Virus record (IMG/VR): IMGVR_UViG_2974655256_000001
Span: 20,530 to 84,529 of that record
Direction: 5' to 3' (one strand)
DNA: 64,000 nucleotides
Source: a virus
Lineage: Duplodnaviria; Heunggongvirae; Uroviricota; Caudoviricetes; Demerecviridae
Positions 1 to 64,000 of this stretch are shown piece by piece. The translations under genes and the position numbers were made by a program. The notes under the pieces are model-generated. The model worked only from the letters and a program-made list of their open reading frames with translations, did not search any database and was not told the origin of the DNA. The stretch's first letter is position 1. Every line of letters begins with the position of its first letter.

Positions 1-105
1 GGAAAGGGCAATTGTTAAAATGTTAACTTTTGTTTGCGGCGTGTCTAGTGCTGCAATGTTGATCACGCTAGTGATTATGGTTATCCGTGATGCGAGGATC
101 ATTTA

Positions 106-450
106 ATGGTTATTTATGGGGGTAATCGCTTTGTTACTAATTGCCGTCCGGCATTATTAGCAAACTATTTAAATCAGCTTTCACCAGTTTATAAAGGCGT
201 AGTTAATATCTATGAAGGCAAAGCACATTATAAGATTAATGCCGTTGTCGCTCGCGAGCTTGCCTTCCAGTTTCTTACTTTTGGCGCATGTGATGTACAG
301 GTTATGGGTGAGCCATTAGTAGCAGAAAATGAAAATGAATTTATTGACATTTTCCGCAAAGTATGTACAGAGCGCCTGATTATGAAGGGCGCGTATATTC
401 AATCAACCGCTGATAGTATTGAAACAGCGTTTCGGGAAATTGCACAATGA
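106..450 (+). CDS. hypothetical protein (114 aa)
   Basis: ATG ORF; 4-nt overlap coupling with next ORF. Confidence 0.55.
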   Translation: MVIYGGNRFVTNCRPALLANYLNQLSPVYKGVVNIYEGKAHYKINAVVARELAFQFLTFGACDVQVMGEPLVAENENEFIDIFRKVCTERLIMKGAYIQSTADSIETAFREIAQ

Positions 451-647
451 CTAAAGATGAAGCGTTAGAAAAAATGAAACAAGGTTTCAAAGTTAGTAAT
501 CAATATTTTACTAGCGATGAATTTTTGTACATGAAAGAAAACGGCGTGATCATGTCAGAAGATGGTTACAATTTTAATGATTGGTTTTTCAATATTCGCA
601 AGGGTGAGGAATGGAAGCTAGACGGTTGGAGCGTTTACCGTGAATAG
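447..647 (+). CDS. hypothetical protein (66 aa)
   Basis: ORF coupled ATGA to upstream gene. Confidence 0.5.
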   Translation: MTKDEALEKMKQGFKVSNQYFTSDEFLYMKENGVIMSEDGYNFNDWFFNIRKGEEWKLDGWSVYRE

Positions 648-773
648 CTGGTGGCGTAAAACACAAAGCCATAAGTCTAATAATACCGCTGGGAAACATT
701 CCCAGCGTTTACGATTTGGTAATGGCTTTACAATGATATTGATAATCATTCTCATTCTAGGAGCGATGGCGTT

Positions 774-968
774 ATGAGTGATAAAATTGTTGTAACTAAA
801 ACTACTGTTACCGTTGATACTTTCTTTGTGCCTGATACGCTGGAAAATCGGCAAGCGGTGGAGCGTGGCGATTATGATAAAGTGATTTATGATAACGATG
901 GTTACTATCAACATTTGGTAGACTCCTACGGAGAAAGCGAAAAGATCACACATCGACTACCAGACTAA
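774..968 (+). CDS. hypothetical protein (64 aa)
   Basis: ORF followed by hairpin terminator at 975-1003. Confidence 0.5.
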   Translation: MSDKIVVTKTTVTVDTFFVPDTLENRQAVERGDYDKVIYDNDGYYQHLVDSYGESEKITHRLPD

Positions 969-974
969 TAATAA

Positions 975-1003
975 CGGGGCGCAACTATCGGCCCCGCCTT
1001 TTC
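975..1003 (+). terminator. rho-independent terminator
   Basis: CGGGGC...GCCCCG stem followed by TTTTCT. Confidence 0.6.
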
Positions 1004-1141
1004 TAGCCTTCCTCAAATTTCCCCTTATTAAAGTACCTCCTCCAAAAATAAACGCGTTAGAATGAGTTACAGAGCGTTTTAGAGCTATATTAGAGTTATT
1101 CACTACGCAGGAATACTGTATAAATATACAGTAGAATAACC

Positions 1142-1150
1142 TGTTGATAA
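1142..1150. promoter_or_regulatory. DnaA-box-like site TGTTGATAA
   Basis: 8/9 match to DnaA box consensus. Confidence 0.35.
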
Positions 1151-1214
1151 GTCTGTTGAAAACGCCTCAAAATCGCTAGGATTTTGTCAAGTCAAATCGT
1201 GCTGTTAATAAACC

Positions 1215-1223
1215 TGTGGATAA
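1215..1223. promoter_or_regulatory. DnaA box TGTGGATAA
   Basis: perfect TTATCCACA reverse complement. Confidence 0.5.
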
Positions 1224-1254
1224 CTTAAATAACAGTGTTTCTCACTTCCCTTTC

Positions 1255-1415
1255 TAAATGCGAATCATTCTCATTATGCAACTCATTCTCATTATGCAAC
1301 TCATTCGCATTCAACTCTGTAAATGATAATCATTATCATTCCGCTTTCTAAGCGCGAATAATTCTCATTCGCATTCAACTTCTCAAATGCGAATCAATCT
1401 CATTATCATTCACAT
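1255..1415. repeat. degenerate direct repeats GCGAATCATTCTCATT / TCATTCTCATTATGCAAC
   Basis: at least 6 copies of CATTCTCATT-like units seen directly. Confidence 0.6.
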
Positions 1416-1423
1416 TTCGGCAG

Positions 1424-1456
1424 GCAGGGCATTTTCATTTTTGCCCTGCGCTTTTG
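1424..1456 (+). terminator. hairpin terminator-like
   Basis: GCAGGGC-loop-GCCCTGC then GCTTTTGTG. Confidence 0.4.
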
Positions 1457-2055
1457 TGCAAATCCGACATTTGCCCCCATGGATTACGTGCTGGCGTGTA
1501 TGTGCGAATCCGACAATTTTTGGTAGTGTGCAAATCCGATGGGAAATATTTTTATAGTGTGCAAATCCGACAATGAATTTTCCTAAAACTCGGGCAGACT
1601 CGTGCTGCGCACAAATCCAGCCGTATATGTGCAAATACGACATGAAATTTCTAGGAATCACATGTGCGAATCCGACAAGATTTTTGTGACTTCGATTGGA
1701 GGGTGTGTGATTGTGTGGGTTTGGGGAGAAGTGCGAATCCGATGAGATTTTGGGAGGAACTACGGAAGGAGCAGCGGTGATGGTGCTTTAGCACCGGTTT
1801 GCTGCGTTTTTGGGGATAATGCGGGATGTTTTGGCTAGAATTGAGATTAGGGGAGATTATGCGAAATTTTATTAGCAAAATGGGGCAAAATAGCTTGACA
1901 AGTGAAAATTCCTGTGGCTCTAAAAACTCAGGCAAATATGGGCCTTCGGCCCGAAATAATGCTGCTATTTTCAGGAGAGTAAGAGTTCATGAAAACTTAG
2001 GCAATTGTGCAAATCCGACCATAAATTTCTAGAAACACAGTGTGCAAATCCGATA
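1455..2055. repeat. dispersed direct repeat array, about 11 copies of (T)GTGC(A/G)AATCCGA(C/T)A
   Basis: copies near 1455,1500,1528,1558,1607,1627,1663,1730,2000,2041; irregular spacing; resembles T5 injection-stop-signal region. Confidence 0.6.
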
Positions 2056-2096
2056 GTAATTTCCAGAAATGTGTTTTGGAAAAATGTCTCCTAGAA

Positions 2097-2137
2097 ATAA
2101 CCGCCCTCCCTATAACCGCCCTCCCTATAACCGCCCT
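2097..2137. repeat. tandem repeat ATAACCGCCCTCCCT x2.5
   Basis: seen directly. Confidence 0.6.
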
Positions 2138-2513
2138 GTATAGAAAACCGGCCTAAGATATGTGACGTTGGTGAGAAACTGCCCTAGAATGCGTGGGTTT
2201 TCCTAGAAACTTAGGAGTCTAGAAGAAAGTGTTGTGCCACCCTAGCAGATGAGAGGCAACCGGTGTATCATCTTGAACACAAATATTGCCTTTAAATATA
2301 TTCGTATGTTTTAAAAGTAAATGATCCCCCATTTCATGTGAGATTCCTCGTGGGGCGCGTGAGTATTACGGAAGAACTCTAATATTGGCCCGCGCTAAGA
2401 CTAGTCGCTATAGCACAGACGCAAATAGAGTTGTAATAATCATCGCCCCTAGAGTTCACAATAAGAGTTATTGTTAATCTATGAGATTATTATAACATAC
2501 ATTTCTAATAACG

Positions 2514-3260
2514 TCAAGAAGATTTTGCTAACGTTTTTGGATTCTTCTTGGCTTTGAGATATATCCCTTTAGATGCTAGGTAGATGTATGTTGCTAGGAA
2601 TGAAGATTCTGATCCTGATTCCTCATAGGTTAACGTGCCTTTAGGATATTTATTTGTTTTAGGAGCATAGTTAAGCACAGCCGCAGTTAATGAACCTAAT
2701 CCTAGAACATCTGCAAGACGTTTAAAGGTATTCTCTTCATCATGGATGGCATACAGAATATTATCTTCGATATCCGTAAGAGGAATATCACGAACGTGAG
2801 ACACTGCAATCCGTGCTATCATAGCTCCAATTGTTTTATTAATATCCTCGAAAGAAACACTCTCCATATATTTTAAAGGAGGAAGATGATCATATTTGCA
2901 TTTCTTAGGTGGAATAAGAAGTTGCTCAGGATACGCCCCTAGTGCCTGTCGAATGCTTGCTTCTGGGAAGGTTGGCAAAGGTTCGTCAATAATAACGTGT
3001 AAGAAATTAGCTCTATGTCCTTTAGCAGTTGGATCTAAAGACTTGAGTACTTTATTCATATCCACGTAAGCATACGCTAGGTCTGCTTGGGGAGCGTTAA
3101 TATCAAACTTAATCTTCTTACCTTCCCATTTAGCAGGGAACATCTCACAAACAAACATTACTGCGTGTTTAACATCAGGCTCTAGCTCTGACAGACATTT
3201 GTGATCTGCTGTTGCTGCTAGAGCGAGGATATTCTTAAATTTATTAGCTTCTTCAATCAT
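2514..3260 (-). CDS. hypothetical protein (248 aa)
   Basis: long ORF, first of minus-strand early block. Confidence 0.6.
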   Translation of the reverse strand: MIEEANKFKNILALAATADHKCLSELEPDVKHAVMFVCEMFPAKWEGKKIKFDINAPQADLAYAYVDMNKVLKSLDPTAKGHRANFLHVIIDEPLPTFPEASIRQALGAYPEQLLIPPKKCKYDHLPPLKYMESVSFEDINKTIGAMIARIAVSHVRDIPLTDIEDNILYAIHDEENTFKRLADVLGLGSLTAAVLNYAPKTNKYPKGTLTYEESGSESSFLATYIYLASKGIYLKAKKNPKTLAKSS

Positions 3261-3598
3261 ATATCGGATGCCTGTTGACTTGTATCACTAACTTGTGTCT
3301 TTTTCTCTCTTCGTGGTTTAAAAGTTCCTGTGGTATTACTTTTGCTAGGCTCTAGTTTATACCACAACATTCCTAGTTGGTTTACCATATGAGCAACATT
3401 TCTAGGGGTTAGCGGAGGTAAGGTTTCACTATTTGATATGGCTAGTAACACTTCAAACAGTTCCGCCCATTTAGCCCTATTCGATACTACCACTACATAC
3501 TCTAGGGTTTCTACTTCAGTGTCTGCATCTTGGTGATAAGAACTAAGGGTGACAATATCACCCCCAGCACTAGATATTTTTGTTTTACCAACTATCAT
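3257..3598 (-). CDS. hypothetical protein (113 aa)
   Basis: ORF overlapping neighbour by 4 nt. Confidence 0.55.
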   Translation of the reverse strand: MIVGKTKISSAGGDIVTLSSYHQDADTEVETLEYVVVVSNRAKWAELFEVLLAISNSETLPPLTPRNVAHMVNQLGMLWYKLEPSKSNTTGTFKPRREKKTQVSDTSQQASDI

Positions 3599-4203
3599 TA
3601 ATTAAAACCCTTACTATTAGTCAGATCAACAAGAGCTTCCATAACTGCATCAGCAAAGCTCTCATTCCTACTAGATGGTGTACTCAGGTGAATAGTATAT
3701 GAGTTCCTAGAAACTCTGGCATCCGCAGGTGCTACGCTTCGCATATCAGATTCGAGAGCTTCTTGAGTATGTTTCAATTGTACAGAAGGACTGCAATCTT
3801 CCCCAAACTTATATGATTGCGTATTACTTACCACGCCACCACACGGAACATTGTGCATATCCGACATTAATCTTTTATCAGAATTAGTTAGTGCAGTAAT
3901 ATGCCAAGGGTCATTACGAGGAATAGTTGTAGTACTCGGGCGGTTCACTTCAGTCTTCACGAGTTTGTATCCTGCATCGATCAGTGCATTAATCAGATTA
4001 TCAGCCGGGATGCGAGCTGTGCCAAAGATCTTACGAGCATTCATGAGCTTAGCCTGAAACTCTTTGCAAGCCTGAAGATCAATGTGCAAAAACGACAGTT
4101 GCATAGATTTAAACTGTACTGTAGCAGTCAGATCTTTAAAGCTGTAATCCCATGTGTCGAGTTCATGATCTGCAACTACTTTAATGGTTTGTTGTGTAAA
4201 CAT
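3598..4203 (-). CDS. hypothetical protein (201 aa)
   Basis: ORF abutting neighbours. Confidence 0.6.
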   Translation of the reverse strand: MFTQQTIKVVADHELDTWDYSFKDLTATVQFKSMQLSFLHIDLQACKEFQAKLMNARKIFGTARIPADNLINALIDAGYKLVKTEVNRPSTTTIPRNDPWHITALTNSDKRLMSDMHNVPCGGVVSNTQSYKFGEDCSPSVQLKHTQEALESDMRSVAPADARVSRNSYTIHLSTPSSRNESFADAVMEALVDLTNSKGFN

Positions 4204-4388
4204 TATCTATTCTCCAGTTTATCTAACAGCTTACGAGCTGCGATATTATGTTGTTTAATTTCTCGGTTAAGAATCTGATTCTCACTATCTAATTCTAGAT
4301 TCTTAACGTTAAGGCGACTGCAAATCAGTATCAGCCCCAGGATTGTCAGGAGTGACACGCCAAGTATTACTAGTAATAAGGTTTCCAT
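4203..4388 (-). CDS. small membrane protein (61 aa)
   Basis: N-terminal TM helix; overlaps next ORF by 80 nt. Confidence 0.35.
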   Translation of the reverse strand: METLLLVILGVSLLTILGLILICSRLNVKNLELDSENQILNREIKQHNIAARKLLDKLENR

Positions 4389-4857
4389 CGTTTTTCCTCA
4401 ATTCTTGTTTTAACTTTTGATCTTTATTATACCAAATTATATGCTCACCGTCAACTACAAATTTGTGGAAAGGTGCTGGTACGGTGTACACTCCATATTC
4501 TGTTAAGCGTGTCACAACTTTATGAGCACATAATCGGCAACCGTGTCCTTCTAAGTGAGACCGTGCAGTTTGCAAGAAGTAGCCATCATGATCTGGACAA
4601 TAGATCTCAACCTGCTGTTGCATTGTTCTATACTTAACTCTTTCATATCCAAAGAACTTACCATGTGCTTCTACAGCTCTTCTAATAAAGATAAGATTAA
4701 GTGCATCTTGCTGGAAGTCTGGATGAAGTTGTTTGAGCTTAGTTCTATTAATAGATCCATCTGATTTAGTGAATCTATTTACGGGGAATTGTAGTGCTTC
4801 CTCATAAAGTAATTCGTTTATTTTATCTCTCATAGTATACACGAAAGGCCAGAACAA
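4309..4857 (-). CDS. hypothetical protein with Cys/His cluster (182 aa)
   Basis: CPDHDG...HLEGHGCRLCAH motif. Confidence 0.55.
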   Translation of the reverse strand: MFWPFVYTMRDKINELLYEEALQFPVNRFTKSDGSINRTKLKQLHPDFQQDALNLIFIRRAVEAHGKFFGYERVKYRTMQQQVEIYCPDHDGYFLQTARSHLEGHGCRLCAHKVVTRLTEYGVYTVPAPFHKFVVDGEHIIWYNKDQKLKQELRKNDGNLITSNTWRVTPDNPGADTDLQSP

Positions 4858-4877
4858 TTAAGTTCTGGCCTCTAGGA

Positions 4878-5261
4878 TTAGTGAAGTTGCTTGCCGTTTA
4901 AGGCCATATCAGCAGTTTCCAGAAGAGATTCAGTAATCTCACGAGAAACTAGATATTCATCAATTGAGTGGCGGCGTTTATAGGCATAAGCATTAACAAT
5001 CAGATCTAGAGCACCAAGAACATCATGAACAGTTACTTCTTCATCATTATCTAGCTCTTCTTGGGTAATCTCGATTAACTGGCCAACTGCCATTAAAAGC
5101 CCAAGAATATCTGCTGTTTCACCTGCCACCAGCGGATTAGCACATCCTACTGTAAGATCGAAAGCATGATTGACAATTGACTGCCCATCAACGCTTCCTT
5201 CCTCAATCTGCTTCTCCAACTGCTTCATCTGCTCTAGCACTGGATTTTTCTTTTGTGTCAT
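4878..5261 (-). CDS. hypothetical acidic protein (127 aa from internal ATG)
   Basis: AGGAAA RBS before ATG at 5261; longer ORF to 5327 lacks RBS. Confidence 0.5.
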   Translation of the reverse strand: MTQKKNPVLEQMKQLEKQIEEGSVDGQSIVNHAFDLTVGCANPLVAGETADILGLLMAVGQLIEITQEELDNDEEVTVHDVLGALDLIVNAYAYKRRHSIDEYLVSREITESLLETADMALNGKQLH

Positions 5262-5670
5262 GGTAAAGATTTCCTGTATCAGTTGGAAGGAATGCCGATT
5301 GTGCCTTCGGCGGATGTTGTTTAGCAATCCAGTTGAGGATCAGTACACGGCTAGGGACGATATCGGTATTATACCAGAAGTCATGAACCCAATGTCGTGC
5401 ATCTTCGAACTTACCGAACTTATATGCTTTCTTAAACAGTTCAAAACCAAAACAGTCAGGTGCAAAATCTACATCACGATAAGGAATTACCTTAGAACCA
5501 GTGAGATCTTGAATCGCTGCGTTAATCTCTGTATGCGAGAACTTCGTTTCATGGAATGTATTGAAGAAGCGATAATTGAAGCGTCCATTTGTTTCGACAA
5601 ACAACTGAATGAATAAATCATTAAATTGGCCATCAAACCAGTAATTCTGTAATCTTTGCAGTGCTGTCAT
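5203..5670 (-). CDS. hypothetical protein (155 aa)
   Basis: ORF. Confidence 0.55.
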   Translation of the reverse strand: MTALQRLQNYWFDGQFNDLFIQLFVETNGRFNYRFFNTFHETKFSHTEINAAIQDLTGSKVIPYRDVDFAPDCFGFELFKKAYKFGKFEDARHWVHDFWYNTDIVPSRVLILNWIAKQHPPKAQSAFLPTDTGNLYHDTKEKSSARADEAVGEAD

Positions 5671-5867
5671 TTACGAACTCCATTTATTGCTGCGATAACG
5701 CCTTCATACATGAAAGGAAGAACTTGTGAAATGTGGAAATCTTGAACTGTCCAACCAGCTTCTTGATACATAATGTTAATGATTGCACAACTTAACATAA
5801 AAGCTGGTAGAATTATAAAGTAATCCCACGTTGCTTTCTGCAAGTTAGGGTTATAAAAATTAATCAT
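5667..5867 (-). CDS. small membrane protein (66 aa)
   Basis: hydrophobic segment. Confidence 0.45.
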   Translation of the reverse strand: MINFYNPNLQKATWDYFIILPAFMLSCAIINIMYQEAGWTVQDFHISQVLPFMYEGVIAAINGVRK

Positions 5868-5967
5868 CTATTTTTAAGTCTCCGTATTACTTTGGCCTGC
5901 TCAACGATTATGAAAACGGCAACCACTAAACCGAAGATTAGGATTGCCGTAACAGTTGTTAAATCAA

Positions 5968-6300
5968 TCAAGGCAGACGCCAAACGTAATGTGCTGTCCA
6001 AAGTGTTTCTGGTTCATCATCATGATGCATCACTAGGGACTCTGGAGAATAACTATTAGCCAGTTCTTTACGAACCATCTCACGTTCTTCACCAGTTTCA
6101 ATATTTTTAACAATCACTCTCATATTAAGAGGAGTTAGCTCAGAAAGCGGTCGCCATAAGTCTTCCAGATCTGTTTTAGTTTTATTCTGGATGGATTGCA
6201 AGACTTCTAGTGTCTGAGGATCTACATTAATAAACCCACGTTCAGTAACAAAACCTAGAAACTCGTCCAGCAGGGTTAATTCACTAAAATTAAGCTTCAT
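5968..6300 (-). CDS. hypothetical protein (110 aa)
   Basis: ORF. Confidence 0.55.
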   Translation of the reverse strand: MKLNFSELTLLDEFLGFVTERGFINVDPQTLEVLQSIQNKTKTDLEDLWRPLSELTPLNMRVIVKNIETGEEREMVRKELANSYSPESLVMHHDDEPETLWTAHYVWRLP

Positions 6301-6535
6301 CTTTCAGAATATCCTCGATCATGTCAGAAGATTGCTGTAGTTCGTCTACAATGCGTTTAACGTCAGTTTTTGTCACTTTACCAGCCAACATCGTGAACAG
6401 CATTGCAACGATGATGATAGGAACTGGCAGAACAAACAGTGCTACTTTACCAACGTTCTTCGGGGTCCAGGTATGATACTTAGTAACCAGAACACCAACA
6501 ATAACCAGATAAAAAGCTAAGATAATTAACATCAT
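6290..6535 (-). CDS. membrane protein (81 aa)
   Basis: two TM segments. Confidence 0.5.
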   Translation of the reverse strand: MMLIILAFYLVIVGVLVTKYHTWTPKNVGKVALFVLPVPIIIVAMLFTMLAGKVTKTDVKRIVDELQQSSDMIEDILKDEA

Positions 6536-6813
6536 TTCTTAATCTCCGTGATTACCTGAGCGCGCAGGACTTTAATAGGAAGTTTAGTGTTACCAACAAG
6601 AGTTTCAATATTCGTTAGCTTTTCTTTAAGAAGATCTGAGCGTCTTTGTGCTAATTCGATATCTTCTTCCTGTTCAACGAGACGTTTAACTAGCCCATCA
6701 TTGGTGAGGCGCATCCTATCCATATTTTTATTAGCATTAATAATGCCAATGATTCCGCCAATTGCTGCTAAAGTCGTGAGAACCAGCAATCCAATTAAAA
6801 TTTCTGTAATCAT
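6532..6813 (-). CDS. TM + coiled-coil protein (93 aa)
   Basis: N-terminal TM, heptad-rich C-terminus. Confidence 0.5.
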   Translation of the reverse strand: MITEILIGLLVLTTLAAIGGIIGIINANKNMDRMRLTNDGLVKRLVEQEEDIELAQRRSDLLKEKLTNIETLVGNTKLPIKVLRAQVITEIKK

Positions 6814-7208
6814 TTAAATACTCCGTTGCCACATTCAATATATGGGCTTATAGTTCTATAAAACGTGATTTTTTCTAAAGATTGGTCAATTGATTTACAA
6901 AATCTTTTGGCCTCTTCAATTTGATGCTTTATTTCTTCCAAGTCTTTCATAACGTGTGCATCTTTTACTTCAGCACCGGAATATTTTGAGAGAGCTATAT
7001 CAAACTCTGCTTGATTAAGCACAAGGTTTGCTTCTGCGAGCATTTTATTACGTTTTGCTTGTTCTTTGACTTCCGGGCTAATGTATACTTGTTCAAGAGC
7101 TTCTTTCTTCTCATGCTGATTAAGCATAAAGTCACTAACACCGAGTGTGATAGCTAAGGAAACTAGGGCATTCAACCCTAGTACAAGTAAGAATTTTCCA
7201 TTAGTCAT
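6810..7208 (-). CDS. TM + coiled-coil protein (132 aa)
   Basis: N-terminal TM; coupled starts. Confidence 0.55.
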   Translation of the reverse strand: MTNGKFLLVLGLNALVSLAITLGVSDFMLNQHEKKEALEQVYISPEVKEQAKRNKMLAEANLVLNQAEFDIALSKYSGAEVKDAHVMKDLEEIKHQIEEAKRFCKSIDQSLEKITFYRTISPYIECGNGVFK

Positions 7209-7477
7209 TATTTCTTACCTTTCAGTTGCTTAACTTCACGCTCAAAAGATGCTGCACGACGTTCGGCAGTTGCTTGATGCTCTTTCGCAAAACGTGCTTC
7301 CTGTTTTGCGAGGTTGAATGCCATAGCATTCTTGTTCAGAGAATCGTACATCTTTTTCATTGCCGGAATAGACATCTTCATGAGCTGACCTTCAAAACCC
7401 TGCATATCGAGGAGAATTGCCAGAACGTTAGCCATTTCAGTTTTAGTCATGTTTTCCATTAGAATTTCCTCTCTCAT
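7208..7477 (-). CDS. hypothetical protein (89 aa)
   Basis: ORF directly downstream of promoter 7492-7520. Confidence 0.55.
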   Translation of the reverse strand: MREEILMENMTKTEMANVLAILLDMQGFEGQLMKMSIPAMKKMYDSLNKNAMAFNLAKQEARFAKEHQATAERRAASFEREVKQLKGKK

Positions 7478-7491
7478 TAATTTATGAACTT

Positions 7492-7520
7492 ATTATACAG
7501 AATTTTAAAGCTAAAAGCAA
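7492..7520 (-). promoter_or_regulatory. T5-type early promoter (TTGCTT-17-TATAAT)
   Basis: reverse complement reads TTGCTT, 17 bp spacer, TATAAT. Confidence 0.6.
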
Positions 7521-7537
7521 CTGAATTTTTTATTTAC

Positions 7538-7969
7538 TTACCAATCGTTAACGAAACCTGAGAACTCAGAAGCAAATACTAACTCAAATTTCTCAGCAAT
7601 TTCAGGATGATCCTTACAGATCAGTTCGATGCACTTCTCAGGTTCCATACCATCTTCTTCAGGATCACCGTAATACTTGTCCCAAAGATCATCAGGAATA
7701 ACTTGCTCAGCTAGATCTTGGAAGTTCACTAACTGATAGCGTGGAGTATCCTCATTAATAAAGATCTCATGCAATTCCTCAGATACTTCTCCCTTATAAT
7801 CGGAAATTAGCAGAGCATTGCAAGCAAAACATTCCCACATCATCAAACGCTCAGAAATAGGGTTCGATTTGTCTTGAACATAGGACTGAAAGACTGCCTT
7901 AAAAGTAGCTTTAACTTGCTCAAACTTATCAGCTGTTGCGATTAAGAGTGCTTTATCAATCTTTTGCAT
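7538..7969 (-). CDS. hypothetical acidic protein (143 aa)
   Basis: ORF with promoter and GAGAAGGA RBS upstream. Confidence 0.6.
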   Translation of the reverse strand: MQKIDKALLIATADKFEQVKATFKAVFQSYVQDKSNPISERLMMWECFACNALLISDYKGEVSEELHEIFINEDTPRYQLVNFQDLAEQVIPDDLWDKYYGDPEEDGMEPEKCIELICKDHPEIAEKFELVFASEFSGFVNDW

Positions 7970-7999
7970 TTTGATTCCTTCTCATCAATTTATAAAGTA

Positions 8000-8029
8000 A
8001 TTATACAGAAAACTAAGCATTTTAGCAAA
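8000..8029 (-). promoter_or_regulatory. T5-type early promoter (TTGCTA-17-TATAAT)
   Basis: consensus -35/-10, AT-rich upstream. Confidence 0.65.
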
Positions 8030-8036
8030 TGAAGTT

Positions 8037-8138
8037 TTAAAATAAAAGGCCTAAGCCTAGGCCCGTAAAGAAAGAGATAAGAACTACTATCCCTATTGCT
8101 ATAAATATCTCACGAGCCATGCCATCAAAATCAAACAT
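8037..8138 (-). CDS. possible 33-aa hydrophobic peptide
   Basis: GAGGGGA RBS 7 nt before ATG; start overlaps stop of upstream gene; below ORF-track size cutoff. Confidence 0.25.
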   Translation of the reverse strand: MFDFDGMAREIFIAIGIVVLISFFTGLGLGLLF

Positions 8139-8721
8139 TGATATCTCCCCTCAATACCGCTGCCACATCTTCATCGATTTGGAGTACTTCACCAGTAGTG
8201 CAGTTAACCACTTTATCATAGCTTGTGAATTTGCCAGACACAATATCCTCTAGAGGAATAGGAGTCTTGCTCATCTCAAAAGAGACGTTGATATAACGTG
8301 GGTCACGCACAGAATTAGTGTGCACATGTCCGTGAATGTTTAGCCTACCACGAAGTTCTGCTTCGTGCAATGGACAATGTGACAGCCAAAACTTCTTGCC
8401 ACCACCTGTTTGCTTACCTAGAGCCTGAATATCATCATAAACGTCTACAAGATCTTTAATATGCAGACCCTGACGCTCAGCATCGTGGTTTCCCATAATT
8501 AGTTGGTTAGGCACGTTGTGGATAACCGACTTCAACTTGGCCAACCCTTCTCGCCCCACGGCACTATCTCCTAGCAGCACAAGTTTTGTACGCTTGCCAA
8601 TGTGCTTGGACAAAGTATCTAGGATATACTCATCGTGCTCTTTCATGTTCTTAAACCAGGGGCGAAAACGAAGAATCCCTGGGTGGTCTAAGTGGAGTTC
8701 ACTCCAGAATTTAACTTTCAT
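8131..8721 (-). CDS. calcineurin-like metallophosphoesterase (196 aa)
   Basis: GDSAVG, GNHD, GHVH motifs. Confidence 0.7.
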   Translation of the reverse strand: MKVKFWSELHLDHPGILRFRPWFKNMKEHDEYILDTLSKHIGKRTKLVLLGDSAVGREGLAKLKSVIHNVPNQLIMGNHDAERQGLHIKDLVDVYDDIQALGKQTGGGKKFWLSHCPLHEAELRGRLNIHGHVHTNSVRDPRYINVSFEMSKTPIPLEDIVSGKFTSYDKVVNCTTGEVLQIDEDVAAVLRGDINV

Positions 8722-8927
8722 TATTTATTCCTTACACATGTGGATGTAATAGTATAACTATCGTAGAATATACCTTTTGTGAGTCCAATTTGAATACTGG
8801 AATAATCTAGCTCACCTCCAGCTACATCACATAAGTGTTTTGTATCTTCTGCAGTAAATCTCATATTATCGTCGTAGGAATCACATCCAGCTAGTATTAG
8901 TACTGATAATAGTAGTAATCTCTTCAT
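8721..8927 (-). CDS. putative lipoprotein (68 aa)
   Basis: signal peptide with LAGC lipobox. Confidence 0.55.
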   Translation of the reverse strand: MKRLLLLSVLILAGCDSYDDNMRFTAEDTKHLCDVAGGELDYSSIQIGLTKGIFYDSYTITSTCVRNK

Positions 8928-9295
8928 TACAGAACTTCCTCCGCATATTTATTCCAACCCTGACAATAACTACTAATACCACGAAGTTTGAATATTTCAT
9001 CATAAACCTCATGGTGCTCTTTCGCTTCTTGGTAGCCTTTGTCAACCTCTTCCTGTCGTGCTTGTTCAAATTCAACACGATTCTCTAGCATCTTCCAGAC
9101 TTCTTCGTACTCTGGCCAATCATGCTCTACTACGACTGTTTTAAGATCCTCTTTACCACGTTGTGCTCGACTATACCATAGTTTGGACAAGATATGCTCC
9201 AAAGTAGTAAAGTTACTTTGAGTGATATGCCCTAATTCTATGGCTTTCTCAATATCAGATAGCTTTATAACTACATAACGTTCTTCACGTTCCAT
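8927..9295 (-). CDS. hypothetical acidic protein (122 aa)
   Basis: ORF. Confidence 0.55.
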   Translation of the reverse strand: MEREERYVVIKLSDIEKAIELGHITQSNFTTLEHILSKLWYSRAQRGKEDLKTVVVEHDWPEYEEVWKMLENRVEFEQARQEEVDKGYQEAKEHHEVYDEIFKLRGISSYCQGWNKYAEEVL

Positions 9296-10173
9296 TATAG
9301 AATCCTATGTACACCACAGCTATCATTTTTATCTGTGGTAAATGTCATGATTTTACCGGCTTCATCATTAACTTGCGCAACCGTCAACTGCCCGTTGAAA
9401 ACACCGCCAGTATCGAGATAAACACGGTTCTTGTACAGAATTGGGTAAGGAACACCAGTGTGACCATGGAATACGAAATCTACACTTTCAACTTCTGGCA
9501 CTTCCACAGTCAGTTCATCTTTAAATCCTGCATAACGCTGGAAATAGGGGTGCTCTGCACCTTGCTTAGACAGATGAAAACCAATTTCCTGAATTACATC
9601 ACGATCCCATAGATATGGCTCAATGTAATAACTAGGATGATCATTAGGATCATTTTCACTTGCAGCGATATGATCAATAATATCGTCCCAATTAGGTGTA
9701 TGTACATCGAATCCCGCATCTTTATATTGGAATGGTATTCCACCATGAACAACACCGTATTTCTTGCCACGATGGAGTACAGTCATGAATACTGGCATTT
9801 TAACTGCCATATCTTCTGCGATACCTTTAATTGTATCGGTATCCAGATCATTCATTGCCCACATTCCACCATTATACATCCAGTTGGCGTAGTCACCAGC
9901 AATCATAAACTGATCATGGTTGCCACGAACGCTGCGGAAGCGTGGGTTATATAAGAATTTGGCTAGAACCTGTAAGTTCTGCGGGCCACGGTCAATTAAG
10001 TCGCCAACACAGACAACATAGTCACGCTTTTCTTTATATCCTGCTAGTTTAAGAGCATCTTCCAGCATATCATTACAGCCGTGAATATCTCCTACGAAGA
10101 ACAGGTTAACATCGTCTGGTACTACTAACATTTCGTGCAGGTTAAATTCTTTTTTCATTATCGAGTCATCCAA
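9295..10173 (-). CDS. Ser/Thr protein phosphatase (PPP family) (292 aa)
   Basis: GDIHG, GDLIDRG, GNHD motifs. Confidence 0.8.
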   Translation of the reverse strand: MDDSIMKKEFNLHEMLVVPDDVNLFFVGDIHGCNDMLEDALKLAGYKEKRDYVVCVGDLIDRGPQNLQVLAKFLYNPRFRSVRGNHDQFMIAGDYANWMYNGGMWAMNDLDTDTIKGIAEDMAVKMPVFMTVLHRGKKYGVVHGGIPFQYKDAGFDVHTPNWDDIIDHIAASENDPNDHPSYYIEPYLWDRDVIQEIGFHLSKQGAEHPYFQRYAGFKDELTVEVPEVESVDFVFHGHTGVPYPILYKNRVYLDTGGVFNGQLTVAQVNDEAGKIMTFTTDKNDSCGVHRIL

Positions 10174-10538
10174 TTAGTGTGTTTTTCAGCTTCTGTATCA
10201 TTTGGCTCAAAGATAACGTGACAGTCTACTGCTTCCCAGAAAGATTGACGGATGATAGCATTTTGTTCTGCAATATCCAATTCTTCCCATTCTTCAAGTG
10301 TTTCTAGATCTGTATCAACTTCGGTATCACAGCCCACCAGCCCCAAAGTAACAACAATAGTAACACGGCCTTCACGTTCTTCGGGATAAGCCTCAGCATA
10401 TTCCCAAGCAGCCTGTTCAACATAGTATTCTTGCTCCGATTTAGACAAAGAGTTATACTTTTCTTCTGTGATTCCCATCTCTACAGCACGAGTACCACAG
10501 ACCACGTTGTTATGTATTATAAGATATGCGTAATTCAA
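10158..10538 (-). CDS. hypothetical acidic protein (126 aa)
   Basis: ORF with promoter upstream. Confidence 0.55.
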   Translation of the reverse strand: MNYAYLIIHNNVVCGTRAVEMGITEEKYNSLSKSEQEYYVEQAAWEYAEAYPEEREGRVTIVVTLGLVGCDTEVDTDLETLEEWEELDIAEQNAIIRQSFWEAVDCHVIFEPNDTEAEKHTNWMTR

Positions 10539-10569
10539 TGTGATACTCCTCTCATCAATTTATACATAT

Positions 10570-10598
10570 ATTATATCAAAATTTTTAGCAGAAAGCAA
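10570..10598 (-). promoter_or_regulatory. T5-type early promoter
   Basis: TTGCTT-17-TATAAT on minus strand. Confidence 0.6.
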
Positions 10599-10639
10599 GT
10601 AATAAAAAAGCCTAGTCAGCTAAGACTAGGCTTTGGGTA

Positions 10640-10930
10640 TTAATCCTCTGGATTATCTTCCAGGAAGTTTTTGATTGCATCGTGCATAGTTTCTTTACGA
10701 AGCTGACGACCAATCAGAATGTGGTTGGCTTCCACACGACCATTCGGGAGACGATCTGCTAAAACTACTACAGGAACCTGACGAACGCCAAATTTCTGCA
10801 TAAGTTCTGTGTTATCAGTCTCTTTATGAACTTCTAGACTGTAGTCCTGTACTACTTTATCGAATACAGGCTCGAAAAGTTTACAAGGATTGCAGGTAGA
10901 TCCCTTCAGTAGATATACTAATTTACTCAT
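10640..10930 (-). CDS. thioredoxin/glutaredoxin-like protein (96 aa)
   Basis: CNPC redox motif near N-terminus. Confidence 0.65.
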   Translation of the reverse strand: MSKLVYLLKGSTCNPCKLFEPVFDKVVQDYSLEVHKETDNTELMQKFGVRQVPVVVLADRLPNGRVEANHILIGRQLRKETMHDAIKNFLEDNPED

Positions 10931-11333
10931 GTTTATTAATGGCCTCCAAAAATGCCTTCATCACTTTAACAGTTGCAGTGCTAAGATCTAAGGTAGCACC
11001 TAAGCACTCAGATACAGCAGCCTGATAAGGGGCTTTTAGCCTGCCTTCCGGTACTTGTACTTTCTTATAGGTTTTCTTTTTGACTTTATCCAGCATCGTT
11101 TCAAGAACATTGAGAGGCAACTTCTGACCTTCAATATTCACGCCAAGCTCTTCCATTAGCATGGTATTTAAGTCAATACGAGTAAGTTTCTTGCCCTTGC
11201 TAGACATACGAATTCCCGCCTTTTTCTCAAGTTTTGCACGCTCTGGTGAATCGAGGTCACGTAATGCGATGTTCAATTCATACGGAGCCATATTGTAATG
11301 GTTAGCCATCTGAGTATAGTAACGATCTGACAT
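10923..11333 (-). CDS. hypothetical protein (136 aa)
   Basis: ORF with promoter upstream. Confidence 0.55.
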   Translation of the reverse strand: MSDRYYTQMANHYNMAPYELNIALRDLDSPERAKLEKKAGIRMSSKGKKLTRIDLNTMLMEELGVNIEGQKLPLNVLETMLDKVKKKTYKKVQVPEGRLKAPYQAAVSECLGATLDLSTATVKVMKAFLEAINKHE

Positions 11334-11366
11334 TTGTGAAACTCCTCTGATTCAATTTATACAAAT

Positions 11367-11395
11367 ATTATATAAAAATTTCAGCGGAAAGTCAA
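11367..11395 (-). promoter_or_regulatory. T5-type early promoter (TTGACT-17-TATAAT)
   Basis: consensus elements. Confidence 0.6.
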
Positions 11396-11408
11396 CTACT
11401 TTTTTATA

Positions 11409-11825
11409 TTAGTGTGCTTGATGTGGGAATCTCTTCCTAACTAAGTACATAGTTATTGGATATATTGAATACATAAGTATAGGGGAGAAAAGAGTGAAAT
11501 AAGCCGTGACTCCCCCAGCTAACATTAGTGGTATCAATGCTAGAGTAAGGGCCATAAGAATCATACCGAATGAGACAGCCAGGGCTACTGTGATGCAGTT
11601 CTCTAACTCCATCCAAAGCCAACAATATTTCGTATTCCTCTGGCAGTTGCATTTGCAAACGCCGAATGTGCCCATAATTATATACTCTAGCCCATGAACG
11701 ACTTTCTTTAACGTATCATTTTGGGTAACTAGTGCGACAACAGTGAGAATTATCATTAAGATGAAAATTACTAGGCTTATTTTCCATATTCCTAGTAATA
11801 TCATGGTGAATAGTTCTGCAAACAT
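11409..11825 (-). CDS. polytopic membrane protein (138 aa)
   Basis: 3-4 hydrophobic helices. Confidence 0.5.
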   Translation of the reverse strand: MFAELFTMILLGIWKISLVIFILMIILTVVALVTQNDTLKKVVHGLEYIIMGTFGVCKCNCQRNTKYCWLWMELENCITVALAVSFGMILMALTLALIPLMLAGGVTAYFTLFSPILMYSIYPITMYLVRKRFPHQAH

Positions 11826-11861
11826 GGCTTTCTCCTATCATTAAGTTTTTAAAGCCCCCTT

Positions 11862-11890
11862 TGCTTTAAAAGGCGGGAATTACCCCGCCT
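11862..11890 (-). terminator. rho-independent terminator after endolysin
   Basis: GGCGGG/CCCGCC stem with U-run on minus strand. Confidence 0.55.
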
Positions 11891-11900
11891 TGATTTATTA

Positions 11901-12314
11901 TCAGACTAATTCTACGTGACCACCGTCGTAAGTACCACGATCGATCTCATCATGATAATCACCAGAACTATTCCAGTCGGCACCAAAACGAAGTTTGACA
12001 CCAAGTTCCTTACCGGCTTGTTCAAAAGCCTTCTTAACAGCCCAAAATGCTTCCAGATCTTTCCAATCAATCTTTCCATTAATATATGGTGCAAAATCGA
12101 TAGCATCTCCAGTTACATGCTTACTCTTGCTAGGGTCTTTCAAAAATGAAGTACCATTAGCAATGTTTTGGGCACTTTGTGCTACTGTACGAATACCCTG
12201 TACGATTGTGAAATCATATGGAGATAATTCTAAAGCCCTACGAGCTACCTTCTGTAGCTCGGGCTTAACAGTTGCTAATTGTTTTTCGCTATTTTTACCA
12301 AATTTAAAACTCAT
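11901..12314 (-). CDS. lys: endolysin, L-alanyl-D-glutamate peptidase (M15/VanY-like) (137 aa)
   Basis: SKHxxGxAxD and DxxH Zn-peptidase motifs; size matches T5 endolysin. Confidence 0.8.
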   Translation of the reverse strand: MSFKFGKNSEKQLATVKPELQKVARRALELSPYDFTIVQGIRTVAQSAQNIANGTSFLKDPSKSKHVTGDAIDFAPYINGKIDWKDLEAFWAVKKAFEQAGKELGVKLRFGADWNSSGDYHDEIDRGTYDGGHVELV

Positions 12315-12967
12315 ATAGATCTACCTAATGATCTTTGCTGCGGTGAGCAAAGCTTTGTTAAGTACTCATTAAATTGTTCCGAGTCAGCTGTATCTACGGG
12401 TTTATCCTTCCAGGCAATACCTATGTATCCAGCATAGATATTATTTAGGTTGAAATACGGACAAGTGTAGACGTAATTAAAAGTAACGTTCTTAAACGCG
12501 GGTATATTTGACCCCATATATTTATTTACTTTTACACTTAAATCCGAAGCATAGTTAAAGCCTTCCAGGTGACGTCTATAAAGTTCAGACGTCTTGTTTA
12601 CTGCTTTATCGGCCAAGTCAGCCCTATCCAATTGCGCATTGCTTTCCCATGCAATAATGTTCGAATAATCGTTTATAGCATCGGGTTTATACTTGACTAC
12701 AAAAACAGCATCCGCACCCGTCTGAGAGAAAAGAACCATGCTCTTTTCTCGTGCTACATTAGGAAAGTTATCTATCCTTTGGGTTTGAACATCCTGTAAA
12801 ACCGCAGACGTGGAGAAAGTCTTTAAAAATGACATCACCTCGCTAGTGTTACTTACAAACAAGAAAATAATGACAGCAACTAAGATAGTTAGCAGACGTT
12901 TTAGTAGCGAAGCTGGATCTTTCGCTTCTTGGAGCAGTACCGTTAATAGTTGTAGAAACTTTTCCAC
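12311..12967 (-). CDS. hol: holin-like membrane protein (218 aa)
   Basis: N-terminal TM; immediately upstream of and overlapping endolysin. Confidence 0.6.
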   Translation of the reverse strand: MEKFLQLLTVLLQEAKDPASLLKRLLTILVAVIIFLFVSNTSEVMSFLKTFSTSAVLQDVQTQRIDNFPNVAREKSMVLFSQTGADAVFVVKYKPDAINDYSNIIAWESNAQLDRADLADKAVNKTSELYRRHLEGFNYASDLSVKVNKYMGSNIPAFKNVTFNYVYTCPYFNLNNIYAGYIGIAWKDKPVDTADSEQFNEYLTKLCSPQQRSLGRSI

Positions 12968-13123
12968 TTGTAACCTCCTCTAACCATTACCATTATACTA
13001 ATTCTAGAGGAAAATTACAATGTGTTTTTAAAGATCACTTCTGGAGCACAATTTTTTGTCGTTGTCAAGAAGAATTTTAGGCAAAAGAAAAGCCAGAGTC
13101 GTTAAACTCTGGCTTAAAACTAC

Positions 13124-13723
13124 TTACACTTCTCCATGTTCTTCTGGATGCGGAGCTTGAGCTTTACTATATTGCTCTTTGCGATAATTCGCCAAAATTT
13201 CAATACGCTTATTGATTTCTTTGCTGTTGAGGTAGATATTCTTATTCTCTTTTACCATATCCTCGATCTCGTCAATAGAGAAGAACGGGAAGTAAACATC
13301 GAGCATCATATCTTCTACAAACTGGTTGTAAGATTCATAGGCTTTCTTGATTTCTTGACCTTTCTCACAGAATCCGCCAGAGAACGTATGTCCCATAAGC
13401 GTAGCATGTGGATGTACAACCCAACCGTGGCAAGACAGGAAGATTGTGCAGTAAGCAGAAGCACTAGGACCGAGCAGGTGTCCAATAACCGTTCCACGAC
13501 AGTTAGCGATTAAGTTAGATAGCTGTGCAGCAGTATCAACATAACCACCAGGCCCATTAATCATCAGATTAATTTCATCATCTTCACCAGCCTGCATCAG
13601 TATCATTGATAGATCACGATACTCATCTGGTGAACCTAATTCTTCGTCAAAGAAAAAGGTATATTCGTTAGATTGGCGAACAGTGTGAAACAGGTTAGTC
13701 TTTTCTTCTTTCTTATTAGTCAT
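13124..13723 (-). CDS. ClpP-like serine protease (199 aa)
   Basis: MINGPGGYV...TFSGGF pattern typical of ClpP/crotonase fold. Confidence 0.6.
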   Translation of the reverse strand: MTNKKEEKTNLFHTVRQSNEYTFFFDEELGSPDEYRDLSMILMQAGEDDEINLMINGPGGYVDTAAQLSNLIANCRGTVIGHLLGPSASAYCTIFLSCHGWVVHPHATLMGHTFSGGFCEKGQEIKKAYESYNQFVEDMMLDVYFPFFSIDEIEDMVKENKNIYLNSKEINKRIEILANYRKEQYSKAQAPHPEEHGEV

Positions 13724-13735
13724 AGTGATCCTTAA

Positions 13736-14488
13736 TTATCCAACTAGTGGTTCTAGCTCTAAGTCACAGAAGTGGTACACATCGGTACGAAGTGCATCAA
13801 GTCCGTTGAAGGTATTCTCAAATTTATGAGAAATGTATTTTTCAGGAATACCGCTTTCAGACGGATGATCTGTCTCGATGCGATACTTATTAGTAATACC
13901 AGATTCAACCTTAATAAGCATGGAATCCATATCTAGAGTATTGGTTTCCATGATTAGCTCTCCCTCATTGGGGAAACGCACATCGGTAACGATTGCGACG
14001 TCTGGGTCGTCTTTATCGATGGATTGCTCCAGAATTATGAGCCAAATGCGTTCATGCACCAGCTGCCTTCCTAACTCAGTACCTACAAGCTGTAGCATTT
14101 TTCTTGGGGAGATAAACACGCTATACAGCGCATCATCAGCTTGCCCAATTAACTGCTGAGGATCAAGGTATTTTCCTTCAAAAATCGGCCAAACGTACGA
14201 GAAGTCCTCAAACTTATCGATACCATACTTAAACCATACGTCTCTAGCTCGCTCCAATTGAGATTGTGTGACCGTAAACCATTGGTCAATCTCTTTTCCC
14301 CTGCGCTCTCCCAGAAACTCTGGAGTTACCCCGAGGATTACGGATGCAAGTTCGTAAACGGGTTTAGCAAAACTGTAACGACGGGATAAACACGTTGGGA
14401 ACGTGTCATTACACCAGTCAATCATTAATTCTGCAACGGTATCTTTTCCCGCACCAGCCTCACCATGTAAACCGACTAATACTGACAT
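13736..14488 (-). CDS. dnk: deoxynucleoside monophosphate kinase (250 aa)
   Basis: P-loop GEAGAGKDT; size matches T5 dNMP kinase. Confidence 0.7.
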   Translation of the reverse strand: MSVLVGLHGEAGAGKDTVAELMIDWCNDTFPTCLSRRYSFAKPVYELASVILGVTPEFLGERRGKEIDQWFTVTQSQLERARDVWFKYGIDKFEDFSYVWPIFEGKYLDPQQLIGQADDALYSVFISPRKMLQLVGTELGRQLVHERIWLIILEQSIDKDDPDVAIVTDVRFPNEGELIMETNTLDMDSMLIKVESGITNKYRIETDHPSESGIPEKYISHKFENTFNGLDALRTDVYHFCDLELEPLVG

Positions 14489-14841
14489 TAATCTTTCCTA
14501 TTTGTAATGGGTGGATAGTAAACTAAGCAACGTTTTTCTTGTAAATCTTGACGATAGAAGCAAACCATACCGGTCAGTCGTGAAATGTAAGAGTAAACTG
14601 CTTCCTCGCATTTTGCTTTTGCATTCCAATCTTTGTAAGGTACAACAACTACTACGCCATCTTCACCATTTGTAGCTAATTTCTTTTCGAATTTGAAATC
14701 AAAGCTACACGGCTGAAGTCCTTTAGGCCAGTCAACATGAGCTTGCTTTAACTCATGAGATGGCTCTGGTTTTATTTCTTCTGCACAGCCTGTGATTGTG
14801 ATTGCGGCTGCGAGCAGTACTCCAAGTTTCCAGTTAAACAT
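14488..14841 (-). CDS. lipoprotein, o-spanin candidate (117 aa)
   Basis: signal peptide with ITGC lipobox; overlaps i-spanin-like gene. Confidence 0.5.
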   Translation of the reverse strand: MFNWKLGVLLAAAITITGCAEEIKPEPSHELKQAHVDWPKGLQPCSFDFKFEKKLATNGEDGVVVVVPYKDWNAKAKCEEAVYSYISRLTGMVCFYRQDLQEKRCLVYYPPITNRKD

Positions 14842-15221
14842 GCTAATCTTTCCTCGAACTCTTTATTCTGCTTTTTAGCAATTAATGTTACCAATCCAGG
14901 CTTTGCAGCGATAACATCTTGACGACTAAGAGCTTTATCTAACTGCTTAATCTTTTTGTCTAGATCTGCTTGCGAAATATTATTCATTGTGAAATACTGG
15001 TTCATTCGAGTCTCACGAAGTTCACTCTCAGTTTTCACTTTATTAAGAGAAGTCTCTAGAGTGGAGATCTTTTTAGTCGCAACTGCAAGATCTCCCGCTA
15101 AAGTTTCAACCTTATTTACTAAGTGATAAGCACCGAATCCGATACCTATCGCAAGACCAGCTCCCAGGATATACCACTTACCTTGCCATATTCCTGAAAG
15201 AAGTTTTTGTATCAAATCCAT
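14772..15221 (-). CDS. TM + periplasmic coiled-coil protein, i-spanin candidate (149 aa)
   Basis: N-terminal TM, long heptad region, 70-nt overlap with lipoprotein gene. Confidence 0.5.
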   Translation of the reverse strand: MDLIQKLLSGIWQGKWYILGAGLAIGIGFGAYHLVNKVETLAGDLAVATKKISTLETSLNKVKTESELRETRMNQYFTMNNISQADLDKKIKQLDKALSRQDVIAAKPGLVTLIAKKQNKEFEERLACLTGNLEYCSQPQSQSQAVQKK

Positions 15222-15876
15222 GTGCTGCTAACCTGTCTTTATCTGATACGGTAATCATATCAGGCTCACCAGTTCCTAGTACACCGAAAATATACTGTTC
15301 GAGAACTTGGTGTAAACGGTATAAGTTACTTTCAATTTCCTGCCACGGAATACCCGACTGGTGGAAACGAATGTTGGTCTGAATTACGAAGTTACGAACA
15401 TCATCGTTATCGTTCTTCTTAATACCCTTCACATAGGCAATTGGTACACGTAGTTCAGATAAGATACGTTCTGCTTTAGGTTTTGCTTCAACCAACATAT
15501 CTCGCATGGTTTCACGAACGTCACCACGATTCTTGTCTAGTAAGTAAGAACGGGCATGTAATCCCATTTCTTCCATTTTATCGAACACAGCATCGATATT
15601 GAACGTTTTGAAACTGAATGCTGGATGCCAGCAGGACAGCTCATGTAACCAATAAACTTCACCTGCAATAAACAGTGGATTTACTGAGTATTCGAAGTCA
15701 CCACGGAAGGATAAGGAACCTTCACGAAATACCTGACGATTATGAACGATATTCTTTTCTACATCGTCGGTTACTTTTACTAGCAGCTCTTCAGTTTTAC
15801 GCTCCCAGACACGATCTGGATCAAATAAACTATTCTGCAAATCGTATACATCATTGAACTTTGAAATGATTCTCAT
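15178..15876 (-). CDS. hypothetical protein (232 aa)
   Basis: ORF with promoter upstream. Confidence 0.55.
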   Translation of the reverse strand: MRIISKFNDVYDLQNSLFDPDRVWERKTEELLVKVTDDVEKNIVHNRQVFREGSLSFRGDFEYSVNPLFIAGEVYWLHELSCWHPAFSFKTFNIDAVFDKMEEMGLHARSYLLDKNRGDVRETMRDMLVEAKPKAERILSELRVPIAYVKGIKKNDNDDVRNFVIQTNIRFHQSGIPWQEIESNLYRLHQVLEQYIFGVLGTGEPDMITVSDKDRLAAHGFDTKTSFRNMAR

Positions 15877-15907
15877 AAATTATCCTTTTGCCTCAATCTA
15901 TAAACAT

Positions 15908-15936
15908 ATTATACAATACTTGTGGCATCTGAGCAA
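15908..15936 (-). promoter_or_regulatory. T5-type early promoter (TTGCTC-17-TATAAT)
   Basis: consensus elements. Confidence 0.55.
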
Positions 15937-16021
15937 CTGAAATTTTATTACAAAAATAGCCCAGTCGCAAAATTGCAGGCTGGGCTTTGTCATTATTATT
16001 CTTGCTAGGAGGTGATTATTA

Positions 16022-16411
16022 TCACTCTTGTTTACTTAATTCTCTAGCACGACGTAGCGATCCAGCGGTTCTCCATAGTTTAATGTCGTCAACAACTTCT
16101 TTGTAGGGAGCAATAGTAAGACCTAGTGGCCCTGCTACCAACAGTCCAAAGAAACCAATTACACGCATGTAAAGCAAGCATTCTTTGGGAGTCATTGACT
16201 GGACAGCCTGTCGTTCCTCAGCACTGTCGAACTCGTGTTCTTGATCGTCTAAACGTAGGTACTTAATAAACCATTCAGCAGAATATTCATCCAGATGACG
16301 AATAACTGCAATAGCATAGCTTAAACCAATAATAAACCATGCTGCTACAATGAATAAAATAAAGCTCATGATATCTCCAGTTAAAGTTGAGGTCAGCGAC
16401 CAACTCACCAC
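16022..16411 (-). CDS. membrane protein (129 aa)
   Basis: multiple TM segments. Confidence 0.5.
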   Translation of the reverse strand: MVSWSLTSTLTGDIMSFILFIVAAWFIIGLSYAIAVIRHLDEYSAEWFIKYLRLDDQEHEFDSAEERQAVQSMTPKECLLYMRVIGFFGLLVAGPLGLTIAPYKEVVDDIKLWRTAGSLRRARELSKQE

Positions 16412-16485
16412 TTACCGCACTAAGGGGCACGACTCCCTTATCCGTAACAGTTGCAGGTGACGCAACTCGGTCCTACGCGAGTTCT

Positions 16486-16770
16486 TTACTTGCTCTGCAT
16501 TTCAGCACGGAATTTTTTCATCTTACGGGTTTTACGGAAGAAGAAATAAGTAGCTACTGGCCCGAACAAGGTGTCCATGATAAGCATACCTGACATAATG
16601 AATTTGAACATCTTTTCATCGTCAAATTCTGCTAATTCTGGTGGACGATATTTGTTTATAACATAAAGAATAACATCTTTATTTTTAGAGATATACAGAT
16701 CATCAATCAGACTGTAAATCGCGACAACTGCACCAATAACAAACCACAAAGCAAATGGAGAGATAATCAT
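16486..16770 (-). CDS. membrane protein (94 aa)
   Basis: TM segments. Confidence 0.5.
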   Translation of the reverse strand: MIISPFALWFVIGAVVAIYSLIDDLYISKNKDVILYVINKYRPPELAEFDDEKMFKFIMSGMLIMDTLFGPVATYFFFRKTRKMKKFRAEMQSK

Positions 16771-17063
16771 TTAAGATCCTTTTCGTCAATTAAAATAGTA
16801 ACAAATAATGGTACACAACCTGGGCATAAATCTTTGCCAAACTTTTCCATTACATCCCAAAGTGGTAAAGTAATCATACCATTCTTAACTCTAGGATCTG
16901 TATACTCAGCTATTCGTTTATCCGCGAATGTTATTGCACTAGAAGTTTCTTCGTACTGTTCTGCATAGTTAGTCCAGAACTTAATATGTTCCTGCTTGAG
17001 GAAGTCTAGTATAGCATCAGTTGCTGGAATCTGTACTAGACTGTTGAGATTTAGCTCTTTCAC
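16767..17063 (-). CDS. hypothetical protein (98 aa)
   Basis: ORF, coupled. Confidence 0.5.
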   Translation of the reverse strand: MKELNLNSLVQIPATDAILDFLKQEHIKFWTNYAEQYEETSSAITFADKRIAEYTDPRVKNGMITLPLWDVMEKFGKDLCPGCVPLFVTILIDEKDLK

Positions 17064-17514
17064 GTTCTGCTCTCCGACGTTTGCGTTCTTTCATCATGTA
17101 AGCTGACACAACCTCATGATAGTAATCGTTGATGTTGCCTTCTGGCAAGAAATGTTTAATTGTTTCTAGCTGACAGATAACACGGTAAAGATGTTTATTT
17201 GGTAAACATAATTTCATGCCCATAACAAATCCAGAGAAGCCTGGAACACTGAACATGGGTTGGGCTTCTACATTGCCCTTGGGATTGATACTAAGTTCAA
17301 TCGAGATACCCATTTTCATGCTATAAAGCTGACAACCTTCACCGCTACCAAATCTTGACCAAACAGTGAAGTCCTCATCGATTTGATCTTGGATTTCTTC
17401 GACTGCATGTTTAATTCTAGGGTCTAAATTACTCATCTTCACCTTCAAAGCCGCAGTCATAACGGCAAGTAAAAGAATCAGAACTATTAGTACGTTGAGT
17501 AGTGATTTCACCAC
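17017..17514 (-). CDS. hypothetical protein (165 aa)
   Basis: N-terminal TM. Confidence 0.5.
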   Translation of the reverse strand: MVKSLLNVLIVLILLLAVMTAALKVKMSNLDPRIKHAVEEIQDQIDEDFTVWSRFGSGEGCQLYSMKMGISIELSINPKGNVEAQPMFSVPGFSGFVMGMKLCLPNKHLYRVICQLETIKHFLPEGNINDYYHEVVSAYMMKERKRRRAERERAKSQQSSTDSSN

Positions 17515-17728
17515 GTTTGCTAACAGTAACAGCCGGAGTAGAGAAGTTTTTATTAGTATAGATTTCTACTTTGCCATTACGTTCTTTAACATCACGCACT
17601 TTACCATATTCGGTAGTAATGCCGTTCTGCTGAACTTTAACATTACCATTTTTCATAGAAACTTTGGTAGATGCCAGAGAACCGAAACTAACTGCTGAAA
17701 TTACCAGAGCAATAATAAGTTTACGCAT
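17429..17728 (-). CDS. secreted small protein (99 aa)
   Basis: cleavable signal peptide. Confidence 0.5.
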   Translation of the reverse strand: MRKLIIALVISAVSFGSLASTKVSMKNGNVKVQQNGITTEYGKVRDVKERNGKVEIYTNKNFSTPAVTVSKRGEITTQRTNSSDSFTCRYDCGFEGEDE

Positions 17729-18002
17729 AATGCAACTCTCTTAGTTTATCCGTGATAGCCTGTAGTACGCCTTCTCGACTAGTATCTATAGTTACACCGA
17801 TAGAGTCTCCAGTCACATACACTTTACACCTATTAGGGCCTTCACTAATTATTAGTGCCACTGTAGTTATATTTATAGAACAGTCCTTATAATTAGAAGT
17901 TCTAAAGGTAACGAAAGGAGAACAGAAATTACTCATCTTCATCATCCTCCTTACAGTCACGGCATACATCATAATCATTGAAAGAATGTTCGTGAGCTTC
18001 AC
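17721..18002 (-). CDS. hypothetical protein (93 aa)
   Basis: ORF; overlaps next. Confidence 0.4.
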   Translation of the reverse strand: MKLTNILSMIMMYAVTVRRMMKMSNFCSPFVTFRTSNYKDCSINITTVALIISEGPNRCKVYVTGDSIGVTIDTSREGVLQAITDKLRELHYA

Positions 18003-18210
18003 ACCACCAAGAACAAGAATCGCACAAGAAAATTTCTGTTTTCTCTATTGCCTGTCCAAGCAGTTCGTCTGCTTCATCTTCTGTGATTTTCAAACTACAA
18101 ACATCAGCAATACGTTTAACAATCATTCTGCCTGCTTCATGATAGGACATACAAGTCCCAACAACATCATGCTCAAGTACGTGAACAGCACAGTCTAGGC
18201 GAGTTTTCAT
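17929..18210 (-). CDS. Cys-rich small protein (93 aa)
   Basis: CxxC pairs; promoter upstream. Confidence 0.5.
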   Translation of the reverse strand: MKTRLDCAVHVLEHDVVGTCMSYHEAGRMIVKRIADVCSLKITEDEADELLGQAIEKTEIFLCDSCSWWCEAHEHSFNDYDVCRDCKEDDEDE

Positions 18211-18240
18211 TTCAAAGCCCTCTCATCAATTTATATAAAT

Positions 18241-18269
18241 ATTATATCAAAAGGAGAGGGTTTTAGCAA
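18241..18269 (-). promoter_or_regulatory. T5-type early promoter (TTGCTA-17-TATAAT)
   Basis: consensus plus conserved downstream ATTTATATAAATTGATGAGAGG leader. Confidence 0.65.
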
Positions 18270-18286
18270 ATGAATTATTTACGAAA

Positions 18287-18682
18287 TTAGTCGTAGCACC
18301 ACCATAACCCACGCTTACGTAGGTCATGATCGCGATTATAGTCGTAATTTTCTGGATCTTTCAGTACACGGTGGAGTTCGCGACGGTTTCCCTGACGAAC
18401 CATTTTGTTAGAATGCCACTTAACACTTCTGCTAATAGAATCCCACCAGTGCCCATCTTTCTTCTCATTACGGATGATATTTTCCTGAATCTCCTTCTCA
18501 ATTTCATCCCAAGTTTTAGCCCATGCCTCATTGGATCGAACTTGATAATACTTCCACTGCTTACCATCCCTATCCGTGTAGATATACGGAATACGGATAT
18601 TAGTGCTATGAAAATTATAAGTAGAACGATGTGCATCACGCCAGTGACGATCACCAGATTGTTTACGATATGTACGGCTCAT
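18287..18682 (-). CDS. hypothetical Trp/Arg-rich protein (131 aa)
   Basis: ORF. Confidence 0.55.
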   Translation of the reverse strand: MSRTYRKQSGDRHWRDAHRSTYNFHSTNIRIPYIYTDRDGKQWKYYQVRSNEAWAKTWDEIEKEIQENIIRNEKKDGHWWDSISRSVKWHSNKMVRQGNRRELHRVLKDPENYDYNRDHDLRKRGLWWCYD

Positions 18683-18740
18683 ATTACCTCCATTAAGTCT
18701 TTTAAATTAACTTAATGTGGACGAACTTCAAAATATAACA

Positions 18741-18926
18741 TCAGTAATCTCCGTTGTCGTTGTATACTACCCCACTGCTAGGAAGTTCTTCTACTGTCAC
18801 ATTCTCGAATTCTATAGAACTTCTATGATTTCTAGCCAGTTCGATTGCTTCTTCCGCAGTTTCCGCAACAACAATAGCTGTACCACCTAACCACAGGCCG
18901 CTATAGTTCACTTTAAAAATTTTCAT
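18741..18926 (-). CDS. hypothetical small protein (61 aa)
   Basis: ORF. Confidence 0.45.
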   Translation of the reverse strand: MKIFKVNYSGLWLGGTAIVVAETAEEAIELARNHRSSIEFENVTVEELPSSGVVYNDNGDY

Positions 18927-18943
18927 TTCGAAAATCCTATATA

Positions 18944-18980
18944 CAAGAAAACCCCAGACTACTTATTCAATAGCTGGGGT
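18944..18980 (-). terminator. rho-independent terminator
   Basis: ACCCCAG/CTGGGGT stem, U-run on minus. Confidence 0.5.
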
Positions 18981-18990
18981 TTATTATTAA

Positions 18991-19284
18991 TTAACCTTTA
19001 CCGAAACCTACGAAGCCATCAAATTCATCATTTGAAATACCTTCGCCGTATCCGATACCTAAGATCATTGCATCCATCTTTTTAATCTCCGAGATTTTCA
19101 TGCCTGCTTTACTATTCTTATAGTATTTGCGAGGATTCCCGCACATCCAACAAGAACAGATGCAAGGAGTGGTAGTAATAATGCCTAACCGCTTAGGACT
19201 TTCTTCATGTGGGAAGACTGTCCAATACTTCTTGCGATTGTTTTTCACACGTTGCCGGTGATGGCGTCTTAATGCTCGATCCAC
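18991..19284 (-). CDS. hypothetical Cys-cluster protein (97 aa)
   Basis: CICSCWMC motif. Confidence 0.5.
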   Translation of the reverse strand: MDRALRRHHRQRVKNNRKKYWTVFPHEESPKRLGIITTTPCICSCWMCGNPRKYYKNSKAGMKISEIKKMDAMILGIGYGEGISNDEFDGFVGFGKG

Positions 19285-19365
19285 ACATTTCTCCTAAAAC
19301 TTGGGAGATAAATGGAGTTTGCTCGACTACCTTGCGTAGCTGGGAGAAATCGTATCCAAACCCCA

Positions 19366-19734
19366 TTATATCGCCTGAGTAAATGTACGACTAATAACGT
19401 CGTTCTGTTGTTCACGCGTCAATGCGTTAAATCGAACAGCATAGCCAGAGACACGGATGGTCAACTGAGGATATTTTTCAGGATGTTTCTGTGCATCCAA
19501 AAGCTGATCACGGCTTAACACATTGACATTTAGGTGCTGACCACCCTCGACTTGAGGAACCACTTCCACATCTACAATGCGAAAGGCCTCAGAGTCAAAG
19601 TGAGGTGTGATACCTTCTAGATCTTCAACTAGAACTTTCTGTTTAAGTTCACCATCTTTAGAATATAGTTGAATGATCTGATTGTTATGAACAATGTTAA
19701 TTACGCCAGACTTAAGACTTTGATATGCTTTCAT
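19366..19734 (-). CDS. hypothetical protein (122 aa)
   Basis: ORF. Confidence 0.55.
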
Positions 19735-20106
19735 TAGATCTCCCTGATGTTAGAATTTGGCTCAGCTTTTTGTTAACCCAGAAGCAAGATAAAAACTGGA
19801 AGGCAGGCTTGCTTATTATCTAATCACTAGCTACTGTTGGGGTGCTAGCATTCCGGTGAGATTGATGGTCTCGATTAGATAAATAAGCACTGGAACTTTG
19901 ATTTTAACGTTGCGATCTTCCAGGTCTGTTGCAACTACGTGATTGCTCACGCTAAGACAATGGCTATCTAAAGTCCTAGCTTCTACATTTATACTCCTGG
20001 ATAGCATGGAGTTGCAGTCTACTTCCTGCTGTCACGCCCGGCCATTTATAGAATGTGGACTCTCTTCTCAGCAGGATCTGGTACAATGACCTGATCCTCT
20101 GTTTAG

Positions 20107-20179
20107 TAGTTAGTAGTGGATTTGAACCACTGTAGTCACTCCGTATGAAGGAGGTGCATAACCACTCTGCCAACTAACT
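20107..20179 (-). tRNA. tRNA-Met/Ile2 (CAU)
   Basis: cloverleaf, anticodon loop TTCATAC, T-loop TTCAAAT. Confidence 0.65.
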
Positions 20180-20185
20180 ATAATT

Positions 20186-20261
20186 TGGTACTCCGACTTG
20201 GGATCGAACCAAGATTTGACGATTATCGGTCGCCTGTTCTAACCGTTTGAACTATCGGAGC
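20186..20261 (-). tRNA. tRNA-Ile (GAU), C33 atypical
   Basis: T-arm CTTGG-TTCGATC-CCAAG, CCA encoded. Confidence 0.6.
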
Positions 20262-20262
20262 A

Positions 20263-20556
20263 TTACATCATTTCGTCTAAGTAAGAGGTATACTGGTATT
20301 TAGCTTCTCCAGTTTTATCTACTTCGACTTCTGTTCTAGGTACTTTTCGTACCAGACCGTGAATCATCTTGTACTGAATAGACTTAGATGGTTCGTGATC
20401 TTTTGGAAATACTTGTTTAACCGTTACTACTTTGAAGCCTTCACGAGGTGTTAGCACAACAACTTGATCACCTTCTTTTATTTTCCAAGACTCAGGAAAT
20501 TCGTAAGTGTAGCGTTGACCACCCGTTTGGAACACGACAGAAAGATAACGTTTCAT
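20263..20556 (-). CDS. hypothetical protein (97 aa)
   Basis: ORF with promoter upstream. Confidence 0.5.
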   Translation of the reverse strand: MKRYLSVVFQTGGQRYTYEFPESWKIKEGDQVVVLTPREGFKVVTVKQVFPKDHEPSKSIQYKMIHGLVRKVPRTEVEVDKTGEAKYQYTSYLDEMM

Positions 20557-20586
20557 TTGGTTTCCCTCTCATTAATTTATATAAAT

Positions 20587-20615
20587 ATTATAACAAGAAA
20601 TAAGAGAGAAGGCAA
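20587..20615 (-). promoter_or_regulatory. T5-type early promoter (TTGCCT-17-TATAAT)
   Basis: consensus elements. Confidence 0.55.
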
Positions 20616-20630
20616 ATGAATTTTTAAATT

Positions 20631-20705
20631 TGGTGCTCCCACCAGGAATCGAACCCGGTTCAGATGCTTACAAGGCAACTGCATCGCCAGCAATGCTTTA
20701 GGAGC
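20631..20705 (-). tRNA. tRNA-Thr (UGU)
   Basis: loop CTTGTAA, acceptor GCTCCTA/TGGGAGC. Confidence 0.7.
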
Positions 20706-20715
20706 AATAAACCCG

Positions 20716-20880
20716 TTATTTCAACGGAATTTCTTTTTCAAATACAGGAGACTTATCAGACATTACTGTCATAGCCAACTGTTGTAAGAATTCGAAGGAG
20801 AGTTTTAAACGTTCTTCACCCAACTCAACCTCAACGCACTTCATTTGTTTATCTACCTTTAGCTTTAGATTATCAGCCAT
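20716..20880 (-). CDS. small protein (54 aa), start coupled to upstream stop
   Basis: ATGGCTGA overlap with upstream gene; below track cutoff. Confidence 0.35.
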   Translation of the reverse strand: MADNLKLKVDKQMKCVEVELGEERLKLSFEFLQQLAMTVMSDKSPVFEKEIPLK

Positions 20881-21094
20881 CTTCGGGTTCTCTTTGCTCA
20901 GCTATTGCTAGCCAGTCTGGTAAAAGAAACTTAGTACGAAATTCCTCATATGTTTCTTCTGGATGAAAACTATAGCCTTGCTTTTCATCATTTAATAAAA
21001 CCGAACCATCTTCTTGCTCATAAGCTCGATATGTTTCACCAATAATTAAAACTCGTCTATTAGGGTTTTTATTACGAAACTCAAAAACGTGCAT
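20873..21094 (-). CDS. hypothetical protein (73 aa)
   Basis: ORF. Confidence 0.5.
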   Translation of the reverse strand: MHVFEFRNKNPNRRVLIIGETYRAYEQEDGSVLLNDEKQGYSFHPEETYEEFRTKFLLPDWLAIAEQREPEDG

Positions 21095-21110
21095 AACGTT
21101 TCCTTATATT

Positions 21111-21185
21111 TGGTGCGGGATACGAGAGTCGAACTCGTGTCTACTGGTTGGAAGCCAGTTATTCTAGCCACTGAACTAATCACGC
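21111..21185 (-). tRNA. tRNA-Gly (UCC)
   Basis: loop CTTCCAA. Confidence 0.7.
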
Positions 21186-21191
21186 ATAAAT

Positions 21192-21267
21192 TGGCTGGAG
21201 AAGGAGGAATCGAACCTACCATTAACGGAGTCAAAGGCCGTTGTGCTAACCGTTACACTACTCTCCA
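21192..21267 (-). tRNA. tRNA-Gln (UUG)
   Basis: U1-A72, G73, loop CTTTGAC. Confidence 0.7.
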
Positions 21268-21273
21268 ATTGTT

Positions 21274-21349
21274 TGGCTGGGATGCCACGGATCGAACGTG
21301 GAACCTTCGGAGTCAGAGGCCGACGATCTGCCAATTGATCTACATCCCA
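21274..21349 (-). tRNA. tRNA-Gln (CUG)
   Basis: acceptor TGGGATG/CATCCCA, loop CTCTGAC. Confidence 0.7.
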
Positions 21350-21357
21350 ATAATTCT

Positions 21358-21558
21358 TTATTCTACAGGAACCGTTGCAATTGGCTCTGGTTCCTCAAGG
21401 CGTTTACCTTCATGATCAACACGAATAATACCGCAACCTTCACAGATTACTACAGCACCGTAACCTTCTTTAACTTCGGCTTCGGTAATCAGACCGGATA
21501 AATCTCCAGTATCTTTGCCCCACATATCAATGGAACACTCTTTACAGAAATCAGCCAT
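21358..21558 (-). CDS. small Cys-containing protein (66 aa)
   Basis: AGGAG RBS; CKEC...CEGCG motifs. Confidence 0.45.
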   Translation of the reverse strand: MADFCKECSIDMWGKDTGDLSGLITEAEVKEGYGAVVICEGCGIIRVDHEGKRLEEPEPIATVPVE

Positions 21559-21581
21559 TTATAGCTCCTATAGAATTTAGT

Positions 21582-21656
21582 TGGTGCACCATCAAGGAAT
21601 CGAACCTCGACCGCAGAGTTCGTAGCTCTGCATTCTTTCCATTAAACTAATGGCGC
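21582..21656 (-). tRNA. tRNA-Arg (ACG)
   Basis: loop CTACGAA, stem CAGAG/CTCTG. Confidence 0.7.
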
Positions 21657-21661
21657 AAATT

Positions 21662-21738
21662 TGGGGTGGCTAGTGGAATTCGAATCCACATAGGCCTGAT
21701 TCACAATCAGGATCATTAACCAATTATGATATAGCCAC
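21662..21738 (-). tRNA. tRNA-His (GUG)
   Basis: acceptor GTGGCTA/TAGCCAC, C73, loop TTGTGAA. Confidence 0.75.
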
Positions 21739-22239
21739 AATTGAGAACCATTGAGGAGTAGCGAACTCTCTACACTAGAAGCTTGCATGCCCATACCTAG
21801 TGATTAGACCTAGCAGATAGGCGCTACAAGTAACGGCCCTAAATGGTAGACTCAAACAGACAATGATACTCAATTGTGGCGGCTCTCCGAAACTCTTCAC
21901 ACTAACAACTAGTTGATTACTCTTGGATTCTCGCCCAAGAAATTCTCTAGAAAGGCGCACCGTTACTCTTTGAGCCATTGATGTGCCCTGCTGCTCCCAG
22001 GGCTAGCTATTACTTGTACGTTACATACTGGCCATAGCTAGGCGCACCGCAGATCCTATCATATAGTTTATAGTGCGGGAGGACTCATGCACGCACTTTA
22101 TCAAGAAGTAGAAGGACTTGAACCTTCATGAGTTAGACCATTTAACTCAGCCTCGTTTTCGGGTATCTTATTCGGAGTGGATGTTCCGCTTACGCCCTTT
22201 AGGAAGCCCCGTCTACCGGTTCCGGCATACTTCAAGATT

Positions 22240-22334
22240 TGGAGGTAGGTAAGGGGATCGAACCCTTACACCGTATCACTACGATCAACCGATTTCAAGT
22301 CGGAGTCCAGCGCCAGCCGTTGGATTGACCTACC
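22240..22334 (-). tRNA. tRNA-Ser (UGA), long variable arm
   Basis: acceptor GGTAGGT/ACCTACC, loop CTTGAAA. Confidence 0.65.
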
Positions 22335-22718
22335 ATTTAATTCTAGAAAACCTGCATGATGCTCTCTATGACAGTTAGAACATAGAAGAACACATTTACG
22401 CAGTTCAGCTATTACTTTGTCTTTGGCCATATTAGTTGAGGTAATACGTGCCAAATTAAAATCTTTCTCACTTGGGTCTAAGTGATGGAAATCGAGTGCT
22501 GCTTTGCATTTGCTGTATCCGCATACTTCACATGACAGAGATGGAAATACTTCTAGTATTACCTCTTCTGTTTTTCTCTTTCTACGAGAAAGATCACAAC
22601 TCTTGCAAGCTGCTTTCCACTTCTTTCTACCTGAAGCTTGCGTCCCATTAGCATAGAAATACTCTGTAGTAAGAGGGTATTCCACGCTGCAATCTGGACA
22701 TACTTTTGTTTCGTTCAT
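22266..22718 (-). CDS. HNH homing endonuclease (150 aa)
   Basis: HHLDPSEKDFNLA...CSNCHREHH; 3' end overlaps tRNA-Ser. Confidence 0.7.
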   Translation of the reverse strand: MNETKVCPDCSVEYPLTTEYFYANGTQASGRKKWKAACKSCDLSRRKRKTEEVILEVFPSLSCEVCGYSKCKAALDFHHLDPSEKDFNLARITSTNMAKDKVIAELRKCVLLCSNCHREHHAGFLELNGRSIQRLALDSDLKSVDRSDTV

Positions 22719-22734
22719 GCTATCCTATATTATC

Positions 22735-22827
22735 TGGCGGAAGAAGAGAGATTCGAACTCTCAAGCCTGCTTTCACAAGTCAGCCACTTTCCAAGCGGTT
22801 TTCGTCACCAATTCGATTTGCTCTTCC
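22735..22827 (-). tRNA. tRNA-Ser (GGA), long variable arm
   Basis: acceptor GGAAGAG/CTCTTCC, loop TTGGAAA. Confidence 0.65.
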
Positions 22828-22980
22828 ATTAATTATTAAATCTATTACTTCATTAGCAGTGACAGGGAGTACAAGATCAAATACTTTCTGATCGTACTTC
22901 ATACCCCACTCTATAAAAACGTATTCTCCAGTTAACCTATTCTTAGCTAGCCACACGTCTTGTATAGGAGTTTTTATCAT
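22780..22980 (-). CDS. possible small protein (66 aa)
   Basis: AAGGA RBS; C-terminus overlaps tRNA-Ser(GGA). Confidence 0.3.
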   Translation of the reverse strand: MIKTPIQDVWLAKNRLTGEYVFIEWGMKYDQKVFDLVLPVTANEVIDLIINGRANRIGDENRLESG

Positions 22981-22997
22981 TACTGCATCCTTAAAAA

Positions 22998-23084
22998 TGG
23001 TAGGGATGGAGGGACTCGAACCCACACGTATATTTCAACGCTAGAACCTAAATCTAGTGCGGCTACCAATTTCGCCACATCCCC
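22998..23084 (-). tRNA. tRNA-Leu (UAG), long variable arm
   Basis: loop TTTAGGT, stem CTAGA/TCTAG. Confidence 0.65.
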
Positions 23085-23093
23085 ATTTTAATT

Positions 23094-23169
23094 TGGTGGA
23101 GTCACTCAGAATTGAACTGAGTTCTACTACTTGCAAGGCAGTAAGTTTAACCAAATAACCTATGACCCC
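23094..23169 (-). tRNA. tRNA-Ala (UGC)
   Basis: G3-U70, loop CTTGCAA. Confidence 0.65.
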
Positions 23170-23174
23170 AAATT

Positions 23175-23252
23175 TGGTGGAGAATAACGAATTCGAATCG
23201 TTCTGATGTCCTCGGTGCAAGCGAGGTGTCCACTCCCAGCAGACCCATCCCC
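23175..23252 (-). tRNA. tRNA-Ala-like (UGC), imperfect acceptor stem
   Basis: stem CCTCG/CGAGG, loop CTTGCAC, D-loop CTGGGAG; acceptor pairs 5/7. Confidence 0.45.
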
Positions 23253-23491
23253 CAAATTCTTTAGTTTACTAAGGCTATTAGCTCGGCGTAACTACAGCAC
23301 CTTCGCTTCGAGCGGAAGGAACTGCGTCATCTCGCAAACCCGATACACTATTCAGTTGCCGCTGAATCTAGTGGACTAATCTAGAACTTCTCCCGAATTG
23401 TAGGGATCGTGCTTTTTGGCAGCCAGTCCTAGGTCGAGCTAATACCTTAGTGAACTATGATGAGGATTTCTCCCCATCAATTTATATAAAT

Positions 23492-23520
23492 ATTATAACA
23501 AGAAATTAAGCATTAAGCAA
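23492..23520 (-). promoter_or_regulatory. T5-type promoter driving tRNA cluster
   Basis: TTGCTT-17-TATAAT. Confidence 0.6.
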
Positions 23521-23881
23521 GTACATTTTTAGCGATTTCCTGTAGTTCCTTTACATCACGAACGTAAAGGTAATCAGAGCTTCCAGAGTGCATACTTTGC
23601 ATAACCACACCTTCATCTGGTGCATTATCCTTCAAAGTAATTCCTAACCAGAACTCGGCAAAACTAGGTGTTATCTCACCTTGACTTGCCTTGAATACAT
23701 CATATTCTGTAAGTTCTTGACCAGTAGATAATCCCAAATAGACAGAACTAAGATCAATCTCTTTATGAGACTCATAAAATTCCGATAGATCTTTTTCCAT
23801 ATCCCAGCCATGCTGCAACGCGAACTCCATTGTCACATGACCGAAATAACCTTGAATCTTGTTTGATAATTGCATTTGCAA
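23513..23881 (-). CDS. hypothetical protein (122 aa)
   Basis: ORF. Confidence 0.55.
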   Translation of the reverse strand: MQMQLSNKIQGYFGHVTMEFALQHGWDMEKDLSEFYESHKEIDLSSVYLGLSTGQELTEYDVFKASQGEITPSFAEFWLGITLKDNAPDEGVVMQSMHSGSSDYLYVRDVKELQEIAKNVLA

Positions 23882-23900
23882 TTCCTTATTTTGAGTTAAT

Positions 23901-23974
23901 TGGTACTCGGTGATAGAATCGAACTATCACAACCGCCGTGTAAAGACGGGGTTCTCCCATTAAACTAACTGAGC
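23901..23974 (-). tRNA. tRNA-Val (UAC)
   Basis: stem CCGTC/GGCGG, loop TTTACAC. Confidence 0.6.
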
Positions 23975-24107
23975 AAAAGATTTGCTACTAAAAATGCTTC
24001 GAACAGAAATTCACAAAATCCCGCTAAAAACATACCTATTGTAAAATCGGCAGAAAATACATAGGAATCTTTTATTTTCTGCTTCATTAAGTAAAACCAG
24101 ATAGTCA

Positions 24108-24425
24108 TTAAAATCTCTCCATTCTAAAGCCAATGAAGTAAGGTGCATTACACGGAACATGCTTAAGATCTTTAAGAGTAATTTTACGTCCTAAGCGTCG
24201 TTCCATACAAGTGAAACATAGAACAATATCTTTGGGCTGCCCTTTTCTTATCTGATCCCAGACCCAATCTTCAACCATACACATTTCATGGTATTGTTCA
24301 CAGTCTCGACAATAATGACACTGATGTTCTGGTACTTTTTGATTTTTAATACACAGTTCAGTAAAGCGTTTTCCGGCTCTGCCAGACATTTCTGATATTG
24401 TTTCTAGAACTTTGTTAATATTCAT
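24108..24425 (-). CDS. Cys-rich putative Zn-binding protein (105 aa)
   Basis: CHYCRDC...CFTC motifs; hairpin terminator downstream. Confidence 0.5.
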   Translation of the reverse strand: MNINKVLETISEMSGRAGKRFTELCIKNQKVPEHQCHYCRDCEQYHEMCMVEDWVWDQIRKGQPKDIVLCFTCMERRLGRKITLKDLKHVPCNAPYFIGFRMERF

Positions 24426-24441
24426 AACAAATTCCTTTAAA

Positions 24442-24520
24442 TTGGTAGATCGCCTGGGACTCGAACCCAGAACCTTCCGATTAAAAGTCGGATGCTACTA
24501 AACCTATTGAGCTAGCGACC
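24442..24520 (-). tRNA. tRNA-Lys (UUU)
   Basis: loop CTTTTAA identical to E. coli Lys. Confidence 0.65.
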
Positions 24521-24542
24521 TATTAGTAGCCATTATATACTT

Positions 24543-24689
24543 CTTTAATAGAATGGACTTTTAAGTAAGAATGATTAATCCCAAACTCAGCCATTACTTC
24601 TTTTTCATCTTTTCCATAATGTGCAAGTAAGGATCTTGAGGTATTATTACCTAAACGTTTGTCACTTACTACTAATCGAAATACTTTCA
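24543..24689 (-). CDS. small protein (48 aa)
   Basis: AGAGGA RBS; below track cutoff. Confidence 0.35.
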
Positions 24690-24709
24690 TTTCGAAATCC
24701 TCTATTAAA

Positions 24710-24787
24710 ATGGAAGCGGGTGCAGGAATCGAACCTACCTCTTTCTAGCTTATGAGACTAGCGATCTCTACCAGAGATCTAACCCGC
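24710..24787 (-). tRNA. tRNA-Met (CAU), 1:72 mismatch, initiator-like
   Basis: loop CTCATAA; U1-U72 unpaired. Confidence 0.6.
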
Positions 24788-24793
24788 AATTGT

Positions 24794-24869
24794 TTGGTCA
24801 GTGCGGCAGGACTCGAACCTGCGACCCGAAGCATCCAAGACTCCCACGCTACCAACTGCGCTACGCACT
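24794..24869 (-). tRNA. tRNA-Pro (UGG)
   Basis: TAGCGCAGTTGGTAGCG D-arm like E. coli Pro, loop CTTGGAT. Confidence 0.7.
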
Positions 24870-24900
24870 GTTAATTTTTGTTAACTCACTTTATAAAATA

Positions 24901-24929
24901 TATTATACAGATAATTAAGCAGAATAGCA
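24901..24929 (-). promoter_or_regulatory. T5-type promoter driving tRNA cluster
   Basis: TTGCTA-17-TATAAT. Confidence 0.6.
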
Positions 24930-25075
24930 AATGAATTTTTAATAAATTTACTTATTGTGTAGGCCACCTGGAGGCTATCAACCCCACGGCTGACAAAGAA
25001 GTTTGCGAGACTCCTCTTAAATGCCAGAATAGACCCGCCGATCTATCGGAACCTACATAATAAGTAAACTTTCGT

Positions 25076-25264
25076 TTACTTTCCCTTTAAATATTGATAA
25101 GTTTTATCTACTAGTTCTTGCCTAGAGATAATACCATTACGATAATCAGCAATAAAACTGTCTATCCTAGAATCTTTTATTACTACATTATCAGATAGTT
25201 CTGATAATGTATCAGCTAATTTATCTAACTCTTCATAATCCATAGAATCTCCAGAATATGTCAT
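25076..25264 (-). CDS. small acidic protein (62 aa)
   Basis: ORF. Confidence 0.45.
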   Translation of the reverse strand: MTYSGDSMDYEELDKLADTLSELSDNVVIKDSRIDSFIADYRNGIISRQELVDKTYQYLKGK

Positions 25265-25504
25265 TCTAGACAGGACTCGAACCTGTTATCACTTGTGCGG
25301 ACTTACGAGAACCATTCTTTCACTCGAATTGAACGAGCTTCTGCCCTCGCCAAGCTGGTTTCCCCATCAACCACGCTAGAATGTTTGATTGTTTTCAGTG
25401 CAAGAGTCCGAGTCTTGGACACGACCGCTTCGCAAGTACATAGGCAGCTTATCATGAGTCAGCACTTCCGAATTGCTAGCCCCGTGTTCTGCACTGAAAT
25501 TTTA

Positions 25505-25852
25505 TTAGTTTAACCGTAAAGTATTATCTACTTCACCATTAATTGTTCGGCATTCCTCTGGAATTGCTGGTGTGGCCTTGTATTCCCACCACTCAGCACC
25601 ATCATATTCCCCACGTTCTAGCCAAGTTCCGTCGGCAAACCATACATTACCATAAAGTAATTGTCCACCGTATCCAGAGTCATATTTAAAGTCTAGGTTA
25701 TTAAGAAAATCCTCAATATCTTCTTCTGTGTAACCTAAAGGCAGTACCCAAACTTTTTTATCCCCATAATACCCGAATTCTATTTTAATACACTTAACTT
25801 TAGAATTGGTATTTTTTAAGGCGAGTAACAACTCTTCTTTAGCATTACGCAT
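25505..25852 (-). CDS. hypothetical protein (115 aa)
   Basis: ORF. Confidence 0.55.
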   Translation of the reverse strand: MRNAKEELLLALKNTNSKVKCIKIEFGYYGDKKVWVLPLGYTEEDIEDFLNNLDFKYDSGYGGQLLYGNVWFADGTWLERGEYDGAEWWEYKATPAIPEECRTINGEVDNTLRLN

Positions 25853-25877
25853 AGTATATTCTCATACTGAATTAAGT

Positions 25878-25954
25878 TGGCGCGACCGATGGGATTTGAA
25901 CCCACATTCCCTCCCGTGACAGGGGAGTACCATTACCAAGCCAGCCCCGGTCGC
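25878..25954 (-). tRNA. tRNA-Asp (GUC)
   Basis: acceptor GCGACCG/CGGTCGC, loop CTGTCAC. Confidence 0.75.
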
Positions 25955-25963
25955 ATAATTTAT

Positions 25964-26149
25964 TTACTCAGCTTTGAGTTTTTCAATAGCTGCATTAAGT
26001 TCTTTAAGAAACTCTTTTCGTACATTAAGACGATTGAGACTTACTAGTATATCATGTTTAAGTTCTTCGATGTATTTCTTCTCAACTTCAATATTGTTGA
26101 TAGTACTATCACGGTGAACTTCTAGCTGCGCAATTACATTCTTGGACAT
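25964..26149 (-). CDS. small coiled-coil protein (61 aa)
   Basis: ORF. Confidence 0.45.
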   Translation of the reverse strand: MSKNVIAQLEVHRDSTINNIEVEKKYIEELKHDILVSLNRLNVRKEFLKELNAAIEKLKAE

Positions 26150-26251
26150 GCTTGTTTCCTCAGTTATTAATGAAAATGGTATCTGTGGCTGAATTCGATA
26201 TCAGCAATGATAGCTGGTTGGCTACCGGTTTACTTAACTCTACACAGAATT

Positions 26252-26329
26252 TGGCGGTTCCTACTGGATTCGAACCAGCAACCCTCAACTTAACAAGATG
26301 CCGCTCTAACCAATTAGAGCTAAGGAACC
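26252..26329 (-). tRNA. tRNA-Asn (GUU), weak anticodon stem
   Basis: acceptor GGTTCCT/AGGAACC, loop TTGTTAA. Confidence 0.55.
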
Positions 26330-26824
26330 ATATAAGTCAGAACTAGAGTTAATACGTTCTAGATATTTACTAAGATCTCTAGAATTTATACTAAACCACT
26401 CATGTTCTTTTAAATCTTTGAAATACTGGTGAATTAGTTTTTCACCTTTTCGTTTGTCAAACCAAAAAGACCAATGCTCTAACTTATAATCCCTATAAGG
26501 GGAATAAGTCTGATATTGAGCTAATCTCTCTTTTGGATTTTGACTCATGCCTATTTTATACTGATTTTTCCATGCAGGATTACTAATACAGTATACAAAA
26601 CCTTCAGAAATAGGAAGTTTATTTTCCTGCTTAAACTTTATAAAGGAAAGTGCAGCAAGTTTTCTCGAATACATAGTATTTGTATTCTTTTTGGTATTAC
26701 CATTGGTTCCTGAAAGATTTATATATTCTTCCATAAATCTTTGGATTAGTTCTGCGGTTATATAGAAGGGCTCATTAGTAACAACGCCTTTCTTTACCAA
26801 ACTATCAAAAACTTTTGTATGCAC
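26306..26824 (-). CDS. T5orf172-type GIY-YIG-like domain protein (172 aa)
   Basis: GFVYCISN...YKIGMSQN...R motif; 3' end overlaps tRNA-Asn. Confidence 0.65.
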   Translation of the reverse strand: MHTKVFDSLVKKGVVTNEPFYITAELIQRFMEEYINLSGTNGNTKKNTNTMYSRKLAALSFIKFKQENKLPISEGFVYCISNPAWKNQYKIGMSQNPKERLAQYQTYSPYRDYKLEHWSFWFDKRKGEKLIHQYFKDLKEHEWFSINSRDLSKYLERINSSSDLYGSLALIG

Positions 26825-26845
26825 TACTTCTTTCCTTTAGTAACT

Positions 26846-26922
26846 TGGACGACCGCATGAGATTTGAACTCACATAAAAAAGGATTTGCAATCCTTCGCC
26901 TAAGCCATTCAGCCAACGGTCG
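26846..26922 (-). tRNA. tRNA-Cys (GCA)
   Basis: loop TTGCAAA, U73. Confidence 0.7.
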
Positions 26923-26970
26923 GTTTATCTTGTTCTGTCATGTTGCTTCTCCAGTTCAATTTATGTAATT

Positions 26971-26999
26971 ATTATACAGAACTTTTGGAAACTAAGCAA
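26971..26999 (-). promoter_or_regulatory. T5-type promoter driving tRNA-Cys
   Basis: TTGCTT-17-TATAAT. Confidence 0.6.
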
Positions 27000-27279
27000 C
27001 TATATTTTTTAAGAATTTGATGCCTTTCTTTTTCTTCTTATATTTCCACGTTAAGGGATTCTGTCGATTATGAACGCTTGAGATCTTTGTCTCGTCAAAG
27101 TTCTTCAATATCATGTAGTCACAAGATAACTGTTCTAATGGAATGTGATCACCATCAAAAGCATATACATAAGGCTGTTGACTAGTACGATAATGATAGA
27201 CTTTGTTAATTCTACGTTTCAGCGACTTATCCGCGCAGTAAATAAAGAAGTTTTCAGGATGCATCAGCATCTCCTTCAA
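26992..27279 (-). CDS. hypothetical protein (95 aa)
   Basis: ORF. Confidence 0.5.
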   Translation of the reverse strand: MKEMLMHPENFFIYCADKSLKRRINKVYHYRTSQQPYVYAFDGDHIPLEQLSCDYMILKNFDETKISSVHNRQNPLTWKYKKKKKGIKFLKNIVA

Positions 27280-27281
27280 AT

Positions 27282-27356
27282 TGGTGCACCATGTTCGAAT
27301 CGAACGAACCTCTCAAGCTCTTCAGGCAAGCGCTAATCCATCTCAGCTAAAGGTGC
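27282..27356 (-). tRNA. tRNA-Phe (GAA), weak anticodon stem
   Basis: loop CTGAAGA. Confidence 0.55.
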
Positions 27357-27362
27357 AAATTT

Positions 27363-27439
27363 TGGCAAACCTACTAGGACTCGAACCTAGACCGTACGGT
27401 TTTGGAGACCGACATGCTGTCCAGTAACACTCTAGGAAT
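27363..27439 (-). tRNA. tRNA-Trp (CCA), two U-U acceptor mismatches
   Basis: anticodon arm TCGGTCTCCAAAACCGT near-identical to E. coli Trp. Confidence 0.55.
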
Positions 27440-27447
27440 GCAGAAAT

Positions 27448-27524
27448 TGGCGTCCTGTGCGGGGATCGAACCCGCAAATCCTACCTTGAAAGGGTAGTGA
27501 CTTTACCAGTTTGTCTAACAGGAC
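27448..27524 (-). tRNA. tRNA-Glu (UUC)
   Basis: acceptor GTCCTGT/ACAGGAC, loop CTTTCAA. Confidence 0.75.
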
Positions 27525-27531
27525 TTAAATT

Positions 27532-27622
27532 TGGTGTTGGATGATGGAGTCGAACCACCCGAGACCCTTCCGAGTCGGCAGATTTACAGTCTGCTTCGCT
27601 ACCTCTACGATACTAATCCAAC
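27532..27622 (-). tRNA. tRNA-Tyr (GUA), long variable arm
   Basis: acceptor GTTGGAT/ATCCAAC, loop CTGTAAA. Confidence 0.7.
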
Positions 27623-27684
27623 ATATTTAAAAGTATTCAAATACTAGTTTAAACACTTTTAAATATGTTTCCGAATTAGATAAC

Positions 27685-27714
27685 TATTATACCAAGTTTT
27701 AAGGCACTGAGCAA
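27685..27714 (-). promoter_or_regulatory. T5-type promoter driving tRNA cluster
   Basis: TTGCTC-18-TATAAT. Confidence 0.55.
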
Positions 27715-27750
27715 GTCAAATTTTAAAGAACTTGCTCAGTGCTGTATTAG

Positions 27751-28026
27751 TTAGTCGAACTTAGGAGTGACAGTTAAGGAGAACGGAAGTTCGAAAACTT
27801 CTTCGCCCTCATTACTAACGGTAACTACACGACCTTTAAGTTCAGACATTAAAATATCAATATCAGCTTTTGCATCTGGAGCCATGCCAGCTTCAATACA
27901 TTTAGCTTTAACTTCCGGTAAAAGCTCTACATTATAGAGATAGAGCCACTCAACCTCACCTTCCCAGTCTTCCCAGGATTTGCAGATTGCACTTTCAATA
28001 CCAGTTGCTACAACACGATTTTGCAT
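27751..28026 (-). CDS. hypothetical protein (91 aa)
   Basis: ORF with promoter. Confidence 0.5.
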   Translation of the reverse strand: MQNRVVATGIESAICKSWEDWEGEVEWLYLYNVELLPEVKAKCIEAGMAPDAKADIDILMSELKGRVVTVSNEGEEVFELPFSLTVTPKFD

Positions 28027-28056
28027 TAATTAACTCCTTCATCAATTTATATAACT

Positions 28057-28086
28057 ATTATACCAGAAATTTAAAGTAAAAGGCAA
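28057..28086 (-). promoter_or_regulatory. T5-type early promoter
   Basis: TTGCCT-18-TATAAT. Confidence 0.55.
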
Positions 28087-28116
28087 GTACATTTTTAAAA
28101 ATTCTGTTTGGAGGAG

Positions 28117-28323
28117 CTAAACTCCAGATTTTTCGGCCAAGTCTAGACTAATAAGAGTTATAGCCATAATTGCTGCACCGTGTTCTTTTTCTCCGGTGTT
28201 TTTAGCAGAGTCTATAATATCCTTAATCTGTTCGTAATAACTTTTTACTTCTTGTTCAATGCCTGCCTCGGCTATCATGCCTTTAGCCATGAATCGTTGC
28301 ATGGTAATTTCAGGATTAGCCAT
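28117..28323 (-). CDS. hypothetical protein (68 aa)
   Basis: ORF. Confidence 0.45.
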   Translation of the reverse strand: MANPEITMQRFMAKGMIAEAGIEQEVKSYYEQIKDIIDSAKNTGEKEHGAAIMAITLISLDLAEKSGV

Positions 28324-28483
28324 GTTGTTTCTCCAGTTTCATTTTTAATAGTTTACAGATGAAATCAACGTCTTCATCTGTGCCTAAGTCTCTATCCTCA
28401 AGGGTCGCCTTGAAGTTTTTCGTCAATTCCATTAGGATGACTTCCCTAGAACGACGTGTTGGCGGAGGTGGATGTCTATACAT
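28316..28483 (-). CDS. small protein (55 aa)
   Basis: AAGGAA RBS; stop overlaps next ATG. Confidence 0.35.
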   Translation of the reverse strand: MYRHPPPPTRRSREVILMELTKNFKATLEDRDLGTDEDVDFICKLLKMKLEKQHG

Positions 28484-28498
28484 CTTATTTCCTTAATT

Positions 28499-28575
28499 TG
28501 GTAGGGGTGGTGGGATTCGAACCCACAAAACCTGAATTTTAAGTCCAGTACCTATGCCAATTCGATTACACCCCC
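28499..28575 (-). tRNA. tRNA with UAA anticodon (Leu) but short variable arm
   Basis: stem CTGGA/TTCAG, loop CTTAAAA, acceptor GGGGGTG/CACCCCT. Confidence 0.55.
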
Positions 28576-28582
28576 GTGTAAT

Positions 28583-28771
28583 TTAGTCAATTACTTTTGA
28601 AGCTTCAAGGTAGTCGATATAGTGTACGTTTTCTACCGTAATCATATAATCTGCCACTTTATCCATAGCTTGGGCTTCAGAGGTAGCTCTGGCTAACCTA
28701 TATCCTTTTTTATATTCATCGGGGTATTCTCTATCTTGAATAAACACAACATAAACTATGTATAATTCCAC
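28583..28771 (-). CDS. possible small protein (62 aa, GTG start)
   Basis: AGGGGA RBS before GTG; longer ATG ORF would overlap two tRNAs. Confidence 0.35.
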   Translation of the reverse strand: MELYIVYVVFIQDREYPDEYKKGYRLARATSEAQAMDKVADYMITVENVHYIDYLEASKVID

Positions 28772-28791
28772 TTGTAATCCCCTAATTAAGT

Positions 28792-28869
28792 TGGTGGCTC
28801 CCCGAGGATTCGAACCTACGTACCTTCCAGTTATGAGCTGGGTGCTCATACCATATGAGCTTGAGAACC
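28792..28869 (-). tRNA. tRNA-Met/Ile2 (CAU), third CAU tRNA
   Basis: loop CTCATAA, acceptor GGTTCTC/GGGAGCC. Confidence 0.55.
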
Positions 28870-28875
28870 AGAATT

Positions 28876-28964
28876 TGGCGGAAGAAGTGGGAATCGAACC
28901 CACAAGGCTATATTTCAAACCGACAGATTAGCAATCTGCTGCAATACCGTTATGCTATTCTTCC
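28876..28964 (-). tRNA. tRNA-Ser (GCU), long variable arm
   Basis: acceptor GGAAGAA/TTCTTCC, stem GCAGA/TCTGT, loop TTGCTAA. Confidence 0.65.
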
Positions 28965-28979
28965 GAATTTATAAGATAT

Positions 28980-29008
28980 ATTATATTAGAAATTTAGCTT
29001 CATAGCAA
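28980..29008 (-). promoter_or_regulatory. T5-type promoter driving tRNA cluster
   Basis: TTGCTA-17-TATAAT. Confidence 0.6.
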
Positions 29009-29555
29009 GAAAATTTTTCAAGTTTTCGGTAGACATCTCATCTACATCTACAGGAGAAACAAAGCCGTTTAATTTTCTAGCAAATTTTTCACCCGCAGGA
29101 TCATTATCCCCGACAGCTACCAATTTAAAAGGTAATAATTTCAGTTGCTTTAATAACGCTTTTCCTGGAGAAGAGCCCAACATTGCTAGCGCTGGATAAC
29201 CAGCGTTATGTAACGCAACTGCCTTAAATACAGATTCAGCGATCAATACTACTTTTTCATCTCCATTGAGAGTTTCTAGTCCCCATACACATTGGGTAGT
29301 AGAATAAGTAAAATATTTAGCTTCAAAGGGGCACTTACCATGACCTTTTGGAGCAGAAGGATTATACGTCTGATAGCCTCTCAACATCCCAGAGAAGTCA
29401 TACAACGGGACTGTTAGCCATCCTTCCGGACTTAACCAGCAGTGATATTTATCTGTATCAAATCCTCTAGATAAGAGGTGCTGTGTTAGCTCATCAACAT
29501 TCATATTTGGTTCCTCTCTCAAATTTATAGATATATTATACAGAGAATTTAGCAT
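28986..29555 (-). CDS. Toprim-domain protein (189 aa)
   Basis: conserved Glu then VAVGDNDPAGEKFA DxD motif. Confidence 0.55.
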   Translation of the reverse strand: MLNSLYNISINLREEPNMNVDELTQHLLSRGFDTDKYHCWLSPEGWLTVPLYDFSGMLRGYQTYNPSAPKGHGKCPFEAKYFTYSTTQCVWGLETLNGDEKVVLIAESVFKAVALHNAGYPALAMLGSSPGKALLKQLKLLPFKLVAVGDNDPAGEKFARKLNGFVSPVDVDEMSTENLKNFLAMKLNF

Positions 29556-29563
29556 TCAAGCAA
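29535..29563 (-). promoter_or_regulatory. T5-type early promoter
   Basis: TTGCTT-17-TATAAT. Confidence 0.6.
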
Positions 29564-29679
29564 TTAAATTTTTTAACTTTTTAGAGAAAAATCATAGGGC
29601 ACTTAAGGGTAGCAGATAAGTGGTGAGGACCAAAATTTGTGACCCCACTAAAAATCCGGGGGCAATTTTTAAAGACCCC

Positions 29680-29708
29680 TTGACATTTTCGCTGGGGTAG
29701 TGTAAAGT
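29680..29708 (+). promoter_or_regulatory. sigma70-like promoter TTGACA-17-TAAAGT
   Basis: differs from T5 early consensus; shares TTGACATTTTCGC with promoter at 58285. Confidence 0.45.
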
Positions 29709-29770
29709 ATATGTTATGGATGAGTGATCAAAGAGACACACATTTTCTATATACTAGGAGGTGTCAAAAA

Positions 29771-30754
29771 ATGACAGAAGAAGTAGCTAAGAGTCCTGAG
29801 ACCGTCGCTAGCGTTGCAGCAGAACTGCACCGTCACGAGGAATCAGATAAGAAAAAGTGGGAGAAGGTCAGAGCCTACGAAGAGAAACATCGTGAACACG
29901 ATGAAGAAGAAGATGACGATGAACATTGTCATAAATATGGAAAACATAAAATGCAAGAACCAGTAAACGTATTTACTAGTGGCTTCCCTGGTCTACTGGG
30001 TGGTTACCCAGCAAACGCAGGTGCTTTCGGTGGTGAAGGTATGGGACTATTCGGAGCTATCCTAATCGGTGCTCTACTAACAGGCGGATTCGGTGGATTC
30101 GGTGGATTCGGTGGACGTGGTGTAGTTGGTGATGGTACCGCAGTTGATGCAGTACTTCAGAACCAAGATACCGCCAGTATTCTAGCAGCTATTAACACTA
30201 CTCGTACAGAAGCTAACCAGGGTACTGGAGCTGTTTTAAGCGCAGTTAACAATGGTTTTAGCCAGACATCCCAAAACCAGAGCCGTGATACTCAGTCTGT
30301 ACTAACTACGATCTATGGTACAGGTGCTAATCTATCTAATCAGATCTGCCAGGAAACTCGCAATGTTATTCAGGGTCAGTTCGATCTTTCTCGCCAGATT
30401 GATCAATCTTTCGCAGCTAATCAGATAGCTCGTGCACAAGATAAGTTTGATTCTGCACAGATCGCTTTCCAGCAGACTTTACAAACTAATAACCAGTTTG
30501 CCGCTGTTCAGGCTCAGATGTGTGCTAACCAGAACTCTCTGGAACGTCAGATCGCTGAATGTTGCTGTGAACTTCAGACTGCGATCGCTGGTGTAACTAC
30601 TGCGCGTATCCAGGATGAGTTAGATGCATGTCGCCTACGTGAAGCAATCGCTGCGGGTAACGGTGCTAACGGTCAGGTAATTAATCAAATCGCTGTAAGT
30701 CTTGGTGCTATCACTCAGACTCTGGCTGGTCTGCAGGCTAAACTGCCGGCTTAA
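29771..30754 (+). CDS. His/acidic N-terminus, Gly-zipper hydrophobic segment, Q/N/A-rich low-complexity protein (327 aa)
   Basis: AGGAGG RBS; GGFGGFGGFGG segment; CCCE motif. Confidence 0.6.
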   Translation: MTEEVAKSPETVASVAAELHRHEESDKKKWEKVRAYEEKHREHDEEEDDDEHCHKYGKHKMQEPVNVFTSGFPGLLGGYPANAGAFGGEGMGLFGAILIGALLTGGFGGFGGFGGRGVVGDGTAVDAVLQNQDTASILAAINTTRTEANQGTGAVLSAVNNGFSQTSQNQSRDTQSVLTTIYGTGANLSNQICQETRNVIQGQFDLSRQIDQSFAANQIARAQDKFDSAQIAFQQTLQTNNQFAAVQAQMCANQNSLERQIAECCCELQTAIAGVTTARIQDELDACRLREAIAAGNGANGQVINQIAVSLGAITQTLAGLQAKLPA

Positions 30755-30775
30755 TATTAAGGGGAGGAGCCCATT

Positions 30776-31192
30776 ATGAGTAAATATGGTTTTGTAAATA
30801 ACGGACTTAATCAAAGTATGGGCTCCCAGCAGCCAATTCCGGGTCTGGATAACCCCTACTTACAACAATTGCAACAGCGTTTAGCAGAAGCGCAGCAGAT
30901 GCAGCAACAACTCCAGCAAAACCCTGGAAGTGTGAGTCCTATGCAAATGATGCAGCAAATGAGCGGGCAGTCGCAAATGCCTCAACAAATGCAGCAACAG
31001 ATTCCGCAGCAGCAAGTTCAGCAGCAAACCCAACAACCGCAGGTTTCTGCGGAAGGACAGGCAGTACTAGCCCTTTTCGAAGACTTCGCAAAGACAGAGG
31101 ATGGGAAGCAGCTTGTATCACTTATGGGTAAGTTTAATAGCTTCTGCCAAAGCCAAGTTGCAAAAGCTCAAAATGGTGGTAATAACTCCTAA
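30776..31192 (+). CDS. Gln-rich low-complexity protein (138 aa)
   Basis: GGGGAGGAG RBS; long Q/M-rich stretch. Confidence 0.55.
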   Translation: MSKYGFVNNGLNQSMGSQQPIPGLDNPYLQQLQQRLAEAQQMQQQLQQNPGSVSPMQMMQQMSGQSQMPQQMQQQIPQQQVQQQTQQPQVSAEGQAVLALFEDFAKTEDGKQLVSLMGKFNSFCQSQVAKAQNGGNNS

Positions 31193-31201
31193 GGAGAAAT
31201 T

Positions 31202-31396
31202 ATGTGTTGCAGAAAACCTGTTTCGTGCTGCCCAATGCCTGTAGCACGTTGTTGCTCTCCAGCAATGTTTACGCAAATACCGGCGTTCAATCCGTTTGCC
31301 TTTAAGCCTACTCTTATCCTGCCCCCTAGAGTAGATTTTCAGTCAAGATTGGCCTCCCGTATGGGTGGTTGCTGTACACCGAGAGTGTGGTTCTGA
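31202..31396 (+). CDS. Cys-rich small protein with four CC doublets (64 aa)
   Basis: AAGGAG RBS; CC x4, Pro-rich. Confidence 0.5.
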   Translation: MCCRKPVSCCPMPVARCCSPAMFTQIPAFNPFAFKPTLILPPRVDFQSRLASRMGGCCTPRVWF

Positions 31397-31411
31397 AGAA
31401 CCAAACAATAA

Positions 31412-31449
31412 AGCCCCTAAGTCTTTCGACTAGGGGCTTTTCTGTATTT
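31412..31449 (+). terminator. rho-independent terminator of + island
   Basis: AGCCCCTAAG...CTAGGGGCT then T-run. Confidence 0.6.
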
Positions 31450-31454
31450 AAGAT

Positions 31455-31492
31455 AAAAGAAAAGCCCTGCGCTCTCCAGGGAACGCAGGGCT
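31455..31492 (-). terminator. rho-independent terminator after SPFH gene
   Basis: AGCCCTGCG...CGCAGGGCT stem, U-run on minus. Confidence 0.6.
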
Positions 31493-31516
31493 TACTTCAG
31501 ATGTTACGTGCAGGTA

Positions 31517-32464
31517 TTATTTATTACGCATATCCATGATCATTTGACCATCGTAGCCAGTACCTACCACAGTCTGAGGTACACCACCTTGATATTTCTG
31601 AGCACGAATCATTTCGACTTCCAGTTGTTTCCAACGAATCATCTCAGGAGTAATGGTACGTTGCAATGCGGCGTTAGCTTCAGCTTCTTTCTTAGCTGCA
31701 TACAGTTTAGCATCTGCGTCACGTTCGTTAGCAATAGCTTGGTTATTACGAGCTTCGCGATCTGCTTCTGCTTGTTTAACCTTCTGCTGTGCTTCTTGTT
31801 CAACACGAGCCAGTTCAGCTTTCGCAGCATTAACTTGCTCTTCACGAACTTTGGTATTCTGTACCTGTTCCATGATTACCGGTGGCAAAGTAATATCCTG
31901 AAGGAATACCTGCTTAACTGTATAACCATATGGGCGTGCGTACTCTTCAACTTCCTGTTGAATTGCAGTTTGCAATTGAGCCTGAATTTTAGCATCAAAC
32001 AAATCTTGTGCTTTAGGTACAGACTTACCAAACTCACGAATAGTAGACAGTAATTTTTCAGTTACATACTTGTCTAGCGCCTGATCCTGAGTACCTGCGT
32101 TAATACGGTTAATTGGTGCCTTAGAACCATCAAACTGCAACATAACAGTCAGGTCAACAGTGGATTTAAACTTATCCTGACTAGGAACCTGAAGTTTATC
32201 TAATTTTACAGCAATGTCTTTTGTACTAAAAGTATCGAAAGATGCAAATGGGTTTACAAGATGAAAACCAGGTAATACAGGATTAGGGTCTACTTTACCC
32301 AGAAATGTTTGGGTTTTAACCGTACCATCAGAAACAATAGTATATGAATTAAAAGCTAGGATTAAACCTGCTAAACCAACTACAGCACCAATACCCCAAC
32401 GTTTAATAGTACGAATTACTTTCTGCTCAGAAGTCAGTTCTTTCATATTTTTAGTAGCAAACAT
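31517..32464 (-). CDS. SPFH/band-7 (HflC/prohibitin-like) membrane protein (315 aa)
   Basis: N-terminal TM, SPFH core, long Ala/Gln/Glu coiled-coil tail. Confidence 0.7.
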   Translation of the reverse strand: MFATKNMKELTSEQKVIRTIKRWGIGAVVGLAGLILAFNSYTIVSDGTVKTQTFLGKVDPNPVLPGFHLVNPFASFDTFSTKDIAVKLDKLQVPSQDKFKSTVDLTVMLQFDGSKAPINRINAGTQDQALDKYVTEKLLSTIREFGKSVPKAQDLFDAKIQAQLQTAIQQEVEEYARPYGYTVKQVFLQDITLPPVIMEQVQNTKVREEQVNAAKAELARVEQEAQQKVKQAEADREARNNQAIANERDADAKLYAAKKEAEANAALQRTITPEMIRWKQLEVEMIRAQKYQGGVPQTVVGTGYDGQMIMDMRNK

Positions 32465-32498
32465 ATATTTCCTTTGTTTTAGTTACAGTTAATAAAAT

Positions 32499-32573
32499 TG
32501 GCCGAGGTGACAGGATTCGAACCTGCATAAAGGAATTTAGAAGACTCCTGCCTCTCCCTTAGACTACACCCCG
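32499..32573 (-). tRNA. tRNA-Arg (UCU)
   Basis: acceptor CGGGGTG/CACCTCG, loop CTTCTAA. Confidence 0.65.
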
Positions 32574-33385
32574 TTTAAGTATTTTTAAGAACTCTCGTAA
32601 AAACTCTTAAAAATACAGACGATACCGGGAGAGTCATAAGTCTCACTCATTAAGTATTTCAAGACAAAATACGGTAACGTCTATTATTTTCCAGTTTAAG
32701 TCAGGGTGACTTAGTGGTTATGTCCTGCGGTATATTGAGGACTCGGTTAGGCTTGGGGTCATGACTTCCCGCCTTTTGCTGCTACTCAACAGGAGTTATC
32801 GCGAATTACCTGTGCTATTGTGCACCATTAGTGACATCTCTCATGTCAGCATTTCCCACTTTGTGGATAGCTTGAAAAACTACTCCGATATGGAGAAAGA
32901 ACTTCACTATCCTAGAATACCTTCTAAAGTTCTTCTTTAGCCTGGACATAGTTAAATCGTAATAAAACTATTCAGCAGACTGGTTGGTTAGTCTGGAACC
33001 AACTACCGCGTGGTTTAGGCAGTGCGCAACTAACCTCGGAAGCTTTTACGTTAAAAGCATCAGTTATCCAGTTCTTACCGACCGTAGGATTCGAACCTAC
33101 ATCTTCCACCAGTTACGGCTTGATAATACCAATTATACTAAGACGGCAGTGTTACTACATAAGTGATTTCCACACCCCACTATTTATAAATTAGAGAAGA
33201 GTTTAGGGGAGAGGTTTCAGACGCCTCATTTTACACGTTCTAGCCACTAACCGGGATTGCCGCCCCCTGTGTACTAGTTTTACAACTAACCCACCGACTC
33301 TATTCAACGAATCTTAGTGCTCGACGCATCTTACATTAAGACAAGTTCAGCGTAATCGGCTCGCTGTTCTCTAATTTATGAATAT

Positions 33386-33414
33386 ATTATACAGAATTTA
33401 TAAGCATTTAGCAA
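33386..33414 (-). promoter_or_regulatory. T5-type promoter preceding 850-bp ORF-free region
   Basis: TTGCTA-17-TATAAT. Confidence 0.6.
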
Positions 33415-33422
33415 ATAAATTT

Positions 33423-33866
33423 TTAATTAAATTCGCCAGCAATCTGAGCAGCAGTACCACCATCATAACGCCCAGGAAATTCTTCCTTAATCGCTTTCAT
33501 CAGCATACCTTTTGTAATTCCAGGGTTTAGCTTAACTAATTCTGCAAAGTATTTACGAATCTCAGTATCAGATAACTGAGGAGGCAGATACTCCTGCAAC
33601 CACTTATTTAGAATGTATTCATACTGAGCGGACTGCAAGCTATAACTATCAAGATCTTGACCATGAAGTTTAGCTTTCGTCTGATTAATGCTTTTCAGTT
33701 GAGCTTTTAGATAAGATACAAACTGTTCAGAAGTAATGAAGTCTTTATCAACACGCTGAAGATCTCCGATTATGGTCTGGTAGCTTTTAGCTACTTCTTT
33801 ATCAGAACCATCAACCTTAGATTCCTGCAAAGCCCTACGCAAAACATTTAGAATATTCTCTTCCAT
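33423..33866 (-). CDS. GatB/YqeY-domain protein (147 aa)
   Basis: C-terminal KGMLMKAIKEEFPGRYDGGTAAQIAGE typical of YqeY. Confidence 0.6.
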   Translation of the reverse strand: MEENILNVLRRALQESKVDGSDKEVAKSYQTIIGDLQRVDKDFITSEQFVSYLKAQLKSINQTKAKLHGQDLDSYSLQSAQYEYILNKWLQEYLPPQLSDTEIRKYFAELVKLNPGITKGMLMKAIKEEFPGRYDGGTAAQIAGEFN

Positions 33867-34036
33867 TATTTAATTCCCAGTGCTTGGTTAAAAGATTGTT
33901 CTGTCATAACTGCCGAGACTTTAGCGAAATCAAACTTCTTAGGGTTTGTAGTAATTTCAGCAACGTTAGTAGTTTTAACTGTTTTCGTAGTACGGATACC
34001 ACGAGTATTAACACCAATAATTACAACTGATTTCAT
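33866..34036 (-). CDS. small protein (56 aa)
   Basis: AGGAAG RBS; stop overlaps next ATG. Confidence 0.35.
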   Translation of the reverse strand: MKSVVIIGVNTRGIRTTKTVKTTNVAEITTNPKKFDFAKVSAVMTEQSFNQALGIK

Positions 34037-34067
34037 ATTTCGCTTCCTCTCATTAATTTATGAAAGT

Positions 34068-34096
34068 ATTATACAGAAATTTAAGGCTTTAAGCAA
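34068..34096 (-). promoter_or_regulatory. T5-type early promoter
   Basis: TTGCTT-17-TATAAT. Confidence 0.6.
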
Positions 34097-34104
34097 TCGA
34101 ATTT

Positions 34105-34554
34105 TTAAGTTTTCTTAACCACAGGCTTGTAGAACGTATGGCCTTGAATCTTCGTTGTTTTCTTAAACTTCTTTGTCCAGTACGGTTTATCTTTACCACT
34201 ATGGAAGTATAACGCTCCATGTGTTGGATCTTGTGGTAAATCAACGTAGTATATCACTCTAGCTAAATTCTTAGCAACTTGCCAAGACTCATCTGTTTTA
34301 TCAACCCTAGGTTTTTTAGCTGTCCAGCTGAATTGGTTAGACTGATATACTACTTTACAGTAAGAATCAGGGAATTTACCAGAGTTTACACGGTTTTTAG
34401 TAACCTGTGCAACTGCAATCATTCCCTTTGTGCCCTCACCTCGTGCTTCGAAGTAGATATTTTTTGCAATGCAATCAATCTGCTTTGAGTCGTAGGTAGC
34501 ATGACTATTGAAGCTATAGGTTAGGGCAGCTATTAAAAGCAAAGCTGCCTTCAT
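34105..34554 (-). CDS. SleB/CwlJ-like cell wall hydrolase with signal peptide (149 aa)
   Basis: NIYFEARGE...VAQVTKNRV motifs; GGAG RBS for ATG at 34554. Confidence 0.65.
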   Translation of the reverse strand: MKAALLLIAALTYSFNSHATYDSKQIDCIAKNIYFEARGEGTKGMIAVAQVTKNRVNSGKFPDSYCKVVYQSNQFSWTAKKPRVDKTDESWQVAKNLARVIYYVDLPQDPTHGALYFHSGKDKPYWTKKFKKTTKIQGHTFYKPVVKKT

Positions 34555-34559
34555 TTTAT

Positions 34560-34877
34560 TTACTCCGGCCAATCGTACTCAATACGATTAGGGCTTTCTT
34601 GATACCCTTCGTCAAGCAAATCATTGCGCATGTTCTGCTTAGCTACAGGGTTCGAGGTTACTAGTACCACTTTCTTGGGTCTCTGTCCAAATTCTAGGAG
34701 TAAACGAAGAATTTGATAACCTTCCATACCATCTACAGCCAGATCGTTATCCATATAAACGAAATGTCCGGTGGTATCGGTTGTATTCAGAAACTCAATA
34801 GCGGCTTCGGGGGTTCGAATGATAATATCCATCCCATGTAGGTCACGAACATCATCAATCAGAATATGAAAAATCAT
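34560..34877 (-). CDS. hypothetical protein, receiver-like fold (105 aa)
   Basis: ORF with promoter. Confidence 0.5.
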   Translation of the reverse strand: MIFHILIDDVRDLHGMDIIIRTPEAAIEFLNTTDTTGHFVYMDNDLAVDGMEGYQILRLLLEFGQRPKKVVLVTSNPVAKQNMRNDLLDEGYQESPNRIEYDWPE

Positions 34878-34907
34878 AATAGCCTCGTCTCATCAATTTA
34901 AAAATAT

Positions 34908-34936
34908 ATTATATAGAAAACTAAACTAATTAGCAA
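34908..34936 (-). promoter_or_regulatory. T5-type early promoter
   Basis: TTGCTA-17-TATAAT. Confidence 0.6.
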
Positions 34937-35320
34937 ATACATTTTTAAATTGAGAGACTAGTAAACCGATAAACAGCCTAGAGGCGCCACAGGCCATATC
35001 TTATGAGCCATGTACCTTTGATCTAGGGTTTGAATCATCAACGAATACTTTGCATCTTTTAGCTTTAGAAGGTTAGAAGTTTGAGTGCTTTTAACTTTTC
35101 AGCTTTCATACTTGAGCGTTGATCTTTGAAGTTGTGTTGGTACTACCAACGACCTTTTGTTTTTACGTGTCAGATTAAATGTCTGATGTAATAAACATAA
35201 TCTCCAATAGATTATACTTTATAGTATGGTCAGCGGTCTTATTTAACCTCGTATTTCAACCGCTGCTGCGAGGTAAGATGCTTGGGCTTTCGTCTACCGA
35301 TTTACTAGTCTTTTAAATTA

Positions 35321-35959
35321 TTACTCTACTTCGATAAAAGTAGAGGCGTTGGACTCAGACAGAACAAAGTCAACGTTGGTTGCAAAGTCCTGGTATTCTT
35401 CGTCGTGTTGCTTGATCAGCTTTTCCAGCTCCAGCGGATCAATCAGGAACGGAGTGTTCTTGAGTTCCAGCAGGTTAAGCTGCATCTTAACTTCATCCTC
35501 GGAAGTCTTCTTGTCGCGGGTAGCCATGGTATCCTGCAAACGCTCATACTTGGCATCAAACTGAGCCTTCTGAGTGTTAAACTTAACAGTAGCAGCATGG
35601 AACTGCTTACGCATGTTAGCCAGCAACTGAGCTTTGAGTTCCATAGAACGCTTAGCTTCGATTGCTTCCGCAACAGTCATAGAGCGGGAACCGATCTCTA
35701 CAACAGTTTCAGCATTGCTCTTGATCAGCGCTGCTTTCAGATGATCACGCTGGGTCATCATATCCAGCAGAGACTGGAAATCAGTTTTAATACGAGTAGA
35801 CAGAGCATCTACTTCGATTGCAGCACCAACGACAACTTGATTCTTGTCTTTACCTTCACCAACAGCAATCAAAAGCTGTTGTTCAGTAGCTTTACGGATT
35901 TTAGCTTCCAGAGACTTGATAGTTGCCAGAGCACGAGTTTTAGAGATACGAGTAGTCAT
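35321..35959 (-). CDS. hypothetical protein (212 aa)
   Basis: ORF. Confidence 0.55.
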   Translation of the reverse strand: MTTRISKTRALATIKSLEAKIRKATEQQLLIAVGEGKDKNQVVVGAAIEVDALSTRIKTDFQSLLDMMTQRDHLKAALIKSNAETVVEIGSRSMTVAEAIEAKRSMELKAQLLANMRKQFHAATVKFNTQKAQFDAKYERLQDTMATRDKKTSEDEVKMQLNLLELKNTPFLIDPLELEKLIKQHDEEYQDFATNVDFVLSESNASTFIEVE

Positions 35960-36013
35960 TATTTGCTTCCTTATATGAAGTTTGAGATTTGAATTTGTTT
36001 TAAAAACGGTCTA

Positions 36014-36196
36014 TTACAGACCGATTGCGAGCAGAGTGCGCAGAACAGTATCAGAACTGTTATCAATATTCGGATTGGCGCGATTCAGTACGTTAAAGAT
36101 TTTCTGGATGCCGGACTGACGTTCAGCCATACGACGCAGACCCAGGTTACGTTTTGCTACTTTACCATTTTTACGGACGTTTTTAGATACTGGCAT
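36014..36196 (-). CDS. small basic protein (60 aa)
   Basis: ORF with promoter. Confidence 0.45.
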   Translation of the reverse strand: MPVSKNVRKNGKVAKRNLGLRRMAERQSGIQKIFNVLNRANPNIDNSSDTVLRTLLAIGL

Positions 36197-36236
36197 AATT
36201 GTTTTCCTTTTGTTGTTCTCTCAAATTTATGAATAT

Positions 36237-36265
36237 ATTATACAGAATTTTGGAGCTGAAAGCAA
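36237..36265 (-). promoter_or_regulatory. T5-type early promoter
   Basis: TTGCTT-17-TATAAT. Confidence 0.6.
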
Positions 36266-36266
36266 A

Positions 36267-36968
36267 TCAAATTTTGATTTTTTCGATCATGACGGCTACA
36301 CAATAACTTTCAACTAAAGCATCGAATGCTGGATCATGCTTCACAGGATAGATTCCATAACGAATGGTGTCCATCTTTTCCATTTTAGCTTTTGCCCAGC
36401 TAGCACCTTCGGCTTCTAGATCTTTATAGCTATAACCAGCTTGCATCCACTGATTACGGAAAGATCGAACGTTACCTAAGTTCCAGAATTTCCACGGAAC
36501 TATTTCTTCATGTGTTCCTGCATGGAACGTATTTGCAGAGTAGATTGTCATATCAAACTCTGGGCCATTGCCGTAATATAGAGCATTATCTCCTAGAGAC
36601 AATTCCATAATGTTCTGAGTCATAGAGAAGGCAGCATAATTAGAGCCTACGTCATTAGTGCAGTGATGCTTACCATCACGGAAGGCAATCAGTTTTGGAT
36701 TGCGACCGTTCAGAGCCTCCATAATATGGAGCGCAGATGGACTGTTTTTAGCTTGATCCATCCAGAAAGCTAGGGTAGACGCTGTAACTTTAGCACCCGC
36801 ATTAAGCTGATCTTGAACGTCTAGAGTAACGAATACCAGGTCAGGATCTTTATCAATTCCGTGCATCGCTACAAAAGCGAAAGAAGGCATTGAGATATGA
36901 GTAGTACCGCAATTTCCCGGAGTACCTAGAGATTCAATGTCCAGCATACCAAAGGGCTTGAATTTCAT
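36267..36968 (-). CDS. DEDDh 3'-5' exonuclease-like protein (233 aa)
   Basis: Exo I LDIESLG, Exo III HDPAFDA motifs. Confidence 0.55.
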   Translation of the reverse strand: MKFKPFGMLDIESLGTPGNCGTTHISMPSFAFVAMHGIDKDPDLVFVTLDVQDQLNAGAKVTASTLAFWMDQAKNSPSALHIMEALNGRNPKLIAFRDGKHHCTNDVGSNYAAFSMTQNIMELSLGDNALYYGNGPEFDMTIYSANTFHAGTHEEIVPWKFWNLGNVRSFRNQWMQAGYSYKDLEAEGASWAKAKMEKMDTIRYGIYPVKHDPAFDALVESYCVAVMIEKIKI

Positions 36969-36998
36969 AATTATGTCCTTTATTGTTGTAGAAAACTA

Positions 36999-37211
36999 TT
37001 AAAGAGCTGTCTCTTTAATAGACTCCCACTGTTTGGGGTCTTTCAGAGGAAGTTCCTCTTCTTCAAACAGGTCTGTTCCATTTTCGTTAACATCCCAGTT
37101 TTCTTCCATGATCTCTTCTAGAAGCTCATGTTTAGAAAGACGAGTGTAGTCTCTAGCAGATTTATGAGTGCTAGCACGGTTAAAATCATTCTTTGCAACG
37201 AAGTTACGCAT
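36999..37211 (-). CDS. hypothetical protein (70 aa)
   Basis: ORF. Confidence 0.45.
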   Translation of the reverse strand: MRNFVAKNDFNRASTHKSARDYTRLSKHELLEEIMEENWDVNENGTDLFEEEELPLKDPKQWESIKETAL

Positions 37212-37220
37212 AGTTTCTCC

Positions 37221-37245
37221 AAATAAGAGGGGCTTTCGCCCCCTG
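37221..37245 (-). terminator. hairpin terminator (GGGGCTTTCGCCCC)
   Basis: same stem sequence recurs at 37507. Confidence 0.5.
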
Positions 37246-37252
37246 ATTTAAA

Positions 37253-37468
37253 TTACTTGCCCAGCAGTTTAAGGATATTTTCCTTAATAGTTTGAGCAGA
37301 TTTTTCACTCTTATTGGTTTCAGCCAGTTTCAGAGCGAGTTCTTCTTGCTGTTTCTGAATATCAGCAGCAGTTTTCTGGTCAGCTTCAATACGAGCTTGA
37401 AGTTCATCAGTAATAGTGGTAAAGGAAGCAACGATTTCAGTAACGGAACGTGGTTTCTTAGAGAACAT
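37253..37468 (-). CDS. coiled-coil small protein (71 aa)
   Basis: ORF. Confidence 0.45.
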   Translation of the reverse strand: MFSKKPRSVTEIVASFTTITDELQARIEADQKTAADIQKQQEELALKLAETNKSEKSAQTIKENILKLLGK

Positions 37469-37499
37469 AAAAATATCCTTAATTAGTCGGAGAAAGAGT

Positions 37500-37523
37500 T
37501 AATATATGGGGCTTTCGCCCCAT
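37500..37523 (-). terminator. hairpin terminator (GGGGCTTTCGCCCC)
   Basis: stem identical to 37228-37243. Confidence 0.45.
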
Positions 37524-37529
37524 CAATCA

Positions 37530-38045
37530 TTACTTCGCTTTACGCTTACGAGCAGGTTTAGCGGATTTACGATCAGAAGCACCAGTAAACTTAATACCGA
37601 TACCATAGCACAGAGCGCGAACGTTGTCACGGCTGTACTCTACACCGAAGATATTCGGTTTAACGGAGCCAAACTGTCCACGCGATTCACGCATTACGTC
37701 AGCCATTGGCTTACGCTTCTGATTGACTGCTTTTTCGTAGTCTTTCAGAGCCATACCGTTGCGGGCGAACATCTCAGCACCGCCGTTAAAGCTCAGAGTT
37801 ACCGGTACAGACTTATGACCTTCACCCTTGATGAACACAACCTGCTTAGCAGTTGCGCGAGTAGAGTTCTTGGCCTTCGGCTTCTGGCGAACCGGAGCCG
37901 GAGACTTCAGGGCAGTCTGAGCCTGAGCATCAGTAGGATGCTTACGCAGATGACGTTCCAGACGAGCCTTACGATTGGCTTCGGTCTGAGTGAAAGTTTT
38001 AACTGCCGGAGCTGCCTGAGTTTTTGCGTTTTTCTGCTTAGCCAT
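37530..38045 (-). CDS. highly basic Lys/Ala/Pro-rich protein (171 aa)
   Basis: ORF with promoter. Confidence 0.55.
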   Translation of the reverse strand: MAKQKNAKTQAAPAVKTFTQTEANRKARLERHLRKHPTDAQAQTALKSPAPVRQKPKAKNSTRATAKQVVFIKGEGHKSVPVTLSFNGGAEMFARNGMALKDYEKAVNQKRKPMADVMRESRGQFGSVKPNIFGVEYSRDNVRALCYGIGIKFTGASDRKSAKPARKRKAK

Positions 38046-38083
38046 TATTTGTTTTCCTTTTTGTTGATCAATTTATGAGATAT

Positions 38084-38112
38084 ATTATACGAAATTTTGA
38101 AGCGTTTAGCAA
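38084..38112 (-). promoter_or_regulatory. T5-type early promoter
   Basis: TTGCTA-17-TATAAT. Confidence 0.6.
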
Positions 38113-38128
38113 ATGAATTTTTTAAAAA

Positions 38129-38407
38129 TTATCTGCCGATCATCTTAGCTTGTTCCTCACTGGAAACGTACTGATAACCACCCTTGTTATATGCAGGAGC
38201 AGTACACAGTTTCTTGCGCTCAATTTCTTCTTGAGCTTTGCGTTCCCTTTCGGCTAATTCTTCATCTAGGTAAACTAGACGTTGCTCCGGAGGTGGTGGA
38301 AGCCTAGTTTCTGGCTCACCAATATTTGCCTTTCTGATCTGACGCGGAGATTGTGCGCGTTTTCTCAAAGGTTTAAATCCTAATGAATTTGAGTTGTAAA
38401 TTCGCAT
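38129..38407 (-). CDS. hypothetical protein (92 aa)
   Basis: ORF with promoter. Confidence 0.5.
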   Translation of the reverse strand: MRIYNSNSLGFKPLRKRAQSPRQIRKANIGEPETRLPPPPEQRLVYLDEELAERERKAQEEIERKKLCTAPAYNKGGYQYVSSEEQAKMIGR

Positions 38408-38434
38408 AAAGCCCTCCTCACTTTCAATACGAAT

Positions 38435-38463
38435 ATTATACTAAATTCGAGGGCTTTAAGCAA
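38435..38463 (-). promoter_or_regulatory. T5-type early promoter
   Basis: TTGCTT-17-TATAAT. Confidence 0.6.
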
Positions 38464-38483
38464 GTGAATTTTTAATTTATTTA

Positions 38484-38960
38484 TTACATCTCAGCAAGTT
38501 CTTGCTCAGTAATTACAGTATTGCACAGAGCATCAACTTCTTCATTACCACGAATACCTGAGTGACCTTTGACCTTAACAAAGGTTGGGTTAGTATCATG
38601 GAAATTAATATACTGTTGAGTTAGTTTAAACGCTTCTTGCCAGAGTTCTAGATTGAGAGGGGTTTCACCATCTCCCTTCTTCCAGCCTTTCTTCTGCCAA
38701 GACCACATCCAGCTTTCCATACCATTTTTACAGTAAGCAGAATCAGTATAGATAATTACTGGACGGTTATCTTTCTTAGTAGACCAACGAAGAACTTCTA
38801 CAATTGCAGTGAGTTCCATTTCATTGTTAGTAGTTTTAGGACTGAAGCCAGATTTAGAGCCAATACGATCATCATTATCATTATAGACAACGAATCCCCA
38901 CGCACCTAAACCAGGATTACCCTTACATGCACCATCTGTATATATGTGGAAAACCGACAT
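38484..38960 (-). CDS. rnhA: ribonuclease H (RNase HI) (158 aa)
   Basis: YTDGAC..GNPG, TDSAY, GHSG..NEEVD motifs; GGAG RBS for ATG at 38960. Confidence 0.8.
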   Translation of the reverse strand: MSVFHIYTDGACKGNPGLGAWGFVVYNDNDDRIGSKSGFSPKTTNNEMELTAIVEVLRWSTKKDNRPVIIYTDSAYCKNGMESWMWSWQKKGWKKGDGETPLNLELWQEAFKLTQQYINFHDTNPTFVKVKGHSGIRGNEEVDALCNTVITEQELAEM

Positions 38961-39229
38961 TATTTGCTCCAATCAATTTCAAGCCAAAAACCTTCACGCT
39001 GTTCATACTTAGCTTCCACAACATAACCTAGTTTGCTAAGTTTTTGCATGACGCTATTTCTAGCATTTTCTGAATATTCAGTCAATCCCTGGATGTGACA
39101 GTTAAATTCTTTATCTTTGATGGCTTTGTCAATCTCTACGGCAATAAGTGACTCTAAGTCAATTACTTCCTTTTTAATACTAGCAATAGTATTTTGTTTT
39201 GCTTCTAAAGCAGATAAAAGAATAGACAT
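38960..39229 (-). CDS. hypothetical protein (89 aa)
   Basis: ORF. Confidence 0.5.
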   Translation of the reverse strand: MSILLSALEAKQNTIASIKKEVIDLESLIAVEIDKAIKDKEFNCHIQGLTEYSENARNSVMQKLSKLGYVVEAKYEQREGFWLEIDWSK

Positions 39230-39525
39230 TATTTTTCACCTTCTATAATGACCCTAGTCGCTGGTGGAACTGGCGGCATAGGTGGGATACGTGGATGACC
39301 TCTCTGTGCATCATTTGGTGCTCTTGGCGGTTCAGGTCTAATTGCCCTTAATTCCTTTTCTAGGAATTGTTCTAACGCCCGTTCTATGAAATGATCGAAA
39401 GGTAAATGGTAATACTGAGACAGAGCTAAGAACCTGCGTTCTTGACTTTGTGTTAAATAAACTTTCTTTTTAAAGAATCCCATAAGTGTCTCCAATTTAT
39501 AAAATATATTATATTTGAATTTCAC
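39229..39525 (-). CDS. hypothetical protein, Pro-rich C-terminus (98 aa)
   Basis: ORF with promoter. Confidence 0.5.
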   Translation of the reverse strand: MKFKYNIFYKLETLMGFFKKKVYLTQSQERRFLALSQYYHLPFDHFIERALEQFLEKELRAIRPEPPRAPNDAQRGHPRIPPMPPVPPATRVIIEGEK

Positions 39526-39536
39526 TCAGTAAGCAA
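39508..39536 (-). promoter_or_regulatory. T5-type early promoter
   Basis: TTGCTT-17-TATAAT. Confidence 0.6.
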
Positions 39537-39575
39537 ATGAAATTTAAATATAATAGCCCCGAAGGGCTATTTGAA

Positions 39576-40430
39576 TTAGACTGTGAATGGGTATGCAATA
39601 GCAGGATGGTGTTCATAGCCACGAACAGTAAAATCATCCTTATTTACCCACGTTAATACATCATCCAAAGTTTGGATATTTGGATTGATTTCTAAAGTAG
39701 GAGATGCAAAAGGTTCACGATCGAATTGCTTGTGTTCCATCAGAACATTATACTGATCTTCATAGATATGAAGATTGATAATCTTTTGACGAGCAATACC
39801 TGGCTTAAGACCTGTAATCTGTGCCATAATAGCTAGAAGTGCATAGCATTGCACCATATTAAATACTTGGCCCAGCAAGAAATCATTAGACCTCTGGAAA
39901 GAGTTTAGGTATAGTGTATCACCTAAAATAGAGAATTGATGGGTATGCATACACGGACGTAGGCATCCTTTACGAAATTCCCCAGGGTTCCAAAAAGTTA
40001 AAATTTCTCCACGATCGTCAATCCCTCTTTTCAAATTATGATAGACTTTGGCTAACTGATCAAATACCATACCATCAGAATTAGTCCAATGACGTCCTTG
40101 AACACCATAGACTCGTCCCATATCATCCTCGCCTTTACGGAATGGATTACCTAGCCAGGCAATATTTTCATTTGCATTAGCATTCCATGTATTAACACCA
40201 ATAGCGCGGAATTGTGCTGCTGAGTCGTACCCACGGAGATATCCGATCATTTCCATTATTGCTTGTTTAGCAAATGCTTTACGAGTAGTTACTAGCGGCA
40301 GTTCTCCTGCTCCTACGTTAAAGGTAAAGTCTGCATCAATAATGGTTAGGCAACGAACCCCTGTTCTAGGATTCGTTACCCATACACCCTCTTCAAGAAT
40401 ACGTTTTCCAGTTTCAATATATTGCTTCAT
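39576..40430 (-). CDS. thyA: thymidylate synthase (284 aa)
   Basis: ThyA fold motifs including active-site PCH region; length typical. Confidence 0.8.
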
Positions 40431-40957
40431 TTAAATATCACCAATTCTTGTAAGAATGAAAGCGTTTTATCTGCATTCTGTCCTGCCACATAGTCCATTC
40501 TAGTTGCCATTGAATTAGTTAAAGTAATATGATGATGCAGATGTACATCAGCGGATAATGGTGTGGCTGAAGTAATAGTAGAGATATACGCCATATCTAG
40601 ATGATTTTTGACATACATTTCAAGAAGCAGAGTTGCTCCCCCTAATACTACAGTTACCTCTTCCTTGAGAAAATCAGGCAGACGGTATCCAATGTTGCTT
40701 ATGCGTGTAGCTGATCCTACAGAGTTAGGTAGTGGTCTATTTGCATAAATAAATAGGTCAGAATCTCCTAGTATTCTTTTTTGCAGAGTCTCAGGGAAGG
40801 CTAACCAAGTTCCTGCTCCTACAATAATATTATCAGGTGCTAGAGAATCCAATGTAGCATAGAAGATATCTAGTTCTTCTTTGAAAGAACCCCAGGGGAG
40901 CTTACCATTGAGGCCGAACTCCCCATTCGGCCCAGTTGCATAGATTGCTGCTATCAT
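40427..40957 (-). CDS. frd: dihydrofolate reductase (176 aa)
   Basis: N-terminal IAAI..NGxLPW and GG nucleotide motif; coupled to thyA. Confidence 0.75.
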
Positions 40958-42102
40958 TAGAACATATCCTCAAATTCGTTGCCAAGATCTTTCAGAGTAT
41001 CAGCAGAGGTTTCAGTTACTTGACCTACACGGTACGCTGCACCAATCTGAATCTCTTGTGGAGCAGGTTGTAAAGATGTAGTATCCAACCAGTTCATAAT
41101 CCACGGAATAGGGTTCTTAGTAATTACAGGTAAGTGGCTTGGCCATTCTACACCAATGTGCATAAATGCGTTACGTCCTACAAAGTAAAGGTATTCTTCA
41201 AGCAATTCTGCGTTCAAACCAATCAGACTGCGGCCTTTAAAGATAAAGTGGCCCCATTCAATCTCAGTTTTCAGAGTTTTTAGGAGTTGTGCTGGTGCTT
41301 TAGCTAATGCTTCGTCTACCAGATCTTTATCAAACTGCTGGAACATAATCTGGATGATAGCTTTAGACATTTGAGTATGTAGAGCTTCATCTTTAGCGAT
41401 TAATTGCAGGTTCTTAGCAATACCTTGCAGAATATCGTTCTCTGCTAGAGCAAAGGTACATGCAAAAGATGCGTAGAACTGCATTGCTTCCAGACCGTAG
41501 ATTGCAAAGTAAGCATCTAACAGCTTAGCCTGAGTTTCACGTTTGACTTCTGGGAACTCAGTTTCTGGATAAGTATTATCACCCTGATGATCTCGTACTG
41601 CGAGGAAATACTGGCCTAACAGATACAGTTCATCAAACAATTCAACAGAATCTGCAATACGTGCAAATGCTTCTTGGTTTTTAGTTACAGAATCAATAAA
41701 TTCTGCGGGGTCAGTCAGCACGTTACGAATAATATTGCTATAGGCGCGGCTATGCAGATCTTCGAAGTAGCTCCACTGCTTGAGCATACCTTCCAGTTCA
41801 GGACGGCTTACAAGCGGCATAATAGCTGCTTCAGGCGCACGACTAATAAAGGAGTCTGTCTGTGTCTGCCATGCTAAGTTCAGGAGAGTAATTTCCTGAA
41901 TATCACGCGGAAGGTTTGGCCATTGTTTCTTATCGGCTTCCAGACTGATTTCAGTTTCAGTCCAAAATTGAGAACGTTGCAGAAGTGCTAGACGCTCAAG
42001 TTCAGGATGTGCTACACGAACGTAATCTGCGATACCAAGAGAATCGCCCAGGAAAAGGTCAGCGTTAGTATGATCCCAATTCAGGTTTAGTAAAGTAGTC
42101 AT
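40957..42102 (-). CDS. nrdB: ribonucleotide reductase class Ia beta subunit (381 aa)
   Basis: di-iron/tyrosyl radical protein pattern; adjacent to nrdA. Confidence 0.85.
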   Translation of the reverse strand: MTTLLNLNWDHTNADLFLGDSLGIADYVRVAHPELERLALLQRSQFWTETEISLEADKKQWPNLPRDIQEITLLNLAWQTQTDSFISRAPEAAIMPLVSRPELEGMLKQWSYFEDLHSRAYSNIIRNVLTDPAEFIDSVTKNQEAFARIADSVELFDELYLLGQYFLAVRDHQGDNTYPETEFPEVKRETQAKLLDAYFAIYGLEAMQFYASFACTFALAENDILQGIAKNLQLIAKDEALHTQMSKAIIQIMFQQFDKDLVDEALAKAPAQLLKTLKTEIEWGHFIFKGRSLIGLNAELLEEYLYFVGRNAFMHIGVEWPSHLPVITKNPIPWIMNWLDTTSLQPAPQEIQIGAAYRVGQVTETSADTLKDLGNEFEDMF

Positions 42103-42132
42103 TGATTTTCCTCTTTCTCACTATTTCAGGAA

Positions 42133-42161
42133 TATTATAGCAAATCTGGTAGCGATTAGCA
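42133..42161 (-). promoter_or_regulatory. T5-type early promoter for nrdB
   Basis: TTGCTA-17-TATAAT. Confidence 0.6.
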
Positions 42162-42209
42162 AGTAAAATTTCAAAGAAAAAAGGAGACCCGAAGATCTCC
42201 TTGTTTTTA

Positions 42210-44540
42210 TTATAGGTTACAACCACCTGATGCACAACCTGCTGCTTCTTCACCAGCTCCACCACCATTTTCAGTGTTGAAGTTAGCGTAGTACCAAGTT
42301 TTCCAACCGTACTTAACAGCAGTCATAAAGTCACGAACTACTACTGGGCCGGGAATGATTTCATTCTCGAACTTGGTGTAGTCATAGTACATATTCGTAC
42401 TGATAGACTGGCTGAAGAATTTCTGCATGGTTGCTACCCATTTGATCCACTCGATACGATCTACATCATAAGCCAGTTTATAGCTCATTAATGTATCCCA
42501 ATCAGTTGCACCTGGAGCAATTGCAATTACTTTATTCACTGCACTACCCTTGATAGATACGATCTTACGGGGCGGTTCGATAGAGTTAGTAACACCTAGC
42601 AGTACAGAGGAACTTTCACCTGGCATCTGAGCAGTCAGAACAGAGTTGCGCATACCATATTTCAGAATATCTGCACGCAGAGATTCCCAATCCATTTCTA
42701 GACCTACAGTTACCAGTTCATCAACAGTTTTCTTGTACGTGTCGATTACCAGAGTTCCTTGCGAAGGCTTAGTACGATTAAACCAGTCACATGCACCTTG
42801 TTCTTTAGCCAGACGTACAGAGGCTTTATGTAGGAAGTAGGACAGCTTTTCAGCTTCACGGTGAATCCAGTTACGGGCTTCAACACCTTCGTAAGCCAAA
42901 CCTTCTGCTGCCATTGCACCTGCTGCGTTCATCAGACCAATACCAACGTTACGACGTTTCTTAGCCGTGTACTCCATAGTTGGGAATGGGTAATCCTGAA
43001 TCTCGATGATTGTATCAACGAATTTCAGAAGAATGTAGCAAGTTTTCTCCCATTCAGCCAGAGATTCCATACGACCTAGTACAACACCACCTAAGTTACA
43101 CAGAGATACTTCACCAATATCTTCTGGACGCATATCGTCTAACTGATCTTGGGTCTTATACAGCTCCGTAATGTGATGGAATGGACGGGTTGGCTGAGTA
43201 ATTTCAACACAAAGGTTGGTCATACGAATCGGGTCAAGGAAGTTACCATGACGGTTAGATTCACCAATGTGATGAGCATACATACGCCCTGTTTCCATAC
43301 GGATACGTAACCAAGTATCTAGGATTTCTTTTGCAGAGATTCTAGGAGCTGCTGGAATTGTTTTTCCTTCGTGGTCGATCTTTGTAAGAGAAGCCACACG
43401 TTTCTCCGCTGCCACGTAGATTTCTTCAAACTTAGCCTCATCTTCGCCATAAAACGCTTCATGAACTTCTGGTGCGTAGAAGTAGGACATTAGCGTAATA
43501 TCTTCGTTTTTCAGGTAACGTTTTAATAGAAGGTTGTTAAAGCTCAGAGAGTAATCCATCTTATCGATTTTATTCTCGTCTGTAGCACGTTGCTGCTTAA
43601 CCTGCATCAACTGAATGATTTCAGGATCGAAGTATGGATAAGACACAGTAGCAGAACCGCCACGGGTTTGCTGAGTGTTAGCTTTTACTGATCGGTCAAT
43701 GTGTCGATAATATGGCAGTTTTCCGGAATGCGGGAATGCCCCATTTCGCACCGGATCAGCAATTGATCGGCTTTCAAGATGATACCCGATTCCCGCTCTG
43801 GCTGCGACCATTTTGAAGACGATGTGCTCGGCTGTGTCGATTGAATCCAGCGTGTCAGTGGAATCCACGAGACAGCAACTAGCAAATCCACGGTCACTAG
43901 AGCGCAGGCCAACCAGTGGCGGCGTAGGAACGTTGATTTTGTGGAGCGACATTGCATTGTAGAGGTCGATTGCATCTAGGATTGTCCAGTTAGGTTGAGA
44001 TAACATCGCCATTGCCATACCCATGTAGGCAAACTGCGGGGTTTCATAAATTTCACCAGTTGCAATATTACGACGGGAATACTTGTCGAAGAACTGTTTC
44101 AGTCCACCACTGGTGAATAAACGATCGCGATCATGATCAATAACTTGATTCAGAGCATCAAACTGATCATCGCTAATCCATGCACTCATGTCTTCCCAGG
44201 CGCCAACACGAACCATATGATCGTGGAAGAAACGCAGAGAAGGAGGTTCAAAGGAATCATATAGGCGTTTACGCATCTGCGCAAGACGTAATTCCTTTGC
44301 TACAGTATCATACGCTGGGTTGTCTTTGATAAGACCTTCAGCGGCTTTAATTAACACATCTTGGAGTGTATCGGAGTCTACAACACCTTTGGGTAGATTT
44401 TTCAGGGCAGCCATAACTACGGCAGACCAACTTACGTCAGTATCTTTACATGCCCATGCAGCCCAATCATTGAGTTTTTCAGGAGCAAAGTCCTGAACAG
44501 TACCGTCACGTTTAATTACTTTTTCGATACGATGGCTCAT
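42210..44540 (-). CDS. nrdA: ribonucleotide reductase class Ia alpha subunit (776 aa from second ATG)
   Basis: ATP-cone VIKRDG, catalytic Cys/ PxxCNL-like regions; AAGGAAAG RBS before ATG at 44540. Confidence 0.85.
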   Translation of the reverse strand: MSHRIEKVIKRDGTVQDFAPEKLNDWAAWACKDTDVSWSAVVMAALKNLPKGVVDSDTLQDVLIKAAEGLIKDNPAYDTVAKELRLAQMRKRLYDSFEPPSLRFFHDHMVRVGAWEDMSAWISDDQFDALNQVIDHDRDRLFTSGGLKQFFDKYSRRNIATGEIYETPQFAYMGMAMAMLSQPNWTILDAIDLYNAMSLHKINVPTPPLVGLRSSDRGFASCCLVDSTDTLDSIDTAEHIVFKMVAARAGIGYHLESRSIADPVRNGAFPHSGKLPYYRHIDRSVKANTQQTRGGSATVSYPYFDPEIIQLMQVKQQRATDENKIDKMDYSLSFNNLLLKRYLKNEDITLMSYFYAPEVHEAFYGEDEAKFEEIYVAAEKRVASLTKIDHEGKTIPAAPRISAKEILDTWLRIRMETGRMYAHHIGESNRHGNFLDPIRMTNLCVEITQPTRPFHHITELYKTQDQLDDMRPEDIGEVSLCNLGGVVLGRMESLAEWEKTCYILLKFVDTIIEIQDYPFPTMEYTAKKRRNVGIGLMNAAGAMAAEGLAYEGVEARNWIHREAEKLSYFLHKASVRLAKEQGACDWFNRTKPSQGTLVIDTYKKTVDELVTVGLEMDWESLRADILKYGMRNSVLTAQMPGESSSVLLGVTNSIEPPRKIVSIKGSAVNKVIAIAPGATDWDTLMSYKLAYDVDRIEWIKWVATMQKFFSQSISTNMYYDYTKFENEIIPGPVVVRDFMTAVKYGWKTWYYANFNTENGGGAGEEAAGCASGGCNL

Positions 44541-44620
44541 TTGGCTTTCCTTTTTGTAGTTATCAGGATTTAGGAGATATTCTACTTTGTTTTGAGTCAT
44601 TTTGCAAGTACAATTTTACA

Positions 44621-44656
44621 GATAAAAAGAGCCCGGATATTTTCATACCCAGGCTC
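44621..44656 (-). terminator. rho-independent terminator
   Basis: GAGCCCGG...CCAGGCTC stem, U-run on minus. Confidence 0.45.
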
Positions 44657-44663
44657 GTCTGTC

Positions 44664-44906
44664 TTACCATTTAAGTTTATCGGTCATATCAGTTAGTTTC
44701 TGTCGTATTTCCTTAGCCATAAGAATGTCTATAGAAGTACTCAGTTCATTATAGTTGAAAGGCCGATTTGGATTAGAGGCTACAATTTTCCACGCTAGGG
44801 TAGTCTTAGGACTTTCTTCCCCTTCCTTACGTGTAATCATATTAGCAGCACTCAATGAAGTACGGTGGATCTTAGTTTTGCGGTGCAGATGTACGACGTT
44901 TCCCAT
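44664..44906 (-). CDS. hypothetical protein (80 aa)
   Basis: ORF coupled to phoH. Confidence 0.5.
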   Translation of the reverse strand: MGNVVHLHRKTKIHRTSLSAANMITRKEGEESPKTTLAWKIVASNPNRPFNYNELSTSIDILMAKEIRQKLTDMTDKLKW

Positions 44907-44907
44907 A

Positions 44908-45669
44908 TTACACCTTCCCCATATCCTTAAAGATATCGTAGAATGCTTTAGACTCTGGTGAGCGAACGTTGTCGATCAGTTCGATCATAGAGAAAGGAGA
45001 GTTTTCGTACTTCTCATAGACTTCCATAAGAAGTGCTAGACCTGAATCACCCTTGATGTCTTTCTGAGCTATATCTCCACAGATAATTAAACGACAATCT
45101 TGTCCGACACGAGTCAAGAGACAGATCATTGCTTCAACGGAGATATTCTGAGCTTCATCGACAATAACATAGGAGTTGTTGAAAGTTCGGCCACGGGCAT
45201 GTTCGATAGCCAGGAATTTGATTTTCTGACGTTCGACATATCCTTTATAGGCGTGATCACCGATTGCCCATTTCATGCCATCGGCTATTGGTTCCAACCA
45301 AGGCTCTAGCTTTTCTGCTAGATCACCTGGGAGCATACCAAGAGATTTACCTAGAGGTTCGTTCGGACGCACGAGGATCACTTGCTCAATATCTGAGTGA
45401 ATGTCTACGAGTTCCTGAGCTGCAAGAACGGACGGGATAAAGGTTTTACCAGTACCTGGTTCACCGATACCCACAGTCACTGTGTTGTTCTTGATCATAT
45501 TGATATATGATTTTTGCTCACGGTTTTTACCAACTAGGGATTTAGCAACTGGATTGGCGTAATCACTAGAGAAATCTGCTTGAATTACGTTACTCTCGTA
45601 CTTGTTGCCACGCTTTCTTGAACCATTGCGGTTCTCTCTTTTTTGACGTGCTTTTCCCATAAATAACAC
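44908..45669 (-). CDS. phoH: PhoH-like ATPase (253 aa)
   Basis: Walker A GEPGTGKT; PhoH family length. Confidence 0.85.
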   Translation of the reverse strand: MLFMGKARQKRENRNGSRKRGNKYESNVIQADFSSDYANPVAKSLVGKNREQKSYINMIKNNTVTVGIGEPGTGKTFIPSVLAAQELVDIHSDIEQVILVRPNEPLGKSLGMLPGDLAEKLEPWLEPIADGMKWAIGDHAYKGYVERQKIKFLAIEHARGRTFNNSYVIVDEAQNISVEAMICLLTRVGQDCRLIICGDIAQKDIKGDSGLALLMEVYEKYENSPFSMIELIDNVRSPESKAFYDIFKDMGKV

Positions 45670-45733
45670 TCCTATAGTGTACTTCGCTAACAGAGGATCA
45701 ACAAAAAGATCTTGTTTATCAACTTACAAATAT

Positions 45734-45762
45734 ATTATACCAATATATACGGGAGAAAGCAA
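45734..45762 (-). promoter_or_regulatory. T5-type early promoter for phoH
   Basis: TTGCTT-17-TATAAT. Confidence 0.6.
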
Positions 45763-45954
45763 CTACAATTTTAAATAAGCCTATGATATTGCATTTAAAT
45801 AAAAAATTTGCTTGCTTTTATTGGGAGATGTATGGTACTAGATAATCATTTTATATCGCGTACACGGGTGCGTGATTATACTATTTTTAGTAGAGGTTGG
45901 CAAATAAAATTTTTTGACTCAGATCATGTTACAGAACTTTATAGTAAAATATTG

Positions 45955-45983
45955 TTGACATCCGCCTTCGAATGAGTTATAAT
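45955..45983 (+). promoter_or_regulatory. promoter TTGACA-17-TATAAT for nrdD
   Basis: perfect sigma70 consensus; divergent from phoH promoter. Confidence 0.65.
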
Positions 45984-46012
45984 AGTAGTCTTAGTTAGAG
46001 AAGGAGGGTATA

Positions 46013-47887
46013 ATGAATCGCAATGAAGAACTAAAGTATAAAGGAATGCAGTCCTTGATTCGAAACTGCAAAGAAATTATCGAAGGTTCAGCAGATGAAG
46101 AGCTGCTGTTTAATAATGCCAATAAGCCCTCAGAACGTTTCCCTACACAAAGGGATATGCTTGCAGGGGAATTGAGTAAATATCTGATTCTGGAAGAAAT
46201 GCCAATCCAGATTCGAAATGCTCACATGATTGGTGATATTCACTTCCATGATGCTGATTACGCTGCGTTAGGTATGACTAACTGTTGCCTGGTTGCTTTG
46301 GAAGATATGTTGAAGAATGGTATGAAGGTTGGTAATGCTGAAATCAGTACACCAAACTCTATTACTACTGCGGCTGCTATCACAGCTCAGATTATCACTC
46401 AGGTTAGTTCACATCAATATGGGGGTACTTCTGTAGACCGATTAGATGAAGTATTAGCTCCTTATGTTCGTAAGTCTTATGATAAGAATCATGCGTTTGC
46501 AAAACGTTGGACTAAGGATGAAGCCAAAGCATCTGTAATGGCTACGGAAATGACTGAGAAAGAAGTTTATGATGCCTGCCAAGGTCTAGAGTACGAAATC
46601 AATACGATGTTCAACTCTAATGGTCAGAGTCCATTTATTACCTTTGGTTTTGGCCTAGGAACTTCTTGGGAAGCACGTCTTGTACAGAAAGCAATCTTAG
46701 AAGTGCGTATGGATGGTTTGGGTATCAATAAACGTACTGCTATCTTTCCTAAACTGGTATTTGTTCTGCGCGATGGCGTAAACATGAAGCCTGGTGATGT
46801 CAACTATGATATCAAGAAGTTAGCTATGAAATGTACTGCTGAACGTATGTATCCTGACTACATCAGTTATGATAAGGTTGTAGAAGTTACGGGGGACTAC
46901 AAAGTCTCTATGGGCTGTCGTTCATTCCTGGCTGCTGCGGAAGATGGTGAAACTTCTGGTCGTAACAACTTAGGCGTTGTTTCCGTAAACCTTCCTCGAA
47001 TCGCTATCGAAGCGGAAGGAAATATTGATCTATTCTTCGATCTGCTTGAGCTGCGTGTGGATACCGCGTTAAAAGCATTGGAGTGGAGGGTTGATCGCTT
47101 AAAATACATTCAAGCTAAAGCTGCGCCCATCCTCTATATGTCAGGAGCCTTTGGATTACGTCTGGGGCCAGATGAATATGTATTTGATCATTTCTACAAG
47201 CGTGCTTCTGTATCTCTAGGATATATTGGTTGCCACGAAATGTTGCAGCTCATGTTTGGTAAAGATGTAGATACAATGTCTGAGTCTTGTATCAAGTTCG
47301 TTCAACGTGTGCTACAATACATGCGTGATCGTGCTGATCAGAAGAAGGAAGAGACTCAATTAGGGTATAGTCTGTATGCTACACCATCTGAATCTCTATG
47401 TGATCGCTTCTGTCGCCTAGACCGTGAGTATTTCCCAGAGCATGAAGATATTCTGGCTAAAGGATATTACACTAATTCCCATCACCTTGATGTAGAACGT
47501 AAGGTTGCTCCAAATGTGAAGTTTGATTATGAGTCTAACTTTACTCCTATTGCTTCTGGTGGGTGCATTTCCTATGTGGAATTACCGGATATGAAACGAT
47601 TCCCTGATGCACTGGAATGGGTTATTAACTATGCTGCAAGTAAAGTTCATTACTTCGGTATTAATACTCCAGTAGACTCTTGTGGGGAATGTGGGTTCTT
47701 GGGTGAAACTATAGCTTCTGAGGATGGTTTCAAATGCCCAATTTGTGGCAATCATGATCCTGAGACTCTTGAGGTAACTCGTCGAGTTTGTGGATATCTT
47801 GGAAATCCAGGTGCTCGTCCGTTTAACCCAGGTAAACAACATGAGGTTATGGGTCGAGTGAAACATCAAGACATTCGCGCTAAATAA
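46013..47887 (+). CDS. nrdD: anaerobic ribonucleoside-triphosphate reductase (624 aa)
   Basis: C-terminal glycyl radical RVCGYLG; Zn site CGECG...CPICG. Confidence 0.9.
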   Translation: MNRNEELKYKGMQSLIRNCKEIIEGSADEELLFNNANKPSERFPTQRDMLAGELSKYLILEEMPIQIRNAHMIGDIHFHDADYAALGMTNCCLVALEDMLKNGMKVGNAEISTPNSITTAAAITAQIITQVSSHQYGGTSVDRLDEVLAPYVRKSYDKNHAFAKRWTKDEAKASVMATEMTEKEVYDACQGLEYEINTMFNSNGQSPFITFGFGLGTSWEARLVQKAILEVRMDGLGINKRTAIFPKLVFVLRDGVNMKPGDVNYDIKKLAMKCTAERMYPDYISYDKVVEVTGDYKVSMGCRSFLAAAEDGETSGRNNLGVVSVNLPRIAIEAEGNIDLFFDLLELRVDTALKALEWRVDRLKYIQAKAAPILYMSGAFGLRLGPDEYVFDHFYKRASVSLGYIGCHEMLQLMFGKDVDTMSESCIKFVQRVLQYMRDRADQKKEETQLGYSLYATPSESLCDRFCRLDREYFPEHEDILAKGYYTNSHHLDVERKVAPNVKFDYESNFTPIASGGCISYVELPDMKRFPDALEWVINYAASKVHYFGINTPVDSCGECGFLGETIASEDGFKCPICGNHDPETLEVTRRVCGYLGNPGARPFNPGKQHEVMGRVKHQDIRAK

Positions 47888-47893
47888 TGAATC

Positions 47894-47930
47894 AGCCAGG
47901 TTGCTAGTCGACCTGGCTTTTATTTTATTT
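47894..47930 (+). terminator. rho-independent terminator after nrdD
   Basis: AGCCAGGT...ACCTGGCT then T-run. Confidence 0.6.
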
Positions 47931-47957
47931 GCTTTCGAGCTAAAACTTATGTATAAT
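47929..47957 (+). promoter_or_regulatory. T5-type early promoter
   Basis: TTGCTT-17-TATAAT. Confidence 0.6.
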
Positions 47958-47985
47958 TGATTTATAAATTTGAGAGGAGAAAGCT

Positions 47986-48267
47986 ATGAGCGAATTGCTT
48001 CCGAAAGTAGATGTTTCCCATCTTGGAGAGCCTAGTGAAGAACGTAAGGCTCTAGATTGGTTGGGCGGATTTGATTATCGTCGTGTTGTTGCAACATGGA
48101 ATGATAAGAAAGTTAAGAAGTTTCGGGTACATTATGTAGGTAAAGACAAGTGGCTCTGGATTGATTATGAAGAATCTAAGGGGTCTACTAAGGCTGTGAA
48201 AATTTATCGTATGTATGGGTATTATTATGCTCACTGTGATAAGAATGAATTTACAGTACAGAACTAA
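47986..48267 (+). CDS. hypothetical protein (93 aa)
   Basis: GAGAGGAG RBS. Confidence 0.55.
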   Translation: MSELLPKVDVSHLGEPSEERKALDWLGGFDYRRVVATWNDKKVKKFRVHYVGKDKWLWIDYEESKGSTKAVKIYRMYGYYYAHCDKNEFTVQN

Positions 48268-48276
48268 GGAACAAGA

Positions 48277-48480
48277 ATGAAAAACGTAAAACATCTTAAA
48301 TATCGCTTAATTTACAACGGACGTATGGAAACAGAAGATCTAGCTCAGCTAGCGATCAATTCAGATGAAGTTACAGTTCGTGCTTTGTCCATCGAGAAGC
48401 TGCGTGCTTCTTACGAAAATCGTATTATGGAATTGGAGGAAAAACTTTATGGACTTCTTGAATCAGAATCTAAAAAGTAA
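48277..48480 (+). CDS. hypothetical protein (67 aa)
   Basis: ORF. Confidence 0.45.
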   Translation: MKNVKHLKYRLIYNGRMETEDLAQLAINSDEVTVRALSIEKLRASYENRIMELEEKLYGLLESESKK

Positions 48481-48643
48481 TTTAGAAAATATGCTTATGG
48501 AGCAGTGGAATGCTGGGTATATTGCTGGAGTAGCTACCTGTATTGCTGGTTTGGATATGCTTATTAAGCAAGAGAAGGTTCGCCCAGAAGAAGCAATTCT
48601 GCTCCAAAATATCATCGAAGGATTCAAGCAAGGAATCGTATAA
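48449..48643 (+). CDS. small protein (64 aa from internal ATG)
   Basis: GGAGG RBS before ATG at 48449. Confidence 0.4.
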   Translation: MDFLNQNLKSNLENMLMEQWNAGYIAGVATCIAGLDMLIKQEKVRPEEAILLQNIIEGFKQGIV

Positions 48644-49494
48644 TGCGTAGACTAATCGTTGTTAGTGGTGCAGGTTTGAGTGTAGATAGTGGTGTTCGTG
48701 CTTTCCGTACTGATACTGCTAGTGGGAAATCCTTGTGGGATGAGTACGATCTAGAGGAAGTATGTAGCTTGCCTAACTTTGAAGCTGGCTTCCGTCGCTT
48801 CTGTGGTGAAGATGATCCTAACTACTTCAGTGCTCGTTTCCCTGGCATTGATGAAGATGGTAACGATCTGTATCTCAAGACTCATGAGTTCTACAACATG
48901 CGTCGTCAGGAATTACAGACTGTTGAGCCTAACATTGCCCATCTGCGAATTGCAGAATGGTTCCAGCGTTATGGTGCGGATAGCGTGAAGAACTTCACTA
49001 CTAACGTTGATGACCTTCTGGAACGTGCTGGTATCCCTCGTGATGAAATCATTCACGCTCACGGGTACTTGAAAGAGGTGATCTATCGTCAGGGTCGCAA
49101 CCAAATCATCGAAGATGTTGGGTATACTGCGATTGCCCCTGAGGATTACGAATGGGTAAAACCAAACGTAACATTCTTTGGTGAGACGGCTCCGTGGTAT
49201 ATGGGTCAGATTAACCTGTTTGATACACTTACTAGCAATGATATGGTTATTGTAGTAGGTTGTAGCAACCAAGTAATCGACTTCAACTGGGAGCTATTTC
49301 CTGCTGTATGTCGTGGAACTAAGATGATGGTTGTTAACCCACAAGTTCGTTATGACGAACAGCTTGAGTATGAGAAACGTGGTGTTACTGTATGGCGTGC
49401 TGGAGCTGCCGAAGTTTTTGGTAATAAACACTTTATTGATCAAGTTGAAGCTTTTATGGAGGGAAATATTTATGTCCCAGAAAAGCATGTGTGA
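48643..49494 (+). CDS. SIR2-family NAD-dependent deacetylase / ADP-ribosyltransferase-like protein (283 aa)
   Basis: GAGLSVDSGVRAFR matches sirtuin GAGISxxSGIPxFR motif. Confidence 0.7.
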   Translation: MRRLIVVSGAGLSVDSGVRAFRTDTASGKSLWDEYDLEEVCSLPNFEAGFRRFCGEDDPNYFSARFPGIDEDGNDLYLKTHEFYNMRRQELQTVEPNIAHLRIAEWFQRYGADSVKNFTTNVDDLLERAGIPRDEIIHAHGYLKEVIYRQGRNQIIEDVGYTAIAPEDYEWVKPNVTFFGETAPWYMGQINLFDTLTSNDMVIVVGCSNQVIDFNWELFPAVCRGTKMMVVNPQVRYDEQLEYEKRGVTVWRAGAAEVFGNKHFIDQVEAFMEGNIYVPEKHV

Positions 49495-49654
49495 TCTTTT
49501 AGTATGGCCAGACGGTAGTTGGTGCTACCGTTTCGAATTTGCTACTGATGACTTCTCATGGAAGAGTGATGATTTCTGCGTTATCTATGAGGATACAGCA
49601 GAATGGAAAGAGTTCCTTATTAAGGAGGGAGAATATGGTGAAGAAGATTTTTAA
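49472..49654 (+). CDS. small protein (60 aa)
   Basis: GGAGGGA RBS before internal ATG. Confidence 0.4.
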   Translation: MSQKSMCDLLVWPDGSWCYRFEFATDDFSWKSDDFCVIYEDTAEWKEFLIKEGEYGEEDF

Positions 49655-49820
49655 GGGTATCTGGAAAGGTCTAGTATGGTTTGTCAACTTAATTGGTATG
49701 ATTACCATTTATTCTCTGTTCCTATCTGTTATGTGGGGTAAAGGTGAACTGAAGGTTCCAGTTCCTTTTACTGATGAAGTTAAAGTCTGGACGTGGGATG
49801 CTACTGGTGGAAATAAGTAA
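49635..49820 (+). CDS. small membrane protein (61 aa)
   Basis: GGAGGGAG RBS; TM segment. Confidence 0.4.
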   Translation: MVKKIFKGIWKGLVWFVNLIGMITIYSLFLSVMWGKGELKVPVPFTDEVKVWTWDATGGNK

Positions 49821-50313
49821 TACTCCTGTGATTTTCCTGGATATTGATGGGGTGCTCAATTCGAGCATCTCTCACCATCATGCTCCAGATAGTGAGAAGC
49901 TATTCTTTGGTGGTGATTGGGTTTACAAGCCATTACTCCAGGCTTTTCAGAACTTTCTTAAGCCATCCCCAATAATGATTGTTGGGGTATCTTCATGGTT
50001 TTCTGTACGAAATGAAATGGAGAACGTTCAGATTATGACCGGACTCGGTTTGATCGATCGTTTTCTTGGTACAACAGATTTTACTGGAGGTGGTTTATCT
50101 CGGGGTAATTCTGTTTTACGTTTTGTCGAAAAATATAAGCTCAAGCATTGGTGTGTCCTAGATGATGCTGGTGCTATGATGTATCAATTTCCTACTGTTA
50201 TTGTAAACGGCAGGACTGGAATAAACCTTCAAGATTTAAACGCTATCAGCTATATGCTGGAGTTTAGTCCAGATCTTGAAATGTGTAAGGCTCTTCAGAA
50301 ACTTAAGGTATAA
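49798..50313 (+). CDS. HAD-superfamily phosphatase (171 aa)
   Basis: motif I FLDIDGVL near N-terminus. Confidence 0.6.
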   Translation: MLLVEISNTPVIFLDIDGVLNSSISHHHAPDSEKLFFGGDWVYKPLLQAFQNFLKPSPIMIVGVSSWFSVRNEMENVQIMTGLGLIDRFLGTTDFTGGGLSRGNSVLRFVEKYKLKHWCVLDDAGAMMYQFPTVIVNGRTGINLQDLNAISYMLEFSPDLEMCKALQKLKV

Positions 50314-50315
50314 GC

Positions 50316-50744
50316 ATGTTCAATAATATTTTCATGAAAGAGGTAAATCCTATGCTTCTCAACTTCTGGCGCTCTCTCCCTAATGGTATGTATAATGAAA
50401 CCATCAATCTGCTCAAGATTTGGTGTGAGAATAACGATATCTTCTTATCCTTTAAAGTCCCGCTAGAGGAAGCTCCGTGTATTGGAGTTAGCGTGGATTT
50501 AGGGGAGGGAGTAGAAGAGATTGTAGACTGGAAAGAACTCGATGAAATGGGTCTGGTTTTTGCCTTGAATCATAAGCTGTTTATGCCTGCAAATCACCGT
50601 CTTATTGTAAATTATCGCACTGGTGAAGCTCCTGCTTTCCAGGTAAATGAACGTGAGGGCTGGTCATATTCGCCCGAGGAAGTAAATGAGGGGATTCAGA
50701 AACTTCGTCGTTTCGGGTATATGATCCCAGGTTTAACTGCTTAA
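50316..50744 (+). CDS. hypothetical protein, paralog A (142 aa)
   Basis: shares WxEL..MGL..ALN...TGE.P...Y.PGL pattern with next gene. Confidence 0.55.
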   Translation: MFNNIFMKEVNPMLLNFWRSLPNGMYNETINLLKIWCENNDIFLSFKVPLEEAPCIGVSVDLGEGVEEIVDWKELDEMGLVFALNHKLFMPANHRLIVNYRTGEAPAFQVNEREGWSYSPEEVNEGIQKLRRFGYMIPGLTA

Positions 50745-50753
50745 GGAGGCAGA

Positions 50754-51149
50754 ATGGAACAAGTATTTTGGCGTCAGATAGATCCTAGTTTGGTAGAGCG
50801 TGCTGAGGGGCTCCTTGCACGTTGGTTGGGGGTTGACAAGGTTAGTGTAACATTTCCGTTTACTTCTGTAACAGACCCTAGTGTAGGTGTCTTTGTGGAC
50901 GAAGATGAAGATGATGGTTGGGAAGCTGACTGGAATGAATTGTCCAGCATGGGCTTGATTGTTGCCCTCAACTTCTCTATATTCCATCCACGTGGCTTAG
51001 CCATTACACGTGACCCCGAAACTGGTGAATCCCCTTATCTTTTGCAAGTAGAAGATGATATTTGGGAGTACACCGAAGATATTCTCGAAGAAGCTAAAGG
51101 TCAATTAAATCGCATTGGAATCTATGTCCCAGGCCTAAATGATGATTGA
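50754..51149 (+). CDS. hypothetical protein, paralog B (131 aa)
   Basis: AAGGAGG RBS; tandem paralog. Confidence 0.55.
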   Translation: MEQVFWRQIDPSLVERAEGLLARWLGVDKVSVTFPFTSVTDPSVGVFVDEDEDDGWEADWNELSSMGLIVALNFSIFHPRGLAITRDPETGESPYLLQVEDDIWEYTEDILEEAKGQLNRIGIYVPGLNDD

Positions 51150-51173
51150 TTTTCATTAGCTCAATCCTGATTA

Positions 51174-51200
51174 CCGAGTCAAAATGACTCGGTTTTCTCT
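51174..51200 (+). terminator. rho-independent terminator
   Basis: CCGAGTC-AAAAT-GACTCGG then TTTTCTCT. Confidence 0.6.
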
Positions 51201-51240
51201 GTGCTCAAGGACACTGATAGCACCTTCGGAAAAATTTTAC

Positions 51241-51269
51241 TTGCAGGATGCTCAAAATCTTGATATAAT
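51241..51269 (+). promoter_or_regulatory. T5-type promoter (TTGCAG-17-TATAAT) before long leader
   Basis: consensus -10, near-consensus -35. Confidence 0.5.
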
Positions 51270-51765
51270 ATTTATATTGAATTGAGAGACATTAGTAAAA
51301 ATTGATTTTGCTAATTTTTCTTGTTTACAATCCGCAATACGGAACAGTTAGGCTGCCCCATTAAGGGTTGTTTTAACTATTACTAGTGTTTATACTGCAT
51401 TAGTTAATTATCAATTAAGTGATCTGCGTACCCTGAATTCGGAAAGGTAAATCCAAACCGTGCATATTTAGCTCGTTATATAGGCAGAGTTTTATATGGG
51501 GGTGCGAACGAAAAGAGCAGCGAATGGTGACACGTCCAGTAGCCACCTACCAATAGGATAGTGAGGGCAATCAGAATCGGCTTAGCGGCCAATGACCTAG
51601 GTTCTGATCTGGATAAGAGTTAAGAGAGCGCAGCACTGAGGTATGATAACTTATTCATACTGCTTGATGATGATTAATGTTTGTGTAAATGGTAGTAATA
51701 GTTGTTCTATTCTTTTGAATAGTCCTAAAGAAAGATATCCGAATAACCAACATAGGAGTATTGTT

Positions 51766-54555
51766 GTGTTCTCAATCCTACAAGGTCACGCAGGATTTTC
51801 CAGAGATAAAGCCACTGGCATCTGGAAAGAGATCAAAGTGGAAGATTACACCTTTGCAAAGCGATTCTCTAAAGAGCATCCAGAAGGTAAACCAGCTTCC
51901 ATGCCCTTCAAATTTGATGTACTTGAAGAACTTGACCCGCAAAACCTTGCTGAAATGTTACCTATCATGCGTCGTCTTACCAAAGACCCGCATATTGTAG
52001 CTATTCGTGGTAAATGTTTAGCTCCAAAAGATAATGTGCGTCGTACCAGGGGAAACTTTAACGTATCCAATCCTAGTCATATTATTGCTATGGACGTGGA
52101 TGGTATTGTAGATACTGGTGGCTATGACAAGTTTAATCTTGTTGGCATGGCACGTCATATTATTAAGATGTTGAATAGTATTAGTGAGGATATGTTTCCT
52201 CTTGATGCAGGGTTTATTGCCCATGCATCGTCTTCGGCTGGATTAAAACCAGGTATCCGAATGCACTTAATGCTAGAATCTAATGTCAAGGTAACGCAGG
52301 GACAGTTAAAGTTCTTATTTACATCTATCAATGACAGTAGTAAGCAAAAGTATGGGTTTGATATTGCTGACTTAGCTTATTATTCTTCTGTTCAGCTTCA
52401 CTATTTTGCAGATCCCTTATTTGATGATGGTATAGTCGATCCGTTTAAAGCGGAGAATAAACCACGTCTTGTGTATGTTAAGGGTTCGAAGGTGAATCTA
52501 CCTAATAACCTAGTTGACTTTGAAACAACTAGAGGTGAGTTTAAAGAAGAGTTCTACTCCTTACTTGACCAAATTAAAGGCAAGAAGGCTGCATCTGATA
52601 AAGTGGAAGAAACCATCAGCGAACTAGAAGAAGCTGAGGATGGAGTGTACCTGCGTATTATTCCAAAACTTTATCACAGAGCATTAGAAGATGGTGTTGA
52701 CTTTACGTGGTTAGAACGTGAGATTAAACCAGCTTTATCTGAGTATATTGCGACTAAAGATAATAGTCGCAATATTCAAGATTACTTTAATAACGGTCGT
52801 AAGCAGGCTCTCAAAGCCTTTGTAAATAACTCCAAACGTGAGATTCCACCAAACTTAAAAGGTGTACCATTAAAACGTCTAGACACAGATTCTCCACCAG
52901 AAGTTCCATACCTGAAAATTAACATTGTACCACCAAAAGGACATTTAACATTTGTTAAGGCAAGTCTTGGTACAGGTAAAACCACAGCAGTAACTAAGTG
53001 GCTAGATGCAGGTGTTCTTCCAGGAAACTTTATTGCAATCACGAATACTAGGGCACTTGTATCTTCAAACGCGAAGAAATTCGGTGCTGGTCAGTATGAT
53101 AAGTCAGTTGATATGCTGAACTTCAAACGTGGTGCCATTGATCGTATGTCTTCAACTATTCACTCTATCCATAAGTTCAAGAGCTTTGTGGGTCAGATTG
53201 ATACGATCTTTATTGATGAATGTGACGCAGTAATGAATGATCTGTTATTCGCTCCGGTTGTTAAAAACCGTCGTGAATGTATTCAGGTTCTTCGTGATAT
53301 CCTTATTACTGCTAAAACTGTTATCTTATCTGATGGTGATATCAGTGCAGAAACGATTGAAGCCTATGGTTCTTTGATTGATTTTGATAAACCAGTTGCA
53401 TTCTATAATCATCACCGTAAAATGCTGGCGAAAGCTCACGCTTATGAATTCCCTGACGAATCCAGTATTTGGGTTGCACTTCAAACATCTTTAGAGATGG
53501 GTGAGAAGTCAATCCTAGTATCTGACTGTGGACCGGATGAACTGAATGAAAAGGGAATGGCATTACGTCGTAATACTGGTGCGTTAGTTAAAGAAATTCA
53601 CTCAAACTCTACGTCTGATGTAGATATCCGACGTATTCTGGATTATACAACTAATGAGCTAATTGATCAACAGATTGATTGTTTATTATGTAGTCCATCT
53701 GTAACGAGTGGTGTTGACTTTAACTATTTTGATAACGTATTCGTAATCACTAGAACCTCAAACCAAGCGCCAAACATGCGTTTCCAAGCAATCAGGCGCG
53801 ACCGTGGTGCTCAGAACATTTATTATTTTATTGATAAATCTACGAGTGGATTTTCTGCGGGTTCCGAGCAATATAATATTGACGAAGGTTGGATTGAGTT
53901 AGCCCAACAACTGTACGCACGTCGTCGTGAGCTGGAATCTAGAAACTATACTAGTACTTTGCGTTATTATCTGCTTGATCAGGGTGCAACTATCGATATT
54001 TTCAGCGAAAGCTGGGGAACTATCGAAGGTGCAGGCAAAGAGTATACAGAAGAGCGAATCAAAGCTATTTTGCACTCAACTCCTGAATATTGCGCACCAC
54101 GTCATGCAGATGCCTATGAAGCCAAGTTACTTCTGGTTCGCTATTATCATCTGGATTCTATTAAAGATGTAACAGTGGAACACGTTGAACAGTATATTAA
54201 GGATAAACCAAACGATAGAGCTGCATTCTTCCATAAGATGCACGACATGTTCTGGGAAGATATTAAAAAGTGTTCAAACGTAACAATCAAACCGTTTATC
54301 GAAGCTCTTAAGAATAAGAAGAAGGATTTCTTCCTTAAGACAGGTCAGAGCGCTAACCCAAAATATGCTCGTATGTATCTTGGCATGATGGGTATCGGTA
54401 AAGATCTGGATACGGAAAAGATTGTGGACTGGTACAGAACTTACTGTAAGATCGAATGTATGCCGATTCCAGTTAAGTTTATGACAGATGAAGAACGTCA
54501 GATGCATGAGGAAGCTCTTGCTGAATTGGGGGCTAGAAATGACAGCGAAGAATAA
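51766..54555 (+). CDS. replication origin-binding-protein-like SF2 helicase/ATPase (about 929 aa, GTG start)
   Basis: Walker A GTGKTT, Walker B IDECD; AGGAG RBS 7 nt before GTG; upstream ATG at 51643 lacks RBS. Confidence 0.55.
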   Translation: MFSILQGHAGFSRDKATGIWKEIKVEDYTFAKRFSKEHPEGKPASMPFKFDVLEELDPQNLAEMLPIMRRLTKDPHIVAIRGKCLAPKDNVRRTRGNFNVSNPSHIIAMDVDGIVDTGGYDKFNLVGMARHIIKMLNSISEDMFPLDAGFIAHASSSAGLKPGIRMHLMLESNVKVTQGQLKFLFTSINDSSKQKYGFDIADLAYYSSVQLHYFADPLFDDGIVDPFKAENKPRLVYVKGSKVNLPNNLVDFETTRGEFKEEFYSLLDQIKGKKAASDKVEETISELEEAEDGVYLRIIPKLYHRALEDGVDFTWLEREIKPALSEYIATKDNSRNIQDYFNNGRKQALKAFVNNSKREIPPNLKGVPLKRLDTDSPPEVPYLKINIVPPKGHLTFVKASLGTGKTTAVTKWLDAGVLPGNFIAITNTRALVSSNAKKFGAGQYDKSVDMLNFKRGAIDRMSSTIHSIHKFKSFVGQIDTIFIDECDAVMNDLLFAPVVKNRRECIQVLRDILITAKTVILSDGDISAETIEAYGSLIDFDKPVAFYNHHRKMLAKAHAYEFPDESSIWVALQTSLEMGEKSILVSDCGPDELNEKGMALRRNTGALVKEIHSNSTSDVDIRRILDYTTNELIDQQIDCLLCSPSVTSGVDFNYFDNVFVITRTSNQAPNMRFQAIRRDRGAQNIYYFIDKSTSGFSAGSEQYNIDEGWIELAQQLYARRRELESRNYTSTLRYYLLDQGATIDIFSESWGTIEGAGKEYTEERIKAILHSTPEYCAPRHADAYEAKLLLVRYYHLDSIKDVTVEHVEQYIKDKPNDRAAFFHKMHDMFWEDIKKCSNVTIKPFIEALKNKKKDFFLKTGQSANPKYARMYLGMMGIGKDLDTEKIVDWYRTYCKIECMPIPVKFMTDEERQMHEEALAELGARNDSEE

Positions 54556-54772
54556 AAAGTGGGAAACAAGGAAGTTTCCCGTAAAAGAACGTAAAACTTC
54601 TGTTTACGATACTGCGGAGAAACTATGTAGGGTTGTACCACCTCGTCTCGCTGGTATCCCTAATGTCTCCATATGGTTACTTAAACAACGGAAGACTCGT
54701 GTGTCTCTTCGCATTGGCTTTGAGTTAGATAAAGTCTATGCTGAACTTGCTTCTTTGCTCAAAGAATCGTAA
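54539..54772 (+). CDS. small basic protein (77 aa)
   Basis: start overlaps stop of helicase gene out of frame. Confidence 0.4.
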   Translation: MTAKNKKWETRKFPVKERKTSVYDTAEKLCRVVPPRLAGIPNVSIWLLKQRKTRVSLRIGFELDKVYAELASLLKES

Positions 54773-54780
54773 AAATTTAT

Positions 54781-54809
54781 TTGCTTTCAGGAAAAATTTC
54801 CTGTATAAT
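54781..54809 (+). promoter_or_regulatory. T5-type early promoter; sequence appears to match the T5 N25 promoter
   Basis: TTTATTTGCTTTCAGGAAAA...TGTATAATAGATTCATAAATTTGAGAGAGGAG matches my recollection of the N25 promoter. Confidence 0.7.
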
Positions 54810-54840
54810 AGATTCATAAATTTGAGAGAGGAGTTTAAAT

Positions 54841-55545
54841 ATGGCTGGTTCTCGTAGAAAGAAACTTATTCATGAAATCCCTGATGAAACCTTTAAAAAG
54901 GTTATTGAACATCTGGAGAATGGTGGTACTAAGAAAGCAGCATGTGAAATGCTCGGTGTTTCTTCTAACCCAACTATGGAACGAATGATCGAAGAATGGA
55001 GAGATCGTCAGGTTCAGGTTGCGGAAATGAAAAAGAAGAAGCGCGGAACACTGATTGAAGGTGTTGAGCTTGCAAACGTAATTGAACAGTATCTTTCTGG
55101 TGATTCTTTTGAAGAAATCGCCGATCGTAACTATCGTTCTGTAGCGATGATTAAATCTGTTCTGGAACGTTATGGTGCTCTGCTTCGCTTAAACGATATT
55201 GTTGATCCATTGAATCCTCCGTTGATTCCTGATGATGCAATGGCAGAAGAATTTGAAGTTGGTGAACTTGTTTGGGTTCCTGGCTACCAGTGTATTGGTG
55301 AAATCAAGAAAGCAATGACTAATCCAGTTGGTTGCTATCGTGTTTGGTTGTTATCAGAAGGTAAACAACAGAACGTTCACTATATGCACTACGAATTAGC
55401 TTCTGTTAAACATCTGGAAAAGCTGGGTGTTGATGTTAAGGCTCTGGGCTTTAAGTGGAGTCGTGAAGAAGTTATCACGTTGGTTAATGAAGCTGTTAAA
55501 GCTGCCCTGAAACTAGATAAAGAGAAAGGAAAACGTCGTGAGTAA
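54841..55545 (+). CDS. HTH DNA-binding protein (234 aa)
   Basis: N-terminal helix-turn-helix GTKKAACEMLGVSSNPTMERMI. Confidence 0.6.
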   Translation: MAGSRRKKLIHEIPDETFKKVIEHLENGGTKKAACEMLGVSSNPTMERMIEEWRDRQVQVAEMKKKKRGTLIEGVELANVIEQYLSGDSFEEIADRNYRSVAMIKSVLERYGALLRLNDIVDPLNPPLIPDDAMAEEFEVGELVWVPGYQCIGEIKKAMTNPVGCYRVWLLSEGKQQNVHYMHYELASVKHLEKLGVDVKALGFKWSREEVITLVNEAVKAALKLDKEKGKRRE

Positions 55546-55774
55546 ACTAACTGATCTGTTAAAAGCTGGAGACGTAAAATATCTCCAGCGAACTAGTTGG
55601 GAAAATAATAAAGATTACACAGTAATCCTGAAATTCTTTGTAGATAGCAATACCGTACGCCAGTACGTGTGGATGCCTTTTGATACATCATTATTCCCAA
55701 GTGATGAAGTGTGTGAACTAACCCTAGAAGAAGCCCTGGCCGACGATTGGGAGATCGTTGAACTAGATGTGTAG
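55538..55774 (+). CDS. hypothetical protein (78 aa)
   Basis: coupled start. Confidence 0.5.
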   Translation: MSKLTDLLKAGDVKYLQRTSWENNKDYTVILKFFVDSNTVRQYVWMPFDTSLFPSDEVCELTLEEALADDWEIVELDV

Positions 55775-55795
55775 CAGTTACTGAAAAATTTCAGT

Positions 55796-55824
55796 TGCTT
55801 AATCCTGTAATTCTTGATATAATA
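55796..55824 (+). promoter_or_regulatory. T5-type early promoter
   Basis: TTGCTT-17-TATAAT. Confidence 0.6.
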
Positions 55825-55881
55825 TTCTCATAGTTTGAAAGAACTATTCTGTTTAATTCTTAATTAAGGAAATCGAAAAAT

Positions 55882-56292
55882 ATGACTACTCCAACTCAGT
55901 GGACTGATGAACTGTTCGAAAAAATGTCTTCCGACTACGTTGCTCGTATGGAGCAATTCCCAGAAGATGAGCGTCCGGGCGTTAGCATGGAAATTGTTAG
56001 CGAAATTGCTCAGGAAAATGGTGTAACTCCGAACGGTTTCCGTATGAAGCTGACCAAAGCAGGTCTGTATATCAAGAAAGCTGCTGGCTCTACTTCTAAA
56101 TCAAGCGCATCTACTGGAGAAAAAGCTTCTGGTGGTTCTCGTACTTCCAAAGCTCAGGCTCACTCCGATCTTCGCTCTGCATTCTCTGATGCTGGCTTAG
56201 CCCCGGACTTCCTGGACGACGCAATCATCGACAAGCTGACCGGTAAAGCAGCTGCTCATCTGGCAGAAGCTATCCGAGCTATCACTAAGTAA
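55882..56292 (+). CDS. Ala/Ser-rich protein related to D5-like DNA-binding repeat (136 aa)
   Basis: IVSEIAQENGVTPNGFRMKLTKAGL resembles repeats in 59209-59976 protein. Confidence 0.5.
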   Translation: MTTPTQWTDELFEKMSSDYVARMEQFPEDERPGVSMEIVSEIAQENGVTPNGFRMKLTKAGLYIKKAAGSTSKSSASTGEKASGGSRTSKAQAHSDLRSAFSDAGLAPDFLDDAIIDKLTGKAAAHLAEAIRAITK

Positions 56293-56328
56293 TTCTTAGA
56301 TAAATCCACCAACACAAGGAATACAGTT

Positions 56329-56625
56329 ATGAATAAAGCTGAAATTATTGCTCAATGCGAAAAATTTGGTGAGTTTTATCTTCATTACGAAAAACTTCGT
56401 CAGAAAGGAACCACGTACCTTCAGGGTACGATGGAATTTGATCCAGCTCAGGATAAATACCTGGCTGAGCGTATTAAACGTGAGCGCATCCGTAAGCCGA
56501 AAGAAGATGAAATCCTCGTTTTCTCTCGTACTAATGATAGCTTCCGTTTCATTCCTGTTGCGAAAGTTCGCCGTGTGACGAGCCTCCAGTCAGAGTTAGA
56601 TCGTGCTTCTCCAGTAGGCCGATAA
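56329..56625 (+). CDS. hypothetical protein (98 aa)
   Basis: ORF followed by terminator. Confidence 0.55.
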   Translation: MNKAEIIAQCEKFGEFYLHYEKLRQKGTTYLQGTMEFDPAQDKYLAERIKRERIRKPKEDEILVFSRTNDSFRFIPVAKVRRVTSLQSELDRASPVGR

Positions 56626-56635
56626 GAAACCAATT

Positions 56636-56660
56636 GGCCCCTATATGGGGCTTTTTGTGT
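56636..56660 (+). terminator. rho-independent terminator
   Basis: GGCCCC...GGGGC then TTTTTG. Confidence 0.6.
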
Positions 56661-56675
56661 ATTCGGGATATGTAA

Positions 56676-56984
56676 ATGAGCGATCAAGTAAATCAAAACT
56701 ATGAAGGACACGTTGACGACCAGTCCATCATGCTTTGGGAGAAGGAGGGGGAACAAGTAAGACTAACCGTATCTGAATTTCGTGGGAATCTATACATGGG
56801 AATTCGTTACTGGCTCCAAGATATTACTGGAGAGTGGTTTCCAACGAAATCCGGCTTCTCTTTTCCTTATACCCTAGAAACTACATCACAGCTATTCTAC
56901 GCTTTTACGCAAATCCTCAGTGAATCCGAGGTCTTGCATGAAGTACAGAAACGAGCTGAAGAACTCAAAGCCAAGAATGCCTAG
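56676..56984 (+). CDS. PC4/YdbC-like ssDNA-binding protein (102 aa)
   Basis: VRLTVSEFRGNLYMGIRYW...GFSFP beta-rich core. Confidence 0.5.
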   Translation: MSDQVNQNYEGHVDDQSIMLWEKEGEQVRLTVSEFRGNLYMGIRYWLQDITGEWFPTKSGFSFPYTLETTSQLFYAFTQILSESEVLHEVQKRAEELKAKNA

Positions 56985-57000
56985 TTCTTGGCTTTTTCTT
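56971..57000 (+). terminator. rho-independent terminator
   Basis: CCAAGAA-loop-TTCTTGG then CTTTTTC. Confidence 0.55.
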
Positions 57001-57011
57001 TATAAATGTAC

Positions 57012-57040
57012 TTGCTTTCGACTCAGTTTTCATATATAAT
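57012..57040 (+). promoter_or_regulatory. T5-type early promoter
   Basis: TTGCTT-17-TATAAT with conserved leader. Confidence 0.65.
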
Positions 57041-57069
57041 ATTTATATAAATTGATGAGAGGATCAATT

Positions 57070-57270
57070 ATGGCAATGACAATAACACTTCCAAAGATTC
57101 AAGCAAAACTTAATTTGCTCTCCATAGCAAGAATCAATTACCAGGATAGTATCGGCACTCCAAACCAGAAAGCGTACAAAGATGCGTGGTTGAAAGAAGC
57201 TGCTGATTTAGCTGGTATGGCTGCTCAGTATAACAAAGAACTCAAAATGGAAATCGCAGACGATGAATAA
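57070..57270 (+). CDS. hypothetical protein (66 aa)
   Basis: GAGAGGA RBS before ATG at 57070. Confidence 0.5.
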   Translation: MAMTITLPKIQAKLNLLSIARINYQDSIGTPNQKAYKDAWLKEAADLAGMAAQYNKELKMEIADDE

Positions 57271-58234
57271 TGTAAAAGACTTTATCAAACGTTGTCAAGA
57301 AGCGTACTACCAGGGAATGAGTCTTATTTCCGATGAAGAATATGATCGTCTGATTAAAAGATTCCCGCTAGAGGAAGAAATCGGGCCGAAAGGTGATATT
57401 CCACATCTATATCGTATGTATTCTTTGCAGAAAGTCTATTACGGTCGTGGTGATAAAGCTCCATTCAATCCATTAGGTCAGGTTGAAACTGATAAGTTAG
57501 ATGGCTGTGCAATTTCTCTGTTATATATTAATGGTGAATTTGTTCAAGCGTTAACTCGTGGTAACGGTATTCTAGGGAATGATGTAACGCATAATGTTAA
57601 AATGCTAAACATCCCCAAAACTATTTCCCAAAAAGTACCAACTCAAATCACTGGTGAAGTTCTCATTACTAAAGAAGTAGAGAACAAACGTAACTACGCT
57701 TCGGGTGCTATTAACCTGAAAGACAGCGATGATTTCATGCAACGTATTGGTGAAGGTGGTTTAATCTTCGTTGCATATGGTATCCAGTGTTCAGCGGAAA
57801 CAGTAGGTATTACAGAAGCCTATTTAAAAGATATGCTTTGGCTAGAGAATGAGAACTTCTTGACAGTTGTTAATGTTCGTTCCTTCTTTAAGTGGATTCC
57901 GACGGATGGTAAAGTTGTTCGTATTAATGATAACAACAAATTCTTCCGTGAAGGTTGGACTAATAAATTTCCTCGTGGTGCATTTGCTATTAAAGAGGAT
58001 GAAGAAGGCGAAATTACCACACTTGTTAAAGTTGAATGGCAAGTAGGGGCTTCTGGTAAAGTAACTCCAGTTGGTTATTTCGAACCGGTGATTATTGATG
58101 ATGCCACAATCATTAAAGCAACTCTTAATAACGTTGATTATATTAACGCTCTCGATTTAGAGATCGGTTGCCAGATTCGAGTGATTCGTGCTGGGGGTGT
58201 AATCCCTTGTATAGTAGAGCGAGTATACGACTAA
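57263..58234 (+). CDS. ligA: NAD-dependent DNA ligase, adenylation/OB part (subunit A) (323 aa)
   Basis: KxDG adenylation motif ETDKLDGCAI. Confidence 0.85.
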   Translation: MNNVKDFIKRCQEAYYQGMSLISDEEYDRLIKRFPLEEEIGPKGDIPHLYRMYSLQKVYYGRGDKAPFNPLGQVETDKLDGCAISLLYINGEFVQALTRGNGILGNDVTHNVKMLNIPKTISQKVPTQITGEVLITKEVENKRNYASGAINLKDSDDFMQRIGEGGLIFVAYGIQCSAETVGITEAYLKDMLWLENENFLTVVNVRSFFKWIPTDGKVVRINDNNKFFREGWTNKFPRGAFAIKEDEEGEITTLVKVEWQVGASGKVTPVGYFEPVIIDDATIIKATLNNVDYINALDLEIGCQIRVIRAGGVIPCIVERVYD

Positions 58235-58284
58235 TTCGTAACCCTTTGCTACCCGTTTACCATGTCGGAATTATAAAGTGGTTA

Positions 58285-58313
58285 TTGACATTTTCGCCGC
58301 TTAGGTATATACT
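58285..58313 (+). promoter_or_regulatory. sigma70-like promoter TTGACA-17-TATACT inside ligase spacer
   Basis: shares TTGACATTTTCGC with promoter at 29680. Confidence 0.4.
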
Positions 58314-58377
58314 ATTATCATTCAGTTGAGGGATAGAAAGTTATGGCGAGGGTAAGCAAAGTTAGTTAAAATTGTAG

Positions 58378-58406
58378 TTGCTAAATGCTTAAATACTTGC
58401 TATAAT
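58378..58406 (+). promoter_or_regulatory. T5-type early promoter before ligase part B
   Basis: TTGCTA-17-TATAAT. Confidence 0.6.
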
Positions 58407-58433
58407 ATTTATATAAATTGATAAGGAAGAAAT

Positions 58434-59216
58434 TTGATGAAAATCGAAATTCCAACACAATGTCCCTCTTGTGGTTCTAAGCTAGATCTTGTCAACGGGC
58501 AATTATTCTGTAGGAATAAGTCCAACTGTCCAGCGCAATCAAGTAAGTTAATCGAGAACTTCTGCACAAAAATGAAGTTAAAGGGCTTTGGCCCGAAAAC
58601 TATTGAGAAGCTGGAGCTGACTAGGATCTCAGAACTGTTTTACCTGACCGAAGAAGATTTGGTCGGAGCTGTGGGTAGCAAGGTTGCCGCTAAATTGATT
58701 AGCGAGTTAAATACTAAGGTTCGCGGAGACATTGACTTTGGTTCAGTTCTCGGTTCTTTAGGAATTCCTCTTATTGGAGAGGTTGCAGCAAAGAAACTGT
58801 CCCAAAATTGCACTAGCTTCCACGATGTGAAGGCTGACGGCAAGGCTGGAGAAAATTACAAAACCTGGCTAAATTCCCCACAAGGCAAGGATGTTATTGA
58901 ATTACCGTGGAAATTCTCAACGGGTATTCGAGGTGCTAAAGCGGATATCATCATTACAGATGATTTAGTTGCCCAGCCAAATGGAATCACGGTCTGTATT
59001 ACCGGATCTTTGCAAGATTTTGCAAATCGAACGGATGCAACAAACTATTTAGAAAGTCTAGGATATACGGTTAAGAAGTCCGTTACCAAAGACGTCAAAT
59101 ACCTAATCTGTGAGGATGAATCAAAACGTTCTTCCTCATCTTATAAGAAAGCCGAAACGAATGGGATAGAAATCCTGTCGATTAAAGAACTATTGGAGAA
59201 AAATAATAATGTCTAA
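58434..59216 (+). CDS. ligB: NAD-dependent DNA ligase, Zn-finger/HhH/BRCT part (subunit B) (260 aa)
   Basis: CPSCGSKL...C..C zinc finger, HhH, C-terminal BRCT-like. Confidence 0.8.
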   Translation: MMKIEIPTQCPSCGSKLDLVNGQLFCRNKSNCPAQSSKLIENFCTKMKLKGFGPKTIEKLELTRISELFYLTEEDLVGAVGSKVAAKLISELNTKVRGDIDFGSVLGSLGIPLIGEVAAKKLSQNCTSFHDVKADGKAGENYKTWLNSPQGKDVIELPWKFSTGIRGAKADIIITDDLVAQPNGITVCITGSLQDFANRTDATNYLESLGYTVKKSVTKDVKYLICEDESKRSSSSYKKAETNGIEILSIKELLEKNNNV

Positions 59217-59976
59217 ACTGAACTGGAACGTAGAAGGTGTAACCGAGTCTCTGAAAGCAAAAGCCACTGCTCTGGGTGTTGCTGTAATCTCTCAAGAACA
59301 AGTAGCTGCTATCGCTGCTGAACTGGCTACCGAGACTGGTAAAGACGTTACCGCTCGCTCTGTTGGATCTAAGCTGCGTAAAGAAGGTTTCGAAGTACAG
59401 AAAGCTAACGAAGTACAGAAATCCCCGTGGACTCCTGAGCAGGAAGCTGAACTGGTTGATTTCCTGAACGCTCATGCTGGTCAGTATACTTACGCTGAAA
59501 TCGCTGCTGCTGTAGCTGGTGGTCAGTTCGGTGCTAAGCAGGTACAGGGTAAGATCCTGAGTCTGGAAATGACTGCTTCTGTTAAGCCAACCGAAAAAGC
59601 TGCTGCTGTTCGTTCCTTCACTCCTGACGAAGAAACTGATTTCGTTAATCAGGTTGTTGCTGGTGCTACTATTGAAGCTATCGCTGCTCACTTCGGTCGC
59701 AATATTAAGCAGATCCGTGGTAAAGCTCTGAGTCTGCTTCGTGAAGGTCGTATCGCTGCTATGCCGGTACAGGAAACTTCAAGTGCTAAAACTCGTGAAG
59801 ATCTGTTAGAAGGTCTGGATCTGGCTAACATGACTGTTGCTGAGATCGCTGAGAAAACTGGTAAGTCTGAGCGCGGTGTTAAATCTATGCTGTCTCGTCG
59901 TGGTCTGGTTGCTAAGGACTATGATGGTGCCGCTAAGCGTGCTAAACTGGATGCAAAAGCTGCGGCTGCTGAATAA
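59209..59976 (+). CDS. D5-like Ala-rich DNA-binding protein with three internal repeats (255 aa)
   Basis: three IAAxxxxxxGKxxxxxSxxxxLRxxG repeats; size of T5 D5. Confidence 0.55.
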   Translation: MSKLNWNVEGVTESLKAKATALGVAVISQEQVAAIAAELATETGKDVTARSVGSKLRKEGFEVQKANEVQKSPWTPEQEAELVDFLNAHAGQYTYAEIAAAVAGGQFGAKQVQGKILSLEMTASVKPTEKAAAVRSFTPDEETDFVNQVVAGATIEAIAAHFGRNIKQIRGKALSLLREGRIAAMPVQETSSAKTREDLLEGLDLANMTVAEIAEKTGKSERGVKSMLSRRGLVAKDYDGAAKRAKLDAKAAAAE

Positions 59977-59993
59977 TCTGGTAAATTAAACCT

Positions 59994-60027
59994 AAGGGGA
60001 GGGGGCTATGCTCCTTCCCCTTTTTGC
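59994..60027 (+). terminator. rho-independent terminator
   Basis: AAGGGGAGGGGG...CTCCTTCCCC then TTTTTG. Confidence 0.6.
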
Positions 60028-60058
60028 ATTTAGAAGGCACGAAAGCGTGCAAAGGAGA

Positions 60059-61531
60059 ATGACCTTGTTTAACGTGCAAGCTGTAGTGTTGAAGATGCTT
60101 CTTGCTTCTGAACAGAAGCAAATAGCATTGGAAACATTCTCAAAACTGCATAAAGATCATTTTAATGACGCTTTCTCCTCAATTTACCAAGCCGTCCAGA
60201 ATTATTATAAGAAATATAACGCAATGCCGTCCATTGACGCACTGATGCTTGAGGCCAATAGGAACGCCCGCCTTTCTCAAGCTCTTGTCGTCTTAGCTAA
60301 CACTCAAATTCCAGAAGTGAGCATGGAACAGGCGCTTGAAGTCCTAGAAGCCGAATATACACAGGATCTATTCCTGAAACTTCTAGAAACAGACGTGCTT
60401 CAAGATTTAACAATGCTGGATCAGGGAGAAATTCTCAACCGAGTTGCCTCCCTTCACTTAAAATTAGAAGAGAAAGTAACGAATACTGGAAAGGTATTCA
60501 ACGCAGACACAATGCGTATTTTCCAGAGAGAAGAAGATACCAAACTGAACTTGATCGCTCTTGGTATTTGTAATGAGTTCGACGCTCAAATTGGTTTAGC
60601 TCGCACAGAAACGTTACTGCTTGGTGGTTGGCGTGGTACTGGTAAATCCATTATCTGTTCAAACATACAGGTTCAGCAATATTTGAATGGAGACATTGCT
60701 CCATATTTCTCAATTGAGATGAAAGAGCACGAAGTGTTTAGACGTAATCTGGCTATGTTAGCTGGAGTATCTGCATTAGCAATGCGTAATAACACTCTTG
60801 AAGGTGCTGCTCTGTTGAGATTAGCCAGAACTAGGGCTAGAATGTTTAATGGTGGTGAAGAGCTTTTCGATAACTTCGTTAAGCAATACACTATGGCTAA
60901 AATGAGTGACTTCTATGATATGGAAAGTAAACTCCTTGAAGGCTATGAGCTTCACACTCCTATGATCATCGTTTACGATCCTGAACTGTCTATTACGACG
61001 GTTGACGTAGAATTAAATAAACTAGTTGCTAAATATGGTGATAAGGTTACTGTAGCTCTTCTAGACTATATTAACCAAACAAGACTTCCAGATTCAAAGA
61101 CCATTGACATGTATGACTGGAAAGAACAGATGGTTGTTAGTTCATCTTTCAAATCTATCTGCCAGAAACATAACGTGGCTGGTGTTGCCCCTTACCAGAT
61201 TGACCAAGATGGTAGAACGCGTATGTCTAAAGGGATTCTTGATTCCGCAGATATGGCTGCTAATCTTAACGCTGCAAAAGCTGATAATGGTCAAGGTGCT
61301 ATTATGTTTGACTTCGTTAAGACTCGTTCCTCTGATAGTGTGAAGTTTATGCCTAAGATGAACTGGGAAACTCTGCGAATGGATAACACTACCAACCTAG
61401 CAATGGAAGATATTGCGCAAATGGAAGCTGAGTTCGTTATTCCTATTGAAAAGGATAAACCAGCTCAACCTAAACGTGCTAAGAAAGACAAAGCTGAAAA
61501 TTCAACAGGTGAACAGGCCAGCGATATATGA
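60059..61531 (+). CDS. DnaB-like replicative helicase (490 aa)
   Basis: Walker A GGWRGTGKS; AAAGGAGA RBS before ATG at 60059. Confidence 0.7.
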   Translation: MTLFNVQAVVLKMLLASEQKQIALETFSKLHKDHFNDAFSSIYQAVQNYYKKYNAMPSIDALMLEANRNARLSQALVVLANTQIPEVSMEQALEVLEAEYTQDLFLKLLETDVLQDLTMLDQGEILNRVASLHLKLEEKVTNTGKVFNADTMRIFQREEDTKLNLIALGICNEFDAQIGLARTETLLLGGWRGTGKSIICSNIQVQQYLNGDIAPYFSIEMKEHEVFRRNLAMLAGVSALAMRNNTLEGAALLRLARTRARMFNGGEELFDNFVKQYTMAKMSDFYDMESKLLEGYELHTPMIIVYDPELSITTVDVELNKLVAKYGDKVTVALLDYINQTRLPDSKTIDMYDWKEQMVVSSSFKSICQKHNVAGVAPYQIDQDGRTRMSKGILDSADMAANLNAAKADNGQGAIMFDFVKTRSSDSVKFMPKMNWETLRMDNTTNLAMEDIAQMEAEFVIPIEKDKPAQPKRAKKDKAENSTGEQASDI

Positions 61532-62418
61532 GTAGAATAACAGAACTACTTGATCTGAAAGGCATTGAATACAAAGACACAGGTGGGGACATCCTCATCT
61601 GTTGTCTCAATCCAGATCATGATGATAAACACCCAAGTTTGCGTATTGATCCTGAATCAGGTATTATGCACTGCTTGAGTTGTGGCTTCGGTAGAGGAAT
61701 ACCGAGCATTTACCATTATTTTAATGAGACTCAGTACAGACAGTCACCAAGATTGTCACAAGTACGTAAAAAGATTTCAGAGATTAGGAATGGATCTACG
61801 AATCTTGCAATTCCTGAATCTGCTTACCTTTTCGAAGGTGATTTCCGAGGTATCAGTTCTAAGACCTTGAAGAAATATTTTGCTTTCCAACATCAAGCAG
61901 ACTGGGAAGGCAGAATTGTATTCCCAATAACAGATGCTGTTGGACGCAATATCCTATTCCTGGGACGTTCTATAAACAGTTCTGCCCCTCCTAAATACTT
62001 AGTAAAACCAAAACAAGTTTCACCACCGATTTTCCCTGTACGATATAATACACCAGTTCTTGTTCTAGTTGAAGGTATCTTTGATATGTTAAATCTAGAA
62101 GATAACGGTGTGGATTATGCTTCTTGCTGCTTTGGTACACATCAGTTTACATCTGATAACATTGCCGATAAGTTCAGTCCTTACATTATTGCTGGAGTAA
62201 GAGTAGTAGTTATCCTATTAGATAATGATGCCTCTGGTAATAAAGCCGCACAAGCACTAGTGAAGCTAATTCGTACAAAAACGCGTTTAACACCTGTAGT
62301 TGGTAACTTCCTTCTTCCAGAAGGCAAAGACCCAGGTGATTTAAATAAAGAAGAGATCGATATGTTGGCTCAACGTATTGAAATTTTAGTTGCCGAATCG
62401 CTCAAAGATTTGGTATAA
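61528..62418 (+). CDS. DNA primase (Zn-finger + Toprim) (296 aa)
   Basis: CLNPDHDDKHPS...CLSCGFG zinc finger; EGIFD and LLDNDASG Toprim motifs. Confidence 0.8.
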   Translation: MSRITELLDLKGIEYKDTGGDILICCLNPDHDDKHPSLRIDPESGIMHCLSCGFGRGIPSIYHYFNETQYRQSPRLSQVRKKISEIRNGSTNLAIPESAYLFEGDFRGISSKTLKKYFAFQHQADWEGRIVFPITDAVGRNILFLGRSINSSAPPKYLVKPKQVSPPIFPVRYNTPVLVLVEGIFDMLNLEDNGVDYASCCFGTHQFTSDNIADKFSPYIIAGVRVVVILLDNDASGNKAAQALVKLIRTKTRLTPVVGNFLLPEGKDPGDLNKEEIDMLAQRIEILVAESLKDLV

Positions 62419-62480
62419 TATATTGGTAAGTTAGAGAAGAAACACTGAAGTTATACTTACTTACCAAAAGGAGACTAAAT

Positions 62481-64000
62481 TTGAAAATTGCAGTAGTTGA
62501 TAAAGCTCTAAATAACACTCGTTATGATAAACACTTCCAGCTTTATGGTGAGGAAGTTGATGTATTCCATATGTGTAACGAGAAGTTATCTGGTCGTCTG
62601 CTGAAAAAGCATATTACAATCGGAACTCCAGATAACCCGTTCGATCCGAACGATTACGATTTTGTTGTACTAGTTGGTGCTGAACCTTTCCTGTATTTCG
62701 CAGGTAAGAAAGGTATCGGTGATTATACTGGTAAACGTGTAGAGCATGGCGGCTATGCCAATTGGATTGCAAGTATTAGTCCAGCTCAGTTACACTTTAA
62801 ACCTGAAATGAAACCAGTTTTCGATGCAACTGTAGAAAGTATTCACGATATTATTAATGGTCGTGAGAAGATTGCAAAAGCTGGTGATTATCGTCCTATT
62901 ACTGATCCAGATGAAGCTGAAGAATACATCAAGATGGTGTATAACATGGTTATCGGTCCTATCGCATTCGACTCCGAAACCTCAGCTTTGTACGCTCGTG
63001 ATGGTTATCTGCTTGGTGTTTCTATGTCTCACCAAGAGTACCAGGGTGTTTATATTGACTCTGACAGCATAACCGAAGTAGCTGTACATTATCTCCAGAA
63101 AATTCTGGATAGCAAGAATCATCAGATCGTTTTTCATAACTTGAAGTTCGATATGCACTTTTATTCCTATCATTTAGGACTTTCCTTTGAGAAAGCACAT
63201 AAAGAGCGTAGACTTCATGATACCATGTTACAACACTATGTTCTCGATGAACGTCGTGGTACTCACGGCTTGAAATCTCTGGCTATGAAGTATACTGACA
63301 TGGGCGATTACGACTTTGAACTGGATAAGTTCAAGGATGATTATTGCAAAGCACATAAAATCAAGAAAGAAGATTTCAGCTATGATCTGATTCCATTTGA
63401 TATTATGTGGCCTTATGCTGCAAAAGATACCGATGCTACTCTGCGTCTGCATAACTTCTTCTTACCGAAAATTGAGAAGAATGAAAAACTTCGCAGTCTA
63501 TACTATGATGTTCTGATGCCTGGTTGCGTATTCCTGCAACGTGTTGAAGATCGTGGTGTACCAATTTCTGTTGATCGCTTGAAAGAAGCTCAGTATCAGT
63601 TAACTCACAACCTGAACAAGGCTCGTGAAAAGCTGTATACTTATCCAGAAGTCGTTCAGCTAGAGAAAGATCAGAACGAAGCGTTTAACCCGAACTCTGT
63701 TAAGCAACTTCGTGTTCTTCTGTTTGATTATGTTGGTCTGACTCCAACGGGTAAATTGACGGATACAGGTGCAGATTCTACAAACGCAGAAGCTCTGAAT
63801 GAATTGGCTACTCAGCATCCGATTGCTAAAACTCTGCTAGAGATTCGTAAGCTGACTAAGCTGATCTCTACATATGTTGAGAAGATTCTTCTGAGCATCG
63901 ATGCAGATGGTTGCATTCGTACTGGTTTCCATGAACACATGACTACTTCTGGTCGTTTAAGTTCTTCTGGTAAGCTGAACCTGCAACAGTTACCACGTGA
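62481..64000 (+). CDS. DNA polymerase I-family (family A) with 3'-5' exonuclease, N-terminal part; TTG start, truncated by window end
   Basis: stop-free frame from TTG at 62481 to window end; AAGGAG RBS; Exo I FDSETSAL, Exo II HNLKFD, Exo III YAAKD. Confidence 0.8.
   Translation, partial: MKIAVVDKALNNTRYDKHFQLYGEEVDVFHMCNEKLSGRLLKKHITIGTPDNPFDPNDYDFVVLVGAEPFLYFAGKKGIGDYTGKRVEHGGYANWIASISPAQLHFKPEMKPVFDATVESIHDIINGREKIAKAGDYRPITDPDEAEEYIKMVYNMVIGPIAFDSETSALYARDGYLLGVSMSHQEYQGVYIDSDSITEVAVHYLQKILDSKNHQIVFHNLKFDMHFYSYHLGLSFEKAHKERRLHDTMLQHYVLDERRGTHGLKSLAMKYTDMGDYDFELDKFKDDYCKAHKIKKEDFSYDLIPFDIMWPYAAKDTDATLRLHNFFLPKIEKNEKLRSLYYDVLMPGCVFLQRVEDRGVPISVDRLKEAQYQLTHNLNKAREKLYTYPEVVQLEKDQNEAFNPNSVKQLRVLLFDYVGLTPTGKLTDTGADSTNAEALNELATQHPIAKTLLEIRKLTKLISTYVEKILLSIDADGCIRTGFHEHMTTSGRLSSSGKLNLQQLPR

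What the first reader, a model, noticed from the sequence alone, without database searches (positions are those of the whole stretch)
29640..31455. Oppositely oriented 3-gene island of low-complexity proteins inside the tRNA/early region
Between minus-strand early genes sits a self-contained + strand unit with its own promoter and terminator. The promoter is TTGACA-17-TAAAGT, not the T5 early type. The three genes have strong RBSs and encode unusual proteins. The first (327 aa) has a His/acidic head, a GGFGGFGGFGG glycine-zipper hydrophobic segment and a long Q/N/A/T-rich tail ending in a CCCE motif. The second (138 aa) is glutamine-rich, like prion-like or phase-separating sequences. The third (64 aa) carries four Cys-Cys doublets and many prolines. 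I recognise no enzyme or structural phage family. The composition suggests a membrane-anchored low-complexity assembly, a metal- or redox-active peptide, or a host-targeting module. A terminator for the opposite strand is placed immediately next to the unit.
Basis: seen in the sequence. Interest (0 to 1): 0.8.

Follow-up and report, generated by a model that had tools for sequence, protein, structure and literature searches.

The report
Mobile cysteine-motif three-gene phage cassette
A self-contained three-gene unit, present in about half of T5-like phages and also in unrelated phages, encodes a probably membrane-anchored rod-like protein and two small partners that all carry conserved cysteine motifs; it is real, mobile and dispensable for growth in the laboratory, but its function is still unknown.

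Summary
The window is a T5-like phage (100% identical to Salmonella phage LVR16A). The three + strand ORFs are the homologues of T5.077, T5.078 and T5.079, which are annotated only as hypothetical. All three are under purifying selection. They form a discrete 1,913-bp module (29545-31457) with its own promoter and terminator. The promoter is unlike ten annotated T5 early promoters. Close relatives such as phage EH4 lack exactly this segment, and roughly half of T5-like records carry it. The same gene order also occurs in a lambdoid phage contig, in Pseudomonas phage KPP23, and in a distant T5-like phage, so it is a horizontally mobile accessory unit ("moron"). A published CRISPRi screen scored all three T5 genes as without fitness effect. 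gpA has a glycine-zipper hydrophobic segment and a roughly 200-residue helical rod with an 11-residue repeat and an invariant Cys plus CCC motif. That motif defines an undescribed domain that also occurs in crAss-like phages and giant-virus contigs. No Pfam, NCBIfam, PADLOC, PDB or fold match assigns a function. My best guess, held with low confidence, is an autonomous complex anchored in the inner membrane, held together through cysteines, and used in phage-phage or phage-host competition.

The parts
29545..31457 (+). Whole cassette (1,913 bp): the segment present in the window and absent from the otherwise 94-95% identical locus of Salmonella phage EH4
   Evidence: BLAST of EH4 (L044) against the window joins 29544 directly to 31458. 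About 222 phage records carry the trio, against 439 that carry the neighbouring SPFH-tRNA-Arg segment.
29680..29708 (+). Sigma-70-type promoter TTGACA-17-TAAAGT, the equivalent of T5 'promoter P12'
   Evidence: Consensus scan. The T5 record annotates promoter P12 at the homologous place. It differs from 10 annotated T5 early promoters. A similar TTGACA-17-TAGAGT sits upstream of the distant T5-like copy L003.
29771..30754 (+). gpA (327 aa, T5.077 homologue, phrog_8119). It has a conserved N-terminal helix, an acidic/His-rich linker, a glycine-zipper hydrophobic segment, and a roughly 200-residue helical rod.
   Evidence: ORF and RBS. dN/dS is 0.12-0.17 against other T5-like phages. Alignment of 18 homologues. 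AlphaFold2 model with mean pLDDT 76.
29795..29917 (+). gpA residues 9-49: conserved N-terminal helix (V..EL.RHE..DK motif)
   Evidence: pLDDT 93-96 in the 100-sequence model. The motif is shared with distant relatives.
30032..30118 (+). gpA residues about 88-116: hydrophobic glycine-zipper segment (GMGLFGAILIGALLTGGFGGFGGFGG), the putative membrane anchor
   Evidence: Best 19-residue Kyte-Doolittle window scores 1.72 at residue 92. K/R follows the segment on the C-terminal side in 42 of 54 family members, which favours N-out/C-in by the positive-inside rule. AlphaFold2 confidence is low here.
30140..30739 (+). gpA residues 124-323: helical rod with an 11-residue (hendecad) repeat. It includes a single predicted 105-residue helix (170-274).
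   Evidence: Helices 134-163, 170-274 (pLDDT 94-98) and 277-323. Hydrophobic periodicity of 3.65 residues and a visible Qxx[FL]xxxQ[IA]xx register.
30560..30568 (+). Invariant Cys264-Cys265-Cys266 (TGT TGC TGT), the core of the 'ECCCE' domain. Invariant Cys251 lies 13 residues upstream (nt 30521-30523).
   Evidence: Invariant in 18 homologues. CCC is present in 72 of 100 profile hits in a conserved 72-residue context.
30776..31192 (+). gpB (138 aa, T5.078 homologue, phrog_7894). It has a conserved N-terminal helix, a variable Gln-rich linker, and a conserved C-terminal domain with one conserved Cys (Cys124, FCQS).
   Evidence: dN/dS is 0.07-0.18. Homologues follow gpA in L003, L004/L005 and KPP23. 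116 homologues were found, all hypothetical apart from a recurring 'cAMP-dependent protein kinase catalytic subunit' label that I regard as spurious, and all those with a source name come from T5-like phages or enterobacterial assemblies.
31202..31396 (+). gpC (64 aa, T5.079 homologue). The N-terminus is Met-Cys-Cys. It has four Cys-Cys doublets, 10 Pro, and no signal peptide or hydrophobic segment.
   Evidence: Against L025 there are 9 synonymous and 2 non-synonymous differences (dN/dS 0.056). An ORF of 60-69 aa starting MCC or MCGCC, with further CC doublets, sits at the same position in L003, L004/L005 and KPP23. Chance of four or more CC doublets is about 1e-4.
31410..31449 (+). Intrinsic terminator of the cassette: 10-bp perfect stem AAAGCCCCTA/TAGGGGCTTT, 11-nt loop, T-rich tail
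   Evidence: Read from the sequence. The T5 record calls the homologous site an 'efficient bidirectional rho-independent transcription terminator'. Terminators also follow gpC in L004 and KPP23.
31462..31493 (-). Terminator of the neighbouring - strand SPFH gene. It lies outside the cassette, because the empty-site phage retains it.
   Evidence: 13-bp stem found by the scan. Retained in EH4.

Best explanation
The region is a horizontally mobile accessory transcription unit (a 'moron') that works independently of the phage carrying it.

Shown:
- It is a 1.9-kb module with its own sigma-70-type promoter and terminator, and it is present or absent among near-identical T5-like phages.
- The same three-gene order occurs in a lambdoid phage, in Pseudomonas phage KPP23, and in a distant T5-like phage.
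- All three ORFs are under purifying selection.
- Knock-down of the T5 orthologues has no fitness cost in the laboratory.

Inferred from sequence:
- gpA oligomerises and inserts into the inner membrane through its glycine-zipper segment.
- Its roughly 200-residue hendecad-repeat helical rod most probably lies in the cytoplasm, by the positive-inside rule and because many relatives with the ECCCE domain have no hydrophobic segment.
- gpB and gpC, which have no signal peptides, bind this rod.
- The invariant Cys251/Cys264-266 cluster of gpA, Cys124 of gpB, and the N-terminal Cys and Cys-Cys doublets of gpC link the three proteins, either by shared metal-thiolate sites or by disulfides.

Speculative:
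- The cassette functions in phages with unrelated replication, virion and lysis genes, so it must act on the host cell or on competitors rather than on its carrier phage.
- My committed guess is that the membrane-attached complex alters the inner membrane of the infected or lysogenic cell so as to exclude or abort superinfecting phages, in the manner of other moron-encoded inner-membrane exclusion proteins.
For: - Identity and annotation.
- Empty-site allele with exact boundaries 29544|31458.
- Frequency of about 222 against 439 T5-like records.
- A natural nonsense allele of gpA in one phage (L015).
- Trio synteny in a lambdoid phage between the Q antiterminator and holin-lysozyme-Rz, on the opposite strand; in KPP23/RSP; and in a distant T5-like phage.
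- Promoter unlike the T5 early promoters. Terminators follow gpC in three settings.
- Purifying selection.
- The CRISPRi-ART supplementary tables list T5.077, T5.078 and T5.079 as 'unknown function' and 'Not Fit' (PMC11879866).
- Hydrophobic segment and charge asymmetry.
- Helical rod.
- Invariant cysteines.
- T5 and the lambdoid phage have complete holin/endolysin/spanin sets of their own.
Against: - There is no direct evidence that gpA is in the membrane. AlphaFold2 confidence in the hydrophobic segment is low, and translocating a 90-residue charged N-terminal tail would be unusual.
- No evidence of physical interaction among the three proteins exists beyond co-inheritance.
- No hit to any PADLOC defence model or any known exclusion family.
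- Most relatives with the ECCCE domain occur alone, without gpB or gpC and often without a hydrophobic segment. Many are in giant-virus contigs. The domain itself may therefore be only a generic oligomerisation module, and this says nothing about exclusion.
- Genes for peptidoglycan hydrolases or holins recur within a few kb of family members, which might point to a lysis-related role instead.
Confidence: 0.4

Rival explanations
1. Lysis-associated accessory function. The complex modulates the timing or completeness of envelope disruption, for example as an antiholin-like regulator or an auxiliary membrane-fusion or tethering device. The cysteines would act as a redox switch, as in SAR endolysins and spanins.
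For: Genes of the ECCCE family repeatedly lie near lysis genes:
- next to holin-lysozyme-Rz in the lambdoid contig;
- directly after a Peptidase_M15_3 endolysin in a Flavobacterium contig;
- 1.3-3.5 kb from Phage_lysozyme in L047 and L042;
- between the holin, endolysin or LysB-like genes and the virion genes in crAss-like phages;
- 1.7-2.6 kb from a Hydrolase_2 cell-wall hydrolase in T5-like phages;
- lysis-type Pfam hits near about 5 of 20 further loci.

Non-essentiality is typical of lysis regulators.
Against: - T5 encodes a holin, an endolysin and Rz-like spanins elsewhere, and the lambdoid phage has its own Rz.
- The cassette is transcribed from its own promoter, antisense to the surrounding genes.
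- It is shared by phages with unrelated holins, so a holin-specific regulator is unlikely.
- gpC has no signal peptide or lipobox, and gpB has no signal peptide.
- KPP23, L006, L007 and L041 show no lysis gene nearby.
- The ends of late or lysis operons are general insertion sites for morons, so proximity may be positional only.
Confidence: 0.17
2. Metal or redox handling is the function itself. gpC acts as a metallothionein-like thiolate peptide. The His/acidic head of gpA and its CCC cluster bind or buffer a soft metal (Cu, Zn, Fe-S) or sense thiol redox state, changing host metal or redox physiology during infection.
For: - All 8 Cys of gpC are vicinal pairs, and the N-terminal Cys is conserved in four lineages.
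- gpA has an invariant Cys plus CCC.
- The head is His-rich and acidic, up to HHYHHHHHEH in relatives.
- CCC and vicinal-Cys motifs are metal ligands in metallothioneins and in PP1 inhibitor-3 (papers listed, read as abstracts only). ArsD and the Mer proteins use vicinal Cys pairs (my own knowledge).
Against: - The His-rich head is absent from the 36-46% identity clade, so it is not a core feature.
- gpC contains 6 Phe and a Trp, which is atypical for metallothioneins.
- No match to any metal-binding family.
- The hypothesis does not explain the long rod or gpB.
Confidence: 0.15
3. Membrane-stabilising coat. The hendecad amphipathic helices lie on the inner membrane, like apolipoprotein, LEA or PspA-type helices, and preserve membrane integrity and proton-motive force during infection.
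For: - 11-residue periodicity.
- Four distant relatives match Pfam Apolipoprotein PF01442, best E-value 3e-10.
- The neighbouring gene in T5-like phages is an SPFH/band-7 membrane scaffold.
Against: - gpA itself does not match PF01442.
- The SPFH gene is not linked to the cassette in the lambdoid or KPP23 settings, and EH4 retains the SPFH gene without the cassette.
- The hypothesis gives no role to the conserved cysteines.
Confidence: 0.1
4. Structural or assembly protein: a virion fibre, an internal protein, or a scaffold of a replication or assembly compartment. The CCC would staple a multi-stranded coiled coil.
For: - The crAss-like homologues are annotated 'outer capsid protein/viral fiber' or 'spike protein/glycoprotein'.
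- Giant-virus homologues carry RS/RG/His-rich or CPPPC tails and occur as tandem paralogues.
- Vicinal cysteines staple coiled coils in vaccinia A27 and its partners (my own knowledge).
Against: - Near-identical T5-like phages with the same virion genes lack the cassette.
- It is dispensable.
- It has its own promoter, of non-early type, in the early/tRNA region, and a hydrophobic membrane-type segment.
- The crAss annotations are unvalidated remote similarities to coiled coils.
Confidence: 0.07
5. Not real genes: chance ORFs or a non-coding element.
For: gpC is short and has no PHROG family.
Against: - Purifying selection on all three ORFs.
- Conserved order and cysteine pattern at about 40% identity in four phage lineages.
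- No Rfam match above threshold.
Confidence: 0.01

Closest known systems
Moron-encoded inner-membrane superinfection-exclusion proteins (e.g. HK97 gp15, T4 Imm, P22 SieA; from my own knowledge)
   Same: An autonomous accessory transcription unit with its own promoter and terminator. Present or absent among close relatives. Dispensable for lytic growth. The product is a predicted inner-membrane protein.
   Different: No sequence or profile similarity. This unit has three co-inherited proteins, a 200-residue hendecad rod and conserved cysteine motifs, none of which occur in those proteins. Exclusion activity is untested.
Two-component spanins (lambda Rz/Rz1; T5.044/T5.045)
   Same: A membrane-anchored helical rod with conserved cysteines, paired with a small Pro-rich, Cys-containing partner. 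Frequently close to lysis genes.
   Different: The hydrophobic segment of gpA is internal, behind a 90-residue head, and charge asymmetry suggests the rod is cytoplasmic. gpC has no signal peptide or lipobox. The carrier phages already encode spanins. There is a third protein, gpB.
Vaccinia A27 with A26/A17 (coiled coil joined to its partners through vicinal cysteines; my own knowledge)
   Same: Adjacent cysteines inside a viral coiled coil, and vicinal Cys-Cys pairs in a partner protein. ECCCE-domain proteins also occur in giant-virus contigs.
   Different: No detectable homology. Disulfide formation in the bacterial cytoplasm is not expected without an oxidase. The resemblance is an analogy only.
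Apolipoprotein / LEA-type 11-residue amphipathic repeat proteins (Pfam PF01442)
   Same: 11-residue hydrophobic periodicity and a long uninterrupted helix. Four distant family members reach PF01442.
   Different: gpA does not match the Pfam model. It has a hydrophobic anchor and a Cys-triplet domain.
Metallothioneins, ArsD and Mer proteins (vicinal-cysteine metal ligands)
   Same: gpC is small, 12.5% Cys, and every Cys is in a CC pair. gpA has a CCC motif.
   Different: gpC is rich in Pro and Phe. It has no CxC or CxxC motifs and no family match. Metal binding is untested.

Membership tests
Phage moron (autonomous accessory transcription unit) | Own promoter and own terminator flanking the genes | tested here: met
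   Promoter at 29680-29708 (annotated as P12 in T5). Terminator at 31410-31449 (annotated as efficient in T5). Activity was not measured here.
Phage moron (autonomous accessory transcription unit) | Present or absent among close relatives, with clean boundaries | tested here: met
   EH4 joins 29544 to 31458. About 222 of about 439 T5-like records carry the cassette.
Phage moron (autonomous accessory transcription unit) | Found in otherwise unrelated phage genomes | tested here: met
   Lambdoid contigs L004/L005, Pseudomonas phages KPP23/RSP, and the distant T5-like L003.
Phage moron (autonomous accessory transcription unit) | Dispensable for lytic growth | tested here: met
   Taken from the literature, not tested by me. 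T5.077-079 are 'Not Fit' in CRISPRi-ART (PMC11879866 supplement). There is also a natural nonsense allele in L015.
Two-component spanin (Rz/Rz1) | The o-spanin has a lipoprotein signal peptide with a lipobox Cys | tested here: not met
   gpC starts MCCRKPVSCCP, with no hydrophobic h-region or lipobox.
Two-component spanin (Rz/Rz1) | The i-spanin has an N-terminal TMD with a periplasmic coiled coil | tested here: inconclusive
   The hydrophobic segment is at residues about 88-116, not at the N-terminus. K/R asymmetry favours a cytoplasmic rod in 42 of 54 relatives. Topology was not measured.
Two-component spanin (Rz/Rz1) | It supplies the phage's spanin function | tested here: not met
   T5 has the Rz-like spanins T5.044/045. 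The lambdoid carrier has a PF03245 Rz.
Holin | A small membrane protein encoded with the endolysin and required for lysis | tested here: not met
   gpA is 327 aa, sits in a separate antisense unit, and is dispensable. The T5 holin is T5.041, which scored as Fit in the same screen.
Known anti-phage defence systems (PADLOC-DB 2.0) | Profile match to a component of a described system | tested here: not met
   No hit at E<=1 for nine proteins from three lineages.
Metallothionein-like peptide | High Cys content in clustered motifs | tested here: met
   gpC has 8 Cys in 64 residues, all in CC pairs. p is about 1e-4 by shuffling.
Metallothionein-like peptide | Few or no aromatic residues; binds metal | tested here: not met
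   6 Phe and 1 Trp. Metal binding cannot be tested with these tools.
Apolipoprotein A1/A4/E-type repeat (PF01442) | Match to the Pfam model above its threshold | tested here: not met
   No PF01442 hit for gpA. Only 4 of 100 relatives match. The 11-residue periodicity itself is present.
Virion structural protein | Profile or fold match to a structural family, or conserved linkage to virion genes | tested here: not met
   No such match. The cassette lies in the tRNA/early region and is absent from relatives with the same virion genes. Virion proteomics was not examined.

The most novel reading that the evidence does not exclude
The trio is the founding example of an undescribed viral system: a rod with a hendecad repeat, anchored in the membrane, whose invariant Cys-triplet ('ECCCE') domain is shared by tailed phages, crAss-like phages and giant viruses. 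The rod is coupled through vicinal-cysteine chemistry (metal-thiolate or disulfide) to two dedicated small partners. The whole unit travels between unrelated phages as a self-sufficient competition or exclusion module.
Probability: 0.3. Interest if true: 0.8.

Novelty: new variant of a known kind. Interest (0 to 1): 0.6.

Why it matters
T5 is a classical model phage, yet this conserved unit with its own promoter has remained 'hypothetical' since the genome was annotated. Three results make it a tractable target:

- The cassette has exact boundaries, and natural alleles with and without it exist.
- It is shared with lambdoid and Pseudomonas phages.
- Its core carries an undescribed Cys-triplet coiled-coil domain that is widespread in bacterial viruses and in giant-virus contigs.

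If the cassette mediates exclusion or another competitive function, it would add a new protein architecture to the repertoire of phage-phage conflict. If the cysteine motifs bind metal or form covalent staples, the domain would be a new viral oligomerisation device. Current annotations also need correcting: the wrong reading frame for gpC in KPP23, and 'cAMP-dependent protein kinase' for gpB.

Tried and rejected
- **Family scans.** Pfam, PHROGs, NCBIfam and PADLOC scans of the three proteins and of their lambdoid and KPP23 homologues gave only the unannotated phrog_8119 and phrog_7894.
- **PDB sequence searches.** Profiles of gpA and of the ECCCE domain found nothing below E = 0.8.
- **Structure prediction and fold search.** AlphaFold2 with 18 sequences gave a useless model (pLDDT 46). 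With 100 sequences it gave a confident long helix. Foldseek against PDB and BFVD returned no match below E = 1.
- **Spanin hypothesis.** Rejected because gpC lacks a lipobox and the carrier phages have spanins of their own.
- **tRNA-linked mobility.** Rejected because there are no tRNA genes next to the lambdoid or KPP23 copies.
- **Genome searches.** The GTDB species-representative genomes gave no gpA relative. A motif scan there gave only 2-3 true ECCCE proteins. E. coli genomes gave no match to the lambdoid version.
- **Functional link to the SPFH neighbour.** Rejected because EH4 keeps the SPFH gene without the cassette.
- **gpC-like ORFs next to other ECCCE genes.** None credible.
- **Pfam survey of 150 neighbours of 20 further ECCCE loci.** No consistent partner.
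- **Profile search with the 72-residue domain in the 5.8-billion protein set.** Only 10 short unnamed proteins.
- **Literature.** No paper text names T5.077-079. Motif searches found only unrelated CCC-motif proteins.
- **Rfam.** Nothing above threshold.
- **Operator-like repeats around the promoter.** Nothing convincing.
Full report
**What is there**

The window is a T5-like phage. The region 29640-31455 is 100% identical to Salmonella phage LVR16A and 97-98% identical to many Tequintavirus and Epseptimavirus genomes. Three + strand ORFs lie between - strand genes: gpA 29771-30754 (327 aa), gpB 30776-31192 (138 aa) and gpC 31202-31396 (64 aa). Each is preceded by a strong Shine-Dalgarno sequence.

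On the left is a Toprim gene (28986-29555). It is the homologue of T5.076, which a published re-annotation lists as subverting retron defence. On the right is an SPFH/band-7 gene (31517-32464), followed by tRNA-Arg.

In the T5 reference record the three ORFs are T5.077, T5.078 and T5.079, all 'hypothetical protein'. That record also annotates a 'promoter P12' and an 'efficient bidirectional rho-independent transcription terminator' at this locus.

The promoter TTGACA-17-TAAAGT is at 29680-29708. The + strand terminator is a perfect 10-bp stem at 31410-31440 with an 11-nt loop. The scan missed it because it allows loops of 3-8 nt only. A separate - strand terminator (31493-31462) ends the SPFH gene.

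The compositional claims hold, with one exception. The CCCE motif is at residues 264-267, not at the C-terminus.

**It is more than chance, and it is translated**

- Against other T5-like phages, dN/dS is 0.12-0.17 for gpA and 0.07-0.18 for gpB.
- For gpC, the comparison with the most divergent phage carrying the same C-terminal allele gives 9 synonymous and 2 non-synonymous changes (dN/dS 0.056). Most other differences are a swap of the last six residues, TPRVWF against NKSIWF.
- All eight Cys of gpC are in CC pairs. Four or more pairs arose in 111 of 10^6 shuffles.
- No Rfam family reaches its threshold in the region.

**It is a discrete, mobile module**

Salmonella phage EH4 has both flanks at 94-95% identity but joins window position 29544 directly to 31458. 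The cassette is therefore 29545-31457: promoter, three genes and terminator, and nothing else. Other Epseptimavirus genomes also lack it.

About 222 phage records carry the trio, against 439 that carry the adjacent SPFH-tRNA-Arg segment. So about half of T5-like phages have it. One phage carries a nonsense codon in gpA.

Outside T5-like phages, the same order recurs in three settings:
- A lambdoid contig has a gpA homologue (36% identity), then a gpB homologue, then a 64-aa ORF reading MCGCC...QCC...PCC...KCC. The unit lies between the Q antiterminator and the holin-lysozyme-Rz genes. It is again on the opposite strand and is again followed by a terminator.
- Pseudomonas phages KPP23 and RSP carry it next to the terminase genes. 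There the Cys-doublet ORF (MCC..QCC..RCC..DCC) is in a different frame from the annotated ORF072.
- A distant T5-like contig carries it with a similar TTGACA-17-TAGAGT promoter.

When P12 is lined up with ten promoters annotated in the T5 early region, the ten share AAAAAT..TTGCT..TATAATA..ATAAATTG and P12 shares none of it.

The CRISPRi-ART screen lists T5.077, T5.078 and T5.079 as 'unknown function' and 'Not Fit' (PMC11879866, supplementary files 8 and 16). Taken together, this matches the definition of a moron.

**The proteins**

*gpA.* With a 100-sequence alignment, AlphaFold2 gives a mean pLDDT of 76:
- a confident N-terminal helix (residues 9-49);
- a disordered acidic/His-rich linker;
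- a low-confidence helix in the hydrophobic glycine-zipper segment;
- helices 134-163, 170-274 (a single 105-residue helix, pLDDT 94-98) and 277-323.

The hydrophobic periodicity of the long helix is 3.65 residues, that is 11/3. An 11-residue register Qxx[FL]xxxQ[IA]xx is visible. The 'low-complexity tail' is therefore an ordered hendecad rod.

Cys251 and Cys264-266 are invariant in 18 homologues, and the last 25 residues (NGQVINQIAVSLGAITQTLAALQAK) are almost invariant.

In 42 of 54 family members that have a hydrophobic segment, Lys/Arg follows the segment rather than preceding it (this set includes close relatives). By the positive-inside rule, this favours a cytoplasmic rod.

*gpB.* It has a conserved N-terminal helix (PYLQ.L.QRL) and a conserved C-terminal domain (DGKQLV..GKF..FCQS, with one conserved Cys). 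The Gln-rich middle is replaced by Pro-rich sequence in the lambdoid homologue.

*gpC.* It keeps an N-terminal Met-Cys-Cys and further CC pairs in all four lineages.

Neither gpB nor gpC has a signal peptide or a hydrophobic segment.

**A wider family**

A profile of gpA searched against 1.8 billion representative proteins found 99 hits. In the 100-sequence alignment built from these hits plus the window protein, 72 sequences share a roughly 72-residue domain:

..A(A/I)QL(E/Q)A.(K)N...L.(R)Q(L/I)(A)ECCCE(L)K..I......T..L.......R(L)RD.L

Many of them lack any hydrophobic segment. Others share only the N-terminal helix and the glycine zipper.

No Pfam family covers the domain. Four relatives match Apolipoprotein PF01442. 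The related PHROGs 8119, 9288 and 16490 are all 'unknown function'.

Members occur in several kinds of virus:
- crAss-like Suoliviridae, where they are annotated by remote similarity as 'spike protein/glycoprotein' or 'viral fiber';
- other phage contigs, often as single genes of opposite orientation;
- a contig with giant-virus marker genes.

A motif scan of IMG/VR gave 48 loci. Twelve are giant-virus MAGs, and five more are contigs of 199-473 kb. Their proteins are 430-600 aa, have RS/RG/His-rich or CPPPC tails, and sometimes occur as tandem paralogues.

gpB-like and gpC-like partners were found only in the gpA clade.

**How it most likely works**

*Shown.* This is an autonomous, mobile, dispensable, translated three-gene unit.

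*Inferred.* gpA is anchored in the inner membrane by its glycine zipper and forms an oligomeric hendecad rod, probably in the cytoplasm. gpB and gpC are obligate partners, given their co-inheritance at about 40% identity in four lineages. The conserved cysteines (Cys251 and CCC in gpA, one Cys in gpB, the N-terminal Cys and CC pairs in gpC) connect them through metal-thiolate sites or disulfides.

*Speculative.* The unit works in phages with unrelated replication, virion and lysis genes, so its target must be the host or competing phages. I favour an exclusion or competition role at the inner membrane, with an overall confidence of 0.4 in this layered statement. Confidence in the structural and genetic part is much higher than in the purpose.

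**Rivals**

- *Lysis-related role.* It is suggested by recurrent proximity of family members to peptidoglycan hydrolase or holin genes. It is weakened by complete lysis gene sets in the carriers, by antisense autonomous transcription, and by the cassette's portability between phages with different holins.
- *Metal or redox handling.* It fits the cysteine and histidine chemistry, but not the loss of the His-rich head in divergent homologues.
- *Membrane-stabilising coat.* It fits the 11-residue repeat and the SPFH neighbour, but that linkage is not conserved.
- *Structural role.* It is contradicted by the presence/absence polymorphism and by dispensability.
- *Non-coding artefact.* It is excluded by the comparative data.

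**Comparison with what is known**

No defining feature of spanins, holins, PADLOC defence systems, metallothioneins, apolipoprotein repeats or virion proteins is fully met (see the membership table). The genetic architecture is that of a classical moron. The protein content is uncharacterised. I therefore rate the finding as a new variant of a known kind. There is an appreciable chance, about 0.3, that it represents a new kind of viral accessory machinery built around an undescribed Cys-triplet coiled-coil domain.

Noticed in passing
window 31469-31473 (inside the - strand terminator hairpin 31462-31493): The GCGC in the hairpin corresponds to the site that the T5 record marks as a 'major DNA single-chain interruption' (consensus Pu-pGCGC; T5 39746-39747). 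One of the T5-type genomic nicks therefore falls in the terminator stem right next to the cassette.
   Followed up: partly
L008 (Pseudomonas phage KPP23, AB910392) 7819-8001: The record annotates ORF072 in a frame with no cysteines (7821-8015). The conserved Cys-doublet ORF (MCCNQPVPQCCG...RCCKKFDCC) is in the adjacent frame, so the GenBank annotation appears to use the wrong frame.
   Followed up: yes
window 30776-31192 and its homologues: Several GenBank records name gpB 'cAMP-dependent protein kinase catalytic subunit' (e.g. JLBYU40, HMD-P4, ESCO40). No kinase domain is detectable. The label probably spread from a low-complexity poly-Gln match.
   Followed up: partly
L015 (IMGVR_UViG_2974579171) 6001-6990: One T5-like genome has a stop codon in place of Gly113 of gpA, inside the GGFGGFGG segment. 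gpB and gpC are intact. This is either a natural knock-out or a sequencing error.
   Followed up: partly
window 28986-29555 (- strand): The left neighbour is the homologue of T5.076 (Toprim, annotated 'DNA primase'). The CRISPRi-ART re-annotation lists it as anti-defence ('subverts retron-mediated defense'). In many Epseptimavirus genomes this position is instead occupied by NadR/PnuC NAD-salvage genes.
   Followed up: no
window 31517-32464 (- strand): The SPFH/band-7 gene has 70-75% nucleotide identity to genes of large Klebsiella, Cronobacter and Aeromonas phages of 160-180 kb. This suggests exchange between T5-like phages and T4-like or other large phages.
   Followed up: no
window 20106-32573 (- strand): 25 tRNA genes, all on the - strand, bracket the cassette. 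tRNA-Arg(tct) at 32499-32573 keeps its position next to the cassette even in the distant T5-like contig L003.
   Followed up: partly
L049-L096 (IMG/VR), e.g. L065, L069, L084, L096: Giant-virus contigs encode tandem pairs of ECCCE-domain proteins. One paralogue ends in CPPPCPPPCPPPC repeats. Others end in RSRSRS, GRDGRD or poly-His tails.
   Followed up: no
L027 and L028 (crAss-like phages cr4_1 and cr52_1): Translations of the late genes around the ECCCE homologue contain in-frame stop codons, as expected for stop-codon reassignment in these phages. The homologue sits in a conserved four-gene block after a gene annotated 'RNA polymerase sigma factor/ubiquitin-like protein'.
   Followed up: no
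ECCCE-family proteins generally: Many family members end in a short hydrophobic beta-like tail (e.g. RLIPVTIPVGAG, RFVPLTVPVPL, NTQVRV, LQAKLPA). This hints at a conserved C-terminal docking motif of unknown partner.
   Followed up: no

What the first reader, a model, noticed from the sequence alone, without database searches (positions are those of the whole stretch)
32574..33420. About 850-bp ORF-free region transcribed from a consensus early promoter, with a canonical T-arm but no full cloverleaf
The promoter at 33386-33414 points into a region with no ORF of 60 aa or more on either strand. It continues into tRNA-Arg(UCU) and the SPFH gene. At about 33075-33095 there is a GTAGG-TTCGAAT-CCTAC T-arm. 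On the opposite reading the sequence ends ATCTTCCACCA, which looks like an acceptor end. I could not fold a full tRNA on either strand. This is a candidate location for stable non-tRNA RNAs, tRNA remnants or a long structured leader.
Basis: seen in the sequence. Interest (0 to 1): 0.6.

Follow-up and report, generated by a model that had tools for sequence, protein, structure and literature searches.

The report
Large structured phage RNA with tRNA-like arm
The ORF-free stretch is the counterpart of phage T5's barely studied "RNAX": a roughly 800-base, non-coding, highly structured RNA gene that carries a built-in tRNA-shaped arm, is conserved across T5-like phages, and has no known function or family model.

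Summary
The window is Salmonella phage LVR16A, a T5-like phage. Two details are wrong. A full-length tRNA-like cloverleaf does exist on the minus strand (33147-33076; Rfam tRNA model 31.7 bits, gathering score 29). "ATCTTCCACCA" is only the complement of its anticodon-side stem.

The region is orthologous to the T5 GenBank feature rnaX ("stable RNA with unknown functions", 719 nt) and lies inside the viable T5 st0 deletion. Homologues of 644-1296 nt occur in 534 phage records. They share invariant short motifs separated by variable hairpins.

Covariation supports the fold: 17 and 24 pairs changed on both sides in two blocks, with 0 of 500 shuffles reaching either count. A 10-bp helix made by the flanks extends the acceptor stem, so the tRNA-like element is an embedded arm. 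Its anticodon arm is non-decoding and variable. A second hairpin shows an invariant AGUCAUGA loop.

No Rfam family other than tRNA matches. The function is unknown. My best guess is a stable tRNA-mimicking decoy or scaffold RNA, analogous to GOLLD and ROOL.

The parts
33386..33414 (-). Early sigma-70 promoter: -35 TTGCTA at 33414-33409 and -10 TATAAT at 33391-33386. The inferred start site is near 33379.
   Evidence: Promoter scan, 10 of 12 matches. It is 98% identical to the annotated T5 promoter P 16-17. A promoter was found upstream of the RNA in 64 of the 66 loci that hold a complete unit.
33187..33378 (-). Variable 5' domain. It is closed by the 12-bp stem UAAAUUAGAGAA (33378-33367) / UUCUCUAAUUUA (33198-33187). 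It contains the invariant hairpin CAGCG-AGCCGAUUA-CGCUG (33366-33348) and the motif UGAAUAGAGUCGGUG(G/A)GUU (33306-33288).
   Evidence: RNAalifold on A3: the closing stem is kept in all 19 sequences, including T5, where the domain is reduced to a short hairpin. Only one-sided changes occur, so there is no compensatory proof. In S113 and H8 an HNH endonuclease ORF takes the domain's place.
33172..33183 (-). Invariant motif AUAGUGGGGUGU that opens core domain 1. Its GUGG could pair with CCAC at 33013-33010.
   Evidence: Invariant columns in A1. The pairing is untestable because neither side ever varies.
33061..33165 (-). Flank helix: CAcUUAUgUAGU (33165-33154) pairs with ACUGgAUAAcUG (33072-33061). 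It encloses the tRNA-like arm and stacks on the arm's acceptor stem across a conserved AACACU / AAGA internal loop.
   Evidence: the count of structure pairs, helix 1: 10 pairs, 5 of them changed on both sides, 99.6% of cells paired. The minimum-free-energy fold of the 109-nt piece reproduces it.
33076..33147 (-). Embedded tRNA-like arm. Acceptor stem of 7 bp with one U-U mismatch, D-arm, T-arm GUAGG-UUCGAAU-CCUAC (33100-33084), and conserved elbow nucleotides (U8, G18, T54-C56, A58). The anticodon arm is only 3 bp with the 6-nt loop GUAACU. No CCA is encoded.
   Evidence: Rfam RF00005, 31.7 bits against a gathering score of 29. Homologous hits of 26-39 bits in other genera. T-stem, D-stem and anticodon-stem covariation. 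Annotated as pseudo-tRNA in T5 AY587007 and as tRNA-OTHER, Sec, Ser or Pro in other records.
33018..33058 (-). Two conserved hairpins after the arm: GCUUUUA-ACG-UAAAAGC (33058-33042) and GGUUAGU-UGCGC-ACUGCC (33035-33018).
   Evidence: helices 8 and 9. Compensatory changes include UA to CG to AU at one pair and CG to GC at another.
32863..33018 (-). Motif CUAAACCACG (33018-33009), followed by a clade-variable linker of hairpins (33008-32863).
   Evidence: The motif is conserved in all units. The linker ranges from about 66 to 274 nt between clades. RNAalifold finds clade-specific helices, for example 32927-32922 with 32917-32912.
32712..32862 (-). Core domain 2. It is closed by the invariant pairing GUGG (32858-32855) / CCAC (32717-32714). 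It contains four hairpins: 32848-32832, 32813-32789, 32774-32749 and 32742-32722.
   Evidence: fold_alignment A2 and A4. The count of structure pairs: helices 2 to 5 have 5, 5, 6 and 5 pairs changed on both sides. Model R2 gives a single 154.8-bit hit in the window.
32749..32774 (-). Hairpin whose stem covaries and whose 8-nt loop AGUCAUGA (32766-32759) is invariant. The loop contains the palindrome UCAUGA.
   Evidence: The loop columns are identical in all 26 representatives while 6 of the 7 stem pairs change on both sides.
32689..32711 (-). Invariant mini-hairpin AGUCA-CCC-UGACU followed by UAAACUGGAA. This module is duplicated in T5.
   Evidence: helix 6, 98% paired, never varies. The T5 duplication is seen.
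32617..32682 (-). Three-way-junction region: outer stem AGACG / CGUCU, inner stem UACCG / CGGUA, two hairpins and a conserved CUUAAU linker.
   Evidence: Minimum-free-energy fold and RNAalifold helices with 2-3 covarying pairs. The MAFFT register differs between clades, so the counts here are unreliable.
32579..32616 (-). Terminal hairpin of 17-18 bp, GUAUUUUUAAGAGUUUUU-ac-GAGAGUUCUUAAAAAUAC. It marks the 3' end of the unit in every genus. It has no U-tract, so it is not an intrinsic terminator.
   Evidence: 97.6% paired across 26 sequences, with 3 pairs changed on both sides. Folding z-score -4.4. Not called as a terminator.
32499..32573 (-). tRNA-Arg(UCU), starting 5 nt after the terminal hairpin. 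Its 5' maturation should define the 3' end of the RNA.
   Evidence: ARAGORN and Rfam. The T5 annotation ends rnaX exactly at the tRNA-Arg boundary. RNase P cleavage is inferred from general tRNA biology.

Best explanation
WHAT IT IS (about 0.9 confidence). Window 33379-32574 (minus strand) is the LVR16A orthologue of phage T5 rnaX. It is a single-copy gene for a large, non-coding, structured RNA that is conserved in T5-like phages.

HOW IT IS MADE (inferred, about 0.6). Host RNA polymerase starts at the early promoter and transcribes the RNA together with tRNA-Arg(UCU) and the SPFH gene. RNase P cutting at the 5' end of tRNA-Arg releases the RNA. The terminal 18-bp hairpin then shields its 3' end from exonucleases, which would explain why it is stable.

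HOW IT FOLDS (shown by covariation for the core). There are four parts. First, a dispensable 5' domain. Second, a core domain in which a helix formed by the flanks stacks on the acceptor stem and holds out a tRNA-shaped arm; this arm has an intact D/T elbow but a short or variable, non-decoding anticodon arm. Third, a second core domain that displays an invariant AGUCAUGA loop. Fourth, a three-way junction and the terminal hairpin.

WHAT IT DOES (inferred, about 0.35; my committed guess). It acts in trans as an accessory host-interaction RNA. The tRNA-shaped arm would engage a factor that recognises tRNA shape, such as a tRNA-targeting defence nuclease or a tRNA-processing or modifying enzyme. 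The rest of the RNA would sequester or scaffold that factor, possibly as a dimer or multimer joined through the palindromic loop.
For: Orthology. T5 rnaX aligns at 91-98% identity to 33203-32574, and synteny is the same.

Non-coding. No small ORF is conserved, and indels are not multiples of three.

Conservation. 534 phage records match. There are 45 unique units, of which 26 are diverse representatives, and all share the same ordered invariant motifs.

Structure. Block 1: 41 pairs, 88% paired, 17 pairs changed on both sides against 9.6±1.5 in shuffles (0/500) and 2-6 in slid controls. Block 2: 50 pairs, 92% paired, 24 against 15.6±1.8 (0/500) and 6-9 slid.

Embedded arm. The flank helix has 10 bp, 5 of them covarying. 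The anticodon arm varies in length and sequence, and in two phages the whole body of the arm is replaced while the closing helix is kept.

Single copy. Models R1 (207 bits) and R2 (155 bits) each hit the window once.

Accessory nature. The locus lies inside the viable T5 st0 deletion. Deletions in the tRNA region are described as non-essential in PMC11464382.

Fast peripheral evolution. The core is 66-74% identical to Epseptimavirus, while the flanking genes are 80-100% identical.

Context. It sits in the phage tRNA island.
Against: I have no transcript data for this phage. The only statement that the T5 RNA is 'stable' is a GenBank note, and I could not find its primary data.

Thermodynamic support is weak. 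The z-score is -2.2 for the whole RNA and about -0.1 for the tRNA-like arm.

The 5' domain and the GUGG/CCAC closures have no compensatory changes.

The alignments are MAFFT-based and the structures were derived from the same sequences. The sequences are also phylogenetically related, which inflates the shuffle tests.

No binding partner is known, and nothing here tests decoy activity or multimerisation. Fast divergence could reflect relaxed constraint or gene conversion driven by homing endonucleases rather than an arms race. Dispensability in the laboratory is also compatible with little or no function.
Confidence: 0.5

Rival explanations
1. Self-assembling RNA-only particle of the GOLLD/ROOL type. 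The RNA would form homo-dimers or higher oligomers, for example through the invariant palindromic AGUCAUGA loop. It would then work as a cage or scaffold, and the tRNA-like arm would be displayed or enclosed. This overlaps with the best explanation rather than excluding it.
For: The RNA is large, has many helices, and has invariant junction and loop nucleotides. It has a conserved 3' core and a variable 5' region, it sits in a phage tRNA island, and it is non-essential. These are the properties reported for GOLLD and ROOL, some of which carry tRNAs in a linker (PMC12286853). An invariant loop containing a 6-nt palindrome sits on a covarying stem.
Against: The Rfam GOLLD and ROOL models give no match, even at E<=10. 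The palindrome lies off-centre in an 8-nt loop, which is not the classic geometry of a kissing loop. Oligomerisation cannot be tested in silico.
Confidence: 0.2
2. Processing precursor. The transcript would be cut by RNase P, RNase E and 3' trimming enzymes into several small stable RNAs. These would include a free ~72-nt tRNA-like molecule, like the 73-172-nt stable RNAs annotated elsewhere in the T5 tRNA region.
For: T5 records annotate several small stable or tRNA-like RNAs (RNA2, RNA3, RNAIV and others), and their homologues are present in this window. The arm has a 7-bp acceptor stem, which is the main determinant of RNase P cleavage (PMC4201824). The loop next to the acceptor stem is unpaired.
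Against: The flanks of the arm form a strongly covarying helix. This argues for selection on the intact junction. No CCA is encoded. T5 annotates one 719-nt RNA rather than pieces. In two phages the body of the arm is replaced by a plain hairpin while the flanks are kept.
Confidence: 0.15
3. Cis-acting structured leader. The RNA would control the maturation, stability or translation of what lies downstream, namely tRNA-Arg(UCU) and the SPFH mRNA.
For: Co-transcription is predicted, with no terminator in between. The unit always begins at a promoter and always precedes tRNA-Arg(UCU), though at varying distance.
Against: What follows the terminal hairpin differs between genera. It is tRNA-Arg directly here, but one or two unrelated ORFs in Klebsiella, Pantoea and S132 phages, and the unit itself is unchanged. 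Several hundred nucleotides of invariant motifs and a tRNA-shaped arm are far more than known leaders need.
Confidence: 0.1
4. Decayed tRNA genes or spacer junk in a tRNA island, with one pseudo-tRNA left over.
For: Only one tRNA-model match is present and it is weak. AY587007 labels it a pseudogene. The region can be deleted in T5.
Against: Ordered invariant motifs and covarying helices extend over more than 600 nt outside the tRNA-like part, across several genera. No other tRNA-like fragment is found, even at E<=10.
Confidence: 0.02
5. One or more small proteins are encoded, as some GenBank records annotate.
For: Hypothetical proteins of 34-60 aa are annotated in this region in several records.
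Against: None of the six ORFs is kept beyond near-identical genomes. Frameshifts and stop codons appear at 87-96% identity.
Confidence: 0.02

Closest known systems
Phage T5 rnaX / RNAX (GenBank AY543070, misc_RNA complement 40848..41566, 'stable RNA with unknown functions'); pseudo-tRNA 41285..41356 in AY587007
   Same: It is the orthologous locus. It has the same promoter (P 16-17), the same neighbours (T5.081/YqeY-like gene upstream, tRNA-Arg and a Band_7 gene downstream), and 91-98% identity over the core.
   Different: LVR16A keeps a ~165-nt 5' domain that T5 has reduced to a hairpin. T5 has an internal duplication of the AGUCACCUUGAC-UAAACUGGAA module. The T5 annotation gives no structure, family or function, and I found no paper about it.
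GOLLD and ROOL large 'ornate' RNAs of phages and prophages
   Same: All are phage-encoded and lie in or next to tRNA islands. All are hundreds of nucleotides long with many conserved helices, have a conserved 3' part and a variable 5' part, are non-essential, and have no known function. GOLLD sometimes has tRNAs inside a linker (PMC12286853).
   Different: There is no sequence or model similarity to either family. Here the tRNA-like element is a degenerate, structurally integrated arm rather than a functional tRNA in a linker. Oligomerisation has not been shown.
Small stable RNAs of phage tRNA regions (T5 RNA2, RNA3 and RNAIV, annotated as tRNA-like or stable RNAs; T4 species 1 and 2 RNAs, from my own knowledge)
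   Same: They share the genomic neighbourhood, are co-transcribed with tRNAs, are probably released by tRNA-processing enzymes, and have no known function.
   Different: Those RNAs are 70-170 nt long. This one is 650-1300 nt and has several domains.
Bacterial Y RNA YrlA (tRNA-like domain that binds Ro60/Rsr)
   Same: It is a non-coding RNA that contains a tRNA mimic with conserved D/T-loop elbow nucleotides and a non-decoding stem in the anticodon position. A 6-nt 'anticodon loop' is reported for D. radiodurans Yrn1 (PMC4201824).
   Different: In YrlA the order of the arms is permuted and the acceptor position is a closed stem-loop, with the open ends leading to the Ro-binding helix. Here the order is the normal tRNA order and the open ends leave through the acceptor stem. 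YrlA is ~100 nt and is encoded next to Ro60. No Y RNA model matched.
tRNA-like elements inside long non-coding RNAs (MALAT1 mascRNA; plant viral tRNA-like structures); from my own knowledge
   Same: A tRNA-shaped module is embedded in a much longer RNA and is read by tRNA-recognising enzymes.
   Different: Those modules sit at the 3' end and are cleaved off or aminoacylated. This one is internal, and a covarying helix locks its two flanks together.

Membership tests
T5 rnaX orthologous group | Sequence homology to the annotated T5 rnaX over most of its length | tested here: met
   T5 rnaX positions 8-517 and 582-719 align to window 33203-32689 and 32711-32574 at 91.5% and 97.8% identity.
T5 rnaX orthologous group | Same genomic position and the same promoter | tested here: met
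   It lies between the T5.081-like (YqeY) gene and tRNA-Arg / Band_7. The promoter is 98% identical to P 16-17.
T5 rnaX orthologous group | Accumulates as a stable RNA in infected cells | not testable with these tools
   The only support is the GenBank note for T5. No expression data were available.
tRNA (Rfam RF00005) | Covariance-model score at or above the gathering threshold over the full model | tested here: met
   31.7 bits against 29, model positions 1-71. The anticodon arm is skipped as an 18-nt local insertion.
tRNA (Rfam RF00005) | 5-bp anticodon stem with a 7-nt loop and U33 | tested here: not met
   The stem is 3 bp and the loop is the 6-nt GUAACU. Other clades have UUCACC, a long arm with an inner hairpin, or no arm at all. 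ARAGORN makes no call.
tRNA (Rfam RF00005) | Free acceptor end with CCA, either encoded or added after processing | tested here: inconclusive
   No CCA is encoded (the sequence runs GGUCGGU-AAGA). The flanks form a covarying 10-bp helix. Processing in vivo cannot be tested here.
GOLLD / ROOL large phage RNAs | Match to the Rfam family models | tested here: not met
   No hit at E<=10 in the window region, nor at E<=1 in five diverse homologues.
GOLLD / ROOL large phage RNAs | Phage-encoded, near a tRNA island, more than 500 nt, with many covarying helices | tested here: met
   The published description is in PMC12286853.
GOLLD / ROOL large phage RNAs | Homo-oligomeric nanocage assembly | not testable with these tools
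   The only lead is an invariant loop that contains a palindrome.
YrlA / bacterial Y RNA | Permuted tRNA-like domain (T-arm, closed acceptor-like stem-loop, D-arm) attached to a Ro-binding helix | tested here: not met
   The arm order is the normal tRNA order and the open ends exit through the acceptor stem. The YrlA description is in PMC4201824.
YrlA / bacterial Y RNA | Encoded next to a Ro60/Rsr (TROVE) gene | tested here: not met
   The neighbours are a YqeY-like gene, DUF7616, a cell-wall hydrolase and a Band_7 gene. The rest of the window was not screened for a TROVE domain.
tmRNA | Acceptor and T-arm formed by the RNA's own 5' and 3' ends, enclosing a tag reading frame | tested here: not met
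   ARAGORN reports no tmRNA. The tRNA-like part is contiguous and internal.
Intrinsic terminator (for the 3' hairpin) | GC-rich stem followed by a run of U | tested here: not met
   The hairpin is AU-rich and is followed by UUAAA and then tRNA-Arg. The terminator scan does not call it.

The most novel reading that the evidence does not exclude
RNAX would be a third, sequence-unrelated class of large ornate phage RNA, alongside GOLLD and ROOL. It would assemble into an RNA-only dimer or multimer through its invariant palindromic loop, and it would use its tRNA-shaped arms to capture tRNA-recognising host factors, for example tRNA-cleaving defence nucleases. Because it sits in T5, a classical and genetically tractable coliphage, the long-open question of what such RNAs do next to phage tRNA islands could be tested directly.
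Probability: 0.2. Interest if true: 0.85.

Novelty: new variant of a known kind. Interest (0 to 1): 0.6.

Why it matters
Three reasons.

1. T5 is a textbook phage, yet this 0.7-1.3 kb RNA gene has no Rfam family. I found no paper on it in the searchable library. It is annotated inconsistently in more than 500 genomes: as nothing, as short hypothetical proteins, or as tRNA-OTHER, Sec, Ser or Pro. The covariance models built here could correct those annotations.

2. Large structured RNAs next to phage tRNA islands (GOLLD since 2009, ROOL since 2017) still have no known function. An analogous RNA in a phage with good genetics, viable deletion mutants and well-characterised hosts would make that question testable.

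3. The maintained tRNA elbow, combined with a freely varying anticodon arm, points to recognition by something that reads tRNA shape. This is topical because many anti-phage systems cleave tRNAs and T5 tRNAs are already known to counter one of them (PARIS).

Tried and rejected
- **First motif scan.** It used the wrong spacer length, which was my error, and returned nothing. I repeated it correctly.
- **Bacterial genomes.** The two pattern matches (L078, L079) and the metagenome match L068 lack every other motif, so they are chance hits. The family therefore looks confined to T5-like phages.
- **Possible distant relatives.** A second motif scan gave two leads: L081, a 112.7-kb contig with a tRNA cluster, and L082, a 25-kb contig. 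Both have a GG-AGUCAUGA-CC hairpin followed by AACCAC. L082 also shares the 13-mer GGAAAUCACUUAU. Models R1 and R2 score them no better than coding-sequence chance matches (E 0.35-0.43, hairpin only). I do not count them as members.
- **L082 tRNA-like piece.** Its similarity to phi92-like coliphages turned out to be an ordinary, unannotated tRNA cluster.
- **Rfam.** Nothing but tRNA reached significance in the window or in five diverse homologues.
- **Small ORFs.** Rejected.
- **Kink-turn.** By inspection, the AACACU/AAGA internal loop does not fit the kink-turn consensus.
- **Pseudoknot at 33003-32975.** The two overlapping hairpins (GUUGGUU/AACCAAC and CAGACU/AGUCUG) cannot form an H-type pseudoknot with 0-1-nt loops. 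Only the first is kept in Epseptimavirus.
- **Three-way-junction region.** MAFFT puts it out of register between clades, so I left it out of the pair counts.
- **Literature.** Searches for RNAX, T5 stable RNAs and T5 transcriptomics found nothing on this RNA.
Full report
**Source and observation.** The 847-bp region is 100% identical to Salmonella phage LVR16A (MF681663), a T5-like Tequintavirus. All genes here are on the minus strand. It is 98% identical to the annotated T5 promoter 'P 16-17'. No terminator-like site follows until 31493-31462. Transcription should therefore continue through tRNA-Arg(UCU) at 32499-32573 and the Band_7/SPFH gene at 31517-32464. The largest ORFs in the region are 60 aa (TTG start), 59, 45, 44 and 34 aa. 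The T-arm lies at 33100-33084.

- ARAGORN finds no tRNA. The Rfam tRNA covariance model, however, gives a full-length match at 33147-33076 on the minus strand, at 31.7 bits against a gathering score of 29. The sequence also folds as a four-arm cloverleaf.
- 'ATCTTCCACCA' on the plus strand is simply the complement of the anticodon-side stem and variable region of that element.

**Identity.** In T5 record AY543070 the homologous stretch is annotated as misc_RNA rnaX, 'RNAX, stable RNA with unknown functions'. It is 719 nt long, runs from promoter P 16-17 to the first base before tRNA-Arg, and aligns to the window at 91-98% identity. A second T5 record, AY587007, marks only a pseudo-tRNA there. 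The T5 st0 deletion mutant (AY692264) lacks the whole locus and is a viable laboratory strain. Deletions in the T5 tRNA region are described as non-essential in PMC11464382. I found no paper that describes RNAX. The claim that it is 'stable' therefore rests on a database note.

**Family and architecture.** BLAST finds the region in 534 phage records: Tequintavirus, Epseptimavirus, Klebsiella Sugarlandvirus, Pantoea AAS21, Yersinia phiR2-01 and others. Scans for a conserved motif recovered only T5-like genomes from viral and metagenomic collections and nothing real from 185,579 bacterial and archaeal species genomes.

From 66 loci with a complete unit I extracted 64 units with a recognisable promoter, giving 45 unique sequences and 26 diverse representatives. 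Each unit starts at the promoter and ends with the same terminal hairpin. Lengths run from 644 to 1296 nt. All units carry the same ordered set of short invariant motifs, separated by hairpins that differ in sequence and length or are swapped outright:
- AUAGUGGGGUGU
- ACUUAUG
- AACACUGCC
- AAGA..GAUAACU
- CUAAACCACG
- AGUGGGAAA
- GG-AGUCAUGA-CC
- AUAACCAC
- AGUCACCYUGACU-UAAACUGGAA
- the terminal hairpin

The 5' domain (33378-33187) is optional. T5 has only its closing stem as a short hairpin, and phages S113 and H8 carry an HNH endonuclease gene in its place.

**Not coding.** None of the six small ORFs survives outside near-identical genomes. The 59-aa ORF that some records annotate is frameshifted at 96% identity and is broken in T5.

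**Structure.** I counted pairs in two blocks.

| Block | Window span | Sequences | Pairs | Cells paired | Pairs changed on both sides | Shuffled (0/500 reach it) | Slid controls |
|---|---|---|---|---|---|---|---|
| 1 | 33191-33011 | 25 | 41 | 88.4% | 17 | 9.6±1.5 | 2-6 |
| 2 | 32863-32579 | 26 | 50 | 91.7% | 24 | 15.6±1.8 | 6-9 |

- The best-supported helix is not inside the tRNA-like element. It is formed by the element's two flanks, 33165-33154 with 33072-33061. It has 10 bp, 5 of them changed on both sides, and 99.6% of cells are paired. It continues the acceptor stem across a conserved AACACU/AAGA internal loop.
- In block 2, four hairpins each have 5-6 covarying pairs.
- The 5' domain's 12-bp closing stem is conserved but shows only one-sided changes.
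- The GUGG/CCAC pairings that would close each core domain never vary, so they are unproven.
- Covariance models built from the two blocks each hit the window once: 207 bits at 33186-33006 and 155 bits at 32863-32712.
- Caveats: the structures were derived from these same sequences, the sequences are related, and thermodynamic z-scores are modest (-2.2 for the whole RNA, about -0.1 for the arm, -4.4 for the terminal hairpin).

**The tRNA-like arm.**
- It has a 7-bp acceptor stem with one U-U mismatch, a D-arm and a canonical T-arm.
- The nucleotides that build the tRNA elbow (U8, G18, T54-C56, A58) are at least 90% conserved.
- The T, D and anticodon stems all covary.
- The anticodon arm cannot decode. 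Here it is 3 bp with a 6-nt loop, GUAACU.
- Other clades have UUCACC, which some pipelines misread as tRNA-Sec, or a long arm with an inner hairpin. In two phages the whole body is replaced by a plain hairpin while the closing helix and flanks are kept.
- No CCA is encoded.

Taken together, selection seems to act on the tRNA shape and on its attachment to the rest of the RNA, not on decoding.

**Other notable features.** The hairpin at 32774-32749 has a stem in which 6 of 7 pairs covary. Its 8-nt loop AGUCAUGA is identical in all 26 representatives and contains the palindrome UCAUGA. This is a candidate site for loop-loop self-association or for binding a partner.

Between this phage and Epseptimavirus relatives, the flanking protein genes are 80-100% identical in DNA but the RNA core is only 66-74% identical. 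Against Klebsiella and Pantoea phages, the RNA (68-73%) is as conserved as the flanks or more so (60-66%). The motifs are therefore fixed while the helices turn over quickly.

**How it most likely works.**
- *Shown:* it is an orthologue of T5 rnaX, non-coding, single-copy, conserved, and folded into covarying helices with an embedded tRNA-shaped arm.
- *Inferred, about 0.6:* it is made early as the 5' part of a co-transcript, freed by RNase P cutting at tRNA-Arg, and protected by the terminal hairpin. T5 annotates the 3' end exactly at that boundary.
- *Inferred, about 0.35:* it acts in trans as an accessory decoy or scaffold whose arm engages a factor that recognises tRNA shape.

The grounds for the last point are indirect. 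They are the position in the tRNA island, the maintained elbow with a free-running anticodon arm, dispensability in the laboratory, and fast module turnover among close relatives.

**Rivals.**
- Self-assembling particle of the GOLLD/ROOL type (0.2; this overlaps with my best guess).
- Precursor cut into small stable RNAs, including a free tRNA-like molecule (0.15). The covarying flank helix and the phages that replaced the body of the arm argue against it.
- Cis-acting leader for tRNA-Arg and SPFH (0.1). The unit is unchanged where unrelated ORFs follow it instead, which argues against it.
- Decayed tRNA junk (0.02) or small proteins (0.02). Both are contradicted here.

**Comparison with what is known.**
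- It is a member of the T5 rnaX orthologous group; sequence, synteny and promoter were all tested and met.
- It is not a tRNA in the functional sense. It passes the Rfam score but fails the anticodon-arm criteria.
- It is not GOLLD or ROOL, since it gives no model match. It does share their lifestyle: phage-encoded, next to tRNA islands, large and many-helixed, with a conserved 3' part and a variable 5' part, non-essential, and sometimes with a tRNA inside (PMC12286853).
- It is not a YrlA-type Y RNA. Those have a permuted arm order, a closed acceptor-like stem-loop and a neighbouring Ro60 gene (PMC4201824).
- It is not tmRNA.

**Novelty.** The existence of the locus has been on record in GenBank since the T5 genome was deposited. 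What appears to be new:
- the family-wide picture;
- the covariation-supported fold;
- the finding that the 'pseudo-tRNA' is a structurally integrated arm;
- the invariant palindromic loop;
- the parallel with GOLLD and ROOL.

I rate it a new variant of a known kind (large structured phage RNAs of tRNA islands), with interest 0.6.

**Dead ends.** These are listed under 'tried and rejected'. Most notably, two tempting distant look-alikes (L081, L082) were not supported by either covariance model.

Noticed in passing
window 28795-28869 (-) and 23175-23253 (-): The two tRNA finders disagree. Rfam calls a tRNA at 28795-28869 (38.2 bits) that ARAGORN misses; it sits where T5 has tRNA-Ile2(CAU) next to tRNA-Ser(GCU). 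ARAGORN calls a second tRNA-Ala(tgc) at 23175-23253 that does not reach the Rfam gathering score.
   Followed up: no
window 24956-25058, 25259-25383, 26177-26249, 22099-22236, 23273-23444 (all -): The window holds homologues of five other 'stable RNAs of unknown function' annotated in T5: rnaIV (97%), rna2 (96%, 'tRNA-like'), rna3 (99%, 'putative tRNA-like'), RNA1 (78%) and RNA2H (97%). None matches a non-tRNA Rfam family at gathering score.
   Followed up: partly
L035 1803-2300 (-) (Salmonella phage S113) and L020 (phage H8): In these phages a 165-aa HNH_3 endonuclease ORF sits between the promoter and the RNA core, exactly where other phages have the 5' domain of the RNA. Homing endonucleases may drive the mosaicism seen at this locus.
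   Followed up: partly
L005 8986-9051 (T5 AY543070) and L070: T5 and one metagenomic relative carry an internal duplication of the AGUCACCUUGAC-UAAACUGGAA module, with the two copies 87 nt apart. This adds about 64 nt that LVR16A lacks.
   Followed up: partly
window 33183-32579 compared with flanks 33423-34572 and 31517-32464: Among close relatives (Epseptimavirus) the RNA core is much more diverged (66-74% identity) than the flanking protein genes (80-100%). Against distant genera it is as conserved as they are, or more so. Invariant motif islands sit in rapidly turning-over helices.
   Followed up: partly
L082 12800-13170 (-) and L081 14040-14280 (-): Two uncultivated viral contigs have a GG-AGUCAUGA-CC hairpin followed by AACCAC, next to a degenerate tRNA-like element. 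L082 also shares the 13-mer GGAAAUCACUUAU with the window. Neither covariance model supports homology beyond the hairpin, so it is unclear whether this is a shared motif or chance.
   Followed up: yes
window 33423-33866 (-): The gene just upstream of the promoter is annotated in other records variously as 'tRNA amidotransferase', 'recombination-related exonuclease' or 'YqeY'. It matches Pfam YqeY only at 26.2 bits, just under the cut-off of 27. It is absent upstream of the RNA in Klebsiella Sugarlandvirus phages.
   Followed up: partly
L090 (Escherichia phage vB_vPM_PD06, MH816848 94900-96100): This GenBank record has a cluster of at least eight tRNA genes (Rfam 49-65 bits) with no tRNA annotation at all.
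   Followed up: no
window 33003-32975 (-): Two mutually exclusive hairpins overlap here: GUUGGUU/AACCAAC and CAGACU/AGUCUG. Only the first is kept in Epseptimavirus. This may be a conformational switch, or it may be coincidence.
   Followed up: no
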